From: an uncultured Gammaproteobacteria bacterium
GTDB lineage: Bacteria; Patescibacteriota; Microgenomatia; Levybacterales; UBA12049
Length of the DNA stretch: 64,000 nucleotides
Direction: 5' to 3'
Assembly (NCBI GenBank): GCA_964610465.1
Contig: CAZSWA010000004.1
Span: 8,365-72,364 of the forward strand
Shown here: positions 1 to 64,000 of the stretch, piece by piece
Layout: each line of letters begins with the position of its first letter
Position numbering within the stretch: position 1 is the first letter of the stretch
Program-made: the position numbers and the translations under genes
Notes under the pieces: generated by a model
The model's database searches: none
Told to the model about the DNA's origin: nothing
What the model saw: only the letters and a program-made list of their open reading frames with translations

Positions 1-441
1 AAACTCCCACATTTCATCAAGAATATCTTTCAAAGAAAAAGAAAACTAAAAGAATTGATTATATTTTTATCTCAAATGGTAATAGAAAACTTTCAATTCT
101 TTCAAAGCAAAACATCTTTAAGAATAAAATCAAACTTGAAGATGGAACAAAGATGTATCTCACGGATCACATCGGGCTTAAAGCACATTTTCAGTTGTCT
201 TAATAATTTAAATTGTATTTTCCTATATACGAAACTGTGAACTTTTTCGCTGGACGACAAGCGAATTGCAGGAGCCACTGCCCGCTTGCTTGACAAGCGT
301 AACCAAGAAAAAGTTTATAGCGGAGTAGGTAATAGATTACTATAATTATTTTACAATTCTACGTGATTGCTTCGTTCTGCATTGCAGAACTCGCAATGAC
401 ATGCAAAAAGTCATTTCAAATATACTCTTGATTCATGATTC

Positions 442-981
442 CTAATCATTTACCGTTGCCACTGCGACAAAGCGCTTTGAATCAAGAAATCCAGTACAAG
501 TATAAAGCGTTACTCTTTTATCCTTTGAAGCATCAAGGATATGCGTTTGATCAGGGGTTATGATAGCGGTATATTGAATCGTAAAATCCCGGCTAGACCC
601 GTCGTTAAAACGAATTTTGATATGCTCTCCTGGATGAGTCCATTGCAAAGGTCCTAAAAGACTACTCCAGTTATGTCCATAAATTACACTGTTTCCTTTG
701 TCTCCAGGCAGAGGAGTAGCATCAAGATATGATACACCTTTATCGGTTAATCCCCATTCATTATTCTTGATTTTTGCTTGGAAAATCGGTAAGTCTACAT
801 GTACATCATCAATAATTAATTCTTCAGGCTGTAGTGTTGTTTTGGTTTTTGTAGTATCTAAATGTGCATTTTCGAAAGTGTATTTTTTGGGATTTACCCG
901 CAGCCAATAAATATAGGTTCCAAAAAGAAGGCAAAACAGTCCAAAAAGTATAAGCAGGTTTCCTAATATTCTCGTAGACAT
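442..981 (-). CDS. Sortase (transpeptidase), N-terminal TM anchor
   Basis: TLxTC-type active site 'VTLYTCTG', conserved His in 'VIYGHNW', Arg near C-terminus; N-terminal hydrophobic anchor; adjacent to a LANTG-terminated substrate gene. Confidence 0.75.
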   Translation of the reverse strand: MSTRILGNLLILFGLFCLLFGTYIYWLRVNPKKYTFENAHLDTTKTKTTLQPEELIIDDVHVDLPIFQAKIKNNEWGLTDKGVSYLDATPLPGDKGNSVIYGHNWSSLLGPLQWTHPGEHIKIRFNDGSSRDFTIQYTAIITPDQTHILDASKDKRVTLYTCTGFLDSKRFVAVATVND

Positions 982-989
982 GGAAATAA

Positions 990-1613
990 CTATTTAGTGT
1001 TTCTTTTAAGAAACAACCCGGCAATTACGGAGAATAACCCGGCAAGAACTACCCCATACAAAAAGATGATATTCCCTGTATTGGCAAGACCTAAAACAGA
1101 TTGTACCGGAGAAGAGCTGTTATTACTCGTTGTATTGTTTGAGGTATTGTTGGTCGTATTATTGGTTGTGTTGTTTGTGGTGTTATTGATAGTATTGTTG
1201 GTGGTCGTATTGCAGGCAAAATTTGAATTTTGTGCTGCATATCTGTCGTCTGATAATCCCCATGCTGAGCCGCTTGGAATATCATACCAACCCTGACTCT
1301 GTAATACCTTTACATCATCGTCTGACAGTTGTGCTACATTCCACCAATTGGTTTGAATACCTTGACCGTTTGGAGGACAAAAACATTGCATATACATGTT
1401 GTTTTCTGACAACTCATATACCATATCACTGCCTTGTACGGTATTTTCATATCCTGGAATTCCATGGTCACCTTGTGTATAACTTACTTTAAGTGTTCCT
1501 TGCGGATTAATACATGATGGGAATGACGGGGTGGTTACGGCAAATGCAGGTCTTGCGAAGACTGCAAAAAGGGGCAGGGTAATAATGATGGTAACTATCT
1601 GCCTGAATTTCAT
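990..1613 (-). CDS. Sortase-substrate surface protein: signal peptide, Cys-containing globular domain, Asn/Thr-rich stalk (NNTTNNT repeats), C-terminal LANTG + TM + KRNTK tail
   Basis: N-terminal signal peptide (AFA|VT); low-complexity N/T repeats; C-terminal 'LANTGN' followed by hydrophobic helix and basic tail = LPXTG-like cell-wall sorting signal. Confidence 0.7.
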   Translation of the reverse strand: MKFRQIVTIIITLPLFAVFARPAFAVTTPSFPSCINPQGTLKVSYTQGDHGIPGYENTVQGSDMVYELSENNMYMQCFCPPNGQGIQTNWWNVAQLSDDDVKVLQSQGWYDIPSGSAWGLSDDRYAAQNSNFACNTTTNNTINNTTNNTTNNTTNNTSNNTTSNNSSSPVQSVLGLANTGNIIFLYGVVLAGLFSVIAGLFLKRNTK

Positions 1614-1671
1614 TATAAATATTACCCTATATTTAGTATGTTTGGAATTATAAAGTATGGATAAACAAAAG

Positions 1672-2937
1672 TCAATAAGGTAATTGTAATAGATAACTTA
1701 TAGGAAAAAGTAATGTGCTTAGTTGATAGGTTATAAAAGACAGAACTGCACTAAATGGTGTAACTAATGTAATATGAAGATTAGTATCGGCTGACGAGAA
1801 ACGAATAGTTTTGAGCATATAGGAAGGTGCTGCAAAGGTAATTTGTATCCCGTCCTGAAGGTAAGGCAAAGAGAATCCACCATTACTATTGGTAATAGTA
1901 CCATAACGGTTACCTGCTTCTATATGTACATTTGCAATTGGAATATGTTGCGAATTTGTGACTATACCTTGCACGTAATCCGCTGAGTAAAATTTTGCAA
2001 GTGTCTTAACAGAAGGAGAAGCAATACCATTGCTATCCCAAATTTCAGTTGATCCTCCTGTACCTACCCAATAACTCACTCCTACCAAATCTTTTATTGA
2101 TGCGAGTTTTGAGAGCGCGAAACGTATCCATTGCTCCTGTTGATTTTTTGTCATACTTCCGTGGATATCAGGTATCGGTGCGCCAAATTCTCCCAGCACT
2201 ACTTTTCCGCCGCTTCTTTGGGCAAAATCTTTTATGTCATGTGCAAGTTGTTCAGGAGTTGCGACATAGTGATCAACCGTCACAATCCCATCGAGTTGTT
2301 TGGTGGTTTCAGGGTCCATTACCAGACGTGCAACATCTCCATTCATAGAAAAATAATTTGATTCCACATTCTTGTGTATTTCCTGAAATGCTAATTTCGT
2401 TACGTTATATTCTGTGATTAAAAAATTGCGATATCCTTTTACATCCTGAGTATTTCTGGGGTCACCTGGACCACCATTTTCACATTCGGGGCAGGAACTA
2501 AATATATCTCCATCCTCAAATATATCAGGGTTATTAAGAATAAAGTTAAGTGTTTTTTCTATATGCTGGTTTTGTGATATCTTAGGATAATCAAACCAAC
2601 CCTCCCATCCGGAAAAATTTCCCCGAAACCAGACGTGCAGGTGATATTTACGGGCAGCACTTACCCAACGTTTGAGTATCGGCAAAAATTCATCATCATA
2701 GGGAGTCCCTATAGCCACATGAGTTGCACCAGTATTGGCAATTTCCCGCACTTGAGTATCGATAGCTTTATCAAAAGACGAGTCATTGAGTTTCTCACGG
2801 CTTAAATCGCGGGAATATTTCATCGTATCTATTGATTCAAATTCCCATTGAGTATGCGTTTGTGCAAACGCACGAGGTACATGAAGACTAACCCATGCGA
2901 AAAAAATGAAACTTAGTATCACTATCAGTATTTTCAT
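1672..2937 (-). CDS. Secreted glycoside hydrolase-like protein (clan GH-A TIM-barrel-like, 'LGEFG' motif) with C-terminal carboxypeptidase-regulatory-like beta-sandwich
   Basis: Signal peptide; GEFG-type motif typical of GH5/GH26-like nucleophile region; C-terminal 'GTITNSNGGFSLP' CarboxypepD_reg-like segment. Family assignment uncertain. Confidence 0.4.
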   Translation of the reverse strand: MKILIVILSFIFFAWVSLHVPRAFAQTHTQWEFESIDTMKYSRDLSREKLNDSSFDKAIDTQVREIANTGATHVAIGTPYDDEFLPILKRWVSAARKYHLHVWFRGNFSGWEGWFDYPKISQNQHIEKTLNFILNNPDIFEDGDIFSSCPECENGGPGDPRNTQDVKGYRNFLITEYNVTKLAFQEIHKNVESNYFSMNGDVARLVMDPETTKQLDGIVTVDHYVATPEQLAHDIKDFAQRSGGKVVLGEFGAPIPDIHGSMTKNQQEQWIRFALSKLASIKDLVGVSYWVGTGGSTEIWDSNGIASPSVKTLAKFYSADYVQGIVTNSQHIPIANVHIEAGNRYGTITNSNGGFSLPYLQDGIQITFAAPSYMLKTIRFSSADTNLHITLVTPFSAVLSFITYQLSTLLFPISYLLQLPY

Positions 2938-2963
2938 ATAAATGCGTAACTATTAGCTATCTG

Positions 2964-4637
2964 CTACTTTTGCTGTGCTAGAACAGGTTTTGTATGAAGA
3001 TCTGATAAATATTGAGGTTTTATTTCATAGATATCAGCAAAAGGGAAATGATGAATAAGTATGTATTTGTTCATTGCCGGGTTTGTATGAATAAGTTTAA
3101 ATGTCAAATCATTTGTATCGTGAGTTCTCATAATTATCCACCTTGCCCATCTGTCAGGATGTGCTGTTGCATAATCCCAATATAATCCTGTCCCCTCATG
3201 AATAAATTTACTCATAGGAAGACCTGATGAGAAAATTATAGCATCATGTGAAGCAACTGAGATAAGGATAAAACCATCTTGATTCGTTGCATGGTCACGT
3301 AACCATCCACTTACTTCCTTTACATTTTTACCACTTGATCCAACAAGCGCATCATCAATGGTAACCGCATCTCTTGCAGTAAAAGAGAAAAAGGTTACAA
3401 ATAGCAAAAGACCTATGAGAGCAAATCGTAATAATTTCAGTCTTTGCACGAGATATCCGATAAAAATCGCAAGAGATGGCAACATCATAAGTCCATAGCG
3501 GACATTAAACCATGACTTTCCTGAAATACCTTGCACATATAACACTGACTGACCCATATAGAGTGCCAAAACGTTAAAGAAAAATGGCGCTAAGAGAGCT
3601 GCCAAAGCGAGTTTAGTTTTTACCTTAATATTTTTGTCAAACCAAAGTATTACCGCTCCTGTTGCTCCCAAGAATAGAGTCAAAGCACCGGAATTATATA
3701 CAAGCGCATAGAGGTAAATAATAAGGGAAAGTAAAAAATTACCTTCCGTAGGAAGTGCACCTGCTCTTTTTAACTGTAGTTGCTGTTCACGAGCAGAATA
3801 AGGACCATTTATGAAATAAAGAGCATCCTTGAAAATCATCTGATTCCAAAGTAACCATAAAACAAGTCCAAAACCAGCAAGGGTCAGAAACAATACAAAA
3901 ATTCCTTCTGTTTTTTTATATCCATATTTTTTCCAGATGTATAATACCATGATGCAGGTGGAGAAAATTAAAAGAAACCATCCATCATAGCGTATAAGCG
4001 TTGAAAGCAATATCCAGAATCCGGCATAAATAAGATGAATAATTTGTTCGTTTTCATACCATACCAAAAGCTCATATACCCCAGCTGTCATAGTACCAAG
4101 CAACAAAAGCTCAGTCATGGCAGTTGATTGCATATAGAGAATATTAAGATTAGCTGCAAAGATAAATACGCCTGCAAGTCTTCCAATCATTCCCACACGT
4201 AAATGCTTTAAGAAAAGATACACAATAAGCCCGGTACCAATATAGGCAAGCATTGATTGTAATGCTCCTGCAAGCCCTGAGTGCCACATGAAATCATTCC
4301 ATACAGTTGCTATCATCAGAATATGAGGAAGAGGTAACCAGACACTTCCAAGCTGTGCAACACCAGGTTTAAGATTTTCAACTACACGTCTGGCAATATC
4401 TAAATGCGAACGGGCATCATTGTATGCAATACCAAGACCATTTTGATAAAACACAAAGAAGCTTGCTGCAGATATCAGAGAAAGAATTATTCCAAGCAAT
4501 AGAAGTGCTTTTTTTTCAAACCAATCCTGTATCCTGTTTAGAGTTGCAAACTGTAAAGTAAAACCTATTGATAGTGATTTAAGACTAAAACGCATAATTA
4601 TTTTCCTTTCTTGAAAGCGAAATCTTAGATATAACAA
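2964..4637 (-). CDS. Polytopic membrane glycosyltransferase, GT-C fold (PMT/ArnT-like, family 39/83-like) with C-terminal extracytoplasmic domain
   Basis: >10 predicted TM helices followed by ~150-aa soluble C-terminal domain; overlaps upstream paralog by ~50 nt (true start may be internal Met 'MRFSLKS' ~4595). Confidence 0.45.
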   Translation of the reverse strand: MLYLRFRFQERKIIMRFSLKSLSIGFTLQFATLNRIQDWFEKKALLLLGIILSLISAASFFVFYQNGLGIAYNDARSHLDIARRVVENLKPGVAQLGSVWLPLPHILMIATVWNDFMWHSGLAGALQSMLAYIGTGLIVYLFLKHLRVGMIGRLAGVFIFAANLNILYMQSTAMTELLLLGTMTAGVYELLVWYENEQIIHLIYAGFWILLSTLIRYDGWFLLIFSTCIMVLYIWKKYGYKKTEGIFVLFLTLAGFGLVLWLLWNQMIFKDALYFINGPYSAREQQLQLKRAGALPTEGNFLLSLIIYLYALVYNSGALTLFLGATGAVILWFDKNIKVKTKLALAALLAPFFFNVLALYMGQSVLYVQGISGKSWFNVRYGLMMLPSLAIFIGYLVQRLKLLRFALIGLLLFVTFFSFTARDAVTIDDALVGSSGKNVKEVSGWLRDHATNQDGFILISVASHDAIIFSSGLPMSKFIHEGTGLYWDYATAHPDRWARWIIMRTHDTNDLTFKLIHTNPAMNKYILIHHFPFADIYEIKPQYLSDLHTKPVLAQQK

Positions 4638-6186
4638 GAAGCACTGAGGTAAAAATGATAATAGAAAATATTATATCAAGATAATAATCCCACGCAGAAA
4701 TGAAATGTTTTGCAAAAGTCGTATAGATAAATGCCTTTGAGCCTTGCGTATTTAAATAATTAAAATTGCGAACATAGGTATAGTCTTGTTTTACTCCTGA
4801 GATTTTTTCAAGTGCTTGTGCTTCTATCATCGGAGGATTATTGCTTGTAGTAAGTGCACCTAATGTGTTAACTGCAGTAGAATAACTGAAAAGCATGAGA
4901 AATAATAAAAGAAAAATATTTTTCCGTCCAAAGCGGGTCAGATATATTGCAATAAAGATAGAAAGTATTGCATAAGAAGGAATTAAATAACGTGCGCCAA
5001 AGGCCCATCCCCCCCAGGGGTCACCCCACATTGCATAAAGGAGTATATTAATACCTATAACTGCTACAAAAAGTGATAAATAAGGAATTCTTCTCCTATA
5101 GGCAATAATCAAACCTATTACACCCAAAATCATAATTGGAGTAAAAATAAGTGTTCCTCTATCAGGACTGATAAATAATACAAAGAAACCATTTAAGAGA
5201 TATCTTGGGTTAAAAAATGTTATGGCATTTATTTCGTTGTTTTTTGGAGAAGTATTGGAGTTTGTGTTACCGGTTTTTGTAATTTTTGCTGCTGCTTCAA
5301 TGTTTAATTTGTTTATCTGTTTATTATTCACTGTCTGTATTTTTTCAACTCTTGGTAACGAACCGGATAACTGCAGAGGATTACCAAATGACATGAAGTT
5401 AAACCACAAGAGGAAAAGTACAGGGATAATTGCCGAAACAGCATTAAAAAGTCTTCCAAAATGAAGCTCTACATCCATAGATTTTCTACGTATTTTATAA
5501 GAGACAATCCCGAAAAGTGTATACAAACCAATAGGAAGTATCATAAATAAGTTTGAATAGTCTATGACAATTGATGTACCACAAAGAAACCATACCAGCA
5601 TATAGGAGAAAAAGTTTTTGTAACGGATAAGACAATAAATACTCAGAAGAATAAGAAAGGTTGAGATATGATGTTGATAAAAATCAACCGCATATGCATA
5701 TGCAGGAGTCGCAAAAAGAAAGGTAAGCCCGGCAATTGCTGACGCCAATTTATTTGCACCTAAACGTATTGCAATTGCCATAATAAGAAGCATATTCACA
5801 AGAGCAAATAATGCTATCATTGCAAATGTTCCTACTTGTGAGATTCCAAGTATTTTACCAACAAGATATCCTGGCATTCCTATAAATGACACACCAGGTG
5901 CAAAAAGTGATACATAGTGATTGTGAATAATAGCAAGATCTGGAGTTGCAAATTGCGCAACCGGAAGAGAAAATTGAAATGAATGGTCCTCGAGTACTGA
6001 GTAAAGTAAAGCAAATCTTCCACTCTGTTCAAACGGTCCATTTTCACGCCAGGAAGATGAGTTAAAGTTGTTACTTGTCGGATTTCCAGCAATACCACGT
6101 ATACTTAGCATTAAGATAACTGCGGTAAAAATAATGCAAAGCATTGGAAGAGAAATTTGTTGTAAGAAACGGAATACTGTTTTCAT
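4585..6186 (-). CDS. Polytopic membrane glycosyltransferase, GT-C fold (PMT/ArnT-like), paralog of previous
   Basis: Multi-TM N-terminal two-thirds, C-terminal soluble domain; architecture of dolichyl/undecaprenyl-phosphate-sugar dependent GT-C enzymes. Confidence 0.45.
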   Translation of the reverse strand: MKTVFRFLQQISLPMLCIIFTAVILMLSIRGIAGNPTSNNFNSSSWRENGPFEQSGRFALLYSVLEDHSFQFSLPVAQFATPDLAIIHNHYVSLFAPGVSFIGMPGYLVGKILGISQVGTFAMIALFALVNMLLIMAIAIRLGANKLASAIAGLTFLFATPAYAYAVDFYQHHISTFLILLSIYCLIRYKNFFSYMLVWFLCGTSIVIDYSNLFMILPIGLYTLFGIVSYKIRRKSMDVELHFGRLFNAVSAIIPVLFLLWFNFMSFGNPLQLSGSLPRVEKIQTVNNKQINKLNIEAAAKITKTGNTNSNTSPKNNEINAITFFNPRYLLNGFFVLFISPDRGTLIFTPIMILGVIGLIIAYRRRIPYLSLFVAVIGINILLYAMWGDPWGGWAFGARYLIPSYAILSIFIAIYLTRFGRKNIFLLLFLMLFSYSTAVNTLGALTTSNNPPMIEAQALEKISGVKQDYTYVRNFNYLNTQGSKAFIYTTFAKHFISAWDYYLDIIFSIIIFTSVLLVISKISLSRKENNYAF

Positions 6187-6192
6187 AGGGTA

Positions 6193-7134
6193 CTATTTGA
6201 ATGCAATTTCTTTTTGTGATATCCCTTTTTTTGTAGATTCTATAAGCTTCCATACTCCTTCTTTCTCAAAAGAGTTTTGTTTTTTCGGAAAAAGCTTCAT
6301 AAATGAGAAAAAAGCCCCTCCTCCAAAAAGAGAAACCGGATCCCTTACTACCATTTTTGCAAGTGCTCTTACTTTATATTGGAACGGAATCGTATATTCA
6401 TTTATTATATTTTCTCCAAACATTTTCATAAGGAGCACTCGCTCTCCATTTGTCCTATTCACTTGCAAAAAATAGTCATGGACATTATCAGGAGAACGAA
6501 AAAGCACTACTGCATCTTTGGCGAAATGGAAAGACAGCCCGTTTTTTTTAGCTGAGAAATAAAGATATTGTGATTCTGATGTAATTTTTTTAGGAATTCT
6601 TATTTTTTTTACTAGAGAACCACGTATTGCCATAATACAACCTCTTATATTATGAATATGATTTCCATTATTAACATCCTTCCGGGTTTCATACCACACT
6701 CTGGTCCATGTATTAATAAATTCTTCAACTGTTGTTTTTGCCTTAACAGGTAGATTATTCCCACCTACTATTCCTACAGATTCATCAAAATTTTTGATAA
6801 GGTTATCAATTACATATTTTGATGCCGGAAGTATATCAGCATCAAAACTAACCAGAAAGTCACTTTTATTCAATGCATAAAGCTGATTTAAGCGATAGGC
6901 TTTCCCACGTCTCTTTTTATCATCAATTATAGTTATTAGTTTGTTTTTCTGTGCTATTTCCTTTACTCTCACAACGGTATTATCGGTACAACCATCACAT
7001 ATCACAATAATGTTCTTAAGTACGTAATATCTCTGATTTTGCTTAAGTATTTCTGTAAGCAAGTTTTTAATATTGTTTTCTTCATTACAGGCAGGTATAC
7101 CTACTGTTACTGTTGGTTTTTTTAAAGATTTCAT
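6193..7134 (-). CDS. Glycosyltransferase family 2 (GT-A fold)
   Basis: N-terminal 'VGIPACNEE' ... 'DGCTDNT' ... 'FDADILP' DxD motif. Confidence 0.8.
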   Translation of the reverse strand: MKSLKKPTVTVGIPACNEENNIKNLLTEILKQNQRYYVLKNIIVICDGCTDNTVVRVKEIAQKNKLITIIDDKKRRGKAYRLNQLYALNKSDFLVSFDADILPASKYVIDNLIKNFDESVGIVGGNNLPVKAKTTVEEFINTWTRVWYETRKDVNNGNHIHNIRGCIMAIRGSLVKKIRIPKKITSESQYLYFSAKKNGLSFHFAKDAVVLFRSPDNVHDYFLQVNRTNGERVLLMKMFGENIINEYTIPFQYKVRALAKMVVRDPVSLFGGGAFFSFMKLFPKKQNSFEKEGVWKLIESTKKGISQKEIAFK

Positions 7135-7182
7135 GATTTCTACTCCTGCAATTATACTATAAGATAGTATATTTATCCAGTA

Positions 7183-8991
7183 TTATTCCAGCGCGATTCT
7201 CTTGGTAGATGAAGCTACTGTCCATCTGCTATCTATTGCTTTGTTTCTTGCTATTCTCGTCTTGATAAGTATATAAAGATAGGCACTAAAATATATAGGG
7301 TTCATAATAAAGAATTTAATAAGTGCCTTAAGCACTAAATAGGTAGGTAACACATATTCTGTTTCATCCAAAGGAACGAATTTACGCAGTTCCTGCTTTG
7401 ATGATTGAAACCGGGTAGACTGGAGAAGATGATCATGAAAAGATACTGGAGATTTATAATATACTTTCAGTTTAGGTAAATAGCGTGGCATAAAATTATA
7501 TGAGCGTGCGAGAAAGTAGAAATATGTATCATTATTAACCAATGTTTCAGGCAGTACAATTTTCCTTGCGAAATTGCCATCTAATCCAAGAAAAACTCCC
7601 CGAAAGGCTAAGTAATTACATCCCTTTTTCCATTTTCTCCTTACATCCATTTGTAACCGAACATTATAATTTACGCATTTCTCAAAAAATGATGAGCCGC
7701 TAAGTGGTACTGCTTCAACAGAAATTAGTCCATCTCTTTCAAGATGAGATTGTTTTAAAATTGACTCGAAAAGATGGGTATCTTTAATCATGGTATCTGC
7801 ATCGATAATAAAAAGCACATCTCCTTTAAAACGTGAGAAAATCTGATTGAGGCGTGTTGATTTTCCTTTTCTTTCTTTTTCAGCAATAAGAGTAATACGT
7901 GACTCTTTTATTTCCCTGGCCTTTTCAATAGTTTTATCTGAACTTCCATCAGAAACAACAATAATTTCTTTAAGAAAAAAATTATTTTCTTCCTGATGCA
8001 AAACTGATTGGATAATACGCTTAATATTTTTTTCTTCATTATAAGCAGGTATCCCTACTGATATGGAAATGTTTGTTTTATAAGAGTGGGAAAGTATTTT
8101 TGTTGAAGGTGTTGTTGCCCAAAGATCAGAAAAGTTCTTATTCGTTATTCTACTTTCTACTTTCCATTTCATTAACATGTAAAATATAAATAGAATTGGA
8201 TGAGATATAAAGAATTGCAGAGAGATTGTAAAAATAAGATGTTTCGGTCTTTCATAAACTTTTTCTATAAATTCTTTTGGAAAATAAGAAAGTAATGTGT
8301 TTTTAGCTGAAAAGATTTTTTGTCTTTCTTTTATCAGATCTTCAAGATTATGAGGAGCACGATAGTAACAAACGGCAGAAGTCTGGACAGTCGTTTTGAT
8401 ATTATTTTGTCTACACCATAAAAGAGCATACGAATCTTCCGGAACAGATATGGGCCACACAAGTTTTTTATATACAAGTTTACTAAACGCTCTTCCACTT
8501 CTTCCCGTACAAAATACATTCCGTGTTATAGGATTTTTGAATGTGCACTCTCTATAAATGTTACCCTGTATGGAAATTGCTTTTTCAAATATATTGCGGG
8601 GGGAAAGAGGTGTCTTGTTACCTTGTACCATTCCAATTTTGTTATTTTTTGCTATTGGCTTAAGAAGCTCGTCGATAAAAAGATTATTTACAGGCATGGT
8701 ATCTGCTTCAAAGAGTACGACTACATCAGTATCTGCCATCTTAAAAATTTTATTTTGAGCAGAAATTTGACCCTTTCGCTTTTTATTTCTAATTAAGGTA
8801 ATTTTTGAATTTTTTAAATCGAGAATATTTCTGTCTGTATTATCAGTGCTTGCATCAGACACGACAATAATTTGTTTTATGATAAAATATGTCTCTTTTT
8901 GTGACAAAATTTTATTAAGAAGATATATAATATTATGCTCTTCGTTGTAGGCAGGAATGCCAATTGTTACGGTAAGTTTTTTATTTTTCAT
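7183..8991 (-). CDS. Tandem double GT2 glycosyltransferase (two GT-A domains in one polypeptide)
   Basis: Two copies of the 'IGIPAYNEE(H/K)NI' ... 'SD(A/G)STD' ... 'DAD' GT2 signature at residues ~8 and ~310. Confidence 0.75.
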   Translation of the reverse strand: MKNKKLTVTIGIPAYNEEHNIIYLLNKILSQKETYFIIKQIIVVSDASTDNTDRNILDLKNSKITLIRNKKRKGQISAQNKIFKMADTDVVVLFEADTMPVNNLFIDELLKPIAKNNKIGMVQGNKTPLSPRNIFEKAISIQGNIYRECTFKNPITRNVFCTGRSGRAFSKLVYKKLVWPISVPEDSYALLWCRQNNIKTTVQTSAVCYYRAPHNLEDLIKERQKIFSAKNTLLSYFPKEFIEKVYERPKHLIFTISLQFFISHPILFIFYMLMKWKVESRITNKNFSDLWATTPSTKILSHSYKTNISISVGIPAYNEEKNIKRIIQSVLHQEENNFFLKEIIVVSDGSSDKTIEKAREIKESRITLIAEKERKGKSTRLNQIFSRFKGDVLFIIDADTMIKDTHLFESILKQSHLERDGLISVEAVPLSGSSFFEKCVNYNVRLQMDVRRKWKKGCNYLAFRGVFLGLDGNFARKIVLPETLVNNDTYFYFLARSYNFMPRYLPKLKVYYKSPVSFHDHLLQSTRFQSSKQELRKFVPLDETEYVLPTYLVLKALIKFFIMNPIYFSAYLYILIKTRIARNKAIDSRWTVASSTKRIALE

Positions 8992-9815
8992 ATAGCGTTT
9001 TGTGTTACCTTTCGCAGTATCTTTCTCATATAAATACCTGATGTCAAAAATGCTGCTTTAAATTCTATAAAACTGTGCGTCCCATCAACTCCCACCCGCG
9101 GAACGAGAAGCGGATTCGTTGATAGAGTAATAAGCTCATCCACTAAAGATAATCCCATTTTAAACCCCGCTTTCTTCACCGCTCTTTGCGCAGGTAGTGA
9201 AAAATAACCCTTCGGATAGGCAAAATAATTAATTTTGCAGTTAAGTTCTTTTTCAAGTTTCTTTTTTGATTGTACTATCTCATAATCAATATCTTTCTGA
9301 GAAATATGTAGGAGATTGGCATGAGTAGCACTATGTGAACCAATTTCCCATCCTGACTTTTGAAGGGTAAGTACTTCTTTTTTTGAAAGAAGCGGTTTCA
9401 TATTATCAAGTTCCTTTCTATTAGGCTTTTGGCTATCTGCAAGTACAAAAAGTATTGGTCTAATACCTAGCTTTTTAAAGTAGTCCTTTGTTTCATACAC
9501 ATCTTTATATCCATCATCAAAAGTAATTACTACTGACTTTCTCTCTATTTTCTTTTGTCTATTTATATATTTATATACATCATCAAGACTTATAAAGTCG
9601 TAATGTTTTCTAAGGTATTCTATTTGAGCCTTAAGTACATCAAAGGGGACAGCAAAACGCCATCTATCCTTTGATATACTGTGATAACAAAGTATTACAA
9701 TTTTATTTTTGTTCGTCAAAATAAGCACTTTATCAAGTAAAAACATACTCGCATACAATGCTTTTCTGGCTTTAAAAAATAACATATTTCTTATAAAATT
9801 TCGTAGAGTACTCAT
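8988..9815 (-). CDS. Polysaccharide deacetylase (CE4, NodB homology domain)
   Basis: 'VVITFDDGYKD' ... 'ILFVLAD' ... 'GWEIGSHSATH' NodB motifs; 4-nt overlap with neighbours (operon). Confidence 0.7.
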   Translation of the reverse strand: MSTLRNFIRNMLFFKARKALYASMFLLDKVLILTNKNKIVILCYHSISKDRWRFAVPFDVLKAQIEYLRKHYDFISLDDVYKYINRQKKIERKSVVITFDDGYKDVYETKDYFKKLGIRPILFVLADSQKPNRKELDNMKPLLSKKEVLTLQKSGWEIGSHSATHANLLHISQKDIDYEIVQSKKKLEKELNCKINYFAYPKGYFSLPAQRAVKKAGFKMGLSLVDELITLSTNPLLVPRVGVDGTHSFIEFKAAFLTSGIYMRKILRKVTQNAI

Positions 9816-12800
9816 GCTTTCTCAGCCTCCATAAAGATAAGATTTTTGAGTAATTCCTGTTGAGCCTGTCCTCTTACTGTATTTTCTATAATGGTTGCAA
9901 ATAAGGTTGCACTTTCATCCCAATCAAAATTCTTCGACCAGACAAATGCATTTCTGGAAAGTGTTTGCAGGTAAAATGAGTCATTGATAAGAAACTGCAT
10001 CGCACTGGTAAAATCTTTAATACTATGAGGCTTGACCAAAATTCCTGTTTTTCCATCCAGTACTGAATCAGATAATCCATTTACTTTTGATGCAATTACC
10101 GGTGTACCTGAAGCATTCGCCTCAATTACCGTAATACCCCAACCTTCAACTTCAGACGGTTGTAAAACTGCCCAGCTTTCGGAAAGAAGTGATGCTTTTT
10201 TCTTTTCATTTACTTTTCCCAGGAAATTTACTTGTTTTTGTATACCCAATTTTTTTACCAGTCTGGTAAGGCTTTTTAATGAATCTCCTTCGCCTGCTAT
10301 GGTAAGTCGCGCAGCTGGAACTGTTTTAAGAAGAAGTGAGAAAGCATTTATAGCAATATCAATATTTTTATAGGGTTTAAGTCTTCCTAAGTAGGCAAAT
10401 GATGGGTAAGGTGTCTTTTGTCCTGGTGTAAATCGTTGAGAATTTATCCCGTTGTAGATTATCTGAATTTGTTGTGAACTTGAAAAGCCCAGTTTATAGA
10501 TTTCCTTTCTTGATGACTCAGACACTGTAATAATGCTTTTATTTTTATACAGAAATGGCATACACTTAGCTTCAAGAAATTCAGCAACCTGAGCCAGCGG
10601 AAATGACAGATACCTTCTAAATACTTCCTGATGCACATGATGCACTACAAGAAATACAGGTTTTTTTACATATAAAGGACTGAAAAAAGGAATTCCATTC
10701 TCACAATCTATTACCACATCAGTTTTTTGCTTGAAGAAAAGAAGGTAATAAATAAATGCCCATATATATACAGTATATGTACCGCCCCTACGGATAATCT
10801 TCACACCATCTATAATCTGATTTCGAGGATTTTCTCCATCATTTCCGCAAAATACAGTTACACTATTACCTTCTTTAACCCATCGTTTGGCAAGTTCGTG
10901 AATATATACTTCAGCTCCTCCAGCCCAGGTATGTTTGATATCTCGCCAATTAAGAATAAGAACTCCAAGCCTTTTGTCGTGTTTGGGTTTACCTGGCTGA
11001 CTTCCTTTAAAACTTAAAAGATCAGCAAGATTAACTTCTACTACTTTCACAAAACGATAGTTAAGGTGCAAAAGCAACATAATTGCCAGATTTAATATCC
11101 CGGTCCATACCATTGCATTGACAATTGCCTGTATATTTGTATGATTTATTTGGATAAGCACGAATTGTAATCCTATCAAAAGGAAAGATGATATAGTTGA
11201 GGTATATGATTTCAAAGAAAGATAGTAAGATACATATACCCGTGAGATAGTAAAACACATGATAGAAAAAGAAAAAAGAGTAATATAAGAAATGATAATT
11301 GCTGCCTTTCCACCAAAAATTATTGGAAGTGTTTGATAACCGAAGACACCAAATACCAGAAATCCAATAAAGCTTAAGGAAAACGTTGCAGCCAATAAGA
11401 TGTAGAGTGTTTTTGTAGAATCTTTTTTGCCTCCTTCATTGCGACTTACAAGTGGTATGACAAACTGAGTAGAAAGACCTCCTAAGAAAAATACCATTTT
11501 GCCAACTAGTGAAATAAGCGCATATTTCCCTGCATCCTCTGCGGATAGATAATGTTTTGCAAGCATAATATCTAAACTCATAAACGCTAAAGTAGAAAGA
11601 CCTGACAATATGGAAGCAAGGAAATAATTATTAGGAAACTTTTTTACTTCCTGCTCATATTCTTTTTTAAGAATCGGGACTTGTTTTCTGCCTACAAGCA
11701 AAAAACTGAGAACAAATGCTAAGACAAAAGAAAGCGGAATAGAAATATACACTAACTCCGGAAGATTCAATTTAACAAATACAAACGCACTAATAAATTT
11801 GATAAAAGGTTCAAAAATAGTAAGGAGTGCGAGAGTTCCAAACATAAATTTTCCATAGAGATAACCCTTATCAACTGAAAATGCAAATCCAATAATCCAT
11901 ACAAAAACAAAAATGACAAAAGGTATAATGCTGTCTGACTTAAAATATTTTACAAGAAACGGTGAGGCACATAACCATAATGCAGAGATTATCAACGCAA
12001 AGTAGAATGAATTTTTGCGAATATGTTTCCAGAAATAAAATGCTGATATTTCTCCGTATTGTCCATCTAAAAATGCGCTCTTATAATTTACCGTTGAGTT
12101 AAGTGCTGCAAAGGGAATATTAGAAATAAATAAAAGGCTTGAAATAAGACTTATGAAACCAAAGTCAGCCAAATCTACTTCCTTGCCAACATATAAATTG
12201 AAGGCGAGATTGAGAACATTTGCTCCAAAACTTGCGACAACAAGAATTCCAGCTGAAAAAAGACCATTTTTAACTGCATTCTTAAAATTCAATTTTTGAT
12301 ATATTCCTGAAAAATCAGGGATAACTGAAGGAACTGGACGTGGCGGCATAAATGGTTTTTGTTGTTCTTTGAGTTTTGATTGCTGAGTCCTTTTTATTTC
12401 CGGTTTTGTCTTAAGATGAAGTCCATGTACTGTTTTCTCCCAATAATGAGGTTTAAAAAGCAGCTGTTGTATCGCAACAAGCGCCGCAATACTCATAAGA
12501 AGCCAATAGAACGGGATAAGTAGTGAATATTTCACCAGTGACCATTGATTTCTTTTGGCACAGCCAATCATGTAGTAATAAAGAAAAAGAAAATTTCCAA
12601 AGACAAAGGCAAAAATTGCCAGATAAAAATAAGGAACAAGGTACAGCGATTCAATGGTTGGTCCAAATATAGGATAAAATCCAAAATACAAAATAGTAAC
12701 AAGCCATAAGAAAGGATTTATCAGAAGAAACGCGAGCTTTCCACCTACAGTCATTTGGAAAATAAGCTCGTGATGCAACCCTTTTTTCCTGATAAATGTC

Positions 12801-14638
12801 CAGGAATTTCTCATATTCACAAGGTACGTCTGCATATAGCCTTTTATCCAGCGTGAACGCTGTCTTAACCAATTAGGAACTTTACTATTCGCTTCCTCAA
12901 GAGTGGTAGAGTCAATAACTGCCGTTTTATACCCTTGCTGGAATAAGCGGGTACCCAAATCCGCATCTTCTGTTACATTAAAAGGATCCCAACCTTGAAG
13001 TTCACGAAGATTTTTTGTTTTGAAATGATTACTTGTCCCGCCAAGAGGTAAGGCAGAATTAAGCGATTGAAGTCCTGTAAGCGTCAAATCAAACCACAAT
13101 GAGTATTCAGCGGTAAAAAAACGGGTAAGGAGATTCTGAGTTGGATTGTAGTAATTGAGCTTTGCCTGCATGCATTTCACATCACCTGGTGCCTTCTGGA
13201 AAGCAATATAGGCTTTCTTAAGTTGAAGTGGATCAGGCATGTCTTCTGCATCATAAATTACAAGATAATCACCTTTGGCAATTGCCAAACCATAATTACA
13301 GGCTTTAGGTTTTGTCTTTGGAGCTGAATTAGGTACTATTACTTTTCTAAAGTAGAAAGGTAATTTCATCTTCTTTATCGTATCTATGGTTTCAATATCA
13401 TCTTCTTCAAGAAGGAGTATTACATCAAGCTTGTTTTTAGGCCAGTCCAGCCTTGAGATAGCTTCAATAAATTGAGGTACTACATGTGCTTCTTTATACA
13501 AAGGACAAAGTATAGAGTAGATAGGAAGTGCAATTTCTGCAATCTCTGCAATTTCCTTATCCTCAAATATAATTTCAGCTGGTTTTCGAAGGCTCCGTAA
13601 GACAACGAATAAGTTAAAAACCGTATCAATAAAATAAATGATACTTAAGACTGAAACAACAATTCGAAGTGTATCAAGTGTATCTGCAATGAACCCTGCA
13701 ATAACTGTAAGAATAATCGTCAGAAGTCCAAGCTGCTGCCAGAAGTTCATTGTTTGAAGCGCAGAAAGATGAAGAGGCAGTGTAGTATGAGTAATATATT
13801 TCTTTTTTTTATAGCCAATACCTGCTCCTTGCATTGAGCTGTATTGTTTAGGTGGCACAATCATAGGAGGCATTTTTTTCATTTTGAGTCGCATAGCATT
13901 TGTTCCTATTTCAAGTGAACTTCTTGTGACGGACACCTTTGAATCCCCATATGCACGCGGAGCAAATACGATATCATAATTAGCAAGGGTAAAACCGGCT
14001 TGACGAGCCCTATGGAGAAATTCAAGATCAAAAGTCCACGCAGATGTAGGCTTAAATTTTATCGTTTCATATACCTCTTTTGTAAATACTTTAAGACCCG
14101 CTTGAATATCATTGGTTAATCCAAACATCATCTTTCCAAAGAGATAACGGAATGCTCTACTGACTGTTCTTCGCACAAATGATTCTTTATTCTTCTCTCT
14201 ATTCGCAACAACCACATCACTTTCTTTTAGCATTTTTACCATGGGGAGAATAGCATTTGGAGGATACTGTAAATCACCATCAATCATAACGAGGATATTG
14301 CCTGTGGCTTTCTGAAATCCTTCAATAAGAGAGTATGCTTTGCCTTTTCTACCTATTTTTCTGTACACTCTGACAAATTTGAGTTTTTGCAGTTTCTTAA
14401 GAATGCTAAACGTTCCATCTGTTGAGTAATCATCAACATAAATTATTTCAAATTGTTTTCCAGTCTTATTAAGCGTCTTTACCAGTTCTTTATGTAAAGA
14501 TTTAATATTATCAGCCTCATTATACAAAGGCACAATAACGCTTATACTTTGGTTTTTTGTGAACACAGTTCTCATCTTTCTCTGTTTCAGGCAGGAATTA
14601 GTGAAGTCTACGATAGTTCTTAATTGGGGAGTATTCAT
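9812..14638 (-). CDS. Giant 1608-aa fusion: GT2 (DPM1-like) + TM + processive GT2 (D,D,D,QRSRW) + MOP/Wzx-like polysaccharide flippase TM domain + C-terminal GT4 (GT-B)
   Basis: 'VIVPLYNEADNI...YVDDYSTDGT...DGDLQYPP'; second GT2 'ILCPLYKEAHV...YDAEDMP...TEDADLG...QRSRWIKG'; ~14 TM flippase-like block; C-terminal 'EGWGITVIEANASGTPVIAS' GT4 motif; uninterrupted ORF. Confidence 0.75.
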   Translation of the reverse strand: MNTPQLRTIVDFTNSCLKQRKMRTVFTKNQSISVIVPLYNEADNIKSLHKELVKTLNKTGKQFEIIYVDDYSTDGTFSILKKLQKLKFVRVYRKIGRKGKAYSLIEGFQKATGNILVMIDGDLQYPPNAILPMVKMLKESDVVVANREKNKESFVRRTVSRAFRYLFGKMMFGLTNDIQAGLKVFTKEVYETIKFKPTSAWTFDLEFLHRARQAGFTLANYDIVFAPRAYGDSKVSVTRSSLEIGTNAMRLKMKKMPPMIVPPKQYSSMQGAGIGYKKKKYITHTTLPLHLSALQTMNFWQQLGLLTIILTVIAGFIADTLDTLRIVVSVLSIIYFIDTVFNLFVVLRSLRKPAEIIFEDKEIAEIAEIALPIYSILCPLYKEAHVVPQFIEAISRLDWPKNKLDVILLLEEDDIETIDTIKKMKLPFYFRKVIVPNSAPKTKPKACNYGLAIAKGDYLVIYDAEDMPDPLQLKKAYIAFQKAPGDVKCMQAKLNYYNPTQNLLTRFFTAEYSLWFDLTLTGLQSLNSALPLGGTSNHFKTKNLRELQGWDPFNVTEDADLGTRLFQQGYKTAVIDSTTLEEANSKVPNWLRQRSRWIKGYMQTYLVNMRNSWTFIRKKGLHHELIFQMTVGGKLAFLLINPFLWLVTILYFGFYPIFGPTIESLYLVPYFYLAIFAFVFGNFLFLYYYMIGCAKRNQWSLVKYSLLIPFYWLLMSIAALVAIQQLLFKPHYWEKTVHGLHLKTKPEIKRTQQSKLKEQQKPFMPPRPVPSVIPDFSGIYQKLNFKNAVKNGLFSAGILVVASFGANVLNLAFNLYVGKEVDLADFGFISLISSLLFISNIPFAALNSTVNYKSAFLDGQYGEISAFYFWKHIRKNSFYFALIISALWLCASPFLVKYFKSDSIIPFVIFVFVWIIGFAFSVDKGYLYGKFMFGTLALLTIFEPFIKFISAFVFVKLNLPELVYISIPLSFVLAFVLSFLLVGRKQVPILKKEYEQEVKKFPNNYFLASILSGLSTLAFMSLDIMLAKHYLSAEDAGKYALISLVGKMVFFLGGLSTQFVIPLVSRNEGGKKDSTKTLYILLAATFSLSFIGFLVFGVFGYQTLPIIFGGKAAIIISYITLFSFSIMCFTISRVYVSYYLSLKSYTSTISSFLLIGLQFVLIQINHTNIQAIVNAMVWTGILNLAIMLLLHLNYRFVKVVEVNLADLLSFKGSQPGKPKHDKRLGVLILNWRDIKHTWAGGAEVYIHELAKRWVKEGNSVTVFCGNDGENPRNQIIDGVKIIRRGGTYTVYIWAFIYYLLFFKQKTDVVIDCENGIPFFSPLYVKKPVFLVVHHVHQEVFRRYLSFPLAQVAEFLEAKCMPFLYKNKSIITVSESSRKEIYKLGFSSSQQIQIIYNGINSQRFTPGQKTPYPSFAYLGRLKPYKNIDIAINAFSLLLKTVPAARLTIAGEGDSLKSLTRLVKKLGIQKQVNFLGKVNEKKKASLLSESWAVLQPSEVEGWGITVIEANASGTPVIASKVNGLSDSVLDGKTGILVKPHSIKDFTSAMQFLINDSFYLQTLSRNAFVWSKNFDWDESATLFATIIENTVRGQAQQELLKNLIFMEAEKA

Positions 14639-14983
14639 AACAGTTTTATTCCAAAACTCATAACTCCCGCATCGTAGAGCTCTTTTCCAATTTTTAAGTT
14701 AAATTTATGTAATAAAAAGTAAAGAAATGGGCAGACAATCTAGAGAATAGACAGGTATCTTACTCCTGTCATTATATATTTATATATAGGCTTAATAAAA
14801 AAGGGGCAGCTTTTACATAATTTTTAAGCCAAATATTATATATAACAGAGCTGGAGCCAAAAGTCAACTATTTGTTATAGAGAAGCTGAGGTTTTCATTT
14901 ATCCCGGTTTGTTTAATATATTATTAGAGGATATAATTCCAGACGCATTCTCTACAAAATTTTGAAGTCTTTGTTTTGCACTA

Positions 14984-16027
14984 TTACCCTTTTGAAGCCA
15001 GTTTATAGTAGCTGGTTTTTGTTTTTCCAAATTTCCTGAGCATTCCTTTTGATACAAGAGATGAGAGAAGTGCATGAGCTTGCTGTCTGCTTACCTTAAA
15101 GGACTCTTCAATATCTGAAGATTTTACTGCCTTTTTATCTATCACAATCTGGAGTACTTCTTCTTCTCTTGGGGTTACCAGTACTCGCTTTTCTCCTTCA
15201 AACTCATCAAGCATAAACCTACGGAGTTCATCAATTCTCCCAATAGCAGACTGCAATGAACTTGCAATTCCTTCCAGGAAATACTCAAGCCATACGGTAT
15301 TTTCACCCGTATCTGCAGTATGCAGCATATCAGAATAGGTAAGTCTATCTACATCATAATAGTCATCAAGAATAAAGTACTTTGAAACTTCATAATGCTC
15401 ACGCAAAAGATAATAGGTAGTAAGAAGTCTTGCCAGTCTTCCGTTTCCATCAAAGAACGGATGGATATAGGCAAATTGATGATGCAGTATCCCTGTTTTC
15501 AGCATAGGATGAAGTTCTTTCTCAGTTGTAAGCCATGTATAAAGCTCAGTTAGTGCTTCTTTTATCTCTTTGGCAGTATGAAAAGGAGGATTGTGTTTGA
15601 CCACATATTCACCGCTTTCTTTATGTCCCACAAAAACAGGACCATCACGCACTGTCCCTAAGTCTTTATGTTCTATACCCTCCATAAGACGATGATGTAG
15701 CTTTTCTGTAAGCTCTACGGTTATAGGTACCTGTTCACGTGCCATATTGGTTAGTGAAGTAAGAACTAGAAAGTAATTTTTAACTTCCCGCTCAGATTTT
15801 GTAGTAGGTATTCTATCTCCTAGAATCACGTTTGTGACATCTTGAGGAGAAAGGGGATTCCCTTCAATACTGGTTGAGTAATGAGTTGCCAGTATCTGGT
15901 TTTCCTGAAAAAGTCGGAGGGTAAGAGAAGGGATGAGTTTTTCTGACTGAATTTGACCGTACAATCTTTCTATTGTACCCAAGGTGTTGAGTATACGGAA
16001 TGTAAGCTTAAATTGAGGCTGAAACAT
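14984..16027 (-). CDS. fic: Fic/Doc family protein (AMPylator-type) with N-terminal inhibitory motif and C-terminal wHTH
   Basis: Canonical 'HPFFDGNGRLARLL' Fic motif; N-terminal 'STSIEGN' = [ST]xxxE[GN] auto-inhibitory helix motif. Confidence 0.85.
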   Translation of the reverse strand: MFQPQFKLTFRILNTLGTIERLYGQIQSEKLIPSLTLRLFQENQILATHYSTSIEGNPLSPQDVTNVILGDRIPTTKSEREVKNYFLVLTSLTNMAREQVPITVELTEKLHHRLMEGIEHKDLGTVRDGPVFVGHKESGEYVVKHNPPFHTAKEIKEALTELYTWLTTEKELHPMLKTGILHHQFAYIHPFFDGNGRLARLLTTYYLLREHYEVSKYFILDDYYDVDRLTYSDMLHTADTGENTVWLEYFLEGIASSLQSAIGRIDELRRFMLDEFEGEKRVLVTPREEEVLQIVIDKKAVKSSDIEESFKVSRQQAHALLSSLVSKGMLRKFGKTKTSYYKLASKG

Positions 16028-16050
16028 AGAGTAATTCTACCATAAACCGG

Positions 16051-16125
16051 TTTATTTGTCAATATATTTGTAAATATAATTGTAAGCTAAACATTTGTAA
16101 GGCTATTTGTAAGTTTATATGTAAA
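16051..16125. repeat. Six tandem ~12-bp repeats, consensus ATTTGTAAr (units start 16054, 16066, 16078, 16093, 16105, 16117)
   Basis: Read directly: atttgtcaa / atttgtaaa / aattgtaag / atttgtaag / atttgtaag / atatgtaaa with 12,12,15,12,12 bp spacing, immediately upstream of fic start (16027). Confidence 0.7.
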
Positions 16126-16127
16126 CA

Positions 16128-16355
16128 TCAGGGGAGAAGTATGCCTCTTATAAACTCACTTATCTTTGACCATGTACAGTTGATAACTGAGCTACAATCA
16201 ATCCTTACTCCTAAGACATTACTTACCTCATGCGTATTATTAACGATAACAAAAATGATAAAAAGCAAAAATAATGGAATTATAAGAATAAGTATTTGTT
16301 GGTAGGTAAACGCAGCTTCTTTCACTAATTGTTTTCTTCTTTTTTTCATGGGCAA
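16128..16355 (-). CDS. Small basic single-TM membrane protein (hypothetical); alternative + strand 53-aa ORF 16141-16302 with SD AGGGGAG is equally possible
   Basis: N-terminal KKRRK then hydrophobic helix; no clear RBS; ambiguous. Confidence 0.25.
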   Translation of the reverse strand: MPMKKRRKQLVKEAAFTYQQILILIIPLFLLFIIFVIVNNTHEVSNVLGVRIDCSSVINCTWSKISEFIRGILLP

Positions 16356-16495
16356 CAGGTACTTATCCAGTATACAATAATTACTTCATTTATTGTCAAT
16401 TATTGAATAAGTTTCTATAAATACTATATCCTCTTGACAAAAATTTTTAAATTTCTCATTATAAATTTATAGTCAAAGAAAGGAGGTCGAAAAGT

Positions 16496-16657
16496 ATGGC
16501 AAAGAGAACTGCCCGTAGAGTACATCATACAAAAGCTCATCATCCTGTACATCACAGATTGCACAAACCTGTAAACAATGTAGTTGGTTATAGTATCATT
16601 TTTGCAGTAGCAGCAATTGTATTGGTAATGGTAATGAGTTTTGCAGGAGCCAACTAA
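16496..16657 (+). CDS. Small His-rich, C-terminally membrane-anchored protein (53 aa: MAKRTARRVHHTKAHHPVHHRLHKP...)
   Basis: Strong SD AAAGGAGG 7 nt upstream of ATG; below the 60-aa ORF-track cutoff; 7 His in first 25 residues then hydrophobic helix. Confidence 0.5.
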   Translation: MAKRTARRVHHTKAHHPVHHRLHKPVNNVVGYSIIFAVAAIVLVMVMSFAGAN

Positions 16658-17214
16658 GAAGAAATTGCCTGTGCAAAAATTAAAAGCCTTTTAAGTGAAG
16701 TGCCAATAGGAGTACATGTTTGGAGTATAAGTTGATTTTTGTTGGTCTGAATAAGATAACTTATTTCATTAGGCCATATTTCTTTTTTGTTAATAACTTT
16801 ATAAATATATTGTTTATTGTTGTAAGTGATATAGATTAAATCTGCTTTTGTTAACTCTCCTAAACGGAGGAAGATAGTGTTGTAATGTGTTGTTTCCCAG
16901 GGCATTCCTGACGAATGAGCAAAAAGGTAAATTGTACCTTCTTCACCAGGAAGGGATGTATTTTTTGCTTGTGCAACTCCTTTCATAAGTGCACTTCTAT
17001 ATATCGCTTCATTAAATGGATCTACATTAAGAATAATTGGAGCTTGAGCGTGAATTTTTGGAATAGTAATAAATGTTCCTTTAAGTGTTGAGATAGTACG
17101 AATTTGTGGAGGAAAAATATATATAAAGATAATTGGGTAAAGGATATAACCAAGGCTTAGAAGTGAAACAAGTATCATAATATTTCCAAGATAATAGAGA
17201 AATTTATTTTTCAT
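16654..17214 (-). CDS. Sortase (second copy), N-terminal TM anchor
   Basis: 'LILQTCTP' TLxTC active site, 'LFAHS' His, Arg near C-terminus; heads cluster of repeat surface proteins. Confidence 0.7.
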   Translation of the reverse strand: MKNKFLYYLGNIMILVSLLSLGYILYPIIFIYIFPPQIRTISTLKGTFITIPKIHAQAPIILNVDPFNEAIYRSALMKGVAQAKNTSLPGEEGTIYLFAHSSGMPWETTHYNTIFLRLGELTKADLIYITYNNKQYIYKVINKKEIWPNEISYLIQTNKNQLILQTCTPIGTSLKRLLIFAQAISS

Positions 17215-17333
17215 ATACGTATAAAGCGCATCATAATACGAAAAGGTGCGAAAAGCAAATACAATTCCATGAGGAGTTTTGCATTGTAAAAGGATTGCAT
17301 AATAAATAAACCTTACAAAGCTTTTTCGTTTCC

Positions 17334-17360
17334 ATAAAAAAAGCGGACCTTGGGTCCGCT
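17334..17360 (-). terminator. Rho-independent terminator (GCGGACC-CTTG-GGTCCGC + T7 on minus strand)
   Basis: Perfect GC-rich 7-bp stem followed by TTTTTTT on minus strand directly downstream of repeat-protein gene 17370..18500. Confidence 0.65.
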
Positions 17361-17369
17361 TCTACAAGA

Positions 17370-18500
17370 TTAGAAGTTAAATCCGGGAGAATTTCCGGAG
17401 CGTAGTCTTAGATAAGCGCCCAGAATAAACATTAATATATTGCCAAATATTGCAATAAGTAACCAGTTATTTCCAGTTGCAGGGAGGATATTTGATGCGG
17501 CTGCACCTAATACTTGTCCGGCAGCTGCCAATGCTGTTGCAGGTCCCGAACTGACTCCAGATGAACTGGGAGATGGAGCAGAAGTCGGTTGAGATGAAGA
17601 ACTTGTAGGAGGAACTTGTTGCTCTTGTTTTTGCTGACAGCAGGTGATTGTTACTGCGCTTACATTTATTGGACCATTCTCAATTGATGTATTTGCCAAG
17701 ATATTCCCCGTTATAATACTCACTGTTCCTACGTTTCCATTTGCATTATTTTCTCCGGTATTCAGTTTATAACTTATTTCGTTAAGGACGACATTTGCCA
17801 TATTATTGACAAGTACGTTTGTAAAATTATTCCCGTTTATATGTACGTCATTTGTAGAATCTGCGCCGTTCCCGGATATTTTTACATTGACATCTCCGTT
17901 GCTATTTTGGGGAACGGTAACATCTGAGACATTGATAGGACCGTTTTTTATATTGGTATTTACTGATATATCTCCAGTATGTATAGAAGTATTTCCGGTA
18001 TTATCATTTGCATTATTGCGCCCCGTGTTAAGATTACCACTAATATGATTGGTTATTTCTGCATTTTGAGTAACGCTTACATTAGTTTGTGAAGAATTAT
18101 TAACTGTTACACTATTATTTGAACCAGAACCATTGCCGCTTATTGTAGCATTAGTTGAGGGTGGAGTAGAACAACAGGAATTATTGACCGTTGAACTATT
18201 CGCATTATTACTTATATTTGTTGATGAGTTTGCATTGCCAGTTGCGATATTGGTACTTCCGTTTGTATTATTTGAAGCGGTATTGCTTCCTGTATTTGCC
18301 GAAGAACTTACTGTATTATTTACGTTTGCGTTATTTGATTGTTGTACAGTAGTTTGGGGAGCAGAAGAAACATTTGCAGTGCTACTTGAACCAGAACCAT
18401 TACCGGTAATACTTATATCATCGGCATGCACTTTTGGTACATAAAGAACGATAAAAAGTAAAAAGCTTGTGGTAATAAATGCTGTTTTTCTATATTTCAT
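17370..18500 (-). CDS. Secreted Asn/Thr/Ser-rich repeat surface protein with C-terminal LPATG sorting signal
   Basis: Signal peptide; two ~70-aa internal modules (...NTG(R/E)NNAN(D/G)N(T/V)G..SI.TG.I..NTSI.NGPINVS.VT...); Ser/Pro-rich linker; 'LPATGNNW' + TM + 'RLRSGN' tail. Confidence 0.7.
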   Translation of the reverse strand: MKYRKTAFITTSFLLFIVLYVPKVHADDISITGNGSGSSSTANVSSAPQTTVQQSNNANVNNTVSSSANTGSNTASNNTNGSTNIATGNANSSTNISNNANSSTVNNSCCSTPPSTNATISGNGSGSNNSVTVNNSSQTNVSVTQNAEITNHISGNLNTGRNNANDNTGNTSIHTGDISVNTNIKNGPINVSDVTVPQNSNGDVNVKISGNGADSTNDVHINGNNFTNVLVNNMANVVLNEISYKLNTGENNANGNVGTVSIITGNILANTSIENGPINVSAVTITCCQQKQEQQVPPTSSSSQPTSAPSPSSSGVSSGPATALAAAGQVLGAAASNILPATGNNWLLIAIFGNILMFILGAYLRLRSGNSPGFNF

Positions 18501-18580
18501 AATACAGTTTATAAAGTAAGTAATAAATTTATTCAGTAATACACCTTACAGTGAGGCAGTTAATGTAAGTATGTGACAGC

Positions 18581-20848
18581 TTAGATTTTCTTAAGAAAAG
18601 TGCGATATAGTATTTTTCTTCCAACCCATGCAAGAGTAATCAATGGAAGAATGATTAATAACCATGCAAGATTTATAACAATATGTTGTTTCTGTGTGCT
18701 ATTGCTTATTAATGCTTTGGCAATCAGATTTCCATGATTTGGAATATTTGTACTAATTCCTGCTACTTGTGTTCCACCAGTTACTGAAGAATGGGATGTA
18801 CCATTGGTAAAGGTTGTATTAATAGAGCGCAAAATGCCTTGATTACCATTGATATCAGCTGCACTGACGCCATTGTTTAATGAATTATTGCTTATGTTGT
18901 TTTGGCTATTTTGTATTGTAGTATTAGAATTTTGTGTATTGTTTGCAACAGTTTGTTGATTTTGGTTATTATTACTGCTTGGTTCACTTTGCCCTGGAGT
19001 TACAAAATCCCCAAGCCATTTGCCAAATACATTTACTACCGTTACTACAAGGTGGCCATTGCCAACGATATTATTGTTCACAAAGTTTACAATGTTGGCA
19101 ATAATATTGGCATCACCTGTTTTGACATAGGTATTTCCGCCAGTGTTGTCATCTGCAGTATTGTTGCCGGTATTTGCACTAAGATTTAAATTATTGACAA
19201 TATTGGCAGTATTATTTTGTACAGTTGTTGTGTTATTTGACTGATTAATACTCGTATTGTTAGTACTACCTGCGCCATTGGTGTCATTAGATGCAGTGAC
19301 TTGTCCATTTTGGTCAACGGTAAAACTTGTGCCATTTGACCCTGCATAGTTTTGTCCATCCGGAGCGCCAAGAATTTTTCCAACCCATTGTCCAGCCTGA
19401 TTAACGAGTACTAACCACCATGTACCGCCATTCACATTGGAATTGGCAACATTGAGAACATGAGCATTCATATCAGTATTGCCGGTCGTAATATTGTTAT
19501 CACCATTGGTATTTCTGCTGGATTCATTATTGCCGCTATTGGCATCAAATAGGATATTGTTGGTAATTGAAGCATCGTTCGTTTGGAAACCGTTATTATT
19601 CAGTTGTGAAGAAAGAGTAGCATTATTGGTTGAATTTGTACCGTTTCCAGTATTGGCAACAGTTGTTCCACCGGTTAATGCAGCAACTTGTGACTCTGGT
19701 AATACAATATTGCCTTCAAGATTGCCATAAATATTTACTACTCCCAGCGTTACATTCCCTGCAAAGTTATTATTGGCAAAAGTGTATGCGTTCGCATCAA
19801 CATTGGCGTTGCCTGTCTTTATAGTAGTATCTCCACCGGTATTCTGACTTGCAATATTACTTCCAGAATTGGCTGAGAGAGTCATATTGTTACCAACTCC
19901 TGCTGTGTTGGTTTGCACTGTTGAGTTATTGTTTTGGCTGCTAAGAGAAGCGCTGTTGGTAGAATTTGCACCGTTTCCGGTGTTGGCAAGAGTGCTTGTA
20001 CCACCGGGGCATCCTGATACACAATTAGCTGCAAAATCCAGTACATAATCGCCTTTATGATCATCTGCAATATTAAATTCTGAAAGCATTACGCCGCTCA
20101 TATTGGTATTAAGAGTAGTTACTGCTGTACCTGAAGTATTGGCGTCTCCCGTATTGATAAACGAGGTACCGACATTTTGGGAAGCAGAGTTACTACCTGT
20201 ATCTGTTCCTTGTATCATGTTATTTCTAACATTACCAGTATTATTTTGTTGAGTAGTATTGTTATCACTTACTGTTGCCGATGAGTTATTATTTGAATTA
20301 GCTCCATTTCCAGAATTTATAATTGTGGCACCCTTCCCGGAATCACCAGCAGGAGCTACAGATGCATTATTATTGGCATCAGTAGTCACAATTGCAGAAT
20401 TTGTGGTAATCCCTGTATTGATAGTAGTATCACCAGTTTGACCATTGGAACTTTTCCCTGTTGTCTGAGGTAAAGAATTATTGTTTGGATTGTTTGTAGA
20501 ATTTGAGGGATTACTATTATTATTAGTAGAAGTAGATTGTTGATTATTTGTATTAACATTCTTTATTCCATCAGTATCCGTTTTTGGAGTTTGCGTAGGT
20601 GTTAGAGTTACACCAAGTGTAACAGATGGCGTTGAGGAAGGCGCACTTGGGGGTGTCGGTTGATTAACATCAACAGATGGAGGTGCTGGAGGTGGAGGCT
20701 CAGTTGGCGCAGCTGGTGCTGAAGGTGGAGGAACTATATCATCAGCGAGAACTGCTGCAGGCGTCACAATCGTTTGCATAAAAAGCAAACTTGCGATTGA
20801 AATAAGTGCGATTGATTTTTTAATTTTTATTATCATTTTATTATTCAT
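18581..20848 (-). CDS. Large secreted repeat protein (755 aa): signal peptide, Pro-rich PPPSAP linker, many Asn/Thr/Gly-rich modules, C-terminal TM + basic tail
   Basis: Shares 'TGNN..N.NTGG.T.I.TGNA' module with neighbours; C-terminal hydrophobic helix + 'GRKILYRTFLKKI'; no canonical LPXTG seen. Confidence 0.6.
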   Translation of the reverse strand: MNNKMIIKIKKSIALISIASLLFMQTIVTPAAVLADDIVPPPSAPAAPTEPPPPAPPSVDVNQPTPPSAPSSTPSVTLGVTLTPTQTPKTDTDGIKNVNTNNQQSTSTNNNSNPSNSTNNPNNNSLPQTTGKSSNGQTGDTTINTGITTNSAIVTTDANNNASVAPAGDSGKGATIINSGNGANSNNNSSATVSDNNTTQQNNTGNVRNNMIQGTDTGSNSASQNVGTSFINTGDANTSGTAVTTLNTNMSGVMLSEFNIADDHKGDYVLDFAANCVSGCPGGTSTLANTGNGANSTNSASLSSQNNNSTVQTNTAGVGNNMTLSANSGSNIASQNTGGDTTIKTGNANVDANAYTFANNNFAGNVTLGVVNIYGNLEGNIVLPESQVAALTGGTTVANTGNGTNSTNNATLSSQLNNNGFQTNDASITNNILFDANSGNNESSRNTNGDNNITTGNTDMNAHVLNVANSNVNGGTWWLVLVNQAGQWVGKILGAPDGQNYAGSNGTSFTVDQNGQVTASNDTNGAGSTNNTSINQSNNTTTVQNNTANIVNNLNLSANTGNNTADDNTGGNTYVKTGDANIIANIVNFVNNNIVGNGHLVVTVVNVFGKWLGDFVTPGQSEPSSNNNQNQQTVANNTQNSNTTIQNSQNNISNNSLNNGVSAADINGNQGILRSINTTFTNGTSHSSVTGGTQVAGISTNIPNHGNLIAKALISNSTQKQHIVINLAWLLIILPLITLAWVGRKILYRTFLKKI

Positions 20849-20931
20849 GTTTTACTTTTAATTACTTTTTATATTTTCGTCTTTTTGTAGGGCACCTCAC
20901 CGAAGTGCTAGCAAAGCGCCCTACCTAAAGA

Positions 20932-22197
20932 CTATCCAAGATGGAGAAAGTGTAATAAATCTCCGAGATCGAAAGAAAGTGACATTCCTCCGACTGAGAG
21001 TCCACCTTGTGAGAAAATATTCTCGTTTGCGTGATTACTGATAGTTGTATCAGCACTTGCATCGCCTGAGAATACATCTACTGGATCACCAGATCGTGCT
21101 CCTGCATCGTTTCGGTTTGCATCGTTATCACCAGTCTTTAAATTGTTGTTATTCACATCATTCCTAAGATTAGCGATATTCCCCAAACCTTCCCGTCCTC
21201 CTTGGTACACATCAAATGTACCTCCGAGTGTTGCATCAATGTCGTTGTCTGATTCAGATCCGTTACCAGAAATTTTTGCGGTTACATCACCGAGTAAGCA
21301 TCCACAATCGAGAGCGGCTGCATTGAAATTCGCCATATTGCGAATATCAGTTGTTGCATTTGCATTACCTGTGTAGACTGTTACATCTCCACCTGTATTG
21401 TCATTTGCATCATTGTTGCCGGTTCTAAGATCGTTAGTTACTCTATTGGTGATCCGTGCGTTATTGTCTTGCACTACAGTAACTGCTGGATCATTTCTGA
21501 GTGAAATAGAATTATCACTGAATGAGCCATTGCCTGAAATTACTGCATTAAGACTACCGCCTGTTCCGTTTCCATTTCCGCCAACCATCACAACATTTGC
21601 ATTTGCTCTATTATCAATAGAGGTATTGGATGTTGCATTACCAGTAAGTACAGTTACTGTACCACCAGTGTTTCGGTTTGCGTCATTGTTTCCAGTATTT
21701 TCGCGGTTATCTACATTGTTGTTGATAATCGCGTCGTTTGTCTGGAAAACTTGAGTAGAACCAGAATTGTTGAGTCTTACATCATTGTCAGAATGAGAAC
21801 CATTACCAGAAATAGTTACCTTTGTGTTACCTGCGGTTCCGCAGCTACCACATCCGCTTACACTGGCTTCGTTTCTATTTACTGCTGTTGAAAGATCAAC
21901 AGTTGATGAAGCTGCCCCTGTGTTCACAGTTACATCTCCACCTGTGTTGTCGTTAGCTCTATTATTTCCAGTATTTGCAGTTGTATTTACAGTGTTGGTA
22001 ACGTTTGCTGTATTGTTCTGAACAACACTTGTACTGTTACTAGAAGTAACATGAACGTCACTATCGCTGCTACTGCCATTTCCAGAAATAGTAAGATTTG
22101 TGTCGGCTAATGCCAAAGGTGCTAACGCATTAAGTAAGACTGCTCCGGTCGCTATTGCTGTTGCAAATTTGGTTTTATATGTCATTATATATTTCAC
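20932..22197 (-). CDS. Secreted repeat protein (421 aa), five-plus 'ISGNGS.SD.DV...TGNNDANDNTGGDVTV.TGNA' modules, paired Cys (CGSCG, DCGC)
   Basis: Signal peptide (ALA|DT); tandem ~65-aa modules homologous to 17370..18500 and 18581..20848 proteins. Confidence 0.6.
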   Translation of the reverse strand: MKYIMTYKTKFATAIATGAVLLNALAPLALADTNLTISGNGSSSDSDVHVTSSNSTSVVQNNTANVTNTVNTTANTGNNRANDNTGGDVTVNTGAASSTVDLSTAVNRNEASVSGCGSCGTAGNTKVTISGNGSHSDNDVRLNNSGSTQVFQTNDAIINNNVDNRENTGNNDANRNTGGTVTVLTGNATSNTSIDNRANANVVMVGGNGNGTGGSLNAVISGNGSFSDNSISLRNDPAVTVVQDNNARITNRVTNDLRTGNNDANDNTGGDVTVYTGNANATTDIRNMANFNAAALDCGCLLGDVTAKISGNGSESDNDIDATLGGTFDVYQGGREGLGNIANLRNDVNNNNLKTGDNDANRNDAGARSGDPVDVFSGDASADTTISNHANENIFSQGGLSVGGMSLSFDLGDLLHFLHLG

Positions 22198-22552
22198 CTC
22201 CTTCCTTTATGTGGTCTTGTAGAAAACTACAAGCACTTCTTTTCCCGTTTTCATTAAAAAAACGGAAGACACTCTCTCTAACTAATTGTTAGGAAGAGTA
22301 ACATCCGTTCTTTATGTGTTTCGTTTTATCTGTAACATCGGTTGAAATGTATCTCATTTCGTTCATTTATTCAGTAATTCTCCTTACAGGTTTAGTTGAT
22401 GAGCCACAAAAAAAAGGCACCCTTTTGTGAATATTCTTTCTAAGAATTATTCAGAAAAAGATGCCTCCGTTTGCGGTCAGCTCTTAATTTTGATTATTTA
22501 ATTTTTAAACTGCTGTACGTGTTTACCGGTACTAAATATACTTAACTCAAAA

Positions 22553-22774
22553 TCATTTGTCAATACCCATTTTTATATTTACATGTGATTTTCCATTATT
22601 TCCATTGTGATGGAAATTATTGAGAGTTTTTCTAATGTTTCTTTCTGTAATTTGGACTACTTTATTCTCTTGTACAAAAATCTCAACACTTCCAAAACCT
22701 CTAATATTTTTTAACGCATCAATAATTTCTTCAATTAATTTGGTACTGATTTTTTCAGTAGAATAATCTGTCAT
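22553..22774 (-). CDS. Small hypothetical protein (73 aa)
   Basis: ORF only; no recognised motif. Confidence 0.3.
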   Translation of the reverse strand: MTDYSTEKISTKLIEEIIDALKNIRGFGSVEIFVQENKVVQITERNIRKTLNNFHHNGNNGKSHVNIKMGIDK

Positions 22775-22794
22775 AATAGGAATTTATAAAACAA

Positions 22795-23640
22795 CTATTT
22801 TAAATTAAGCTTAAGAGAATCTTTTTTGCCGTTAATTTCTCCAACCTGTAACTCAAGAGTCTTGTAATTGTCATCTATCGGGAAACCGATTCTGGTATAT
22901 TTGGTCGATGTTGCCTGTACCTCAACTGGATCATTATGAATCTCAGGAGCAAGTTTTTCATTTGCGCCATTTACCACAAGTCTTACATAATCACGTGCGT
23001 TAAGAGAAATTCCTTTTGTATAGTCATTAGTAATTTTTAAATTAAGTATCAAAAATGTTCTTCCCTTGACTGCAGTTGCTTCCTGTCCTTTAATAAGAAT
23101 TACGTCCCTTTGTTCTGCATTTTGTATTTGATATTTTATCGTACTTAATTTATTTCCACTTGCATCAGTGATTGGAAATTCATACGTTTTATTAAGCGTC
23201 TGTGAAGCAATCGGCTTATTAAGATTCAAACGGCTCTCTACTGTGCCTAGAATTTTTGATGAACCATGAGTTGCATTCTGATAGAGCAAATAGATAACTG
23301 TGGCAAGAAGTATCACAATAACTGTGTAAGGAAGAAAAAATGGATTTTTAAAAAATCCTTTTGAAGTATGTTTTGCAGTATGAGTTGCTGAAGGAGATAC
23401 AGCTTCTTGAGAAAAAAATGCAATATTATTTATATCTATAGTAACTGCTTGTAATGAAGTCTCAGTTGTAATTTGCAGATTATTTTTATTTTTTATAAGA
23501 GAAAAGATTTTCCCTATAAATTCTTTTACCTTTGTTCCAAATATTTCAAAAGACAGTTGTGATCTTTGTGAACTGAAAGAGGATTGAAAGGTTGTTACAA
23601 ATTGTTTCATAAAAATATGATGATAATTGCTCCAGCGCAT
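22795..23640 (-). CDS. Membrane-anchored hypothetical protein (single TM, extracytoplasmic beta-rich C-terminal domain)
   Basis: One central hydrophobic helix 'YTVIVILLATVIYLLY'; no catalytic motif recognised. Confidence 0.4.
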   Translation of the reverse strand: MRWSNYHHIFMKQFVTTFQSSFSSQRSQLSFEIFGTKVKEFIGKIFSLIKNKNNLQITTETSLQAVTIDINNIAFFSQEAVSPSATHTAKHTSKGFFKNPFFLPYTVIVILLATVIYLLYQNATHGSSKILGTVESRLNLNKPIASQTLNKTYEFPITDASGNKLSTIKYQIQNAEQRDVILIKGQEATAVKGRTFLILNLKITNDYTKGISLNARDYVRLVVNGANEKLAPEIHNDPVEVQATSTKYTRIGFPIDDNYKTLELQVGEINGKKDSLKLNLK

Positions 23641-23703
23641 ATTATCAATATGTTTAGCATGTTTGTCAAGAGCCAGTTAGTGAAAATTTAGAAAATTTCT
23701 GTT

Positions 23704-24060
23704 CTAGAAATGAGGAGAGTGACGAAGATGTTTTTTTATTTGTCTTGGATGACGGAATTGAAATCTATCAGGATAGCGAAGACCTTGAATTATTCCTCCC
23801 AGAACTGCGCCTTTAAAGAGCATAAAATGTTGTATACTTTCTGATGAAACAAGAGTAAAAAAAGCAATTACTGATAAAGTTAACCAATGATGAATATGAT
23901 AGGTTTTATTTTTATAATGAATTCTTAGATTTGGTAAAAATTCGATATTGCCAAGACTTATATGGGGAACTTTATGCTTTTTCTTGAGCGGGTGGGAAAA
24001 ATAAAGAAAAAACAAATATCCTATCCAGACCGAGATTACAAAGATGATTATCTCTCTCAT
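23704..24060 (-). CDS. Small membrane protein, hypothetical
   Basis: Two-three hydrophobic helices, His-rich loops. Confidence 0.35.
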   Translation of the reverse strand: MREIIIFVISVWIGYLFFLYFSHPLKKKHKVPHISLGNIEFLPNLRIHYKNKTYHIHHWLTLSVIAFFTLVSSESIQHFMLFKGAVLGGIIQGLRYPDRFQFRHPRQIKKHLRHSPHF

Positions 24061-24252
24061 ACCTTGATAGATATACTCCGATACTTGCTATTATATACTA
24101 TTTTTATAAAAGTCAAGTCGTGATACTGTCATTCCCACTCACATACTTGTCATTCCCGCGAAGGTCGAAGATCCTACACATTTGTGTAGGGCGAGAATCT
24201 ATTGCTGTTAATTTAATTGGGGGAGCGACTCGGTACTACCAAGCCGCTCTCC

Positions 24253-24272
24253 GAAAAACCGCTCAGAGAGCG
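24253..24272 (-). terminator. Possible Rho-independent terminator (short GC stem + U-run on minus strand)
   Basis: cgctc aga gagcg with A-run 24254-24258 on + (= U-run after hairpin on minus). Confidence 0.35.
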
Positions 24273-24335
24273 AAAAATACGGCGCTATTGCCGTACTCCC
24301 GCATCTTAGCGGTGTTACAACTTTTATGTTGCGGT

Positions 24336-24587
24336 TTAGCTCACTGAAAGCTCAGTGAGATAGGGATCTGGAGCAGCGTCGAATCCTTTGTCTTTTAAAC
24401 GACGGATCACCTCATCCAGAATTTTATCTTCTACCTTCTTGAATCCTCCATATAAGAGGAAAATTGTTGGAAGGTCAAAAGACTTGACCTGTCCTGCTGG
24501 AGGAGGTTTCATAAGAAACTGATCTCTGATGTGCTCTACGATCAAAGCAGCTCCTTGTTGTTCTTCTTTGGACAGCTGAAACATCAT
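24336..24587 (-). CDS. Small hypothetical protein (83 aa) in GC-elevated patch
   Basis: ORF followed ~50 nt downstream by hairpin CGCTC-TCT-GAGCG + GTTTTT on minus strand (24253..24272). Confidence 0.35.
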   Translation of the reverse strand: MMFQLSKEEQQGAALIVEHIRDQFLMKPPPAGQVKSFDLPTIFLLYGGFKKVEDKILDEVIRRLKDKGFDAAPDPYLTELSVS

Positions 24588-25233
24588 CTTCTCCTTTGTG
24601 CTGTCTATTTTGAACTTCTCAGAAATACACTACGATGATGCACTCAAATCCTGCCTTACTCTCCTTTTTGAAATTCCTGTTGCCAATGTGCCTTCCCGCA
24701 CCAAACGCACCAGGTGAACTCAGATGGTGAGCATTGATTGCAGAACCTACATGTTGTATGCTTTACATGCAACGCGATAAAACCTTTATGAAGTTTCCCA
24801 ACAAGTTGGGTTGCTTCAAGATACACCGGCTTTTTTGTGCTTTTCTTTGGGATTGAGAACGAAGGTAACCTGTTAACTACAGGTATCTTCGTCTTTATCA
24901 CCAGTACTACGAAAACAAACAACCTCTTAAACAGAATCATCCTCTTTCTCCTTTTTGGAGCTAGCCGCTCTTCACCTTGATGAGCGACATTCCGAAGAGT
25001 TCTTCTGAACTCTCAAGAATACCACTCATCAAGAAAAGGAAAACTACTTCCGCAACAATTTCAAGGTGCAAACGATGTGATTATAACATAACCCTATAAT
25101 AAATTCACATGAGCAACAGACATACCAGTATTGTCATTTCGAATTCTATGTAGTAGATGAGAAATCTCTACAGTTTTTCTATTGAGATTTAAAAGATCTT
25201 CTACTTTCCCCCAACCTTAAAACTAACCATCTT

Positions 25234-25263
25234 TTGACAAATCAACAGCAAATACACTATACT
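25234..25263 (+). promoter_or_regulatory. Sigma70-like promoter TTGACA-18-TATACT for GT2 pair
   Basis: ttgaca at 25234-25239, tatact at 25258-25263. Confidence 0.4.
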
Positions 25264-25286
25264 CAAAAGTGAACTTGCAAAAACGT

Positions 25287-25997
25287 ATGAAATTAAGCGT
25301 AAGTATCGTAATCCCGACGTTTAACGAAGAGAAGTACTTACCTAACCTCCTCAAATCTATCCAGCGGCAAACTATTCAACCAAGAGAGATAATTGTTTCA
25401 GATGCATTCTCAGAAGACAAAACACGTCAAATCGCCAAATCTTTTGGGTGCAAAGTAGTAGACGGAGGACTGCCAGCCAAAGCCCGCAACAATGGCGCTC
25501 GAGCTGCTACTCAACCAATCCTTCTTTTTTTGGATGCTGATGTCGTCTTACCACCAAAATTTTTGGAGGAAACAGTCAACGAGTTCACTCAGCGCAACCT
25601 TGATATTGCCTCATGCTTTATTAAACCAATTTCTACTCATAAAATTGATCACATTATTCACGGAGTAGTCAATCAGTATTTCAATATGACCAAAAGCTTC
25701 AATCCGCATATTCCGGGATTTTGTATCTTTGTCAAAAAATCTATCCATCAAAAAATCCATGGGTTTGATGAAACCATTCGTCTTGCTGAAGATCATGATT
25801 ATGTGAATAGAGCGGAAAAAATTGGGAAGTTCGCATATCTTCAATCATATAAAATACCAGTCTCAATTCGACGGCTGTCAGAAGAAGGAAGATTGACAGT
25901 TGCATTAAAATATCTTGCAATAGAATTACATCTTCTATTCCTGGGGCAGATACGGAGAAATATTATTCATTATAAATTCGGTTCACATTTACGATAA
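25287..25997 (+). CDS. Small GT2 glycosyltransferase (paralog A); ORF-track start 25269 is GTG, ATG 25287 matches paralog
   Basis: 'VIPTFNEE' ... 'DAD' ... 'LAEDHDY'; ~75% identical to next gene. Confidence 0.75.
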   Translation: MKLSVSIVIPTFNEEKYLPNLLKSIQRQTIQPREIIVSDAFSEDKTRQIAKSFGCKVVDGGLPAKARNNGARAATQPILLFLDADVVLPPKFLEETVNEFTQRNLDIASCFIKPISTHKIDHIIHGVVNQYFNMTKSFNPHIPGFCIFVKKSIHQKIHGFDETIRLAEDHDYVNRAEKIGKFAYLQSYKIPVSIRRLSEEGRLTVALKYLAIELHLLFLGQIRRNIIHYKFGSHLR

Positions 25998-25999
25998 CC

Positions 26000-26710
26000 A
26001 TGAAACTGAGTGTAAGCGTCATCATACCCACATTTAACGAAGCAAGATTCTTACCAAAGCTTCTCAATTCTCTCAATAAACAAACCATGCAGCCAAAAGA
26101 AATTATCGTGTCTGATGCGTATTCAATTGATGACACGCGCGAAATTGCACAAGGATACGGGTGCAAAGTCATAAATGGAGGACTGCCAGCCAAAGCCCGC
26201 AATAATGGTGCTCGAGTTGCTACCCAACCAATCCTTCTTTTTCTGGATGCGGATGTAGTATTGCCGCCTAAATTTATTGAAGAAACACTCAGTGAGTTTA
26301 CTGAAAAAACTCTGGATATTGCTTCCTGTTTTGTGAAACCTATGTCAAGACTTAAGATTGATAAATTTTTGCATGAATTTGTAAATTACTACATGAAATT
26401 TACCAAAAAGTTTCATCCGCATATTCCAGGAGCCTGTATCTTTGTCAAAAAATCTATCCATCAAAAAATCCATGGGTTTGATGAATCAATCCGTCTTGCT
26501 GAAGATCATGATTATGTGAATCGTGCCAAAAAAGTCGGCAAATTTTCTTACCTTACATCCTATAAAATACCAATCTCCGTAAGACGCTTATCTGAAGAGG
26601 GGAGACTTAAGATATCACTTAAATATATTGCGATAGAGCTTCATCTTTTATTTTTGGGACAGATTAAGAAAAAAGTATTTGACTACAAATTCGGTGACTA
26701 TTTAAGATAA
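26000..26710 (+). CDS. Small GT2 glycosyltransferase (paralog B), tandem duplicate
   Basis: Near-colinear identity with 25287..25997 product. Confidence 0.75.
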   Translation: MKLSVSVIIPTFNEARFLPKLLNSLNKQTMQPKEIIVSDAYSIDDTREIAQGYGCKVINGGLPAKARNNGARVATQPILLFLDADVVLPPKFIEETLSEFTEKTLDIASCFVKPMSRLKIDKFLHEFVNYYMKFTKKFHPHIPGACIFVKKSIHQKIHGFDESIRLAEDHDYVNRAKKVGKFSYLTSYKIPISVRRLSEEGRLKISLKYIAIELHLLFLGQIKKKVFDYKFGDYLR

Positions 26711-26747
26711 TATAGTATTGAAAGCGTTTATTTGATACAAATTTTTT

Positions 26748-27833
26748 ATGTCACTACTTGATCAAGAATCCAGAGGCGAATCTTCTCTTCTTCCAATAGA
26801 ACACAATAAACCACAAGGAGAAACTCACCCTGCAGCAAATCAATCTACATTAGAGCAGGTTGAAAGGTCAATGGAAGGTAAACAAGATATGCTCTCTCTT
26901 GCTGATTATATAAGAGAAACAGGTAAACAAAGAGGTCCTAATCCTCACTATGAGCAATATATTATAAATCAAGATGGTCAAATAAAAGTAACAAGTCTTT
27001 TTGATTTACAGAATCAATTAGGAGAACTTGGAGTACCATTACAACTTTTAGGTGTCCAATCAATTGGCAATGAGAAACAAATGGTTGAAGCAAGAGTACA
27101 AGGTATAGATAGAACAAAAGATGGTTCAGGCTTTGAAAGACCAACTGTAAAAGAAGGACCACATATGATTCTCGCTCCTTATGCCGTTGATAACGATGGC
27201 AATTTGCACATATTTAGAACTATACAATATCGAACAGGACATGCAGCAATTGATACTCCCCGAGGATTTATCCAAACAACAAAAGACGAAACAGGTGAAA
27301 CAAAAGTTGATATCGATACACAACAAACTGCTGTTGAAACAAATATGAAACGTATTTTAAAAGAAGAAACAGGAGAAAGATTTTTGAAGATGGAAAGTAT
27401 TGTGTATCTTGGCGCACCACGCGTGAATGGAAGTTTTGTCGAATCACAAAGTCCTATGTTTGCAGTAAAAGTAGACTATGATACTTTTGCACAAAGCAAT
27501 AAAGTTATTACTCCTGAAGAATATGAACGGCAAAAAGAGCAGCTTGTTCATGAAGGACTGACTAACATTGTTCTAGATATGACTCAAGAACAATATCTAA
27601 ACTATAGACAGGATTCACAAATGAATCGGGATATCACAGCAGACTGGGGCTCAGATACAGTAGCTATGGATTTTCTTGCGCATAGACTTGAAGTAGCAAA
27701 TCAAATTGCTACAGAACGCCAACAGATTATAAAAACTTTTACTCAAGCGTTTAAAGAAATGAAACGGTTGAATCCACAAGTTTATCGTGAAGCATGGGAA
27801 AATACAATGAAATCAATGCATATAAAAAGTTAG
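26748..27833 (+). CDS. Hypothetical protein (361 aa), disordered N-terminus; partial Nudix-box-like 'RILKEETGE' segment
   Basis: Only a degenerate REUxEExGU-like stretch; not a confident Nudix call. Confidence 0.3.
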   Translation: MSLLDQESRGESSLLPIEHNKPQGETHPAANQSTLEQVERSMEGKQDMLSLADYIRETGKQRGPNPHYEQYIINQDGQIKVTSLFDLQNQLGELGVPLQLLGVQSIGNEKQMVEARVQGIDRTKDGSGFERPTVKEGPHMILAPYAVDNDGNLHIFRTIQYRTGHAAIDTPRGFIQTTKDETGETKVDIDTQQTAVETNMKRILKEETGERFLKMESIVYLGAPRVNGSFVESQSPMFAVKVDYDTFAQSNKVITPEEYERQKEQLVHEGLTNIVLDMTQEQYLNYRQDSQMNRDITADWGSDTVAMDFLAHRLEVANQIATERQQIIKTFTQAFKEMKRLNPQVYREAWENTMKSMHIKS

Positions 27834-27926
27834 TTTTGCTTATCTTTTTTTATCCTCATAAATGATATCTAAGTAAAGTTTTGTATATTTAAAATCAGAA
27901 AATTTCAGCTATAATGGGTATGATAA

Positions 27927-29870
27927 ATGCCAAAAGATGAAAAGCAAAAGCCAAGTCTGACTTGGCAAAAGCCGAGTTTGACTCGGAAAAAGTATTTTAT
28001 CATCGATTTTGACAGCACATTTGTCAAACATGAAGGATTGGAAGAACTTGCAGCACTTGCCCTTAAAAATAATCCTGATAAAGAAAAAATTCTCTCAGAA
28101 ATCAAATATTTAACTACCCTTGGCATGGAAGGAAAAATCCCATTTGATGAGAGTCTTAGAAAAAGAATTCAAACTCTTCATGCCAACAAAAACCACATTG
28201 AGAAACTGATAAAACTTCTTAAACGAAAAATCTCTGTATCTATCCAAAGAAACAAACGTTTTTTTAAAGAATATAAAGATACTATATATATACTCTCTGG
28301 AGGATTTAAGGAATTTATCTCACCTGTTGTGACTTCTTTTGGCATTGACGAATCACATATTTTTGCCAATACATTTGTTTTTGATAAAAAAGGTAACGTT
28401 CTTGGATTTGATACAAAAAATCTTTTATCACAAGAAAATGGGAAAGCCAAACTTCTCAAATCACTTAAACTCAATGGAGAAGTCGTTGTAATAGGAGATG
28501 GATATACTGATTATGAGCTTAAAAAATCAGGACTTGCTAAAAAATTTGTTGCTTTTACTGAAAATGTAAAAAGGGATGTGGTAGTAAAAAATGCAGATAT
28601 CATTGCTCCGACATTTGATGAATTCCTTTTTGTCAATAAATTACCAATGTCTTTATCGTATCCGAAAAATAGAATAAAAGTTCTCCTTCTTGAAAATATT
28701 GACAATAGTGCAGTAACACTTTTTGAAAAAGAAAGATATGCTATAGAATATTTTGAAAAAAGTATGTCTGAGAGCGAACTAATACAAAAACTAAATGATA
28801 TTCATATTCTTTGTATCCGTTCCCGAACTAATCTTACAAAAAATGTTTTAAATGCAGCGAGTAAACTTATGACAATAGGTGCATATTGTATTGGTACCAA
28901 TCAAATAGATTTATCTGCTGCATCAGAAAAGGGTATTGCAGTATTCAATGCGCCGTATAGTAATACAAGAAGTGTGGTAGAACTGGCACTCGGAGAAATA
29001 ATTATGCTGATGCGTAACACATTTGATAAAAGTACAAAACTGCATCAAGGTATTTGGGATAAATCAGCAAAGAATTCACATGAAGTAAGAGGAAAAACGC
29101 TTGGTATAATAGGATATGGGAATATAGGTTCACAACTTTCCATTCTTGCAGAAGCGCTTGGAATGAAAATATTTTTTTATGATACTGTTGAAAAACTTGC
29201 ACTTGGAAACGCACAAAAATGTACTACTCTTCAGGAACTTCTTAAAAAATCAGATATTGTGACAATTCACGTCGATGATAATCTCCAAAACCGGAATTTA
29301 ATAGGTGAGAAAGAATTCAAGATGATGAGAGATGGAGTGATATTTCTTAACTTAAGCCGCGGATTTGTTGTAGATATGCAAGCTTTGGTCAAATATGTGA
29401 AATCAGGAAAAATCAAAGGATGCGGAGTAGATGTATTTCCCAAAGAACCAAAATCAAAAGACGAACCATTTGTGTCAGAATTACAACGTCTCCCAAACGT
29501 TATTCTTACTCCACACGTTGGAGGGAGTACTGAAGAAGCGCAAAGAAATATTGCAGAATTTGTATCAATGAAAATTATTGATTATATTAATAGTGGAAAC
29601 ACCTATTTATGTGTAAATATGCCCAATTTGCAGTTACCTGTATTTATCAATAGTCATCGTCTGCTTCATATTCATAAAAATGTACCAGGTATGCTGGCGC
29701 AAATTACTAGTACATTATCAGAAAACAATATTAATATCACAGGACAATATCTCAAAACCAGTGACTCAATTGGATATGTAATAACTGACATCAATCAAAA
29801 ATACGATAAAAAAGTTCTCAATGTACTTAAGAAAATTCCCAATACTATCAGATTCCGTGTGCTATACTAA
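27927..29870 (+). CDS. serB-serA: Fused phosphoserine phosphatase (HAD, SerB) + D-3-phosphoglycerate dehydrogenase (SerA) with C-terminal ACT domain
   Basis: N-terminal 'IIDFDSTF' DxDxT HAD motif; C-terminal half 2-hydroxyacid DH with 'GIIGYGNIGSQ' NAD-binding motif and ACT-like tail. Confidence 0.8.
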   Translation: MPKDEKQKPSLTWQKPSLTRKKYFIIDFDSTFVKHEGLEELAALALKNNPDKEKILSEIKYLTTLGMEGKIPFDESLRKRIQTLHANKNHIEKLIKLLKRKISVSIQRNKRFFKEYKDTIYILSGGFKEFISPVVTSFGIDESHIFANTFVFDKKGNVLGFDTKNLLSQENGKAKLLKSLKLNGEVVVIGDGYTDYELKKSGLAKKFVAFTENVKRDVVVKNADIIAPTFDEFLFVNKLPMSLSYPKNRIKVLLLENIDNSAVTLFEKERYAIEYFEKSMSESELIQKLNDIHILCIRSRTNLTKNVLNAASKLMTIGAYCIGTNQIDLSAASEKGIAVFNAPYSNTRSVVELALGEIIMLMRNTFDKSTKLHQGIWDKSAKNSHEVRGKTLGIIGYGNIGSQLSILAEALGMKIFFYDTVEKLALGNAQKCTTLQELLKKSDIVTIHVDDNLQNRNLIGEKEFKMMRDGVIFLNLSRGFVVDMQALVKYVKSGKIKGCGVDVFPKEPKSKDEPFVSELQRLPNVILTPHVGGSTEEAQRNIAEFVSMKIIDYINSGNTYLCVNMPNLQLPVFINSHRLLHIHKNVPGMLAQITSTLSENNINITGQYLKTSDSIGYVITDINQKYDKKVLNVLKKIPNTIRFRVLY

Positions 29871-29950
29871 ATTGGTTATTGGTTTGCAGTTCTCAATTCA
29901 GAGTTAAAAAAACCAACTAACAGTGAATAATGAACTGTGAATTTTAGAAT

Positions 29951-31036
29951 ATGAATAGAATATTTTTTACTGTAGGGCCATCACAAATTTATCCAACTGT
30001 CGAAAAACATTTTGATGAGGCATTTGAAAAAGATGTTCCATCAATTTCACATAGAGGAAAAGAATTTAAAGAGTATTACAAAAATACATCAGATAATTTG
30101 AGAACGCTGCTTAACATTCCGAATACTCATCATATTTTCTTTACAGGGTCTTCAGTTGAAAGTATGGAACGGATATTAGAAAATACCGTAGAAACACATT
30201 CATTTCATCTGATTACAGGCGCTTTTTCAAAAAAATTTTATCAGTTTGCGGAACAATTGGGTAAAAAACCTTCTCAATATGAACTTCCAACGGGTGAGAA
30301 GATAGATTTCTCAAAAATTCCAATGCCGAAGGAAGCCGAAATTATTTGCATTACCCAAAATGATACAAGTAACGGCATCGCACTTCCCATGAAAGATATT
30401 TACGCGCTAAAAAAACAGCATAAGGATAAACTTATTGCAATGGATGTAGTTTCATCTGTTCCATATGTCGAAATAGACTTCTCCCAGATTGATATGGCAT
30501 TTTTTTCTGTTCAAAAAGGATTTGGTATTCCTGCCGGACTTGGACTCCTCATAGTAAATGATAAAGCTCTTGCCAAAACCCAAGCCCTGCTTGATAAAGG
30601 TATGTCTGTTGGTTGCTTTCGGAATTTTGTTGAACTTTTGCAAAAAGAAAAAAATTATCAAACACATGAAACGCCAAATGTACTTTTGATATATGTATTA
30701 GGAAAAGTGTGTGAAGATATGCGAAAAAAAGGAATCATAACAATACGAGAAGAAACGGAAGAGAAGGCAGCGTTATTGTATTCTTTTTTTGAAAAAAGCA
30801 AAGTTTATGAACCTCTCCTCAGCAATCCGGATTACCGTTCAAATACGACAATAGTGATTAATACAAAAGGAGAGACAAAAAAACTATTGGAGTTTCTATC
30901 AGCAAAGGGATTTATTGTAGGAAGCGGGTATGGAGAGAATAAAGAAAATCATATACGTATTGCAAATTTCCCGGCTCACACTCTGGAACATACCAAAAAG
31001 CTTCTTTCTCTTATAAAAGAATACAACTATCACTAA
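29951..31036 (+). CDS. serC: Phosphoserine aminotransferase (class V aminotransferase)
   Basis: 'FFSVQKGFGIPAGLGLLIV' resembles SerC PLP-Lys region (QKN..GPAGL); adjacent to serB-serA. Confidence 0.65.
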   Translation: MNRIFFTVGPSQIYPTVEKHFDEAFEKDVPSISHRGKEFKEYYKNTSDNLRTLLNIPNTHHIFFTGSSVESMERILENTVETHSFHLITGAFSKKFYQFAEQLGKKPSQYELPTGEKIDFSKIPMPKEAEIICITQNDTSNGIALPMKDIYALKKQHKDKLIAMDVVSSVPYVEIDFSQIDMAFFSVQKGFGIPAGLGLLIVNDKALAKTQALLDKGMSVGCFRNFVELLQKEKNYQTHETPNVLLIYVLGKVCEDMRKKGIITIREETEEKAALLYSFFEKSKVYEPLLSNPDYRSNTTIVINTKGETKKLLEFLSAKGFIVGSGYGENKENHIRIANFPAHTLEHTKKLLSLIKEYNYH

Positions 31037-31106
31037 GCTTCTTATAGTATTCTTACACATCCTTTGTTTTTTTCTTATTGCATACAGGTAAGCTATTGGA
31101 GAAGTA

Positions 31107-31364
31107 ATGAACATATTGAGTTGGTTTTTATTTGCAATTATTAATGCTGCGATATTATTTTCACTTGATCCAAATCCTGAAAGAGGTGGAAGATGGGAAG
31201 GAATTATTTTAGGAATTACAGGTGCATTCAATGCAAGCATCTTTTCTTATATTTTAGTGAAAGGGATCACATTGGAGTTGAGTGTTACCTTTTATGTAAT
31301 CCTTTTTATGGAAGCATGTATGCTGGCAAGTATGTTTTTTGGCAAAGCATTCAGGAAAATATAA
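31107..31364 (+). CDS. Small 3-TM membrane protein, hypothetical
   Basis: Hydrophobic helices; ORF only. Confidence 0.35.
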   Translation: MNILSWFLFAIINAAILFSLDPNPERGGRWEGIILGITGAFNASIFSYILVKGITLELSVTFYVILFMEACMLASMFFGKAFRKI

Positions 31365-31455
31365 CATAAATGCTCTATTGGGATTCTTACCTAATTGGTA
31401 AGTAAATATTATATACACTGATTAGCATTGTAGTACATTCTTTAAGAAATTATAT

Positions 31456-31722
31456 ATGAAATTTGTAGTTTATAACCAGGAAAAGAAGTTCACCATAGGA
31501 AATGTGGTAGTACCAGAAAACCAGGAATTGAATGAAATTATGAAAAAAGTAATGAATGAAAAAGAGCGCTCAAGAAATGACGATACGCAGTTATGTAATT
31601 TCAGAATAACTTCAACTAGAGGATATCTATTTGATGCAGATGAATACCACGAATCGATGAATGATGAAATAGAAAAAGAAATTGAAGAAGGTATAAGCTG
31701 GGAACAGGAGACAGTAAATTGA
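31456..31722 (+). CDS. Hypothetical acidic protein (88 aa)
   Basis: ORF only. Confidence 0.3.
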   Translation: MKFVVYNQEKKFTIGNVVVPENQELNEIMKKVMNEKERSRNDDTQLCNFRITSTRGYLFDADEYHESMNDEIEKEIEEGISWEQETVN

Positions 31723-31964
31723 AGCTCCTAAAAACTCTTGTATTGTAATTACCAAAAAATCTGTTTATAATGGGTTTATGGTAGTCCCATTCCTCATGGG
31801 GTTAGTGTTTATATTTGGATACCATTACCTTATAAACAGATAACTCTCTTGCCCAAAGTATACGGATACCAATTATAAAGCAGCAATTGTTGTGAGATTT
31901 TTGTCTATTTTTTTATTTTCCTCCACTTTTTAATTTCTGAAGCTTGTAATTCTTTAAACAATTG

Positions 31965-32336
31965 TTATTTTGTAAGTCTATGCAGTACTGAATTGATAAT
32001 TGAGAGAACTAGACTAAAAAGAATTGCCCACCAAAAACTATCTACAGAAAATCCATGTACAAGTTTTGCAGCCAAAAGAATAAGAGCTGCGTTGATAACT
32101 AATGTAAATAATCCCAAAGTAAGTATAGTAATCGGAAGAGTCAAAAGAAACAGAATTGGCTTAAGAATCGCGTTAATAATACCCAAAACCAAAGCAGCCA
32201 AAAGTGCAGTCTGGAAATTTGCCACATGAACACCTGGCAGTAGATACGCACTTATCAATATCGCAATTGTATAGATTAACCAATTAATAATAATCCTCAT
32301 TATTTTTATCATAATGATCTTAAAACCAAATGGCAA
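31965..32336 (-). CDS. 4-TM membrane protein, DUF360 / phage-holin-family-4-like
   Basis: Architecture and 'GLFTLVINAALILLAAKLVHGFSVDSFWWAILFSLVLSIIN' segment typical of YvlD/DUF360 proteins. Confidence 0.5.
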   Translation of the reverse strand: MPFGFKIIMIKIMRIIINWLIYTIAILISAYLLPGVHVANFQTALLAALVLGIINAILKPILFLLTLPITILTLGLFTLVINAALILLAAKLVHGFSVDSFWWAILFSLVLSIINSVLHRLTK

Positions 32337-32368
32337 GGGGAAAGTATAAAGCTTCGCAATGACGCTAT

Positions 32369-33007
32369 TTATTGGCTATTCGCTGCTTTTATGAACTGTA
32401 TTACTTCTTCATCAGTTACTTGAGGAAAATGCTCATACCATTTCGCAACAGCAACAAAACGTTGAGGTTCTGCAATACATATCATTTCATTGACAAAGTG
32501 TCGTAATATTTTTGCTGTTTCTTTTGCACAGACTGGTGCTGCCAGAATTATTTTCTTGGGCTTTTTCTCTCTTACAGAGTATACCGCTGCTATAATGCTA
32601 CTTCCAGTTGCTATACCATCATCTACTATAATCGCAGTTTTATTTTTTAGATTTACTTTACGAAAGTCAGTGTGATATATAGTTTGTCGATGAAGTATTT
32701 CTTTTTCTTCCTGAGCAATTATCTCATTTAATTTTTCATCTGGTAACCCAAGATAATCAATAGTATACGCATCAAGATAAATACTTCTCTTCTCAGCAAT
32801 TGCACCAATGCCATATTCTTTATTAAAAGGAGCACCCAATTTCCGCACAATAAGCAACCTCATCGGTAACTTCAGAATTTTCGCGACAGCATATGCGACC
32901 GGAACTCCACCACGAGGTAAGCCAATTACTACTGCATTTGTTTGTATGTAATTTTGTAGAGCATTCGCAAGTTGTTTTCCTGCATCTTTTCTGTCTTTAA
33001 ATTTCAT
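32369..33007 (-). CDS. Phosphoribosyltransferase-domain protein (type I PRTase fold)
   Basis: 'AIIVDDGIATGSS' PRPP-binding motif. Confidence 0.6.
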   Translation of the reverse strand: MKFKDRKDAGKQLANALQNYIQTNAVVIGLPRGGVPVAYAVAKILKLPMRLLIVRKLGAPFNKEYGIGAIAEKRSIYLDAYTIDYLGLPDEKLNEIIAQEEKEILHRQTIYHTDFRKVNLKNKTAIIVDDGIATGSSIIAAVYSVREKKPKKIILAAPVCAKETAKILRHFVNEMICIAEPQRFVAVAKWYEHFPQVTDEEVIQFIKAANSQ

Positions 33008-33049
33008 ACTCCTTCAACTATTATACTAAGTAGGAAAAGAAAAGAATTT

Positions 33050-33274
33050 ATGAATAAAAGGAATAACAGCAATACAAATAAATTACTTTTGACATTGACA
33101 ATAGCTTACCAAATTGGATTTCTCGTTGTTGGACCAATTGTGGTATGTCTTCTCATAGGTCTATGGCTTGATAGTGTATTTCATACTTCACCATTTTTAT
33201 TAATTCTAGGAGCAGTAATTGGATTTAGCGGGGGAATGTATTCAGCATATAAAATGACGAAATTATTACAATAA
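33050..33274 (+). CDS. AtpZ/AtpI-like small membrane protein (2 TM); internal ATG used because ORF-track start overlaps PRTase gene
   Basis: 'MNKRNN...LLLTLTIAYQIGFLVVGPIVVCLLIGLWLD' pattern. Confidence 0.4.
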   Translation: MNKRNNSNTNKLLLTLTIAYQIGFLVVGPIVVCLLIGLWLDSVFHTSPFLLILGAVIGFSGGMYSAYKMTKLLQ

Positions 33275-33296
33275 TCTACCGTGCTATAATTAGCAT

Positions 33297-33728
33297 ATGA
33301 TAAAAACCGCTGTTCTTAAAAAATATCTTCCTTATATTGCCTGGGTACAGGCACTTGTGGCAATGAGTTTAAGTCTTTTCTTTAGCGAAATTCTTCACTT
33401 GCCTCCATGTATTCTTTGCTGGTATCAAAGAATTTGTATGTATCCGCTTGTCGCAATACTTGCTGTTGGGATTCTTAGAAAAGATAAAAACGTGCCATTT
33501 TACGTCTTACCGCTTAGTATTATTGGTCTTCTTATCGCTATATATCATAATCTTTTGTATTATCATATTCTTCCTGAAAGCGTTGCGCCTTGTACACAAG
33601 GAGTCTCTTGTACTACAAAACTGATTGAGATTTTTGGTTTTATTACAATTCCACTTCTTTCTCTTATTGCCTTTGCAATGATTACAATTTGTATGATATT
33701 ATACGTAAGAATCAATAAGTCAAAATGA
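33297..33728 (+). CDS. dsbB: Disulfide bond formation protein B (BdbC/DsbB family)
   Basis: 4 TM; Cys pair 'CILC' in first loop and second Cys pair 'CTQGVSC'; translationally coupled (ATGA) to DsbA-like gene. Confidence 0.65.
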   Translation: MIKTAVLKKYLPYIAWVQALVAMSLSLFFSEILHLPPCILCWYQRICMYPLVAILAVGILRKDKNVPFYVLPLSIIGLLIAIYHNLLYYHILPESVAPCTQGVSCTTKLIEIFGFITIPLLSLIAFAMITICMILYVRINKSK

Positions 33729-34390
33729 GTCAGGAAGCAAAAATATTATCAGTTGTCGGTGTAATAACTTTGGTAATTATTGTAGGCGCTGCAATATTCC
33801 TGAATGGCGGTCAACAGCAACAAAATCAACAAACTACTACTATCAGTAAAGCTGATCAAAAATTGCTTGTCAAAAGTGATAGTCATCAAACTCAAAAACC
33901 AAACGCAAAAGTAGTACTCGTTGAGTTTGGAGATTATGAATGTCCGGCATGTGGTAGCGCGTATCCGATCGTCAATGAAATTTTAAGTACCTACAAAAAC
34001 AAAATTGATTTTGTTTTTAGAAATTTTCCACTCACAACTGTACATCAAAATGCCATGATAGCAGCAGAAGCTGCAGAAGCAGCAGGCGCTCAAGGAAAGT
34101 ATTGGGAAATGCACAATAAGCTGTATGAAAATCAACAGGAGTGGGGAGAAAGCACAAATCCAATGGATTTCTTTACTAATTATGCCAAAGAGTTGCATCT
34201 CAATGTCGATCAACTTGTAAATGATGTACAAAACAAAAAATATGAAAAACAAATTATGGCTGATGAGAATGATGGCAATGCGTTAGGTATCAATGCAACA
34301 CCTACATTTTTCCTTAACAATCAAGAATTAGTTGGAGTTCCAACTTACAATGATTTGAAAAATAAAATAGATGCGCTTCTTAAAAAATAA
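33725..34390 (+). CDS. dsbA: Thiol:disulfide oxidoreductase, DsbA/BdbD family (thioredoxin fold, CPAC)
   Basis: N-terminal TM anchor; 'YECPACG' active site. Confidence 0.75.
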   Translation: MSQEAKILSVVGVITLVIIVGAAIFLNGGQQQQNQQTTTISKADQKLLVKSDSHQTQKPNAKVVLVEFGDYECPACGSAYPIVNEILSTYKNKIDFVFRNFPLTTVHQNAMIAAEAAEAAGAQGKYWEMHNKLYENQQEWGESTNPMDFFTNYAKELHLNVDQLVNDVQNKKYEKQIMADENDGNALGINATPTFFLNNQELVGVPTYNDLKNKIDALLKK

Positions 34391-34426
34391 AAAAACAGTG
34401 AATTATAAACTGTGAACTAATTTGTC

Positions 34427-34882
34427 CTATTTACTCTTTTTCACGAGTCTTGAGGTATTAATAATTTCCAGCACCTGTCCGTCTCTTGTCTCTATTTGAT
34501 TCACGCCCGTCATACGCTGGTATTCTTGCAGATAATCAGACAATGATGCTTCTCTTTCTTTCATATCAAGTCGAAGACTTTTTATCTTGTCAGCAAGCTG
34601 TGCAACTGATGGTTGCTTGGAAATCTGTTGTCTTACTGATGATTTGGCTTTGTTAGCTTCTTTTACTTTTTCTGTGTGCTCCCGATAAGTTGGATTGTTA
34701 TTAAAGGTATCTTCAAACATTTCACGAAGTTTTTTAAGTTCTCCGTTTAATTTATCAAGACTGTCAAAATTGTTTTTGATCATTTCTTCAAGATTGAGAA
34801 GAACAGTTGCTTGATTGGTATCAGAAAGGCTGGCTGAATCTACTTCTTCACCGTCAATAATGTCATTTTGGCCATCATCCAT
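34427..34882 (-). CDS. Hypothetical acidic coiled-coil protein
   Basis: ORF only. Confidence 0.35.
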   Translation of the reverse strand: MDDGQNDIIDGEEVDSASLSDTNQATVLLNLEEMIKNNFDSLDKLNGELKKLREMFEDTFNNNPTYREHTEKVKEANKAKSSVRQQISKQPSVAQLADKIKSLRLDMKEREASLSDYLQEYQRMTGVNQIETRDGQVLEIINTSRLVKKSK

Positions 34883-34964
34883 AGGTTACTCTACTATACA
34901 AAAAAACGGCGACTAAAATCAAGAGGGAATTAAAAAATATATAAATTCGTGTATAATTACTCCT

Positions 34965-35600
34965 ATGTCAGAAGAAGAAAAGAAACAGAAAGTAAGAGAA
35001 ATTCTAAAAAGACTTTACAAAATTTATCCGCATCCTAAAACTGCTCTCAATCATTCCAATCCTCTGGAATTACTTATTGCAACGATTTTATCAGCACAAA
35101 CGACTGACAAACTGGTAAATACACTCACTCCTGCGCTTTTTGAGAAATATCATACAGCCAAAGACTATGCAGATGCACCCCTTCCAGACCTCGAGAAGTA
35201 TATCAACAAAGTAAACTTTTATAAAAATAAAGCAAAATCCATAAAAGCAGCTGCAAAAATAATTGATGAAAAATATCACGGCAAAGTTCCAGATACTATG
35301 GAAGAGTTGGACGCATTGCCAGGAGTTGCCAGAAAAACAGCCAATGTTGTTTTGGGAAATGCATATCATAAAGCAGAAGGAATTGTAGTTGATACTCATG
35401 TAAGAAGATTATCAAAAAAATTTGGGTTTACTACTTCAGATGATCCAGTTAAGATAGAACAGGATTTGATGAAAATTGTTCCAAAAGAGAACTGGATAGA
35501 TTTCTCGCATTTACTTATTAAGTTTGGGAGAGAATATTGTCCGGCGCATCCGCATACATGTGATGAGTGTCCCCTTGGAGAACTTTGCCCGGAAAAATAA
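34965..35600 (+). CDS. nth: Endonuclease III (HhH-GPD base-excision glycosylase, 4Fe-4S)
   Basis: HhH 'LPGVARKTANVVLG', catalytic Lys/Asp region, C-x6-C-x2-C-x5-C cluster 'CPAHPHTCDECPLGELC'. Confidence 0.9.
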   Translation: MSEEEKKQKVREILKRLYKIYPHPKTALNHSNPLELLIATILSAQTTDKLVNTLTPALFEKYHTAKDYADAPLPDLEKYINKVNFYKNKAKSIKAAAKIIDEKYHGKVPDTMEELDALPGVARKTANVVLGNAYHKAEGIVVDTHVRRLSKKFGFTTSDDPVKIEQDLMKIVPKENWIDFSHLLIKFGREYCPAHPHTCDECPLGELCPEK

Positions 35601-35602
35601 TT

Positions 35603-37417
35603 TTACGCGCGGCCTTGTGCTTTAAGTCTTCTTGCTTCAACTTCATCCAAAATCATTTTTCTAATTCGTATATTTTTGGGCGTTACTTCAACTAGCTCGT
35701 CATCACTTATATATTCTAACGCATCTTCCAGGCTCATAACTCTTGGTGTATTAAAATGTTCCATAGTCCCTTCACCTTTTGAACGCATATTGGACAGTTT
35801 TTTAGTTTTGCAGACATTAATGAAAAGATCATCACTTCTTGCATGTTGTCCAACTACCTGCCCTTTATATACATTTACTGCAGGCCCGATAAAAAGTTCC
35901 CCTCTGTCTTGAGCATTTACCAAACCATATAAATTGGAAACTCCTGATTCATGAGCAACAAGAGACCCTTGATCACGCTTTAATGGTTCTCCTGAATCTA
36001 TATCATATTTGTAAAATATTGTATTAATAATACCAAGTCCTCTGGTATCTGTCAGAAATTCACTTCTATAGCCAAATAAATCTTTGGTTGCAATAATAAA
36101 CTCAAAATATGCAAGACTGTTTTCAGTAGACATATCCTGTAATTGTCCATGACGATTCCCCATTTTTTGCATGACAATTCCTGAATAATCCTGAGGCACT
36201 TCAATAAATACTCGTTCAAACGGTGCCATTTTTTTGCCGTCTATTTCTTTTATGATAACTTGAGGTCGTGAAACCTGAAATTCATATCCTTCACGTCTCA
36301 TACGCTCAATAAGTATTGCCAGATGCAATTCTCCGCGTCCTGAAACTAACCATTTTCCATCAGGCGTATCTTCAACCCGTAGAGCCATATCTGTTTCTGT
36401 TTCTTTATGAATCCGCTCATTAATTTGCCGTGAAGTTTTAAATTCGCCTTCCTGACCTGCAAAAGGAGAATCATTTACAGAAAAAGTCATTTTGACGGTT
36501 GGTTCTTCAATCGCGAGGACTGGAAGTGCGATAGGATTTGTACTATCTGCAATAGTTTCTCCAATAGTGATATCAGGAATCCCGGCAATTGCTACAATAT
36601 CTCCTGCTGACGCACTTTCAACTTCTACTCTATCAAGTCCATCAAATGACATAAGAAAGGTAAGCTTATATTTCTTCATCATCCCACTTCTATTAATATG
36701 CATAATATCCTGATTCTGCTTTGCTGTACCGTTATAGATACTTCCTATCGCAATCCTTCCTTTAAAATTATCACGGGATAGGGAAGTAACCAATATTTGC
36801 AGTGGCTTTTGAGGATCACCTTGAGGAGCTTGAATATATTGTTCTATCGCTCCAAACACAGGTGAGATATCCTGCATAGAGGATAAATCAGGAGTAAGGC
36901 CTGCCTTGCCTTCTTTGGCTGATGCATACACAATAGGGAAGTCTGCAGTATTGTCATCTGCTCCAAGTTCTAAAAAAAGATCTAATGTTTTATCTAAGAC
37001 ATAATTAATACGGGCATCCGGTTTGTCTATTTTGTTAACAACTACGATGATACGAAGTTTCTTCTCAAGTGCTTTTCGTAAGACAAATCGTGTTTGGGGC
37101 ATTGGGCCTTCTTTGGCATCAATAAGTAGTAAGCATCCATCGGCCATAGTAAGTACGCGTTCTACCTCTCCGCCGAAATCAGCATGTCCTGGAGTATCAA
37201 TAATATTGATTTTGACATCATTCCATCTGACTGAAGCGTTTTTGGAAAAAATAGTTATCCCACGCTCTCGCTCGAGCTCATTGGAATCCATGATAAGTTC
37301 TGTTCCAACAAGTTCTTTGTTGAGTTTAGTCTTGGATTGACGAAGTAGTGCATCTACGAGCGTAGTTTTCCCATGGTCAACGTGTGCAATAATCGCAACA
37401 TTTCGAATTGGTATCAT
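35603..37417 (-). CDS. typA: Translational GTPase TypA/BipA
   Basis: '[17 protein letters not shown]' G1, DTPGH G3, NKID G4; 604 aa; SD AAGGAG upstream. Confidence 0.95.
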
Positions 37418-37530
37418 ATATCTCCTTAAAGGTCACTGTCCTTAACAGCATATCCTATATTAGTATCATACCATTATATAGGAGAAATAACAATGCGAGA
37501 TTTAAAACCCGCTACCTATTCAGATGAAAA

Positions 37531-37569
37531 TCATGAAAAAGGCGGGTTCCTCGGAAGAGGAATCCCGCC
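37531..37569 (-). terminator. Rho-independent terminator on minus strand (12-bp stem GGCGGGTTCCTC / GAGGAATCCCGCC, GGAA loop, then TTTTTCAT)
   Basis: Read directly; lies between typA promoter and left edge of GC-rich island. Confidence 0.55.
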
Positions 37570-37726
37570 AATGGTATATATTGACGCTCAGAGAGCGAAA
37601 CGCACCACACGCAATTCTATAGTTTTTCGCAATCCTTGCGTTTGTTTGCATTCCTTAAATGAATAGGTGGATTATAAATCCAGCGACAAGCATGGAAACA
37701 GGAACACCTATTTCCATGAGTAGGAA

Positions 37727-38062
37727 GTGCATATAGTCTTCCGTGTTGACCTTGTGGTACTGGTAGCAGATTGCACCTCGACCCTAGCGCGTCAGTTTAA
37801 AATCACTGGCGAAATCCACACTACAGAAAAGAGAAGACTAACGCAGGAGTGGGCAGCAGCATTCTTAGCCGCTGGGTTCAATGGAATCCGCTACTTCGTT
37901 CGCAATGACACCTCTCTAACTCTTGTTGGAATAGCCCTCTTTTATACGGCTGGACAAGCATCATGGCCTGTCATTAAGACTGAACCCATTAGCGATGCAC
38001 TTATCGCCAAAGCGGAGCAGGTATTCGGGATCAGGGTTGCGCCTCCCACCAGCATACTCTGA
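37727..38062 (+). pseudogene. RES-domain toxin, 5'-truncated (C-terminal ~100 aa only)
   Basis: 'QEWAAAFLAAGFNGIRYFVRNDTSLTLVGIALFYTA' matches C-terminal region of RES/MbcT-type toxins; begins exactly at island left edge. Confidence 0.5.
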
Positions 38063-38628
38063 CACATGCCTGATGTCGCACAATCTACAATTTGAGACGT
38101 GGAAATACCGTCTTGAGGCTAGGGCTTCTTACGTAACGTATCCTTATAACTGCCAAATCCCCTGCTATGGGATGTATGGCATTTTGGCACTAGGCCGGGG
38201 TTTTATGGGATCTGAAGTGTTGCCTTTAGTATTGACGGTACATCCATTGCCTTACATACGGGAGATATAGATTGGTATGCCGCATTATCTTGGTCTGTGC
38301 GAACGACGGCTGTTGGTCCCGAAAGCATGGGCCTCGTCGCACCACCAACAACATAGGCTCTGACAGTGCCGCCGCGCAATTGATCCTCGAATATTGGCAA
38401 ACTCGGCCAATGGGCCTGCCGTTGAATGTTTTCTGGTCTGAGGTGATAGATGACCTGCCAATAGTACTCACGAGGCGGCTCCGACGGCTTGTTGCCAGTC
38501 ACGTACCAGCCGTAAACTGACAATCGCCGAATGATGTCAGGTGGGTTGGGCAAGATGTAGCTGAACGATGACCGAATCTCAACGTCCCACGTTAGCGCCT
38601 GATCACTGATGCGCAGATCGTACAAGTC

Positions 38629-39213
38629 GTGGTTCATCCAGCTATCTGTGCGAAGGTGTTTGTGCTTGACCCTCAAGGGGTTGGTTCCCGCTTTGACCCG
38701 TTGCACGCCAACCTGACAGAAGACCAATTCTATGCCTCAGCCTCGCACCTGTTGTTTCAGCCTGACGAGGGAGAAGGAAGGATATTCACACAGCGCGCAA
38801 CAGTGATGCTGACGCAGATGTTTCTTGCAGCACGCGCCGAAGGTATGGCACCGCTGCCTTATACCCGTTATCTGGTTCGTTTGGGACTGGCAGGCACGGC
38901 AGCCCGACTCAACAGCGTCTCACCTGAGCTGGCAACGCAGTTTCTTGACGTTGAGTATTCCCAAGCAAACCTGACAGACAGGTTTCTACTCTCTTCTTGG
39001 GGAACCCTCACGGCGCGACTTCGCCCCTTATTAACAGAAACCGTCATTCGCTCGTTGAGTGGCACCGATTTTATGCCTTCTGACCTTATGACATCTGATG
39101 TACCAACTACTATCTATTTGCGCTGGCCTGAAAAAGACTTACTTCCGTTATCTCCATTGGTTCGGCTTTTGTGGGGTACATCGCCTGAATCCTGGAGAAG
39201 CACGCTTCCATGA
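38629..39213 (+). pseudogene. Type IV coupling protein (VirD4/TraG family) internal fragment
   Basis: 'VLDPQGVGSRFDPL' (cf. DPKGE ... RWNPL) followed by 'ASASHLLFQPDEGEGRIFTQRATVMLTQMFLAA' T4CP all-alpha region; no Walker A upstream, truncated C-terminus; overlapped by antisense ORF. Confidence 0.5.
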
Positions 39214-39296
39214 CCAGAAAGAACGTGGATAGAATACGTCAAACTCATTGTCACAGAGAGCGATGTGAGACTTAAATGTTGATGTCCGACTAAGAC

Positions 39297-39325
39297 TTGA
39301 CAAATATAGATATCAGTCCTATAAT
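39297..39325 (+). promoter_or_regulatory. Perfect-consensus sigma70 promoter TTGACA-17-TATAAT
   Basis: ttgaca 39297-39302, 17-nt spacer, tataat 39320-39325; ATG at 39336 about 10 nt downstream (leaderless-like). Confidence 0.6.
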
Positions 39326-39335
39326 AACATTATAT

Positions 39336-39545
39336 ATGCTTGAGAATGAAACAATCATACGGGATGCAATCTCCAAGAGAGATGCATTGATCCGTAAGTT
39401 AACGGAATATAGTAGACCAAATGAAATGAAGGAAGAAAGGGAAATGCAGCCATTAGTATTTGATGCTGTGGAACTCACTGCGGAATTAGTCGAAGACAAA
39501 GCCGAAGCTCATAGGCAAATTGCAGGCATATACCGATTGCATTAG
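39336..39545 (+). CDS. Small hypothetical protein (69 aa) driven by consensus promoter
   Basis: ATG immediately after predicted TSS; no SD. Confidence 0.4.
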   Translation: MLENETIIRDAISKRDALIRKLTEYSRPNEMKEEREMQPLVFDAVELTAELVEDKAEAHRQIAGIYRLH

Positions 39546-40087
39546 AGGGAATAAGGATACACGGAGGCTCTTCAAGACCTGGTAATGATCTGGATAACAT
39601 GAATAAAGGCTATTGGGATGGCTATCACCGCCATTTCATGGCGTACATGGAGAGCAAGCAACATACCCGCGAGACAAACCTCAGCCGATAAGCCTACACA
39701 TTTCTTCCCCTGAGTACACTTCATGGAAGACGCAAGAGGGGACAACCGCATACCCTAGGCTTTGACAATGCGCTCTGGAGCGAGCTTCTTGCTCCTCCAG
39801 CGAGCCGTTGTCCTTTTGGCCGGGTGAGGAGACGCGGCAATATATGGCAGCTCGTTTGGAAGCCATTGGCACTTACCAACCAAGCCCAAACAGAGGACTC
39901 TTGTAGCGAAGGTATGCCATGTAGCAGCCCAGTATGCAAGCTCAGCCCTTCTGACTGGAGATACCGTTTCCAAGACAACGCTTGAGAGGAAAAGGGAGCG
40001 CAAGAAACTGCTTGAGGAGGTTGAGAAGAGGAGAAGGGGGATATATAAGAAATTCTTGGAGAAGCAAGATGCTAAGCGATAAATGCG

Positions 40088-40369
40088 CTAACGCTTATCC
40101 CACGTATAGGCATCATGATTTTCACTTAAATCTACTGGCCCTTTGATGCCTTCACGCATCGCTAAGTGGGACAACTCCAAGAGCGCCTGAGCAGAGCGAT
40201 TCTGTTCAGGTTCTCGCAACCGTTCCAACATATCCAAACTCACAATGGCAAATTGCGGCTCGTTTTTACTCATGACAATGGTTGGCGTATGTGTCTTCTT
40301 GACCTCTTCAACCACTTTCTTGTAATTTCTTTGGACTTCTCGAATGTTTGTATAGTTAGTGCCACTCAT
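40088..40369 (-). CDS. Phd/YefM-type antitoxin-like protein
   Basis: 'TNIREVQRNYKKVVEEVKK...TPTIVMSKNEPQFAIVSLDMLERL' matches Phd/YefM N-terminal fold pattern. Confidence 0.5.
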   Translation of the reverse strand: MSGTNYTNIREVQRNYKKVVEEVKKTHTPTIVMSKNEPQFAIVSLDMLERLREPEQNRSAQALLELSHLAMREGIKGPVDLSENHDAYTWDKR

Positions 40370-40480
40370 ATGATATATTTTGATACAACTAGTATCATTA
40401 TGTGAATAAGTCTACATCATTTATGTCATTTTGTCAAATGTCAGTGATATTCGACAATTGAATGGCAAATTTATTGGCAC

Positions 40481-40509
40481 TTGACATTTGTGCTTAAAAT
40501 CTATACAAT
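40481..40509 (+). promoter_or_regulatory. Sigma70-like promoter TTGACA-17-TACAAT upstream of PIN gene
   Basis: ttgaca 40481-40486, tacaat 40504-40509, ATG 40518 (leaderless-like). Confidence 0.55.
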
Positions 40510-40517
40510 TATGCGTA

Positions 40518-40955
40518 ATGAGGAACATTGTTGTTATAGTAGATTCAGATGCCATTATCTCTCTTGTAAATCCTGCCGATGCTAACAAACAAAGAGCAGC
40601 CTATATACTTACCAAATTCCAACAAATGAAGGCCAATCTGTACTTCCCAGCCACTACCATCGTTGAGGCAATTACCACATGTCAGAGAACATTGTCATCA
40701 CCAGTTCTTACCAATGCCATGTTTGATAAAGTGAAGAGACATGAGTTGTCCATACTGCAAGTTGACGAGGAAGTTATCGCCTTAGCAACTAGCTTATTCA
40801 GTCCTGATGGATCAAAACAAAATACATTCTTTGATGCAGTGGTTGCTGCTATGGCGAGACAGTATAAAGCAGATGCAATATTCAGCTTTGATAAATGGTA
40901 CATTAAGATTGGCCTAACTAACGCTGAAGACTATTTAGAGGCATTTATAAGGTGA
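40518..40955 (+). CDS. PIN-domain (VapC-like) ribonuclease
   Basis: 'IVVIVDSDAIISL' N-terminal acidic motif, 'FFDAVVAA' and 'FSFDKWY' distal acidic residues; start chosen at internal Met following promoter. Confidence 0.6.
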   Translation: MRNIVVIVDSDAIISLVNPADANKQRAAYILTKFQQMKANLYFPATTIVEAITTCQRTLSSPVLTNAMFDKVKRHELSILQVDEEVIALATSLFSPDGSKQNTFFDAVVAAMARQYKADAIFSFDKWYIKIGLTNAEDYLEAFIR

Positions 40956-41132
40956 TGTATTCGGAAAGATAGTGGTCAAACTGTGAAAATATGCCAGAAT
41001 TGTGGAGGGGAATATAAGGGTCATTCCGCAATTAGTAGGAAAGACAAAAATGCACCCGTTTGCTCCAAGTGCCATCTTCTTGAAGTGCTGACTCCCTATG
41101 CAAGCTGGAGCAAGCAACATAAAGGAGCCTGA

Positions 41133-41342
41133 TTATTCCCCTGCTTTCTCCCTTTCCCCTCTCCTCAGAGCTCCAGTTACTACCTCTTCATACATCTCAA
41201 ACACGCGGTCTATCACGTCAGGATACTTTCGAAGCTCTTCCACAGGGTTTGCCTTGCCAAAGGGCGTGCCTCTGTCTTTAAGCCATTGATACATCTTGCC
41301 AATGGCTTGCACCTTGTCATCTTGTGCTGGCGTGAGTGACAC
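41133..41342 (-). CDS. Small hypothetical protein (69 aa, GTG start), paralog of upstream gene
   Basis: 'VSLTPAQDDKVQAIGKMYQWLKDRG' aligns with 'MSVTPKQQDELDSIGFMSQYLTEHG'; start 1 nt after neighbour's stop. Confidence 0.45.
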   Translation of the reverse strand: MSLTPAQDDKVQAIGKMYQWLKDRGTPFGKANPVEELRKYPDVIDRVFEMYEEVVTGALRRGEREKAGE

Positions 41343-41343
41343 G

Positions 41344-41559
41344 TTACACCTCCTGAGTGGCGTTGTACTCCTGTCTCCTTGCCACAGCACTCTCGACCGT
41401 TGCTTTGACGAGTGCGTAGTAGTCGCTGATGAAATCAGGGTCAGCTTCAAGCCATTCCCGCCACGGAATACCAAGCGCCGGATAGCCGTGTTCAGTTAAG
41501 TATTGAGACATGAAGCCGATGCTATCCAGCTCATCCTGTTGCTTCGGTGTTACGCTCAC
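41344..41559 (-). CDS. Small hypothetical protein (71 aa), tandem paralog
   Basis: See above. Confidence 0.45.
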   Translation of the reverse strand: MSVTPKQQDELDSIGFMSQYLTEHGYPALGIPWREWLEADPDFISDYYALVKATVESAVARRQEYNATQEV

Positions 41560-41988
41560 AGCTCACCTGACTTTCCGTCGCGTGCCCAACAATGCTACAA
41601 CAGACGGTACGTGCAGCAAGTTCAAGTCCACGTCGGAGGCTGCCCAAGACGACCAAGGAAGGACATGCAGAAGCGGTGGCATATGTGGTTGGCAACGCAT
41701 TTCGGCCTGCTGTCACCAAACAGCGCTGATTACCTCACCATGTGGGGCAATACACCTGAAGCGTTGAAACGCGAACTGGGAGTGGTGACAGATGCGGCCT
41801 CACACAGCATTCATGCTATCCACTGCCTCAACTCGGCGAGGCGCAATCCCACGATGGAGAAGTGCCTGGGTGAAGAAGAACTGTACGACGAGCACGTCAG
41901 GCACTTATCCTGCCCTGTTCTCGTCTCGTTTGTCGGGAGAGACCGCTTCCGCACCCGATTGGTTGCCTTTTCCCAAAGCGGCTGAGGC

Positions 41989-43158
41989 ATGGTACACTGG
42001 AGTACGCGTCATTCGACGACTCCGATTTCCCTATTACGGAGTTGGGCACACATGAAACCGATGACGGATGCGCTTGCCCTTTGGAACAGCCTCGACGACT
42101 CCTACCTCGAACCCTCAGACGTCGAGCGTTCGCTAACCTCGCCCTTTGATCCCGTCTGGCAGATGGACCAGAATGGAATCGTGACCGCGGTCAATTCGCT
42201 TGCTCTATGGCTGTGGGGAGCGCCACACGTTGCCAGGGGCATAGACTCACTTTCGGTGTTGGGAGAGAGCTTTTTTGTGGTCGTGGCGCGGAACGAGGGC
42301 CGGATTCCGAATACGAAAGAGACCTTGGCGACGAGAACGGAGTTCTGGGCGGCAGTGTTCCGCTTGGAACATCATTTCTCCGCGCATCGTGCTTCTCCAC
42401 TAGCAGTTGTACGCGCTGCACAGCCCTCATTGCAGCGGCTTTACCAGAACCTCGACATGGACGACCTGGATCACGTGTCAGTTTTCCCGATGACATTGGT
42501 CTCTCCATCTTCGTCTGAGGAACCTAACTTGCGGTTCGAGGTGATGATCTCGGGCATCATTTCAGACGACCATCCGGCTGGATTTCTTGTCCAATGTGGT
42601 GCGAGCAATAACAACACTTCCTTCATTTTGGAGAAATGGTATAATATACTAACATATGGTGGAAATGACAAAGATAACTATGTAAGATACCTAAACGATG
42701 GAGGAGGTGTAACGCACGGAACAAAGATGAAGGAGAAAGATACATCACAGGTGCCAAGTCAATCCGAAGAAGGAGATACGTGGCGCAATCTGCTTGGCCC
42801 ATTGCTGAATTACCGGCAAGTGGAGCAGGTTCTAAAACCAGCATATGGCGAGAGCATTCGTGATTTGGTTGGGAAGAGACGCCTTATTGCCCTCCCGACA
42901 AGAGAGGGAGAGGTGGTGTACCCTGGGTTCCAATTCACAAGCGAAGGGCAAGTACTCAACGAAGTTGGTTCAGTGCTGCGTGCCTTCAGCGAAGCAATTG
43001 GTGATGAGGAAATATTGCAGTATACGACGGCCTCGTGGTTCAAGAGCGGACAACGCTATCTTGAGGGAATGACTCCGATGCAGTGGATTGAGCAGAAGCG
43101 CAGCCCAAGAAGGTTGAAAGAGGCTGCGAATATCACTGCGGCCCACTTGGCTCAGTAA
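41989..43158 (+). CDS. Hypothetical protein with C-terminal Xre/MbcA(DUF2384)-like antitoxin segment
   Basis: C-terminal 'WFKSGQRYLEGMTPMQWIEQKRSPRRLKEAANI' resembles DUF2384 'W...LgG.tP..l' motif; immediately upstream of RES fragment; true start may be Met at ~42052. Confidence 0.4.
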   Translation: MVHWSTRHSTTPISLLRSWAHMKPMTDALALWNSLDDSYLEPSDVERSLTSPFDPVWQMDQNGIVTAVNSLALWLWGAPHVARGIDSLSVLGESFFVVVARNEGRIPNTKETLATRTEFWAAVFRLEHHFSAHRASPLAVVRAAQPSLQRLYQNLDMDDLDHVSVFPMTLVSPSSSEEPNLRFEVMISGIISDDHPAGFLVQCGASNNNTSFILEKWYNILTYGGNDKDNYVRYLNDGGGVTHGTKMKEKDTSQVPSQSEEGDTWRNLLGPLLNYRQVEQVLKPAYGESIRDLVGKRRLIALPTREGEVVYPGFQFTSEGQVLNEVGSVLRAFSEAIGDEEILQYTTASWFKSGQRYLEGMTPMQWIEQKRSPRRLKEAANITAAHLAQ

Positions 43159-43188
43159 AATTGAGATATTAATGAAACCTAATGGAAA

Positions 43189-43575
43189 GTGGCGTACGGC
43201 ACAAATTCGATTCAAGTGAGGAGAATCGTGGGTTTTCTGGGACATCCCCCACCACCTAACGGGCTCATGAATTTTCCTCGTTTCAACTTGGAGCCGTTGC
43301 CTTTGTACCGCGCTCATTGGGCTTTCCACAAACCTTGGTGGTTCGGATACATCTCGCGCAACAAGAAGTCGGGCCGTTTTGACCTTCCTCTGCCTCATGG
43401 CACCTGCTATTCGGCAACCGACGAACTCGGGGCCTTCATTGAGAAATTCCAAGACCTTGACGTCAATCTGCGGAAATTGATAGACGCCTCAAACATGTCA
43501 ACTCTCTCTGTTCCTTCGCCCGTGACCCTATGTCAGGAGACTGCCAATGGTTACCAGTCCCATGCTAACAGGTAA
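43189..43575 (+). pseudogene. RES-domain toxin, N-terminal part (possibly frameshifted; continuation in +1 frame to ~43741)
   Basis: 'SGRFDLPLPHGTCYSATDELGAFIE' = GRW...Y.A...A..E RES core; stops at 43575, overlapping ORF 43547..43741 may be frameshifted remainder. Confidence 0.5.
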
Positions 43576-43888
43576 AGAAATAGCAATTGTATGGAATGGT
43601 TCGGATATAAACCATTGCCATAGGAACATGAGGACAAGTCCGTACACGAAAATGTCCAAGACCAACGCTGCTAGGCCTACAACCAATCCTCCCAAGGTCT
43701 TCATTGTGCTCCACCTTTTGGAGCTGTCGCAACCACTATGAGTAGCGACCCTAATGACTCTTTCGGAATCACCAGGGAACTACCCACAAGGATATGGATT
43801 ATAATCATTTCTTATCAATGTGCAAACGAACAAAGTTTATCAGAATGCTACTCGGTTGTCAATACTATAAGACTATTTGATTGAGGTA

Positions 43889-44338
43889 TTACTGTTTAAG
43901 AGGGGTTATACCTGTTACATCTTCCAATCGTTCAATGCGTTGTCTATGGTTTTCCACCTCTCTTATTAGTTCACTGTTTATTTCTGCCAAATCTCTTACC
44001 TCTCTTGTAATATCATTTTTTAATTCTTCCTTTGCTGAATCTATTTTTGCAGATAATCTTTTTTCCAAGCTTTTCTCTGATGCTTGGATTTCCTGTCGTG
44101 TATAATCACGCAGTTTTTCATTATTTGCTTCAAGTAATTTCTGTATTTGGTTTATGTCATCTCTTGTCATACTTTCTAATATATAACTTTTGCCTATCCT
44201 AATCAACAAACAAAAGTGTAAGAAAAATTTAATTTTATTCTTTCTCTGAGCCTTTTTTGGTTGAAGGAATAAAAGCAGAAAGTATTGTACCGGCAAGCAT
44301 GAAGAAAAGCGCATTCTTAAATGCTTCTTTGGATGCAT
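43889..44338 (-). CDS. Coiled-coil hypothetical protein (likely starts at internal Met ~44165)
   Basis: Heptad-rich 'EKSLEKRLSAKIDSAKEELKNDITREVRDLAEINSELIREVENHRQRIERLE'. Confidence 0.4.
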   Translation of the reverse strand: MHPKKHLRMRFSSCLPVQYFLLLFLQPKKAQRKNKIKFFLHFCLLIRIGKSYILESMTRDDINQIQKLLEANNEKLRDYTRQEIQASEKSLEKRLSAKIDSAKEELKNDITREVRDLAEINSELIREVENHRQRIERLEDVTGITPLKQ

Positions 44339-45875
44339 CTACAATAGATTGATTCACATCATTTTTTACAGAAGATGCAATTGCCGGAAAACGATTAATA
44401 CCTGAGACTGAATAACTTTGCCCCTGACTTTCTATATTGATATTTTTGAGTTGTGCAATAATAGGTTGCTTTATCACAGGTGAAATATGTGTATCCTGTT
44501 TGATATAGGTATCTAACCGCATTGTAAGAGAAGTTGCAAGGATTGTCCCGATAATTGCAGTTCCTATACTTGACCCAATTTGCCGCATAGTAGCATTGGC
44601 AGCCGATGCTTCTCCTGCAAGTTGCAAAGGCGCAGAAGATAGTACGACATTCGTCAGCTGTGCAGATGCCATTCCAATACCAAGCCCAAACACCATAAAA
44701 GCAGGAGTAAGACTAAGTGGAGTTGCAGAAATACTAAGTGAGTTCATAAGGAGAAAATCTCCTAGTGCAAACATCAACATACCAAAAGTAACTACCCATT
44801 TTGGTGAAATGCGGGAAGCGACAAAACCTGTAATTGAACCAACTATAAATGACGCAATTGATGAAGGAAGAAATACAAGTCCTGTCTGAAATGCAGTAAG
44901 CCCGAGAACTTTTTGTAAATAAATAGGCAAGATAAAAAAAGTACCTATTTGCCCTAATGAAATAATGCCAACAGTGAGAAGACCTAGCGTAAACCCAATA
45001 TTTTTGAAAAGACTGGGTTTTAGTAACGGAGCTTGCTTTTTTCTCTCTTCAATAAATTCAGTTATAATAAATGCGCTGATAAATACTGCTGCAATTGCAA
45101 ACGCAAAAGGGATAACCGAAATAGTGGAAAAAGGCCAAGACCAAGTCCCGATACTAAATGGTTTTGCAGGATTCCACCATCCATAATTTCTTCCTTCAAT
45201 AATTGCGAAAATCAAACTAAAAAAGCCGATTCCTGAAAAAAAAGTCCCAAGCCAATCAAATCTTCCTTCTTTGGCAACTTTTGATTCTTTGATAAAAACT
45301 GAACCAAGGATAGCGATGATAGCAACAAGGACATTAATACGAAGCGACCATCTCCATGATGCATATGTGGTCAGATATCCTCCAAGAAGTGGTCCGACAG
45401 CAGCTGATGCGCCGGCAACTGAACCCCAGATACCAAATGCAATCGCGCGTTCTCTTCCTTGAAACTCACTTGCTAAGAGAGAGAGAGAAGAAGTAAGCAT
45501 CATTGCTGCACCAATTGCTTCGATAAATGCTTCACCAAAAAAAAGGATATATACATTGAGAGAGATTGAGGCAATAAATGATCCTATGGCAAAAAATACT
45601 GTTCCCAAAAGAAATATTTTTTTTCGCCCAAACAAATCTCCCAAACGTCCAACTGTAATAAGAAGTGTTGCAATAATAAGCGCATATCCTGAAACAACCC
45701 ATTGCATGGCATCAAAAGTAGTATTCAAATCACGAAGAATATAGGGAATTGCTACGTTTAAAACAGTGTTATCAATAATTACTATTGCGAGTCCTAAGGA
45801 AAGAAATACAAGAGCAAGCCAGCGATATTTGACAGATGAAAGGTCAGCTAACTTCATACTAAACAGAATCAGCAC
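44235..45875 (-). CDS. MFS transporter, DHA2-like 14-TM drug:H+ antiporter family
   Basis: 'GRLGDLFGRKK' MFS motif A; 14 hydrophobic segments. Confidence 0.8.
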   Translation of the reverse strand: MLILFSMKLADLSSVKYRWLALVFLSLGLAIVIIDNTVLNVAIPYILRDLNTTFDAMQWVVSGYALIIATLLITVGRLGDLFGRKKIFLLGTVFFAIGSFIASISLNVYILFFGEAFIEAIGAAMMLTSSLSLLASEFQGRERAIAFGIWGSVAGASAAVGPLLGGYLTTYASWRWSLRINVLVAIIAILGSVFIKESKVAKEGRFDWLGTFFSGIGFFSLIFAIIEGRNYGWWNPAKPFSIGTWSWPFSTISVIPFAFAIAAVFISAFIITEFIEERKKQAPLLKPSLFKNIGFTLGLLTVGIISLGQIGTFFILPIYLQKVLGLTAFQTGLVFLPSSIASFIVGSITGFVASRISPKWVVTFGMLMFALGDFLLMNSLSISATPLSLTPAFMVFGLGIGMASAQLTNVVLSSAPLQLAGEASAANATMRQIGSSIGTAIIGTILATSLTMRLDTYIKQDTHISPVIKQPIIAQLKNINIESQGQSYSVSGINRFPAIASSVKNDVNQSIVDASKEAFKNALFFMLAGTILSAFIPSTKKGSEKE

Positions 45876-45962
45876 TCTAATTCCTTTGCATAAATGTAGA
45901 ATGAAAATATGATAATAAAAAGGAAAGAATATATCAATGGTAAAAGTAAAAGAAAGATGAAA

Positions 45963-46952
45963 CTAATTAGTAAAGTAACTATTGATAGGAAGCAAGCTTG
46001 CAATACTGACTATTTTTGAGGTATCTGAACGATTAAGAAGATCTGAAATTTTGACAAAAGTAAATTCTCTCTTCTTTAAATCATCAATAATTATGGGTAA
46101 TGCATCAGCTGTGTTTGGGGTATTCTCAGGACCACCAAGATGCATCACAATGATTGAACCATTGTCTACATGACTTTCAACATTGTGAACTATAGAAACA
46201 GTATTTTTGTTAAACCCATCGTTGGCTACAACATCCCAATGGACTACTTTAAGATTCTCCTTAGAAGTAAGTGTTAAATCTTTTTGTGAGTAACAGCCAC
46301 CTGGAAAACGGAAATATTTATTTTGAGTACCTGTATATTCCTTCAAAAGTTTTTGTGTCTTTTCTATTTCGTCTTTATCTTGACTTGATGAAATCTGAGG
46401 TAAACCATAACAAAACCCCGAGAAGGATGGATGAGAGTAGGAATGATTTCCAAGTTCTAGAAGCGGATTTTTTGCAAATGCTGAGACTATATCGGGATAT
46501 AATTCAATCCACATACCTGTCAAAAAGATAGTGGCTTTGGTATTAGTACTATCCAACACGTCAGTTACCCGCTTGTCATAATAGGTTGATGCTTTTTTTG
46601 ATTTAAGCAGCAACATCATACCTGGTGTCATATCCGCATCGAAAGTAAGTGCTATTTCTTTTTTGTCTCTTGGACCATGAAGATATATTTGCTGGTTTGC
46701 AGTCTGATTTTTTGAATCGATGTTTTCAGCATCTTGTTTCAATGGCATATTTAATGATCTTGTAAAAAAAGCGGATGAAGATTGTAGTTGAGAAACCTGC
46801 TCGCTGGATGGAAGAAGAAGAGTAAAAATCAAACTATCCAAAAAAAGGACAAGGAAAAAAGTAAAAAATGCGAGATGAATACGTAAAGAAGTTTTCTTGT
46901 TTTTATGTTTTCTTTGAAAAATAACAATTTCTTTTGTTTTCTTTTGTTGCAT
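45963..46952 (-). CDS. Membrane-anchored polysaccharide deacetylase (CE4/NodB)
   Basis: 'ALTFDADMTPG', 'HSYSHP', 'HLGG' NodB motifs; N-terminal TM. Confidence 0.7.
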   Translation of the reverse strand: MQQKKTKEIVIFQRKHKNKKTSLRIHLAFFTFFLVLFLDSLIFTLLLPSSEQVSQLQSSSAFFTRSLNMPLKQDAENIDSKNQTANQQIYLHGPRDKKEIALTFDADMTPGMMLLLKSKKASTYYDKRVTDVLDSTNTKATIFLTGMWIELYPDIVSAFAKNPLLELGNHSYSHPSFSGFCYGLPQISSSQDKDEIEKTQKLLKEYTGTQNKYFRFPGGCYSQKDLTLTSKENLKVVHWDVVANDGFNKNTVSIVHNVESHVDNGSIIVMHLGGPENTPNTADALPIIIDDLKKREFTFVKISDLLNRSDTSKIVSIASLLPINSYFTN

Positions 46953-47068
46953 TATAGAAATGGTAAGCGGACATTATTCTAGATCATGTTTAAAATACGA
47001 TGCAATAGGCAATATACTTTCCCCGTATAGACTTTTTCAAAAAAAGTATATAATAAAATTATCACTAA

Positions 47069-48475
47069 ATGAAGTATTTTGTTTTTACCTATGACGGGCA
47101 TGGATTACCAATCGCCCAACATCTCCAGCAAGAAGGCAAAGATGTAATAGTTGGACAAGTACACGATAAAAAAGATATTATTTCTCCCATAGAAAATGAT
47201 TCTGCTGTTGAGGAACCACAAGAAAAAGAACAAAGATTATCTCTTTTCAATGGTATTATTGATAAAAAACCTGCACATGAATTGATAGAAAAAATGAAAA
47301 CTATCAAAGACCCGGAAAACTACTTTGTTTTTTTTGACTTCAATAATTTATTCAAATTTAGTGAACAGATAAAAGATTTGGGATTCCATGGTAATTTTCC
47401 AACTGAAAAAGACCATCTATTTGAGCTAGATAGAGATCAATCAAAAGAGTTCGTACGAAAGCATTATGCAAGATTTAATATTGGTGAAAAACGGGAGTTT
47501 AAAAAAATTGCTGAAGCAATCCATTTTCTTGAACAGACAGAGGATATTTGGGTACTCAAAGGTCTTGATGATAACGCAGGTTCTGTGGTACCAGATGTTG
47601 AAGATTCACGTCTTGCTGCCGGACAATTAATAGAAGCGTTATACCACAATAGAGATGTATACGAAAGCGTGGGATTTATTCTAGAACTTCTGATTCCCAA
47701 TATTATAGAACTGACTCCTGAAAAACTTTATTATGATGGTGAACCAATTGCAGTGACACTTGATATTGAAAACAAACCTATTGGCAGTGGCAATATCTCG
47801 ATTCAAACCGGATGTGCTGCAGATTTGGTATTTCCTATAGATATGGAAGACAGGATCAGTAAAATTGCATTTCCTCCTATTATTGATGAAATGGCAAAAG
47901 CACATAAAGGACTATTTATTTGGGATGCATCTTTACTTATTAATAAAAGGGATGGGAAAATTTATTTTGGTGAATTTTGTTCCAATCGTCCGGGATATAA
48001 CGCATTTTTTACAGAACTTGCTCAAGCCACTTCTGTATCTGATTTTTTTGAAAATCTTGCTCAGAAAAAAAATCCATTTAAACTGGGAACTGTTGCTGCT
48101 TCTGTCAGAATCTTCAATATGAATAGGAACCCTCAAACTGATACCATAGTTTCAGGAATAAAAATAGACTATAACCCGGGAATTGAAAAGGATCTTTGGC
48201 TTTGGGATGCTGTCAGGAAAGGAAAAAAAGTTGTAGATGTAGGGTATGACTGGAACTTAGCAGTAATTACAGGTTCAGGAAAATCAATAGATGATGCAAT
48301 ACAAAAGCTCTATAAGAATGTTGATAATTTTTCATTTGTAGGAGGATATTATAGACCTAAATTTGATTATCTTTCACTTGAATATCCAACCTCTATTATC
48401 AATAGGCTTAATTATGGTGTAGAACGCACGTGGTATAAACTACCGTTTGCAGTAAAAGTAGGGAATATACGCTGA
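47069..48475 (+). CDS. purD: Divergent phosphoribosylamine-glycine ligase-like ATP-grasp protein
   Basis: 'GLFIWDASLLINKRDGKIYFGEFCSNRPG' aligns to PurD '[27 protein letters not shown]'; context of pur genes. Confidence 0.5.
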   Translation: MKYFVFTYDGHGLPIAQHLQQEGKDVIVGQVHDKKDIISPIENDSAVEEPQEKEQRLSLFNGIIDKKPAHELIEKMKTIKDPENYFVFFDFNNLFKFSEQIKDLGFHGNFPTEKDHLFELDRDQSKEFVRKHYARFNIGEKREFKKIAEAIHFLEQTEDIWVLKGLDDNAGSVVPDVEDSRLAAGQLIEALYHNRDVYESVGFILELLIPNIIELTPEKLYYDGEPIAVTLDIENKPIGSGNISIQTGCAADLVFPIDMEDRISKIAFPPIIDEMAKAHKGLFIWDASLLINKRDGKIYFGEFCSNRPGYNAFFTELAQATSVSDFFENLAQKKNPFKLGTVAASVRIFNMNRNPQTDTIVSGIKIDYNPGIEKDLWLWDAVRKGKKVVDVGYDWNLAVITGSGKSIDDAIQKLYKNVDNFSFVGGYYRPKFDYLSLEYPTSIINRLNYGVERTWYKLPFAVKVGNIR

Positions 48476-48964
48476 TTATTTTTTGCGCTTTACCGTCTTT
48501 TTACCCATTTTTACTCCGTTTGTTTTTATAAGTTGTATTTTCTTTCTCTGGATAAGCTTTTTCTGTTTAATTTTTGCATTGGTTTCTTCAATGAGAGTTT
48601 TAACTGGCACGGTATATATCCTTTTTTGATGATTTTTCCAATCAAATCCTAAATTTTTGATAAATTGTCGCTCAATCACATTGGCCATATTATGAAATTT
48701 ACTGTACAGTCTATATTCTTCAGGATATTTGTCTGGGGCTGAAGGGTCGTTGTCAAACTTATCTATAAGCTTTGATGGGATACCAGCAGATTGGATAAGC
48801 ATATATTCAATAAACTCATGAATGAAAATGGCATTATTGAGTATCTCATCTCCCATATCATAGCTTATGATATTGTTTTCGTAGTAATCTCCCACGTCAT
48901 CATAGCGCATAATGCGCTTTACTCTAAACTTCAGTTTCTTAAGGTCAACAATGCGATTTTTCAT
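48476..48964 (-). CDS. Hypothetical protein, basic C-terminus
   Basis: ORF only. Confidence 0.35.
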   Translation of the reverse strand: MKNRIVDLKKLKFRVKRIMRYDDVGDYYENNIISYDMGDEILNNAIFIHEFIEYMLIQSAGIPSKLIDKFDNDPSAPDKYPEEYRLYSKFHNMANVIERQFIKNLGFDWKNHQKRIYTVPVKTLIEETNAKIKQKKLIQRKKIQLIKTNGVKMGKKTVKRKK

Positions 48965-49076
48965 AGAACAGGCTCAAGAAGTAATAAAGTGAGCCTATAA
49001 TGTAGTATATCAATAAATTCAACAGGTGACAACAGCTAAAATTGTCTTCGTCACCTGCTTTAGCTTCAAAATCAGG

Positions 49077-49247
49077 CTATTTACGCCTATGAGCTTTCCC
49101 TCCAAGACTTGCCACCCGCGCTCTGGTTTGAGGATCAGCAGCTTTAAGGCCACGAATACGGTGATATGCTTGACCACCTTTACGGCCTACTTCTTCCCGG
49201 GTTTTTTGATCTGCTGATGCAAGCCCTCTTCTACTTTTATCTGCCAT
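49077..49247 (-). CDS. KGG-repeat general stress protein (YciG/con-10-like), 56 aa
   Basis: rc translation MADKSRRGLASADQKTREEVGRKGGQAYHRIRGLKAADPQTRARVASLGGKAHRRK; strong SD GGAGGTG 8 nt upstream; below ORF-track cutoff. Confidence 0.65.
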   Translation of the reverse strand: MADKSRRGLASADQKTREEVGRKGGQAYHRIRGLKAADPQTRARVASLGGKAHRRK

Positions 49248-49464
49248 TCTTTATCACCTCCTTTTAATTGTACTCCACAGAGTACAAGGCCCTTCTTCTC
49301 CTTGATTGTTGGTTATGCCGTAAGCTGAAAGCTTATGGTGCCTTTCAAAAGGATAAAAAACTTTAACAAACCAATATTATTAGACAATGAGAATTAAGTA
49401 ATAACTCTAAAAGAAACTGCTTAGAATTGCCTTTTCCTGCGATATTTTTTACAATAGAATATAA

Positions 49465-50187
49465 ATGACGAATAAGAAAAAATATAATCATCGTAACCTC
49501 ATACATCACTCAACTGTTGGTACGTTGCTTCTTCTTGAAATCGTCTTTGGAATTGCGTTAAGTGTCTTGTCATTCTATATATTTATGAAAATCCGGAGTG
49601 AAATATTTGAGAAAGAGCTTACTCAGTTTGATACTACCGTATCCTTTTTTTTCTATGCATTACGAAGACCATGGCTTACCTATATTATGCTTATCATTTC
49701 ATTTATGGGAGATTATTTTGTGGTAATTGCAAGTATCATTACTGCCTTGCTACTTTTTTTTAAAAATCATAAAAGGGGAGCATTCCTTTTCTTTAGTATA
49801 GTAATCATGAGTGTCATTATTGATTCCCTTTTAAAAAACCTTATCCAACGTCCAAGACCAACATTTTCTCCACTTATAATAGAGCACAGTTATAGTTTCC
49901 CTTCTGGCCATTCAATGAATTCTTTTGTATTTTATTCTCTTCTTGCCTATATGGTTTATCACTATACTAAAAACATTACACTCACATTTTTTGCGTTTCT
50001 CATTGCGGATGTAATTATTCTACTTATTGGCATAAGCCGTATTTATCTTGGCGTACATTATCCAACAGATGTTATTGCAGGGTTTGTTGCTGGATTCTGG
50101 TGGTTTGTAACTGTAATGCTTATCGATAGAACACTTATTTTTTACAATGTCTGGAGACAAAAAAATATATCAATGAAAAAAAGATAG
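49465..50187 (+). CDS. PAP2 family phosphatase (undecaprenyl-diphosphatase-like)
   Basis: 'KxxxxxxRP' 'PSGHS' 'SRxxxxxHxxxD' (GVHYPTDV) PAP2 tripartite motifs. Confidence 0.75.
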   Translation: MTNKKKYNHRNLIHHSTVGTLLLLEIVFGIALSVLSFYIFMKIRSEIFEKELTQFDTTVSFFFYALRRPWLTYIMLIISFMGDYFVVIASIITALLLFFKNHKRGAFLFFSIVIMSVIIDSLLKNLIQRPRPTFSPLIIEHSYSFPSGHSMNSFVFYSLLAYMVYHYTKNITLTFFAFLIADVIILLIGISRIYLGVHYPTDVIAGFVAGFWWFVTVMLIDRTLIFYNVWRQKNISMKKR

Positions 50188-50188
50188 A

Positions 50189-50680
50189 TTATTTGTTTGT
50201 TGCGGGTTTTATAAATTTAATATATCCAAGTGTCAATGCAGTAATTAACCCTACAGACGTTACGAGAAAACGAAACATGTTATCTTGAGTTTCAAATCCT
50301 CTTCCTATACTATATATAAGAGTAAATACGCCGCCCAAAAGCAACCCATCTGCAATTACAAGTATGCTCTTAAAAAACGTAAGGCTTACTACCAATACTA
50401 TTATTGCTGATATTAAGGCAATAACTGAGACATTCCTTTGATATATGTTTTGTTGTTTGTTATATGCATCCCACATCTTCTGATTTTCTATATCTTCCTG
50501 TTTTTGTTGTTGATAGTATACATTGTATTCTTTGCTATCAGTTGGAGGAGGTGAAACAAGTTTTGGTAAAGAGATATTTTCGGGAGCTTTAGGAGCCGGA
50601 TAAAATGCAGCAATTCCTACTCCTACAAAAATAGCAATAAGTATCCCAAGAAAGAGAGTATAAATAAGTTTAATTATCAC
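50189..50680 (-). CDS. Membrane protein, hypothetical
   Basis: ORF, 3-4 TM. Confidence 0.35.
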   Translation of the reverse strand: MIIKLIYTLFLGILIAIFVGVGIAAFYPAPKAPENISLPKLVSPPPTDSKEYNVYYQQQKQEDIENQKMWDAYNKQQNIYQRNVSVIALISAIIVLVVSLTFFKSILVIADGLLLGGVFTLIYSIGRGFETQDNMFRFLVTSVGLITALTLGYIKFIKPATNK

Positions 50681-50751
50681 AGCTTTTCTTTATTAAACTC
50701 TACATTCTCAATTATGTCAAGTAAAGTTAAGGGTAAGAAATAATAGGTAAT

Positions 50752-51594
50752 TCAATTTGTATGAATGGCACTATGTATAATCTCAGCGCTTTGACATATT
50801 CCTTTAAGGTCTGTATGAATTTCCATTGTCACAAGCCCATTATAGTGTTCATGTTGTAAAGTACGCAAAAATTCTTTTACTGGAATGACTCCTTTACCAA
50901 GCGGTAAATGTCGTCCTGCAAAAAGAAATAACACATTTCCTAACGGACGCTTTTTGTAATCACCAATATGGATATTTACTACTCTTTGTTTATTGAGTTT
51001 ATAGAAATCTATAATATCTGCTCCTACCTGTGCAGTATGAGTAGTATCAAGCGTCACAAAAAAATTATTTTTTTCAACTAATTCCGAAAATTTTTGAGGA
51101 TGCCATGCAGCAGTATTGAGAAAGGATGCAATATGTTTCTCTCGATTTTCAAACCCAGCTTTTATACCATATTGTTTTTCAAGTTTATGAATTTCATCAA
51201 TATATTTTTTTTGATAAATTTGTCTCCCAGCAGAAGCCAAATGAAGCACTACTATTTTTGCACCAAGAATATCAGCCATTTGGAAAAGTTTTTTAACCTC
51301 AGAGATTTTTGTAGTACCGAGTAATCGCAATGGTTGATGTAGACTTAAAACTTTTATTCCATATACCTTAAGCAAGGAATTTACCTCTTCCATATCCTCA
51401 AAGGTTGCATGTAGAGGAAGAAGAAGCTCAATTCCCTCTACTCCCGATTTTTTTAAAGATTCAAAAACTTCAGAATGGGAATGTCCGTCAAATATCTTAT
51501 TCTTTAATATCTTATGTATAAGCTTTTTTTTATGCGGCAGAATGTCAGTTAAAAAAAGAGAGGTTGAGACCTTCATAGGTATATTATAAAACAT
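50752..51594 (-). CDS. Sugar phosphate isomerase/epimerase (xylose-isomerase-like TIM barrel)
   Basis: Fold-level resemblance only. Confidence 0.45.
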   Translation of the reverse strand: MFYNIPMKVSTSLFLTDILPHKKKLIHKILKNKIFDGHSHSEVFESLKKSGVEGIELLLPLHATFEDMEEVNSLLKVYGIKVLSLHQPLRLLGTTKISEVKKLFQMADILGAKIVVLHLASAGRQIYQKKYIDEIHKLEKQYGIKAGFENREKHIASFLNTAAWHPQKFSELVEKNNFFVTLDTTHTAQVGADIIDFYKLNKQRVVNIHIGDYKKRPLGNVLFLFAGRHLPLGKGVIPVKEFLRTLQHEHYNGLVTMEIHTDLKGICQSAEIIHSAIHTN

Positions 51595-51627
51595 TACACA
51601 ATGTGTTCCAAGATGAAAAAAAGAGTT

Positions 51628-52734
51628 CTACACTCTAAGCTGTAAATGTTCAGCAGTATATGTGATATTTTTAGGAACGATTACTACTTGTTTTTTACCT
51701 TTAGTTATATATCCTGCATCAATACTTTCAAAACCATTTTGTATCACTATTTTCTGAGCTTTCCTGACATTTTTAGGTGATATAAAAATTGCATAGTCCA
51801 TTCCCATATTATATGTTGCATATATCTCACTATCTGAAATATTTGCATGTTTTTGAATAAAAAGGAATATTTCTTGAGGTTCAAATATTTTTTCAATTAT
51901 ATAAGTAAAATTTTGTCTTGCTCGCATTATTTTTCTAAACCCATGTCCGGTAATATTGGAAATGTAATGGATAGAGATATCATTTTCCAATAAATTCTGA
52001 ACCAGCTTTGCGTATATATTGGTTTTTGTTAAAAGTGCATCACCATACATAACTCCATCGGGTAATTTTGTTGCATATCCTTTTTTAAGTTTTTTGGCAA
52101 TAGCACGCGCTAATGATGCACCGTTGGCATTTATCCCGTTACTTTTTATAAGTAAAATCCTATCATTTTCTTGTAAATTATTATCAATAATAAGATTTTT
52201 TTTGTCATTAATTATCCCAATTGCACATCCTCCTAAATCAATCGTATTTTTAGAAATAATTCCTTTGAGCGTTGGTGTTTCTCCACCTCCCCAACTAACA
52301 CTTGCAATATCACATGCAGTCTTCCATCCATTTATTAAATCTTGCATTCTTTTTTGGTCAGATAACCAATCATTATTTTCAATAGCCCAATATGCATGCA
52401 GTACTAAAGGCATTGCACCAACTGAAACTAAATCATTAATAATTGTTGCAACCGTATCATGACCTATGATGTCGTAATATGTCCGTCCGTTTATCTCTCT
52501 CATCGCATCAGCAATAAGATTTTTAGTACCTAATCCTTCAATGACTGATGCCATATATATATTTCTTTGTTTCCATACATATGCTGATTCTCCACGAGTA
52601 TCCGAAATTTCTATGAAATTATTTTTTAAGAGATTTCTTGCAGTGTCTTGCGCTGCAATCTGTGCAAGAATCTTAATTGGATCTTTAGTATTATAATTAT
52701 CACCAACTTGAGAATAGGAGATTTTTTTCCTCAT
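51628..52734 (-). CDS. purM: Phosphoribosylformylglycinamidine cyclo-ligase (AIR synthase), long form
   Basis: PurM-type N-terminal region, 'GGGETP' ; pur operon context. Confidence 0.6.
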   Translation of the reverse strand: MRKKISYSQVGDNYNTKDPIKILAQIAAQDTARNLLKNNFIEISDTRGESAYVWKQRNIYMASVIEGLGTKNLIADAMREINGRTYYDIIGHDTVATIINDLVSVGAMPLVLHAYWAIENNDWLSDQKRMQDLINGWKTACDIASVSWGGGETPTLKGIISKNTIDLGGCAIGIINDKKNLIIDNNLQENDRILLIKSNGINANGASLARAIAKKLKKGYATKLPDGVMYGDALLTKTNIYAKLVQNLLENDISIHYISNITGHGFRKIMRARQNFTYIIEKIFEPQEIFLFIQKHANISDSEIYATYNMGMDYAIFISPKNVRKAQKIVIQNGFESIDAGYITKGKKQVVIVPKNITYTAEHLQLRV

Positions 52735-52737
52735 ATG

Positions 52738-53700
52738 TTATATAAATTTTATATTCTTCTTAATTCTTTCTTCAAAAGGATATCTGTATACTTTAAATTT
52801 TTCTCCAGTTATCATTTCATACACTGCTATATATCTTCGTGCGGTTTGAACAATTAATTCATTTGACATTTCAGGAGGTACCCCATCACCTTTGTAACCT
52901 TGTTTTGCATACCAAAGACGTAAAAATTCCTTATCAAAATTCTCAGGTTCCAATCCTTTTGCAAATCGTTTTTCATAAGTATCAGCAACCCAAAAGCGTG
53001 ATGAATCCGGAGTATGAATTTCATCCATCAATGTCAATTCTCCGTTGTAGAATCCAAATTCATATTTCGTATCAACTAAAATTAAGCCATGTTTTTGGCA
53101 ATGTTTACTCCCGTATGCAAAAAGTGCAAGTGCTGCTTCTTCCATTTGTCGATATACTTTTTTATTCACTAATTTTCTTTCAATAATTTCTTCACGTGTT
53201 AATCTTTCATCATGTCCGTTTTTTCCGCCTCCGTGAGTTGTTGGGGTAATAATAGTTGAGGGAAGTTTTTGATTCTTGTGTAGATTGTCTGGAAATTTTA
53301 ATCCATAAATAGTCCTCTTTCCTTTTGCATAAGATCCCCAAATTGATGTATTAGTAACTCCAGATATATAACCTCTCACTATCATTTCTATTGGAATACC
53401 TTCACAACTTTTGGCAATGGTAACATTTGGATCAGGAATTTTCAGTATATGGTTTGGAATAATCTTTTCTGTTTTCTCAAACCAAAATGCAGCAAGAGAA
53501 TTTAATACACTTCCTTTAAAAGGAATATATCCTAGAACTACATCAAAAGCTGATTGTCTATCAGTTGTAATAATAATTCGTTTATCAGGTAATATATAAT
53601 AGTCACGAACTTTCCCCTGATGTTTTTTCCCAAATTCAGAAATATCTATTGTTTTAAGTACATTTGGTAAAGATGAAAGTATTGTATGTGATTGTATCAT
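52738..53700 (-). CDS. purC: SAICAR synthetase, long (eukaryote/archaea-like) form
   Basis: 320 aa; N-terminal 'GKVRD' P-loop-like, context. Confidence 0.75.
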
Positions 53701-54221
53701 TTATTTTGCAATTTTAGGTATTCCTTAAATCCTATTTTTTCTATTTTCTTCACTTTTTTGATAACTGAATGGTTTTGTTCTTTTTGATATATATCAAGTT
53801 TTCTGTAAATTGTTTTATTTGTTGTCCCAATAATTTTGGCAGCAAGTAACCCTGCATTTTTTGCGCCATTAATTGCAACGGTTGCGACTGGAATTCCTGG
53901 AGGCATTTGCACAATTGATAAAAGGGAATCCATCCCTTCCAGATTTTTTCCTCTCACAGGTACTCCAATTACGGGAAGTAGTGTAAGTGCAGCAATCATA
54001 CCGGGCAAATGTGCTGCTCCTCCTGCTCCCGCAATAATTACTTTGATTCCACGTTTTGCTGCATTTTTTGCATACTCATACATCCTATCAGGAGTTCTAT
54101 GTGCTGAAACAATAGTAATTTCAAATGTGATTCCAAATTCTTCCAAGAGTAATGCTGCTTCCTGCATAACAGAAAGGTCAGAATCCGATCCCATGATTAT
54201 TCCTACTAATGGTTTTTGCAT
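53697..54221 (-). CDS. purE: N5-CAIR mutase
   Basis: '[10 protein letters not shown]' ... '[15 protein letters not shown]'. Confidence 0.85.
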
Positions 54222-54243
54222 AAATTTTCAATTATTACTCTTT

Positions 54244-55371
54244 TTAAATTGTAATGTACTTTCTTGCCTTTAGTGCTTTTTTATATGCTCCATCAATTGT
54301 ATTACCAGTTGCTGTAACATGTCCCATTTTCCGCTCTGTTTTAGTATCAGCTTTTCCATAAATATGTACTGCAACCTGTGGAATAGCAAGTGCTTTTTCA
54401 AGTCCTGATATATTAGCTTTTGCATTTCTTTCTCCTAGAATATTTACCATAACAGCTGCGGGAACTATCATCTCTGTTTGACCAAGACGCATTCCCGTAA
54501 TTGCTCTTATATGCTGTTCAAATTGAGATATAACGCATGCCTCAATTGTATAATGTCCAGAATTATGTACCCGAGGCGCGATTTCATTTATCAGAACCTC
54601 ATTATCTTTGGTTAAAAACATTTCTATACCGAAAACTCCTGCACCTCTTAGATGTTTCATTACTTTTATTCCCAAATCATTTGCTTTTTTTATCAATTTA
54701 TTGTCAATTTGAGCAGGAGCAAAAACAATATGACAAATGTTATTTTTGTGAATCGTTTCAACCACTGGATATGTCTTGATTTCTCCTTTTGTACTTCTTG
54801 CAACCATAATAGCTAATTCTTTTACAAATGGCACGAATTTTTCAACGTATAATTTCCTTCCTTTTAATTTTTGTAGACATCCATCAATATCTGATTCTTT
54901 TATTATCATTGCATTTCCTCGACCATCATATGCATTGAATCTGGCTTTAAGAAGTAGGGGATATCCGAATTTTTTTGCGACTTTTACAATATCTTCTTTT
55001 ATACTCACTTCAACAAAATCAGCAATCGCAATTCCTGCTTTTCTCAAAAATTTTTTTTGAAGTAATTTATCTTTAATGATTGCAAGAGTTTTGGGTGATG
55101 GATTTATCATTACACCTCTTTTTGAAAGTTCTTCAAGAAGTTTAGCATTGGCAAGTTCTATTTCAAATGTGAGAAAATCTGAAGTTTTTGCAAGTTCACG
55201 GATTGCTTTTTCATCGTTATAATCTGCAACAATTTGAAAATCTGAAACTTGCCCTGCGGGACTATGTGGAGTAGGATCAACTACACTTACAATAAATCCC
55301 ATTTTTTTCGCTTCAAACGCGAGCATTCGTCCTAGTTGTCCGCCTCCTACAATACCTATCCTGTTTCGCAT
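54244..55371 (-). CDS. purK: N5-carboxyaminoimidazole ribonucleotide synthase (ATP-grasp)
   Basis: 'IGIVGGGQLGRML' N-terminus, ATP-grasp core. Confidence 0.8.
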   Translation of the reverse strand: MRNRIGIVGGGQLGRMLAFEAKKMGFIVSVVDPTPHSPAGQVSDFQIVADYNDEKAIRELAKTSDFLTFEIELANAKLLEELSKRGVMINPSPKTLAIIKDKLLQKKFLRKAGIAIADFVEVSIKEDIVKVAKKFGYPLLLKARFNAYDGRGNAMIIKESDIDGCLQKLKGRKLYVEKFVPFVKELAIMVARSTKGEIKTYPVVETIHKNNICHIVFAPAQIDNKLIKKANDLGIKVMKHLRGAGVFGIEMFLTKDNEVLINEIAPRVHNSGHYTIEACVISQFEQHIRAITGMRLGQTEMIVPAAVMVNILGERNAKANISGLEKALAIPQVAVHIYGKADTKTERKMGHVTATGNTIDGAYKKALKARKYITI

Positions 55372-55404
55372 ATAGAAATAATCCGTATAATCTTATTATA
55401 TAAA

Positions 55405-56796
55405 CTAAATCACTTTTTTGATTTCTTTCACTAATAACAGTGCTCTTTCTTTTGCGTTCCCAATATGATGATGTACGTCAAAAAGTTCTGTGATTTTTTC
55501 TTTCGATATATATTTTTTGATTTTTTTATTTTCTATTATAAGTTTTTCCATTGGATTTTCTTTCCCGTCTTGTATTTCATTCCAGGCACTCATCGCAATT
55601 ATCCGAAGTACTTCATGCATCTCCTGCCTATTTGCACCTTGTGTTACTGCCTCCATCAAAATTGCTTCAGTTGCAGCAAAAGGAGCAAATTGAGAGAGAT
55701 TATATGCAATTTTTTTCTCATTAACTATCAAACCTTCAATAATTTTATTTCCGGTATTTATAATTTCATCCAATGCTAAAAATACTTCAGGAATTACTAT
55801 CCTTTTATTTGCAGAATCATCAAGTGTACGTTCAAGATAGGAAAGAGTAGCGTTTTCTAAAACAACCGATGGCAATGAAGCGACATAGCGAGCAAGTGAA
55901 CAGATTTTCTCAGATTGTATCGGGTTTTTCTTAAATGGCATTGCGGATGATCCAACTTGTTTTTTGCCAAATGGTTCTGACCATTCACCAAAGGAAGGGG
56001 ACTGAAGAATTCGTACATCACCTGCAAATTTTGCAAGACTTGATACAATACTGTTAAGTACACATATAACCAAATAATCATATTTTCGCGAAGATACTTG
56101 TGTAGTAATTAATGCTGCATCAATTCCAATTTCTGCCATCACATTCCTTTCTAAAGCTTCAACTGTTATCTTTGTTCCCTTCAATACTGCCTTATATCCA
56201 GCAGCAGTTCCGACAGCTCCCTTCATACCTTTGCCTTTGATTTGTGTTTTAACAAATTGTAAAAATTGAAAATCCGTAAGCAAATCCTGTGCATAAAAAC
56301 TTAAGCGATACCCAACAGTCGTTGGTTCAGCTGGCTGCAAGTGAGTATATCCAATACATGAGAGAGAAGCATATGTTTCTATTTTTTTTGAGAATTGAAA
56401 AAGTAGTATTTTTAATTTCTTTTCAATAATTTCCAACGCTTCTTTTATACGAAGAGTATCTGTATTATCTACGATATCCATACTAGTTGCACCAAGATGG
56501 ATTTTACCTCCTCCTATTTTTGTGTTCTCTGCATATTCTCGTATTGCGGCTATTACATCATGTTTAGTTTCTTTCTCATTCTCTAATATTTTTTTGATAT
56601 CTATTTTATCTTGTTGTTTTTCCAAATCTTCTAATTCTTTTTTTGATACAAGTCCTGCTTTATATTGTGCTCTTGCTAAAGCTACCCAAATTTTTCTCCA
56701 CAATAAATATTTATGCTGTTCACTAAAAACTTTGCGCATTTCTGGACTCCCATAGCGCCATGTAAATGGTGATAGATAATTATCAAACGTATTCAT
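55405..56796 (-). CDS. purB: Adenylosuccinate lyase
   Basis: Fumarate-lyase signature 'GSSAMPFKKNP'. Confidence 0.85.
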   Translation of the reverse strand: MNTFDNYLSPFTWRYGSPEMRKVFSEQHKYLLWRKIWVALARAQYKAGLVSKKELEDLEKQQDKIDIKKILENEKETKHDVIAAIREYAENTKIGGGKIHLGATSMDIVDNTDTLRIKEALEIIEKKLKILLFQFSKKIETYASLSCIGYTHLQPAEPTTVGYRLSFYAQDLLTDFQFLQFVKTQIKGKGMKGAVGTAAGYKAVLKGTKITVEALERNVMAEIGIDAALITTQVSSRKYDYLVICVLNSIVSSLAKFAGDVRILQSPSFGEWSEPFGKKQVGSSAMPFKKNPIQSEKICSLARYVASLPSVVLENATLSYLERTLDDSANKRIVIPEVFLALDEIINTGNKIIEGLIVNEKKIAYNLSQFAPFAATEAILMEAVTQGANRQEMHEVLRIIAMSAWNEIQDGKENPMEKLIIENKKIKKYISKEKITELFDVHHHIGNAKERALLLVKEIKKVI

Positions 56797-56802
56797 TTGT
56801 AT

Positions 56803-57897
56803 TTAAGTAATAATAGCCTGCAATTTATTATTTGTTATTGCATTCTTTATCTCCATTGCAATTCTTCTTCCTACACTTATCGGTTTTCCATAAAGATATG
56901 CGCTGTATGGAGTAGCGGTAATTCCGGGTGATCCAGGAACCCTGGGAGAGACATCAATGGTAACTATTTCCTTTTTTGGAGGACCTGGAATAATAATTGA
57001 TTGGAGTGCAAAAGGGCCAATAATTCCAGGAGGCGTCATTTCTTTACATGCATTCACAAATCGTTCACCCATATTAAATGCATCCTCAAGAAGAGATTCA
57101 AGAACAGTTACTGCGATATGTCCTGCTTCCTCATATTTCACATTTATTTTTTCAAGGATTTCTTTTTGATAATGAATAGGTAACTTTGTAATGCCTTCAA
57201 AATTGGTTTGTCGCCTCGTATCAGTTCCTAATAATTCTAAAGATTGAGTAATAGGAGAATAGAAGAAATTAAAATTTACTTGTACCCCGACGATAAATTC
57301 TTCAATTACGGCGTTTTTAATTTGTTCTTTTGTAAAAATTCCATCTTGCAGTTTTTTTTCAACTTGCATTTGATAATCCTTAAAATTTTCAACTAAGAAA
57401 AACGCTCTCTCAAAGATCCGTTCTTTCTCAAGTACTTTGACTAAACATATACGATCAATATCTTTTGGATTAGTAAATTGCAGGGGATAGCGAATGTTTG
57501 CTTTCTTTAATAATTCATACTGGTTTGGATGGAAACCTCGCTCTTCAATTTTGAGTAATTTCTTATTTCCAAAAACAGGAACTTTAAATTTAGTTTCTAT
57601 TGATTGATAATCAAAATGAAGATAGGCTTCAAATGAACGATTAGGAATAAAAATTGCGTTTTTTGTTATTATTTTTTTTTGTATTTCATTTCTTAAAATA
57701 TCAGAAAACTTTTCTAAAACCATACAGTTATCGATACAGCCTTGAGAGTTTTGAGTTTTATAATAGGTAGTATATATTTTCTCACGTCCTTTTTGACATA
57801 CCACAAGAGTTTGGAATCCCTCATCTTTTGCTCCTCTACATACATCAAGCGCTGAATGGCTTCCAATAGTTGCAATTGTGATGTTGTTTTTTTTCAT
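56803..57897 (-). CDS. purP: Archaeal-type FAICAR synthetase PurP (ATP-grasp, formate-dependent)
   Basis: 'IATIGSHSALDVCRGAKDEGF' PurP N-terminal hallmark; ~360 aa. Confidence 0.7.
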   Translation of the reverse strand: MKKNNITIATIGSHSALDVCRGAKDEGFQTLVVCQKGREKIYTTYYKTQNSQGCIDNCMVLEKFSDILRNEIQKKIITKNAIFIPNRSFEAYLHFDYQSIETKFKVPVFGNKKLLKIEERGFHPNQYELLKKANIRYPLQFTNPKDIDRICLVKVLEKERIFERAFFLVENFKDYQMQVEKKLQDGIFTKEQIKNAVIEEFIVGVQVNFNFFYSPITQSLELLGTDTRRQTNFEGITKLPIHYQKEILEKINVKYEEAGHIAVTVLESLLEDAFNMGERFVNACKEMTPPGIIGPFALQSIIIPGPPKKEIVTIDVSPRVPGSPGITATPYSAYLYGKPISVGRRIAMEIKNAITNNKLQAIIT

Positions 57898-57912
57898 TAT
57901 AATTTCTTCAAT

Positions 57913-59448
57913 TTAATGTTTAAACGCCCGAATTCCTGTGATAAGCATAGTAATCTGAGCATCATTACATGCAGTAATAGTTTCTTTATCGCGAATAGAA
58001 CCACCTGGTTGAATTATTGCTTTTATACCGGCTTTTATTAAAACATCCGGACCATCACGAAAAGGGAAAAAGCCATCAGTTGCAGCAACAGCTCCTTTAA
58101 GTGAACGGTTTGCTTTCCATACACACAACTCACAGCATCTTTTTCTATCTTGTTGCCCGACTCCTGATGAAATAAGTACTCCATCTTTTACTGCAACTAC
58201 ACAATTTGATTTACTTATCTGACAAATTTTCCAGGCAAATAATAAGTCATCCAATTGTTTTTTTGTGGGTTTTTTGTGAGTAACGCAAATAAGTTTCTTT
58301 GGATCTAATTGATAAGTATCTAAATCTTGTACGAGAAATCCTCCTCTAATTTTTTTTATCTCTTTATAATTTTTAGGAGCTGGTTTTGATAAATAGGGAT
58401 TTTCAAAAAGTTGGAGCTTTGGTTTTAATGAAAATACTGCAAGTGCTTTTTTAGTAAATGCAGGTGCTGCAATAATTTCAAAGAATTTTTTGTCTCTCAT
58501 CATTAATTCAGCTAATTCTTTCGTGACAGAACGATTAAAAAGAATTATTCCACCAAATGCAGCAAGAGAATCTCCTTCGTACCATGCTTTCTTAAATGCA
58601 TCATCTATAGTGTTACACAAAGCTGCTCCACATGGATTTGTATGTTTCAAAATAACACATGCTGGTTGCTTCTTTCCTATTAATGAAATAACCTGAAGAC
58701 CTCCATCTAAATCAAGATAGTTACAGTATGAAGTTTCTTTCCCTTGTAATTTGGTAAATTTTCCAAGTCCTAATGAATCATCTGAGTTTTCATCTTTAAA
58801 AAAGATTCCTTGCTGATGAGGATTTTCTCCATAACGTAATAGTGTTCCATTCTGAAGAGAAAAAAACAAATCATTTGTATTAGCTTCAATTTGAAAAAAA
58901 TTTGCTATCATTGCATCATAATTTGTTACATAGGAAAAGGCTTTTGCTGCAAGAAGTTTCCTGGTATCATTACTTGTCTGACCATTTGATGCTATCTCAT
59001 TTATTACAACTGCATAATCGTGAGGATTTACAATTACTGTTACACTTTCATAATTTTTGGCAGCTGCCCGCACCATTGTAGGACCACCTACATCAATCAT
59101 TTCAATCCCCGGATTTTCCCAAAAAGGATAAAAATTACATATCACATAATCGATAGAAGGTATGTTCAGTTTCTTAGCTTGCTTTCTGTGTGAGGTATCT
59201 TTTCTATCAAAAAGGATACCTGATGCTATCTGGAAACTAATTGTTTTCATTCTGCCGTTAAAACTTTCTGGAGAACGAGTAATAGTTTCTATAGGAGTAA
59301 ACTGTATATCGTTTTCTTTTAAATGTTTCGCAGTTCCACCTGTTGCAATAAGCGCTATATCTTTTTTTACTAACGATTTCGCCAAACTAATAATTCCGGT
59401 TTTATCATATACACTAAGTAATGCATAGCTTTGCTGTTTTTTATTCAT
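57913..59448 (-). CDS. purH: Bifunctional AICAR transformylase / IMP cyclohydrolase
   Basis: MGS-like N-terminus 'ALLSVYDKTGI', AICARFT domain, 511 aa. Confidence 0.9.
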   Translation of the reverse strand: MNKKQQSYALLSVYDKTGIISLAKSLVKKDIALIATGGTAKHLKENDIQFTPIETITRSPESFNGRMKTISFQIASGILFDRKDTSHRKQAKKLNIPSIDYVICNFYPFWENPGIEMIDVGGPTMVRAAAKNYESVTVIVNPHDYAVVINEIASNGQTSNDTRKLLAAKAFSYVTNYDAMIANFFQIEANTNDLFFSLQNGTLLRYGENPHQQGIFFKDENSDDSLGLGKFTKLQGKETSYCNYLDLDGGLQVISLIGKKQPACVILKHTNPCGAALCNTIDDAFKKAWYEGDSLAAFGGIILFNRSVTKELAELMMRDKKFFEIIAAPAFTKKALAVFSLKPKLQLFENPYLSKPAPKNYKEIKKIRGGFLVQDLDTYQLDPKKLICVTHKKPTKKQLDDLLFAWKICQISKSNCVVAVKDGVLISSGVGQQDRKRCCELCVWKANRSLKGAVAATDGFFPFRDGPDVLIKAGIKAIIQPGGSIRDKETITACNDAQITMLITGIRAFKH

Positions 59449-59449
59449 A

Positions 59450-60463
59450 TTAATCTAAAATGGATGAAAGTTTTTTCTTTTGTATTGCGTATTTTATTTC
59501 GCGGGCGATTCGTCTTCCTGTACTCATCGGTTCATCATAATAAAGATAAGAATAGGGAGAACCATTGGTAAATAAATTAGTTCCAGCAACAATTCTGCAG
59601 GAAATTTCCATTATAAAGAATTTTTGATCAGGAGTAATTATAGTCTCAAGACAAAAAGGACCAAAAAGTCCTTTTTTATCAATAATTTTTTGAGAAGTTT
59701 CTACTACTCTTAAACCCATATCATAGGCTTCCGCCAACATTGCTTCCCGTAGGGTAAGAGGACTGTTTCCAACAACAACATAGCTTGGTTCTATTGCTAA
59801 TCCTTTTTGTCCAAGAAGTGGGATTCTTCCAATTGAGTCTACATTTGTCTCGTACCGTCTATCTATACTCATAATTTCAAGTGTTTTTCTGATGGGAGAA
59901 TAAAAGTAGTGAATATATAAAGGGACTCCAATAATATATTGTTGAATAATATATTTCTTTGAATCAAATTTTTTTAATTTTCTTTCAATGTCTTTTCTAT
60001 CTCTTGCATAAAGATATCCCTTGCCTCCTGCAGCACCATATGACTTTATTATTATTGGATATGTTGTGACATCTTTTGCAGAAGAAAATTGAGGAGGGAC
60101 ATTAATATGTGCACGAGTAAGCCATTCTCTCTGCCTTTGTCTATCTTCTTCCCAATCAATAACATTCTTATTACCATAGTACATTGTTTTCATTTTTTTA
60201 TTTTTTTCGCTGCCTAAATATGCAACAAATGATCCATGCGGAATAATAATGACATTTTTAGCAATAAGTTTTTTTTCAATTGATGGGAATTCGGAAAAGG
60301 ATTGAATGACAATAAATTCATCAATAAAAGGAAATGTTTTATAAAATTTCAATTTATCCTGTGTGGTAATAAGAAGGGTAGTAAATTTTTCGTCTTTTGC
60401 ACCTTTCAAAATTTGCAGAGCGGAATGACTTCCTAATGTTGCAATAGTAAATCGTTTATTCAT
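59450..60463 (-). CDS. purP: Second PurP-like FAICAR synthetase paralog
   Basis: 'FTIATLGSHSALQILKGAKDEKF'. Confidence 0.65.
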   Translation of the reverse strand: MNKRFTIATLGSHSALQILKGAKDEKFTTLLITTQDKLKFYKTFPFIDEFIVIQSFSEFPSIEKKLIAKNVIIIPHGSFVAYLGSEKNKKMKTMYYGNKNVIDWEEDRQRQREWLTRAHINVPPQFSSAKDVTTYPIIIKSYGAAGGKGYLYARDRKDIERKLKKFDSKKYIIQQYIIGVPLYIHYFYSPIRKTLEIMSIDRRYETNVDSIGRIPLLGQKGLAIEPSYVVVGNSPLTLREAMLAEAYDMGLRVVETSQKIIDKKGLFGPFCLETIITPDQKFFIMEISCRIVAGTNLFTNGSPYSYLYYDEPMSTGRRIAREIKYAIQKKKLSSILD

Positions 60464-61281
60464 TATATAAAATAACGTACGGCATTTTTAAAGATTGCGA
60501 GACCCGGACCGTATTTTGGAAGTTTTTTCCCTTGACGAGAGTATAATTCTTTCAAATATGTCCAATGAGGTTGTTGAGTAAATAGTACGGCGCGTTCGGG
60601 ATGAGGCATAAGCCCAAGTATTCTTCCAGTGCTATCAGTTATCCCTGCAATATTATCTATTGTTCCTGTTGGATTTTGTTGATAATTAAAAAACTTACAG
60701 ATATCACCATTTGTATAACGAAGTGCAATTTGGTTTTTTTCTTTCATGAATGAAAATATTTCTTTTGTCGTAAATAATTTCCCTTCACCGTGGGCTATAG
60801 GAAGCAAAATTGTTTTTAAATTTGTAAACCAAGGACTCTTACTATTTTCTACTTCCAAATCAGTCCAACGGACAGTATAGCGCGCGGTATCGTTATGCAT
60901 AAGAGCTATTTGTCTTTTGCCATAGACATTATTAAGAGAAGGCAATAATCCTAAATTTGCAATTATTTGAAATCCGTTACAAATACCAAGTATAAGTCTA
61001 TCTTTTGTAATAAATTTTTCTATATCAGTCCACAAATGATTTCTTACTTTATTGGCAAAAGCATTTCCAGAGCCAGTATCATCACCATATGAAAATCCTC
61101 CCGGGAAAACTAGAATAGAATATTGTTGAAGACGAGTATGATTAGCTATTAAGTCATTTATATGTACTATGTCTACAGATGCATCTGCCATTTCAAAAGC
61201 AAATTTTGTTTCTTCTTCACAATTTAATCCGTAGCCTGAAAAAATGAGTACTTTTATTTTTTTCATATTAATATTCAGCAA
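60463..61281 (-). CDS. purQ: FGAM synthase glutaminase subunit
   Basis: 'ILGICNGFQ' Cys nucleophile, 'HPE' His-Glu. Confidence 0.8.
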   Translation of the reverse strand: MLNINMKKIKVLIFSGYGLNCEEETKFAFEMADASVDIVHINDLIANHTRLQQYSILVFPGGFSYGDDTGSGNAFANKVRNHLWTDIEKFITKDRLILGICNGFQIIANLGLLPSLNNVYGKRQIALMHNDTARYTVRWTDLEVENSKSPWFTNLKTILLPIAHGEGKLFTTKEIFSFMKEKNQIALRYTNGDICKFFNYQQNPTGTIDNIAGITDSTGRILGLMPHPERAVLFTQQPHWTYLKELYSRQGKKLPKYGPGLAIFKNAVRYFI

Positions 61282-64000
61282 ATGTTTCTTTATATAATGT
61301 AAGCAATCTGTTTATATCTGTTTTAATTAAGGAGTTTTTATTTTTATCAGTAATGGTAAATGACTCATTTCCAAGAACGATACCAACTTGCGCAAATGGA
61401 ATATTTTTCATCATTTTTTCAAACTCCTCTTTATTTTCAGGAGATACCGTAACAATCACTCTTCCTTGAGTTTCTGAAAAAAGTGCAATGTCTTCCCTTT
61501 TATATTTTCCCGGCAGATGAGTAAGGCTTATATGCATACCAAGCATTCCTCCCATCGCTGTTTTGGCAAGTGCCACAGCAAGTCCTCCTTTACCAATACT
61601 TTGCGCTGAAGCAATAAGATTTCTTCTTATCGCATGGGCTAATGCGTTATATAAAAGTTTGTTTTTGTTTGCATTAACATTTGGTATTTTATTTCCTATA
61701 TATACTTTGTGTTTTAGCTCACCTATATATCGATAATATTCAGATGCACCTAATTCTCCAAAAGTTTCACCCATTATATATACTATGTCTCCTGGGAATT
61801 TCGCATCAAGTGATACAGCTTTTGTAACATCATCAATTATTCCAATTGATGAAATAAGAAGAGTAGGTGGGATAGAAATTTTCAATGGTTTTCCATTCAT
61901 ATCAAATCCATTAAAATCGTTAAACATACTATCTTTCCCGGATATAAATGGAGTTCCATATGCAGTTGCGATAGCGTAACATGCTTGTACTGCTTTTTTA
62001 AGCTCACCCAATCTTTCTAGATTTTTTGAACTGCACCAACAGAAATTGTCTAGAATTGCAATAGTATTAGGGTTTGCACCTTGGGCAATACTATTTCGAA
62101 CTGCCGTATCTACGGCACATGCAGCCATTTGATATGTATCGATATCACTATATTCTGGATAAATTCCTTGAGAGAGTACAATACCCTTATTGGATGAAAG
62201 TATAGGACGAAAAGTGGTTGCTTCTCCATTTATTCTTCCTCTGCCTTGTAATGGTTTTATTACTGATGTTCCTTGTACTTCATAATCATATTGAGCCGAA
62301 ATAAATTCGTAGCTTGCAAGATTTAATCGTTTCATCATCCCATGAAGTACATCTGTATAATCTTTTAAAATAGAAATATGAGGTTCTTCATATTGTTTAT
62401 TTTTTGATGCAGTTTTTAAATGAATTTGAGGTAGCCCGTCATGCAGAAATTTTAAATCAATATCCATAATAACTTTTCCACAGTATGATACGATGCATTT
62501 CCCAGAGTCTGTAAATTCTCCAATTACCGTGGCTTCTATATCTCTTTTTTGCATAAGCTTTACAAATTCTTTCCATTTATCTTTTGGAACTGCAAGTGTC
62601 ATACGCTCTTGAGATTCTGATATCCAAATTTGCCATGGAGAAAGTCCTGCATATTTAAGAGGTACTTTATCAAGCATTACAAAACATCCGTTTGATTCTT
62701 TTGCCATTTCTGCAACAGAGCAAGATAGTCCGCCGGCTCCATTATCAGTAATACTGGTAAATAAATTCATATCTCTTGCTTCTTTAATTAGAGCATCACT
62801 CAATTTTTTTTGGGTAATTGGATCACCTATTTGTACTGCACTTATCGGACTTGAAGAATTCAGTGCTTCTGAAGAAAAAGTAGCACCATGTATCCCATCT
62901 AACCCGACTCGTCCACCAACCATTACAATATAATCTCCTGGCATTGCTTTTTTGATATAACTTTCTTTCTTGTGAATTTTTTTAGGAATAAGTCCCACCG
63001 TACCGACAAATACCAATGGTTTTCCCTTATACCTATCATTAAAACACACAAATCCCTGCGGTGTTGGGATACCTGAACAATTGCCACCAGAGTTTACTCC
63101 GGCAATCACTCCTTCCATTATGCGTTTTGGTGAAAGCATTTTTTGTGTTAAACTGCTATCTCGATAAATTGGTGTTGTATCCTGAGGGCTTGCAAAACAA
63201 AATCCATATGTATTGGCAACTGGTTTTGCTCCCAAACCAAATCCTATTGCATCTCTGTTTACTCCAACAATTCCTGTGATTGCTCCCCCAAATGGGTCAA
63301 GAGCTGATGGACTGTTGTGTGTTTCAACTTTGTAGGTAATAAGAAATTTTTCATCAAAAGAAATTGCTCCTGAATTGTCAGTAAATACTGAAACACAATT
63401 ATCTTTTTTTCCTTTTTTCTCTCTTATCTTGTCTGTTGCTTTCCTAATATATTTTGTGAACAAACCTTCCGCATTGCTATCAATTGGACTATTAAAAATA
63501 GTATGCTTGCAATGTTCAGACCACGTTTGAGCAAGAGCTTCAAGTTCTATATCTGTAGGATTGCGTCTAAGTTTTGTAAAATATTTCTGAATTGTTTTCA
63601 TTGAGATAAGTGAGAGAGCCAAAGGACCCCGTCTTGTTCCATCTTTATCTTGTATTCCGAGTTTTCCAATGTTGGTAAGTTCATCATCTGATACTTGTAA
63701 ATTAACGTCTATTACTTCTGGATTTTTTACAATACTAACTTTGGGAATTTTTATATCTAAATTATTTTTGTGAAACTCTTTATATCCTTTTATATATGCT
63801 CTTTGGATAAGCGGGTTATAAAGACTATCAGCAATTTGTTTTATTTCAGTTTTTGTGAGATTTCCTTTTATAAAAGTTATTTGTGATGTATAGACATTCT
63901 CATCGTTTATAAATTTCGTTTGCAATAAATCTTCTATTGTTTCTTTTACAGTAGTTGCGATATTGTCAGTAACGCCAGGAAGAAAACCAATTTCAATTGA
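61268..64000 (-). CDS. purL: FGAM synthase large subunit with N-terminal PurS-like extension (purS-purL fusion); 5' end beyond window
   Basis: AIRS/AIRS_C repeats; reading frame stays open upstream of the TTG at 63925 to the window end, encoding 'IEIGFLPGVTDNIATTVKETIEDL' PurS-like segment. Confidence 0.8.
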   Translation of the reverse strand, partial: SIEIGFLPGVTDNIATTVKETIEDLLQTKFINDENVYTSQITFIKGNLTKTEIKQIADSLYNPLIQRAYIKGYKEFHKNNLDIKIPKVSIVKNPEVIDVNLQVSDDELTNIGKLGIQDKDGTRRGPLALSLISMKTIQKYFTKLRRNPTDIELEALAQTWSEHCKHTIFNSPIDSNAEGLFTKYIRKATDKIREKKGKKDNCVSVFTDNSGAISFDEKFLITYKVETHNSPSALDPFGGAITGIVGVNRDAIGFGLGAKPVANTYGFCFASPQDTTPIYRDSSLTQKMLSPKRIMEGVIAGVNSGGNCSGIPTPQGFVCFNDRYKGKPLVFVGTVGLIPKKIHKKESYIKKAMPGDYIVMVGGRVGLDGIHGATFSSEALNSSSPISAVQIGDPITQKKLSDALIKEARDMNLFTSITDNGAGGLSCSVAEMAKESNGCFVMLDKVPLKYAGLSPWQIWISESQERMTLAVPKDKWKEFVKLMQKRDIEATVIGEFTDSGKCIVSYCGKVIMDIDLKFLHDGLPQIHLKTASKNKQYEEPHISILKDYTDVLHGMMKRLNLASYEFISAQYDYEVQGTSVIKPLQGRGRINGEATTFRPILSSNKGIVLSQGIYPEYSDIDTYQMAACAVDTAVRNSIAQGANPNTIAILDNFCWCSSKNLERLGELKKAVQACYAIATAYGTPFISGKDSMFNDFNGFDMNGKPLKISIPPTLLISSIGIIDDVTKAVSLDAKFPGDIVYIMGETFGELGASEYYRYIGELKHKVYIGNKIPNVNANKNKLLYNALAHAIRRNLIASAQSIGKGGLAVALAKTAMGGMLGMHISLTHLPGKYKREDIALFSETQGRVIVTVSPENKEEFEKMMKNIPFAQVGIVLGNESFTITDKNKNSLIKTDINRLLTLYKETFAEY

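What the first reader, a model, noticed from the sequence alone, without database searches (positions are those of the whole stretch)
17370..22197. Three paralogous secreted proteins built from ~65-70 aa Asn/Thr/Gly modules, possibly a new beta-solenoid repeat family
All three proteins reuse a module of the form 'ISGNGSxSxNxV...NTGxNNANxNTGGxVTVxTGNAxxNTSI'. There are 2 copies in the 376-aa protein, at least 5 in the 421-aa protein and many in the 755-aa protein, with clear internal tandem duplication at DNA level. Regularly spaced Gly/Asn and alternating polar/hydrophobic residues suggest a beta-helix or solenoid. Paired cysteines (NNSCCST, TITCCQQ, CGSCG, DCGC) mark module boundaries. I do not recognise this module as a named domain.
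Basis: seen in the sequence. Interest (0 to 1): 0.7.

Follow-up and report, generated by a model that had tools for sequence, protein, structure and literature searches.

The report
New beta-solenoid surface proteins of Microgenomates
Three neighbouring genes of an uncultured ultra-small (Microgenomates/CPR) bacterium encode secreted proteins built from a real, so far unnamed ~90-residue repeat that is predicted to stack into a flat beta-solenoid; with a sortase they form a gene cassette conserved across this bacterial group and probably make its main surface fibre or coat.

Summary
The three minus-strand ORFs exist exactly as given and share a real module. An HMM built only from foreign single-module proteins scores it 37-112 bits, against 7.7 bits or less in 900 shuffles. 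The copy numbers are 3, 4 and 4, not 2, at least 5 and many. The repeat period is 88-110 aa with a 76-aa core. There is no tandem duplication at DNA level.

No Pfam, NCBIfam or PDB sequence match exists. About 3,500 50%-identity clusters carry the module, and every one that carries a name is a CPR 'hypothetical protein'.

The gene order C(417 aa) - B(755) - A(376, LPATG) - sortase recurs across Microgenomates. It is preceded by a membrane DUF4352-like protein, DUF2292 and a structured RNA leader. Only C has a very strong Shine-Dalgarno site.

Best reading: C is the abundant subunit of a surface fibre or layer, B tethers it to the membrane, and A to the cell wall through sortase. This is inferred, not shown.

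The parts
20932..22185 (-). Gene C (417 aa from ATG 22185; the ORF list starts at GTG 22197). It encodes a signal peptide, four modules and a conserved C-terminal tail ending in a short amphipathic helix, with no anchor. It is the proposed major, abundant subunit.
   Evidence: 674+ orthologs of about 410 aa, 45-58% identity; AF2 pLDDT 80.1; unique extended SD
21871..22098 (-). C module 1 (core)
21595..21822 (-). C module 2 (core)
21322..21549 (-). C module 3 (core)
21025..21282 (-). C module 4. It is divergent, with two insertions that are conserved across the family (GGxxxxxG and xxxxDP). It may be a terminal or cap rung.
18581..20848 (-). Gene B (755 aa). It encodes a signal peptide, a Pro-rich linker, a half-module, four modules each followed by a conserved hydrophobic insert, an N/Q/S/T-rich spacer, and a C-terminal INLAW motif with a transmembrane helix and basic tail.
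20099..20326 (-). B module 1
19766..19993 (-). B module 2
19436..19663 (-). B module 3
19061..19294 (-). B module 4
18584..18676 (-). B C-terminal tail: INLAW, a hydrophobic helix and a basic end. The tail is conserved in B orthologs. It is either a membrane anchor or an unrecognised sorting signal.
   Evidence: no NCBIfam sorting-signal model matches
17370..18500 (-). Gene A (376 aa). It encodes a signal peptide, three modules, a Ser/Pro-rich wall-spanning linker and an LPATG cell-wall sorting signal.
18192..18419 (-). A module 1
17925..18152 (-). A module 2
17661..17888 (-). A module 3
17373..17486 (-). A sorting signal: LPATG (17472-17486), a hydrophobic segment and the RLRSGNSPGFNF tail
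   Evidence: LPxTG + TM + YLRLRSGRSP is conserved in A orthologs
16654..17214 (-). Sortase (186 aa) with an N-terminal TM segment and the residues His100, Cys167 (QTCTP) and Arg176
   Evidence: Pfam PF04203 E 1.7e-20; NCBIfam sortase_fam 57.3 bits above its cutoff of 39.35; residues; adjacent to A in 34 of 63 related loci that have room
22186..22563 (-). 5' leader of gene C. It contains a sigma70-like promoter (TTGACA-17-TATATT, 22563-22535) and two conserved-type long hairpins followed by U-tracts (22408-22481 and about 22254-22309). It also contains GAAGTG plus a short hairpin (22216-22239) and the extended SD AAGGAAGGAGGTGA (22194-22207).
   Evidence: no Rfam family
22553..22774 (-). Small DUF2292 protein (73 aa), found upstream of C in 59 of 73 related loci
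22795..23640 (-). Single-pass membrane protein with an extracellular DUF4352-like domain. It lies upstream of C in 73 of 73 related loci.
   Evidence: 6 of 14 orthologs match PF11611, best E 4e-5; the window copy itself does not

Best explanation
This is the core of a cell-envelope gene cassette that is conserved across Microgenomates (CPR). All three proteins are exported by Sec. Their ~90-residue modules each form one very wide, flat coil. Each coil has two long beta-arms joined by the SGNGS and NTGGD turns, with small, Asn and Gln side chains pointing inward. Successive modules stack in register, giving a two-sheet parallel beta-solenoid 'plank'.

C (four coils, no anchor) is made in large amounts and is the bulk subunit. 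B (four and a half coils, C-terminal membrane helix) tethers the structure to the membrane. A (three coils, LPATG) is covalently attached to peptidoglycan by the co-encoded sortase and tethers the structure to the wall. C is retained by stacking its open coil edges onto the homologous coils of A, B or other C molecules. The result would be a surface fibre or layer.

What is shown:
- the module itself;
- the paralogy of the three proteins;
- the sorting signal on A;
- the sortase;
- the synteny;
- the translation signals.

What is predicted: the fold.

What is inferred by analogy:
- co-assembly of the three proteins;
- the fibre or layer;
- the roles of B and C.
For: **The module**
- It is real and specific.
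- It has a 21-residue run in which every second position is conserved (T.V.Q.N.A.V.N.V.A.A.T), while the alternate positions are variable and polar. That pattern fits a scaffold with a buried face and no conserved outer binding surface.
- The module contains no sub-repeat.

**The fold**
- The AF2 model has pLDDT 80.1 and pTM 0.75, with equivalent 31-33-residue beta runs in all four modules.
- In a DCA run on 1,064 modules, 12 of the top 30 pairs lie on one antiparallel ladder (i+j = 104-107) centred on the NTGG turn.

**Stand-alone modules**
- Full-length secreted proteins with only one module exist. Examples are 121 aa on a 433-kb contig and 106 aa on a 143-kb contig. A single coil cannot form a parallel sheet alone, which argues for intermolecular stacking.

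**Synteny**
- B follows C in 71 of 72 loci that have room.
- A-type proteins follow in 43 of 63, a sortase in 40 of 63, and a three-module A plus sortase in 34 of 63.
- The named genomes are Levy-, Davies-, Woese-, Gottesman-, Chisholm-, Roizman-, Shapiro- and Curtissbacteria.

**Anchoring**
- A orthologs keep LPxTG + TM + basic tail.
- The sortase has its H/C/R residues.

**Expression signals**
- The SD duplex of C is -18.4 kcal/mol, against -9.8 for the next best of 45 window genes.
- Across 81 loci the median for C is -18.1, against -2.6, -3.2 and -3.8 for B, A and the sortase.
- C also has a conserved structured leader.

**Literature**
- Sortase is near-ubiquitous in Microgenomates, and the families enriched there are mostly hypothetical or membrane proteins (PMC6744442).
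Against: - There is no experimental datum of any kind.
- The fold is a prediction, and the first, shallower alignment gave only pLDDT 57.
- The tools returned no coordinates. The reading 'one module = one coil' therefore rests on DSSP strings, residue periodicity, the DCA ladder and the poor global superposition on canonical beta-helices.
- Several top DCA pairs (7-27, 8-52, 7-56) do not fit that geometry. They probably reflect differences between paralog types.
- C has no recognisable anchor or binding domain.
- Module 4 of C and its C-terminal helix look like a specialised end, which could cap the molecule and keep it monomeric.
- A and the sortase are missing next to C-B in about a third of loci.
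- High expression is inferred from the RBS only.
Confidence: 0.5

Rival explanations
1. The proteins are independent monomeric surface adhesins or a passive surface coat. Each protein would be a self-contained beta-helix stalk, as in autotransporter passengers, TPS exoproteins or serine-rich-repeat adhesins. The three would be displayed separately: A on the wall, B on the membrane, and C released or loosely bound. They would bind host cells or particles without co-assembling.
For: - Module 4 of C and its C-terminal helix could be a cap.
- A and the sortase are dispensable in about a third of loci.
- CPR bacteria are thought to live attached to hosts (PMC6744442).
Against: - The outward-facing positions are the variable ones, and no conserved binding surface or extra ligand-binding domain is present.
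- The fixed gene order, fixed module numbers and the strongly skewed translation signals (C far above B and A) suggest defined stoichiometry in one structure.
- Single-coil family members are hard to explain as monomers.
Confidence: 0.25
2. C is specifically the S-layer protein of Microgenomates, forming a two-dimensional lattice. B and A would be lattice anchors rather than parts of a one-dimensional fibre.
For: - C has an exceptional SD and a structured 5' leader. From my own knowledge, S-layer genes commonly have these.
- C is highly conserved in length and sequence.
- A preprint reports predicted S-layer proteins in Patescibacteria (10.1101/2024.05.28.596244).
- Cryo-EM of groundwater ultra-small cells showed a distinct surface layer (Luef et al. 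2015, recalled; the paper is not held).
Against: - There are no SLH or other known S-layer anchoring domains.
- Lattice formation cannot be tested here.
- Edge-to-edge stacking of solenoid coils gives filaments more naturally than sheets.
- I could not check whether the Patescibacteria S-layer candidates in the preprint are this family.
Confidence: 0.2
3. The fold call is an artefact. The proteins would be low-complexity Asn/Thr/Ser-rich, possibly glycosylated, largely disordered wall-associated polymers (mucin-like), and AlphaFold stacks the repeats spuriously.
For: - The composition is strongly biased.
- The first AF2 run was of low confidence.
- AF2 is known to over-stack repeats (my own knowledge).
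- A very large multi-domain glycosyltransferase lies 2.7 kb downstream of the sortase.
Against: - Conservation is position-specific, with near-invariant N, Q, G, T and A at fixed spacing over thousands of clusters. This is not a compositional effect.
- Confidence rose to pLDDT 80 and pTM 0.75 when diverse sequences were added.
- An independent DCA ladder supports the hairpin-shaped rung.
- The glycosyltransferase is not a conserved neighbour.
Confidence: 0.05

Closest known systems
Curli (CsgA major subunit, CsgB cell-associated nucleator; Curlin_rpt PF07012)
   Same: - Both are secreted Asn/Gln/Gly/Ala-rich repeat proteins.
- Both are predicted two-sheet parallel beta-solenoids with inward N/Q ladders.
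- Both systems pair an abundant free subunit with homologous cell-bound minor subunits.
   Different: - There is no sequence relation. Pfam gives no hit and hhalign probability is below 1%.
- The rung is about 90 aa here, against 19-23 aa in curli, and has no sub-repeat.
- The organism is monoderm-type and uses Sec plus sortase, not the CsgG/E/F outer-membrane pathway. No csg-like neighbours are present.
- Amyloid behaviour has not been tested.
Streptomyces chaplins (long ChpA-C with LPXTG, short secreted ChpD-H; PF03777)
   Same: One repeat domain is used both in sortase-anchored multi-domain proteins and in short secreted proteins with one or a few domains. A conserved Cys pair is associated with the domain. 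In chaplins the proposed logic is that anchored paralogs tether a polymer of free paralogs (my own knowledge of the chaplin system).
   Different: The domain is unrelated: there is no Pfam hit and it is 76-90 aa rather than about 40 aa. The lineage and composition differ. Chaplins are hydrophobic surfactant amyloids, whereas these proteins are highly polar.
Sortase-assembled Gram-positive pili
   Same: The operon contains several secreted paralogous structural proteins plus a dedicated sortase. One member carries an LPXTG + TM + basic tail.
   Different: Only A has a sorting signal, whereas pilus subunits all need one. There are no CnaA/CnaB-type Ig domains and no pilin motif. The sortase class is unresolved: class C is the best NCBIfam hit, at 66.9 bits against a cutoff of 160.
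Monomeric parallel beta-helix proteins (SufB/SufD, RTX beta-roll, TBCC/CAP, FHA/TPS, autotransporter passengers, pectate-lyase-like)
   Different: At most 146 residues align, with high rmsd. Foldseek TM is 0.10 or less and no hit reaches E 1e-3. The coil length here is about four times larger. No sequence family matches.
Archaeal sheath (SH) proteins of Methanothrix/Methanospirillum
   Same: They form a surface layer from several highly expressed paralogs that share a two-sheet amyloid-like core. The paralogs are predicted to join edge to edge into a continuous cross-beta structure (PMC11576556).

Membership tests
Curli / Curlin_rpt (PF07012) | Sequence match to the curlin repeat (S-x5-Q-x-G-x-G-N-x-A-x3-Q) | tested here: not met
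   No Pfam hit at E up to 1.
Curli / Curlin_rpt (PF07012) | Rungs of about 19-23 residues (strand-turn-strand) | tested here: not met
   The period is 88-110 aa. No internal sub-repeat is detectable.
Curli / Curlin_rpt (PF07012) | Dedicated CsgG/CsgE/CsgF secretion-assembly genes nearby | tested here: not met
   The neighbours are a sortase, a DUF4352-like TM protein and DUF2292. No csg-like genes occur in four annotated loci.
Curli / Curlin_rpt (PF07012) | Forms amyloid fibres | not testable with these tools
   This needs ThT/EM on purified protein.
LPXTG sortase substrates | C-terminal LPXTG, then a hydrophobic segment, then a basic tail | tested here: met
   This applies to A only: LPATG at aa 339-343, followed by NNWLLIAIFGNILMFILGAYL and RLRSG. 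The signal is conserved in orthologs. B and C lack it.
LPXTG sortase substrates | Cognate sortase with catalytic His, Cys (TLxTC-like) and Arg | tested here: met
   PF04203 E 1.7e-20. TIGR01076 scores 57.3 against a cutoff of 39.35. His100, Cys167 and Arg176 are present. Catalysis itself was not tested.
Sortase-assembled pili | All subunits carry sorting signals; the major pilin has a pilin-motif Lys and CnaA/CnaB-type domains | tested here: not met
   C and B have no LPXTG. No pilin or Cna Pfam domains are present.
Sortase-assembled pili | Class C (pilin-polymerising) sortase | tested here: inconclusive
   The best NCBIfam class hit is class C at 66.9 bits, but the cutoff is 160. Class D scores 55.6.
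Pectate-lyase-like right-handed beta-helix (Pfam Beta_helix and relatives) | Sequence match to the family, and three-sheet coils of about 22 residues | tested here: not met
RTX beta-roll (HemolysinCabind PF00353) | GGxGxDxUx nonapeptides that bind Ca2+ | tested here: not met
S-layer proteins | Known anchoring domains (SLH etc.) | tested here: not met
   No Pfam or NCBIfam hit.
S-layer proteins | Forms a 2D crystalline lattice and is among the most abundant cell proteins | not testable with these tools
   Only indirect evidence exists: a unique strong SD and a structured leader.
Chaplins (PF03777) | Chaplin domain sequence | tested here: not met
   No Pfam hit.

The most novel reading that the evidence does not exclude
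The cassette would encode a so far unrecognised kind of bacterial surface polymer. It would be a cross-beta (amyloid-like) ribbon or sheet built from giant ~90-residue solenoid coils. An abundant free subunit (C) would polymerise by coil-edge stacking on homologous membrane-anchored (B) and sortase-anchored (A) primers. Its synthesis would be controlled by a new conserved RNA leader. This would be the molecular identity of the characteristic envelope layer of Microgenomates and, through one- and two-coil relatives, of other CPR bacteria.
Probability: 0.25. Interest if true: 0.8.

Novelty: new variant of a known kind. Interest (0 to 1): 0.62.

Why it matters
CPR bacteria make up a large share of bacterial diversity, are almost all uncultured, and are thought to live attached to other cells. 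The proteins of their envelope are essentially unknown.

This analysis provides three things:
- A module family of about 3,500 clusters at 50% identity, with no Pfam, NCBIfam or PDB entry.
- A lineage-wide gene cassette that gives the near-ubiquitous Microgenomates sortase a likely conserved substrate.
- A strong candidate for the most highly translated envelope protein.

If the predicted giant-coil, two-sheet solenoid is right, it extends the known range of beta-solenoid geometry. It would also offer a small, polar, self-stacking building block. The finding makes the nature of the CPR surface layer directly testable by metaproteomics, by recombinant expression of one 390-residue protein, and by cryo-ET.

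Tried and rejected
- **DNA-level tandem repeats.** Tandem Repeats Finder and the direct-repeat search show only weak 60-78% similarity, so recent duplication is rejected.
- **Known protein families.** Pfam-A and NCBIfam on the three proteins gave nothing. Pfam on ten long family members gave only one sub-threshold chance match, DUF7385 at E 0.0033.
- **PDB by sequence.** Neither a single protein nor the module profile gave any hit.
- **Curlin relationship by hhalign.** Rejected.
- **Short rungs inside the module.** hhalign of the module profile against itself found none.
- **First AF2 run with 54 close orthologs.** The confidence was too low to trust. It was repeated with 147 more diverse sequences.
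- **Foldseek against AFDB.** The library was not available.
- **Module in viral contigs.** None was found with the one pattern used.
- **Rfam on the window and on the leader.** No family was found, only chance miRNA-like hairpin hits.
- **NCBIfam sorting-signal models.** These were run on the PEFG-like tails of two single-module proteins, on the GL[SA]xTS tails and on the INLAW tail. There were no hits, so these motifs remain by-eye observations.
- **Module-profile word-index search.** It returned only short proteins because of how candidates are selected. The exhaustive representative search was used for family size instead.
- **Literature.** No paper in the held library was found to describe this module. 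Luef et al. 2015 is not held.
- **DCA.** It was partly useful, but it is confounded by mixing paralog types.
Full report
**1. What is in the sequence**

- A: 17370-18500, 376 aa.
- B: 18581-20848, 755 aa.
- C: 20932-22197, 421 aa from a GTG.

The public version of C starts at the ATG at 22185, giving 417 aa, and that ATG is preceded by a perfect ribosome-binding site. All three proteins are rich in Asn (17-19%), Thr, Ser and Gly. Each begins with a basic and then hydrophobic N-terminus that ends in an A-x-A-type site, read directly from the sequence.

Anchoring on the GNG motif and aligning gives 11 module copies: 3 in A, 4 in B and 4 in C. The consensus is ..ISGNGSxSxNxVxV.....TxVxQxNxAxVxNxVxxxAxTGxNxAxxNTGGxVxIxTGxAxxxVxVxNxxNxN.

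**2. Is the module more than compositional chance?**

I built an HMM only from 30 single-module proteins of other metagenomes, with no window sequence in it. It recovers exactly these 3 + 4 + 4 copies at 37-112 bits each. In 900 residue-shuffled versions of the three proteins the best domain score is 7.7 bits. BLASTP with compositional adjustment gives 1e-29 for A vs C and 1e-16 for B vs C. A six-frame scan finds no further copy in the 64 kb.

- The conserved core is 76 positions.
- The period is about 88-92 aa in A and C and about 110-125 aa in B.
- In B each module is followed by a conserved hydrophobic insert of the type G..L.VVN.FG.W.GD...P.
- B also has a half-module before module 1.

The 'clear tandem duplication at DNA level' is not there. 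TRF finds nothing relevant, and module copies are 60-78% identical over about 60 nt.

Cysteine pairs exist, but only after modules 1 and 3 of A (CC, CC) and of C (CxxC, CxC), and after module 1 of B (CxxxC). These cysteines are mostly invariant or nearly invariant in the C and B families. CC, CxC or CCC also follows the module in many one- and two-module relatives.

**3. Known families**

- Pfam-A and NCBIfam give no hit for A, B or C at E up to 1.
- Ten longer family members give no Pfam hit beyond one sub-threshold chance match (DUF7385, E 0.0033).
- The PDB holds no sequence relative, either for C or for the module profile.
- An exhaustive profile search of 1.84 billion cluster representatives finds 3,519 clusters at E up to 1e-3 and 2,441 at E up to 1e-10. 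These proteins carry 3-10 modules.
- The word-index search adds full-length secreted proteins with a single module (100-146 aa), some on contigs of 143-433 kb.
- Every name attached to any member is 'hypothetical protein' or an automatic label. The named sources are Microgenomates lineages, WWE3 and Parcubacteria.

The module is therefore an uncurated, CPR-centred family.

**4. Fold**

AlphaFold2 on C with 54 close orthologs gave pLDDT 57. With 147 more diverse sequences it gave pLDDT 80.1 and pTM 0.75. Both models are all-beta and show the same pattern in every module:
- a short strand;
- the GNGSxS loop;
- an uninterrupted 31-33-residue beta run;
- short strands around the TG and NTGG turns;
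- an 18-residue strand.

Three observations suggest that one whole module is one very wide coil rather than a stack of short rungs:
- From module position 23 to 43, every second residue is conserved (T,V,Q,N,A,V,N,V,A,A,T) and the alternate residues are variable and polar. That fits one long strand with a buried face.
- A profile-against-itself comparison finds no sub-repeat.
- In a mean-field DCA of 1,064 modules, 12 of the 30 strongest pairs lie on a single ladder with i+j = 104-107, from 48/56-58 out to 27/76. That is a hairpin-shaped rung with NTGG at its tip and the two TG kinks (44 and 61) facing each other.

There are caveats. I had no coordinates. Handedness and the exact packing are unknown. 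Several other strong DCA pairs do not fit this geometry and probably reflect differences between paralog types. There is no sequence relation to curlin repeats.

**5. Genomic context**

Directly downstream of A lies a 186-aa sortase. It matches PF04203 at E 1.7e-20 and the general NCBIfam sortase model above its cutoff, and it has His100, Cys167 and Arg176.

A ends in a classical sorting signal after a Ser/Pro-rich linker: LPATG, a hydrophobic segment and RLRSG. B ends in a conserved INLAW motif, a transmembrane helix and a basic tail, with no LPXTG. C has no anchor. Its tail is conserved and ends in a short amphipathic helix of low model confidence.

I fetched 80 loci from species-representative genomes. 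The named ones are Levy-, Davies-, Woese-, Gottesman-, Chisholm-, Roizman-, Shapiro- and Curtissbacteria. Many others carry obviously mislabelled titles. Among loci with enough flanking sequence:
- B follows C in 71 of 72.
- An A-type protein follows B in 43 of 63.
- A sortase follows in 40 of 63.
- A three-module A plus sortase follows in 34 of 63.

Module numbers and protein lengths are kept across these loci: C has 4 modules and about 410 aa, B has 4-5 and about 700-800 aa, and A has 3 and about 370-410 aa. A orthologs keep LPxTG + TM + YLRLRSGRSP. A minority instead have GL[SA]xTS[SG] + TM + basic tail. A divergently transcribed two-module protein of about 200 aa often follows the sortase, but it is absent from this window.

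Upstream of C, two more genes are conserved:
- A single-pass membrane protein with a DUF4352-like ectodomain is present in 73 of 73 loci.
- A small DUF2292 protein is present in 59 of 73.

Meheust et al. [quoted passage not shown] This cassette gives that sortase a likely conserved substrate.

**6. Expression signals**

Most genes in this window have essentially no Shine-Dalgarno sequence. C has AAGGAAGGAGGTGA, with a duplex energy to the anti-SD of -18.4 kcal/mol. The next best of 45 genes is -9.8, and B and A are at -1.0 and +0.8.

Across 81 loci the median for C is -18.1, and 96% are at or below -12. B, A and the sortase have medians of -2.6, -3.2 and -3.8, and none is at or below -12. This holds even though those three were allowed the best of several candidate start codons.

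The C leader is also conserved:
- a sigma70-like promoter;
- the motif GCUGACCGCAAACGGAGGC;
- a long hairpin;
- GCCUCCGUUUUUUU;
- GAAGUG plus a short hairpin immediately before the SD.

In an alignment of 28 leaders the long hairpin has 21 pairs, the lower 8 almost invariant. Twelve pairs show compensatory changes. No Rfam family matches. The window has two such hairpin and U-tract units (22408-22481 and about 22254-22309).

I read all this as C being by far the most strongly translated member, under leader control. This is inference from sequence signals only.

**7. How it most likely works**

- Shown: the module family, the paralogy, the export and sorting signals, the sortase, and the conserved order and stoichiometry signals.
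- Predicted: a flat two-sheet parallel solenoid with one coil per module.
- Inferred: open coil edges allow like-on-like stacking. Under this reading A (wall-linked by sortase) and B (membrane-tethered) present homologous coils on which the abundant, anchorless C stacks, giving a fibre or layer.

Arguments for stacking:
- Genuine one-coil secreted proteins exist, and they could not form a parallel sheet alone.
- Conservation is confined to the buried face and the turns.
- The same logic operates in curli (CsgA/CsgB), in chaplins (LPXTG-anchored long forms plus short secreted forms) and in archaeal sheath proteins (PMC11576556).

Arguments against:
- The divergent fourth module and the C-terminal helix of C look like a specialised end.
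- A and the sortase are absent in about a third of loci.
- Nothing has been tested experimentally.

I put this explanation at about 0.5. Independent monomeric adhesins or a passive coat get about 0.25. A true two-dimensional S-layer, which overlaps with the main explanation, gets about 0.2. A spurious fold call gets about 0.05.

**8. Comparison, novelty and score**

The system works most like curli or chaplin-type systems, but it fails the membership tests for both, as it does for sortase pili, pectate-lyase-like helices and RTX rolls (see the membership table). Only A qualifies as an LPXTG sortase substrate.

I rate it a new variant of a known kind: a surface beta-solenoid or cross-beta system with sortase anchoring. 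It is built from an undescribed module family with an unusual predicted geometry, and it sits in a lineage-wide cassette that had not been pointed out in the literature I could search.

Interest is 0.62. A CPR or protein-repeat specialist would find it notable, and it is directly testable. The function, however, is still inferred.

Noticed in passing
window 22186-22563 (minus strand); related loci L003-L083 upstream of the C gene: There is a conserved structured 5' leader in front of gene C. It contains the motif GCUGACCGCAAACGGAGGC and a 21-bp hairpin followed by a U-tract. The hairpin's 8 basal pairs are almost invariant, and 12 of its pairs show compensatory changes. GAAGUG plus a short hairpin then lies just before the SD. 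The conserved stem contains an SD-like GGAGG and an anti-SD-like CCUCC, so it could be a terminator/attenuator or an SD-sequestering switch. No Rfam family matches. The window has two tandem copies.
   Followed up: partly
window 20932-22185 compared with all other genes of the window: Nearly all genes of this genome segment lack a Shine-Dalgarno sequence. Gene C has an extreme one, at -18.4 kcal/mol against -9.8 for the next best gene. The contrast holds in 81 related loci.
   Followed up: yes
window 22795-23640 (minus): A single-pass membrane protein with a DUF4352-like ectodomain lies upstream of C in 73 of 73 related loci. It may be an assembly or anchoring partner. The window copy itself has no Pfam hit, but 6 of 14 orthologs match PF11611.
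   Followed up: partly
window 22553-22774 (minus): A small DUF2292 (YezD-like) protein lies between the DUF4352-like gene and the C leader. It is conserved there in 59 of 73 loci. Its function is unknown.
   Followed up: partly
window 18584-18676 (minus); B orthologs in L005-L083: The C-terminus of B carries a strongly conserved K-x-I-x-INLAW motif at the start of a transmembrane helix, followed by a basic tail. It has the three-part layout of a protein-sorting signal, but it matches no known model.
   Followed up: partly
loci L009, L010, L016, L020, L022, L028, L030, L039, L047, L055, L077 (A-position genes): Some A-position proteins end in GL[SA]xTS[SG] + TM + basic tail instead of LPxTG. 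Several of these loci do have an adjacent sortase, so this may be a variant sorting motif. Two single-module relatives (P0142, P0150) end in PEFG + TM + KKR tails.
   Followed up: partly
loci L003, L009, L010, L014, L016, L019-L025 and others, minus strand after the sortase: A divergently transcribed secreted protein of about 200 aa, with two modules joined by a CxC/CCC linker, is a frequent fifth member of the cassette. It is absent from this window, where a Fic-domain gene (14984-16027) follows instead.
   Followed up: partly
window about 37600-43900: This is a GC-rich island (0.46-0.57 against about 0.33 elsewhere) with short, overlapping ORFs. They include a Phd/YefM antitoxin (40088-40369), a PIN toxin (40488-40955) and a RES-domain fragment (43189-43575). 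It looks like a decayed foreign or mobile insertion, not an rRNA operon.
   Followed up: partly
window 1-64000: No tRNA gene (ARAGORN) and no Rfam family at gathering threshold was found in the whole 64 kb.
   Followed up: no
window 9812-14638 (minus): A 1,608-aa protein with several GT2 and GT4 glycosyltransferase domains lies a few kb downstream of the sortase. It is not a conserved neighbour of the cassette in the other loci inspected. A link to glycosylation of the Asn/Thr-rich proteins is pure speculation.
   Followed up: no
loci L007, L012, L014, L016 and others (record titles): Many GTDB representative records that carry this Microgenomates cassette are titled 'uncultured Gammaproteobacteria bacterium'. 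These are probably mislabelled MAG submissions.
   Followed up: no

Follow-up and report, generated by a model that had tools for sequence, protein, structure and literature searches.

The window, a 64-kb stretch of a small, low-GC Patescibacteria-like genome, contains a block of about 6 kb of higher-GC DNA. The mean GC of this island is 48.7% and that outside is 34.7%, and no other 1-kb bin of the whole 64-kb window exceeds about 0.42. The compositional island of the initial annotation is therefore real, but its average is not 55%, and its composition is mosaic: host-like patches lie at 39.2-39.55 kb and 40.2-41.0 kb (GC 0.29-0.42), and GC dips again at 42.55-42.7 kb. The GC switch had been placed exactly at flanking direct repeats. 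Instead, GC climbs at about 37.6-37.75 kb and drops back at about 43.75-43.8 kb, and change-point analysis of the composition put the right edge at about 43791 and left the left edge diffuse (about 37520-37735). GC3 is 0.51-0.64 for the RES toxin gene, orf389, the T4CP fragment and gene X of the island, and 0.25-0.27 for typA, nth, MFS, hyp and PDA outside it.

The island carries a RES toxin gene in two halves. Alignment with RES homologues places codons 1-114 at 43189..43530 and codons ~115-212 with the stop codon at 37766..38062, both on the plus strand. In seven RES homologues of 191-201 aa, residues 1 to ~105 align to 43234-43545 and residues ~100-191 align on the same strand to 37763-38038 (E values of 1e-18 to 1e-29). 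The halves are exactly complementary without overlap or gap against these homologues, and their join ('...SVPSPVTL/ADCTSTLARQF...', slash at the junction) has no indel and is collinear with the full-length homologues. The joined protein gives one contiguous match to Pfam RES over profile positions 2-124 (42.1 bits, E 1.2e-10), while the separate 5' half (21.1 bits) and 3' half (16.5 bits) fail the gathering cut-off of 23.2 bits. Thus, RES sequence is present as had been noticed, but the "truncated pieces" did not arise as independent truncations and complement each other as the halves of a single gene. Because the gene is split, the RES toxin is probably inactive now. Upstream of the 5' half lies the intact orf389 (41989..43158, plus strand; 389 aa, or 368 aa as annotated in other assemblies). 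Its residues 265-376 are homologous to a 171-aa protein (39% identity, E 9e-24), whose gene overlaps the start of a RES homologue in L165. Since this C-terminal part resembles a protein encoded directly upstream of RES toxins, orf389 presumably encodes a homologue of a RES-partner antitoxin. It has no Pfam or NCBIfam match, its N-terminal ~240 aa are orphan, only the self-match was found among 5.8 billion proteins, and the AF2 model was unusable (pLDDT 34). The DNA from 37766 to 43530 (element E, plus strand, 5,765 bp of foreign DNA) has every appearance of a linearised circle opened within the RES toxin gene, as the predicted antitoxin-RES operon is intact only when its right end is joined to its left end.

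Just outside E lie the two parts of a membrane-protein gene on the minus strand, designated gene X. The 5' part (43531..43704, codons 1-58) has a GGTGGAG Shine-Dalgarno sequence 6 nt upstream and a promoter-like site, TTTGCA-17-TATAAT, at 43798..43826 on the same strand (promoter scan 10/12). The 3' part (37655..37765, codons 59-94 and the stop codon at 37655-37657; GC3 0.54) joins 43531-43704 in frame to give a 94-aa protein (X94). Both junctions are on codon boundaries, and the present stop of the 5' part, TAG (43528-43530), is supplied by the last codon of the RES 5' half, CTA. X94 matched phrog_2169 with E 7.9e-7, its residues 6-94 aligning to positions 13-103 of the 103-position profile. 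The truncated X ORF alone scored 18.7 bits and the in-frame join 30.0 bits, whereas the out-of-frame joins scored 24.3 and 18.6 bits, ending at profile positions 61-72. Similarly, a plasmid-family HMM built from six plasmid homologues, which were chosen without using X94, gave 33.5 bits (E 3.6e-8) and matched through 'LVAGFIIHLF', and the best of 20,207 background ORFs reached 11 bits. The first plasmid matches to gene X had database E values of only 0.3-0.8, and the gain from the 3' part is modest, ~8-11 bits relative to the truncated ORF but only 3-6 bits relative to the best out-of-frame join. Over its full length, X94 matches phrog_2169 and similar membrane proteins of 90-105 aa from conjugative plasmids (for example R27 and plasmids of Serratia, Pantoea and Pseudomonas); the agreement takes in the LWxWF and GxIxHxF motifs as well as the stop codon position. 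Unlike them, X is broken after codon 58, where the 5.8-kb element intervenes. By these profile matches, the sequences just outside E clearly appear to join, at the same two breakpoints as RES, into an intact 94-aa gene of this plasmid/phage family. X is compositionally foreign like E, and therefore the structure is nested. The two junctions have the dinucleotide TA in common (37764-65 and 43529-30), though a 2-nt identity is common by chance.

The rest of E is largely broken cargo. A VirD4-type T4CP internal fragment (38650..39180, plus strand; 73% identity to P0003 over 175 aa) corresponds to homologue residues ~129-303 only, without the Walker A region or the C-terminal domain, and Pfam T4SS-DNA_transf is sub-threshold. 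No remaining part of any T4CP homologue was found elsewhere in the window, in agreement with the VirD4/TraG internal fragment first described. Its nearest homologues, with 55-73% identity, come from metagenomic contigs that are plasmid-like or high in GC. Between this fragment and a truncated recombinase is an AT-rich patch (39200..39600, GC 0.37-0.44) with an 82-aa ORF (39297-39545, plus strand), which has no homologues or family matches, and a perfect TTGACA-17-TATAAT site at 39297-39325 (promoter scan 12/12). The recombinase is an N-terminal 60-aa stub of a serine recombinase (39681..39872, minus strand; 26.4 bits to Pfam Resolvase over profile positions 1-46 of 145). It spans the region of the catalytic Ser (AAIYCRVSS), nothing further of the gene is present, and NCBIfam gave weak partial matches only. 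Next are an intact Phd/YefM antitoxin (40088-40369, minus strand; Pfam PhdYeFM 40.4 bits) and, divergent from it, an intact PIN-domain protein (40488-40955, plus strand; Pfam PIN 35.1 bits), both above gathering. Their GC3 is lower (0.48 and 0.36, respectively), and both are called as genes in Logan contigs. Two small ORFs of 71 aa (41344-41559) and 69 aa (41133-41342) on the minus strand are tandem paralogues (32% identity, ungapped full length, E 2e-10) without a match in NCBIfam, PHROG and other family searches. No intact integrase, relaxase, oriT or recognisable replication gene was found in E. With the T4CP fragment, toxin-antitoxin genes and recombinase stub, these data support the view, already proposed from the first inspection, that the block came by horizontal transfer from a mobile element and that its cargo is mostly broken. 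It had also been called old, which is doubtful because GC3 is not ameliorated and the recognisable fragments are all free of internal stops.

With regard to the host context, an intrinsic terminator on the minus strand (37526..37569) consists of a hairpin at 37541-37569 and a U-tract to ~37526. The hairpin folds with a dG of -22.2 kcal/mol (z -4.74), and none of 200 shuffles folded as well, confirming the strong terminator initially annotated; the end of the hyp ORF at 43889 was also correct. The terminator lies ~85 nt downstream of the reconstructed stop codon of X and upstream of the typA promoter (promoter-like site at 37493-37465), and plausibly ended the far-side transcription unit before the interruption. 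In the relatives L018 and L085 the deacetylase gene PDA is directly upstream of typA, and in L110 one ORF separates the two. The empty site suggested as a check was not found in relatives, the closest of which share only 77-79% TypA identity. Neither a free circle nor an intact donor element was found in database searches, so the Actinobacteria or Proteobacteria source raised initially is only putative.

The initial annotation explained the island as a single integrative or transposable element (37668-43807), whose entry into the hyp/MFS operon's 3' UTR gave two copies of a 12-13 bp target, TGGATTATAA(A)TC, so that the empty site would read ...AATGAATAGG joined via a single TGGATTATAA(A)TC to ATTTCTTATC.... 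An exact repeat is indeed near both compositional edges, the right change-point (43791) adjoins its right copy, and the terminator is just beyond its left copy. However, the exact repeat is one 10-mer, TGGATTATAA, at 37668 and 43795 (the right copy begins one base before the position first given), and it is only marginally beyond chance, because two 200-bp edge zones share an exact word of at least 10 nt in 4.6% of shuffles, and 7.1% of real zone pairs taken 6.13 kb apart along the window do so too. The repeat includes a TATAAT-like motif, and such motifs are frequent in a genome as AT-rich as this one. The left copy (37668-37680) is within the coding sequence of gene X, where it encodes GFIIH, conserved C-terminal codons, and the right copy (43795-43806) includes the -10 box (TATAAT) of X; accordingly, they are not a duplicated target, and the insertion was not in a 3' UTR. 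Moreover, X-family-like sequence (HLFI-stop) runs 13 nt past the left copy, which is therefore internal to foreign DNA. Terminal inverted repeats and a transposase were not found in the island by repeat search, Pfam and NCBIfam, and the split RES gene is left unexplained by such insertion. The split genes set the junctions at 37765/37766 and 43530/43531, not at the repeats, and we regard the 3' UTR insertion as very unlikely. The island had also been suspected to be an assembly chimera or contamination. In that case, a circular plasmid-like contig of a higher-GC organism would have been threaded by the assembler into a Patescibacteria contig. The abrupt compositional contrast and the circular permutation of the foreign segment, which resembles an assembled circle, would fit this, and all data come from metagenomes with support at the assembly level. 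On the other hand, Logan contigs of SRR12266073 and SRR12266077 (42,311 bp, three samples) span both junctions, so that separate per-run assemblies of at least two runs agree with an NCBI contig. Over 21,107 bp, a single SNP (42389, inside the island) separates the SRR12266073 contig from the window, an identity of 99.995%. A false join would need spanning reads, since the junctions share only 2 nt, far below an assembler k-mer. In addition, the flanking gene X is itself foreign and is split reciprocally and in frame, which is the mark of a recombination event and not of a graph error. A chimera is thus extremely improbable.

The reading that we favour with good confidence takes the island as a remnant of foreign mobile DNA with a nested structure, in which a circle of 5,765 bp recombined once, conservatively, at a shared TA, splitting both RES and X. 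A single conservative crossover is indicated because the same two breakpoints restore both genes. Plasmid multimers and tandem duplications are common, and the order of the RES halves could instead have arisen without a circle, by tandem duplication and deletions in a linear island or by capture of a linear fragment of a tandem dimer or concatemer. Large rearrangements clearly took place in the island, as E lacks a replication gene and has lost much of its interior by deletion. Nevertheless, independent deletions or random fragment ends rarely yield two exact reciprocal joins, whereas here the RES halves are exactly complementary against seven homologues and gene X is restored in frame at the same breakpoints; such an origin is unlikely. 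The crossover overlap of serine recombinases is 2 nt, and the conservative, reciprocal exchange with a TA overlap, the recombinase stub and the intact antitoxin homologue would also suit an active design, in which the element's own recombinase targets a site in RES, the toxin being silent when integrated and rebuilt on excision. However, the reconstructed sites are not dyad-symmetric (5 and 2 of 22 positions, against a null mean of 5.5), no second RES gene split in this way was found among the RES homologues searched, the recombinase is a 60-aa remnant and the 2-nt identity may be fortuitous. We consider this design improbable.

In the favoured circle integration, a plasmid, an excised element or a circularised fragment would have recombined once with gene X, and the reciprocal, conservative exchange at the shared TA would have split the RES of the circle and the X of the target. 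The circular junction of the free form would be …CCCGTGACCCTA/GCAGATTGCACC…. Because X and E are alike in their foreign codon composition, two orders of arrival are conceivable: the interrupted X may have formed in a donor element and entered this genome as one block, or the X cassette may have come first and E later. The block lies between the hyp/MFS genes and the typA promoter, where close relatives have the deacetylase gene beside typA. Subsequent deletions would have left the cargo as fragments such as the T4CP core piece and the recombinase stub, while the Phd/PIN pair and the RES-partner antitoxin were kept intact; this would be expected if antitoxins and complete toxin-antitoxin pairs are not readily lost. 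The element would now be immobile, and any remaining function would lie in the Phd/PIN module and the orphan antitoxin.

Modules of RES toxin and Xre-type antitoxin, such as MbcT-MbcA, ParT-ParS, SlvT-SlvA and KnaAT, are type II toxin-antitoxin systems that are often plasmid-borne and stabilise those plasmids (PMC6436930; PMC10896132; PMC7301842). The island resembles them in the antitoxin-homologue gene directly upstream of a ~200-aa RES-domain toxin, but here the toxin gene is split with its halves 5.5 kb apart so that the product cannot be made, and the partner, of 389 aa with an orphan N-terminal region, reaches no Pfam Xre/MbcA/ParS model. Patescibacteria are reported to have thousands of VirD4-like T4CP homologues but few relaxases, and to have acquired mobile elements from several sources (PMC12102498). 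Foreign T4CP-related sequence in a Patescibacteria-like chromosome is a similar situation, though here it is a non-functional internal fragment and not a Patescibacteria-type gene. Large serine integrases and IS607-type transposases share the conservative exchange, the 2-bp overlap and the catalytic domain, here a stub; in contrast to these systems, the island has no dyad-symmetric sites and its recombinase, truncated after ~60 aa, adjoins neither junction. The closest likeness may be to remnants of Campbell-type single-crossover integration (ICE/IME or integrated plasmids). The island differs from such remnants in lacking an intact integrase, relaxase, oriT and replication gene as well as recognisable att repeats beyond 2 nt, in its Patescibacteria-like host, and in its crossover inside the element's toxin gene and a small foreign gene, hence nested. 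It shares with them the circularly permuted gene order, two reciprocal junctions, cargo of T4CP, recombinase and toxin-antitoxin genes, foreign composition and erosion by deletion, and is thus a well-resolved yet essentially ordinary case of gene transfer.

With the right-hand RES piece (43189-43530, plus strand) as query, a full HMMER scan recovered 235 relatives, typically 190-220 aa long. Seven relatives placed their residues 1 to ~105 on 43234-43545 and their residues ~100-191 on 37763-38038, both on the plus strand. When the right-hand piece was followed by the left-hand one (43189-43530, then 37766-38062), the multiple alignment was collinear with all seven homologues, without a gap at the join (...STLSVPSPVTL / ADCTSTLARQF..., compared with, for example, ...STLHLPVAVRL ADCTSQAARGH...). 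The halves scored 21.1 and 16.5 bits against Pfam RES (PF08808), both below its gathering threshold of 23.2 bits, and the joined gene gave one contiguous match over profile positions 2-124 with 42.1 bits (E 1.2e-10). The initial annotation had listed truncated RES toxin pieces, but these are the 5' and 3' halves of one gene, and an origin from different genes is ruled out by the collinear alignment. As encoded, RES is a disrupted member of its family and not a functional one. A homology search with the left-hand piece returned nothing, PDB sequence searches with the halves returned nothing meaningful, and a viral-contig scan found no RES relatives.

The RES gene has a probable partner. A 389-aa ORF (orf389, 41989-43158, plus strand) ends 30 nt before the 5' half of RES in the same orientation, that is, in the position of an antitoxin. 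Over residues 265-376 it shares 39% identity (E 9e-24) with a gene on an unrelated contig (locus L165) that lies upstream of, and overlaps, a RES homologue; because of this homology, we regard orf389 as the partner, antitoxin-type gene. It has no Pfam or NCBIfam match, the L165 partner shows only sub-threshold similarity to HTH_17 (17 bits) and Xre-MbcA-ParS_M (14 bits), and the AlphaFold2 model of orf389 was unusable (pLDDT 34). The function of RES-Xre systems is treated in PMC6436930 and PMC10896132. A 160-aa ORF (41503-41985, plus strand) precedes orf389 in the same frame, with one stop codon (41983-41985) between them. Within orf389, an AT-rich dip (42550-42700) comes right before the antitoxin-like part, and a possible internal ATG is found at 42727 after GGAGGAGG. 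The ORF may be a fusion of an upstream gene and a shorter antitoxin of ~140 aa. The antitoxin-toxin operon is complete only when the right end of the segment 37766-43530 is placed on its left end, which is the signature of a circle linearised within RES.

The DNA that received this segment can be read from its other side. A minus-strand ORF at 43704-43531 has 58 codons and a strong Shine-Dalgarno sequence, and takes its stop TAG from the last RES codon (CTA, 43528-43530). When 43531 is joined to 37765, the frame continues for 36 codons to a stop at 37655-37657, ~85 nt upstream of a terminator. The rejoined 94-aa product of this split gene (gene X) matched PHROG phrog_2169 ("membrane protein") at full length, with residues 6-94 on profile positions 13-103 of 103 (E 7.9e-7). 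The truncated ORF scored 18.7 bits, and the two out-of-frame joins scored 24.3 and 18.6 bits, with alignments that ended at profile positions 61-72. Weak tblastn matches pointed to hypothetical membrane proteins of 90-105 aa that form a family on conjugative plasmids, among them R27 and plasmids from Serratia, Pantoea and Pseudomonas. Six plasmid members, chosen without use of the rejoined protein, served to build an HMM that gave this protein 33.5 bits (E 3.6e-8), compared with 11 bits for the best of 20,207 background ORFs, and the alignment passes through "LVAGFIIHLF" against the consensus "LivGyiahsF". The support for the rejoined gene is good, not overwhelming, because its 3' part adds a modest gain in score. 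Neither the 94-aa protein nor the joined RES was present in a collection of 15 billion proteins, but as even the 58-aa truncated ORF is missing there, their absence is uninformative. The viral-contig scan found neither the predicted circle junction (CCTTCGCCCGTGACCCTA joined to GCAGATTGCACCTCGACC) nor the predicted empty-site junction (CCTTGTGGTACTGGTA joined to TGTCAGGAGACTGCCAATGG).

In both genes the two junctions coincide with codon boundaries, and TA lies directly left of each break (37764-37765 and 43529-43530); the exchange was therefore reciprocal, with zero bases lost. We infer that a circular DNA recombined with gene X in a single conservative crossover. With regard to the enzyme, a shared TA and the restoration of both genes without gain or loss of bases are what the 2-bp crossover of a serine integrase would leave, though this is weak alone. 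A dyad-symmetric serine-integrase site was not found, as the reconstructed sites showed symmetry at 5 of 22 and 2 of 22 positions (null mean 5.5, 95th percentile 9). A serine recombinase fits the 2-bp overlap and the recombinase stub that resides in the segment, but the sites lack the dyad symmetry, and an identity of 2 nt is weak evidence; a clean exchange of the illegitimate kind is no less likely.

A different geometry had been proposed before, in which flanking direct repeats of 12-13 bp were the target duplication of an island inserted into a 3' UTR. An exact repeat does exist, but it is the 10-mer TGGATTATAA, at 37668 and at 43795, the right copy being one base further left than annotated. 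A shared word of at least 10 nt between two 200-bp edge zones turned up in 4.6% of shuffles; for real zone pairs of the window at the same spacing the figure was 7.1%. A repeat finder did not report the 10-mer. The left copy codes for GFIIH of the rejoined membrane protein, where the family-like HLFI-stop runs 13 nt past the copy, and the right copy provides the TATAAT of a promoter-like TTTGCA-17-TATAAT upstream of gene X. The 10-mer was therefore rejected as an att site or target-site duplication, being near chance level with its copies inside gene X and the X promoter; neither copy is at the outer edge of the foreign DNA, so the repeats mark no target duplication. The definable insertion, 37766-43530 (5,765 bp), sits within a gene and not in a 3' UTR. 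Nor does it look like a transposon or IS: its ends have no terminal inverted repeats, there is no transposase, and the left-hand copy of the repeat falls in conserved coding sequence of the foreign gene X. The minus-strand terminator predicted to the left is real, with a hairpin at 37541-37569 of -22.2 kcal/mol (z -4.7, none of 200 shuffles as stable). It may be X's own or, as the initial annotation proposed, a host terminator; whichever its owner, it once ended transcription arriving from the right. A small plus-strand hairpin (37628-37640, CGCAATCCTTGCG then TTTGTTTGC) lies between the gene X stop and this terminator.

The jump in composition is also real, although the GC content of about 55% first ascribed to the island was too high: its mean is 48.7%, compared with 34.7% in the rest of the window, where 1-kb bins are uniformly low (0.30-0.42) except for 37.6-43.8 kb. 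The island is a mosaic, with GC of 0.50-0.59 at 37.75-39.0, 39.6-39.9 and 41.1-42.5 kb, host-like low-GC patches at 39.2-39.55 and 40.2-41.0 kb, and a further dip at 42.55-42.7 kb. Codon-position composition separates host and island more sharply than overall GC, as GC3 is 0.25-0.27 in typA, nth and the genes for MFS, the hypothetical protein (hyp) and the deacetylase, and 0.51-0.64 in the recognisable island genes. Gene X has a GC3 of 0.52, alike in its two halves, and belongs to a plasmid and phage family, so the foreign block must reach from 37655 or beyond to at least ~43795; its edges with host DNA fall somewhere in 37493-37655 and 43795-43889.

An assembly chimera, which the initial annotation had left as an alternative, would also produce such a step in GC, but it is unlikely, as separately made assemblies cross both edges. 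The only match of orf389 among 5.8 billion proteins was itself, in a Logan assembly. The corresponding contig of SRR12266073 (42,311 bp, present in 3 samples) is 99.995% identical to window positions 32052-53158; the sole difference over 21.1 kb is at 42389 (G versus T), inside the island. It falls on the second base of orf389 codon 134 and so changes the amino acid. A contig of SRR12266077 has the same gene order over both junctions, and a 77-kb NCBI contig carries it too. Moreover, the junctions have only 2 nt in common, too few for any assembler to join them unless reads spanned the site.

The cargo is fragmentary. The VirD4-type coupling protein (T4CP) piece is indeed an internal fragment: 38650-39180 corresponds, with up to 73% identity, only to residues ~129-303 of its homologues. 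The Walker A segment (APTRGGKG, ~residues 85-92 of the homologue P0003) and everything past residue 303 are found nowhere in the window, nor is any other part of a homologue; a full-length protein with Walker A and B motifs and an N-terminal membrane anchor is thus not encoded, and the Pfam score is 14.8 bits against a cut-off of 20.1. Its homologues lie on plasmid-like or high-GC contigs (GC 45-67%) with RepA, ParA and Replic_Relax nearby. No donor can be named, because the contigs of four such homologues (L082, L083, L166 and L167) have nothing but T4CP in common with the island and span this range of GC; the closest T4CPs of sequenced plasmids, in Deinococcus and Allomeiothermus, are only ~30% identical. 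On three of those contigs (L082, L083 and L166; ENA ERZ250394xx/ERZ250395xx), many genes are broken into adjacent fragments; the T4CP homologues are among them, as are a two-part ISL3 transposase and several pieces of response regulators. These look like long-read assemblies rich in frameshifts, and the "short T4CPs" of ~190 aa found there are artefacts and not a recurrent truncated form.

The only recombinase is a serine recombinase stub (39681-39872, minus strand), a 63-aa ORF that matches Resolvase profile positions 1-46 of 145 and retains the first ~60 residues. The island ORFs scanned contained no tyrosine integrase or DDE transposase, and no relaxase/oriT or mating-pair formation genes by Pfam, NCBIfam and PHROGs. 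Between the truncated T4CP and the truncated recombinase, an AT-rich 400-bp patch holds a perfect sigma-70 consensus (39297-39325, plus strand; TTGACA-17-TATAAT, 12/12), which overlaps the start of an 82-aa ORF without homologues. A Phd/YefM-PIN pair of adjacent genes is intact, with 40.4 bits for PhdYeFM_antitox (cut-off 29.8), 35.1 bits for PIN (cut-off 23.6) and intermediate GC3. By its domains it is a VapBC-like pair, with an atypical operon layout in that the genes are divergent. Two tandem paralogous ORFs on the minus strand, 41133-41342 (69 aa) and 41344-41559 (71 aa), are 32% identical without gaps over their full length; both start with MS(L/V)TP.Q.D, match no family and are among the few intact island genes. 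The island DNA had no match in plasmid and phage collections, Rfam gave no RNA family in 36.5-45 kb, PADLOC gave no notable defence-system match, whole-frame pseudo-proteins matched only PIN in Pfam, by an insensitive search, and an exact-protein look-up of the window proteins returned no record.

The host side was compared through typA (35603-37417, minus strand). The best relatives of its product are 77-79% identical and come from low-GC metagenome-assembled genomes, and the next matches (57-72%) are named Patescibacteria, Magasanikiibacteriota or Staskawiczbacteria. Several of the closest low-GC relatives (L001, L002, L004, L006-L009 and L018) carry record titles such as "uncultured Gammaproteobacteria", "Acidiferrales" or "Methylomirabilota"; they are likely mislabelled bins, and labels like the first were evidently assigned automatically. 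No empty site was found at the DNA level among relatives in genome and metagenome collections; with the nearest TypA just 77-79% identical, gene order is the sole informative comparison. In two relatives (L018 and L085), 45-115 nt separate the end of a polysaccharide deacetylase gene from typA, and in a third (L110) one extra ORF lies between the two genes. In the window the orthologous deacetylase gene (45963-46952) is 8.5 kb from typA, separated by MFS, a small coiled-coil ORF and the island. The intergenic position has therefore gained extra DNA in the window's lineage; the composition of MFS and hyp is host-like, whereas that of the island is not. This deacetylase-typA site looks like a lineage-specific insertion hotspot. 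Where the window has 37418-45962, the deacetylase stop adjoins a conserved AATGGTATGAT -10 region in L018 (~9870-10000) and L085 (~9950-10000). Right before the typA start these relatives have a short hairpin with the Shine-Dalgarno sequence in its loop (CCGC-GAGGA-GCGG, then a T-run; 9979-10002 in L018, 9966-10002 in L085), in place of which the window has an unstructured AAGGAG.

The crossover in gene X could have occurred in either of two places: it may have formed in the donor element, which then arrived as a single block, or a cassette with X may have arrived earlier and the crossover followed in the present genome. The equal GC3 of X and the segment slightly favours the donor. Either way, later deletions and not point decay would account for the state of the cargo, as the recognisable fragments (114, 98, 177 and 63 codons) are still free of internal stops. 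This, together with a GC3 that has not ameliorated, argues against the ancient acquisition first proposed. General toxin-antitoxin biology would predict such a pattern, with the RES partner and the Phd/PIN pair intact, where a toxin has been disabled and antitoxins or complete pairs are kept. What is left intact, antitoxin-type genes plus a single toxin-antitoxin pair, is consistent with selection that acts against toxin activity and favours keeping antitoxins. The crossover in RES might instead be by design, if elements of this class integrate at a site in their own toxin gene: a NAD-targeting toxin would be dismantled on integration and rebuilt on excision and circularisation, with the antitoxin expressed constitutively. 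We consider this very improbable; if true, it would act as a switch that couples killing or stabilisation to excision. In a related reading, the present organism is presumed to be an epibiont, and its bacterial host cell might have been the source of the DNA; the island would then be a physical record of a host-symbiont pairing.

To our knowledge, the mobile elements of Patescibacteria are poorly described. The biology here is ordinary, a dead element with a split toxin, and the points of note are the lineage of the host and the forensic detail: DNA of a plasmid or conjugative element has passed between lineages into a reduced, low-GC, Patescibacteria-like genome, and the transfer can be followed at single-nucleotide resolution. 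The case also shows that permuted gene halves can reveal true integration junctions where flanking repeats mislead. In its workings the segment, with its toxin-antitoxin modules, resembles a plasmid integrated in Campbell fashion or the remnant of an ICE/IME. Unlike a functional ICE/IME, it has no intact recombinase (only the stub), no relaxase and no recognisable att repeats; its true junctions share TA alone, and the 10-mer, in gene X and the X promoter, is near chance level. That Patescibacteria contain foreign conjugative DNA has been inferred at large scale (PMC12102498), and the segment provides a single, resolved instance of it.
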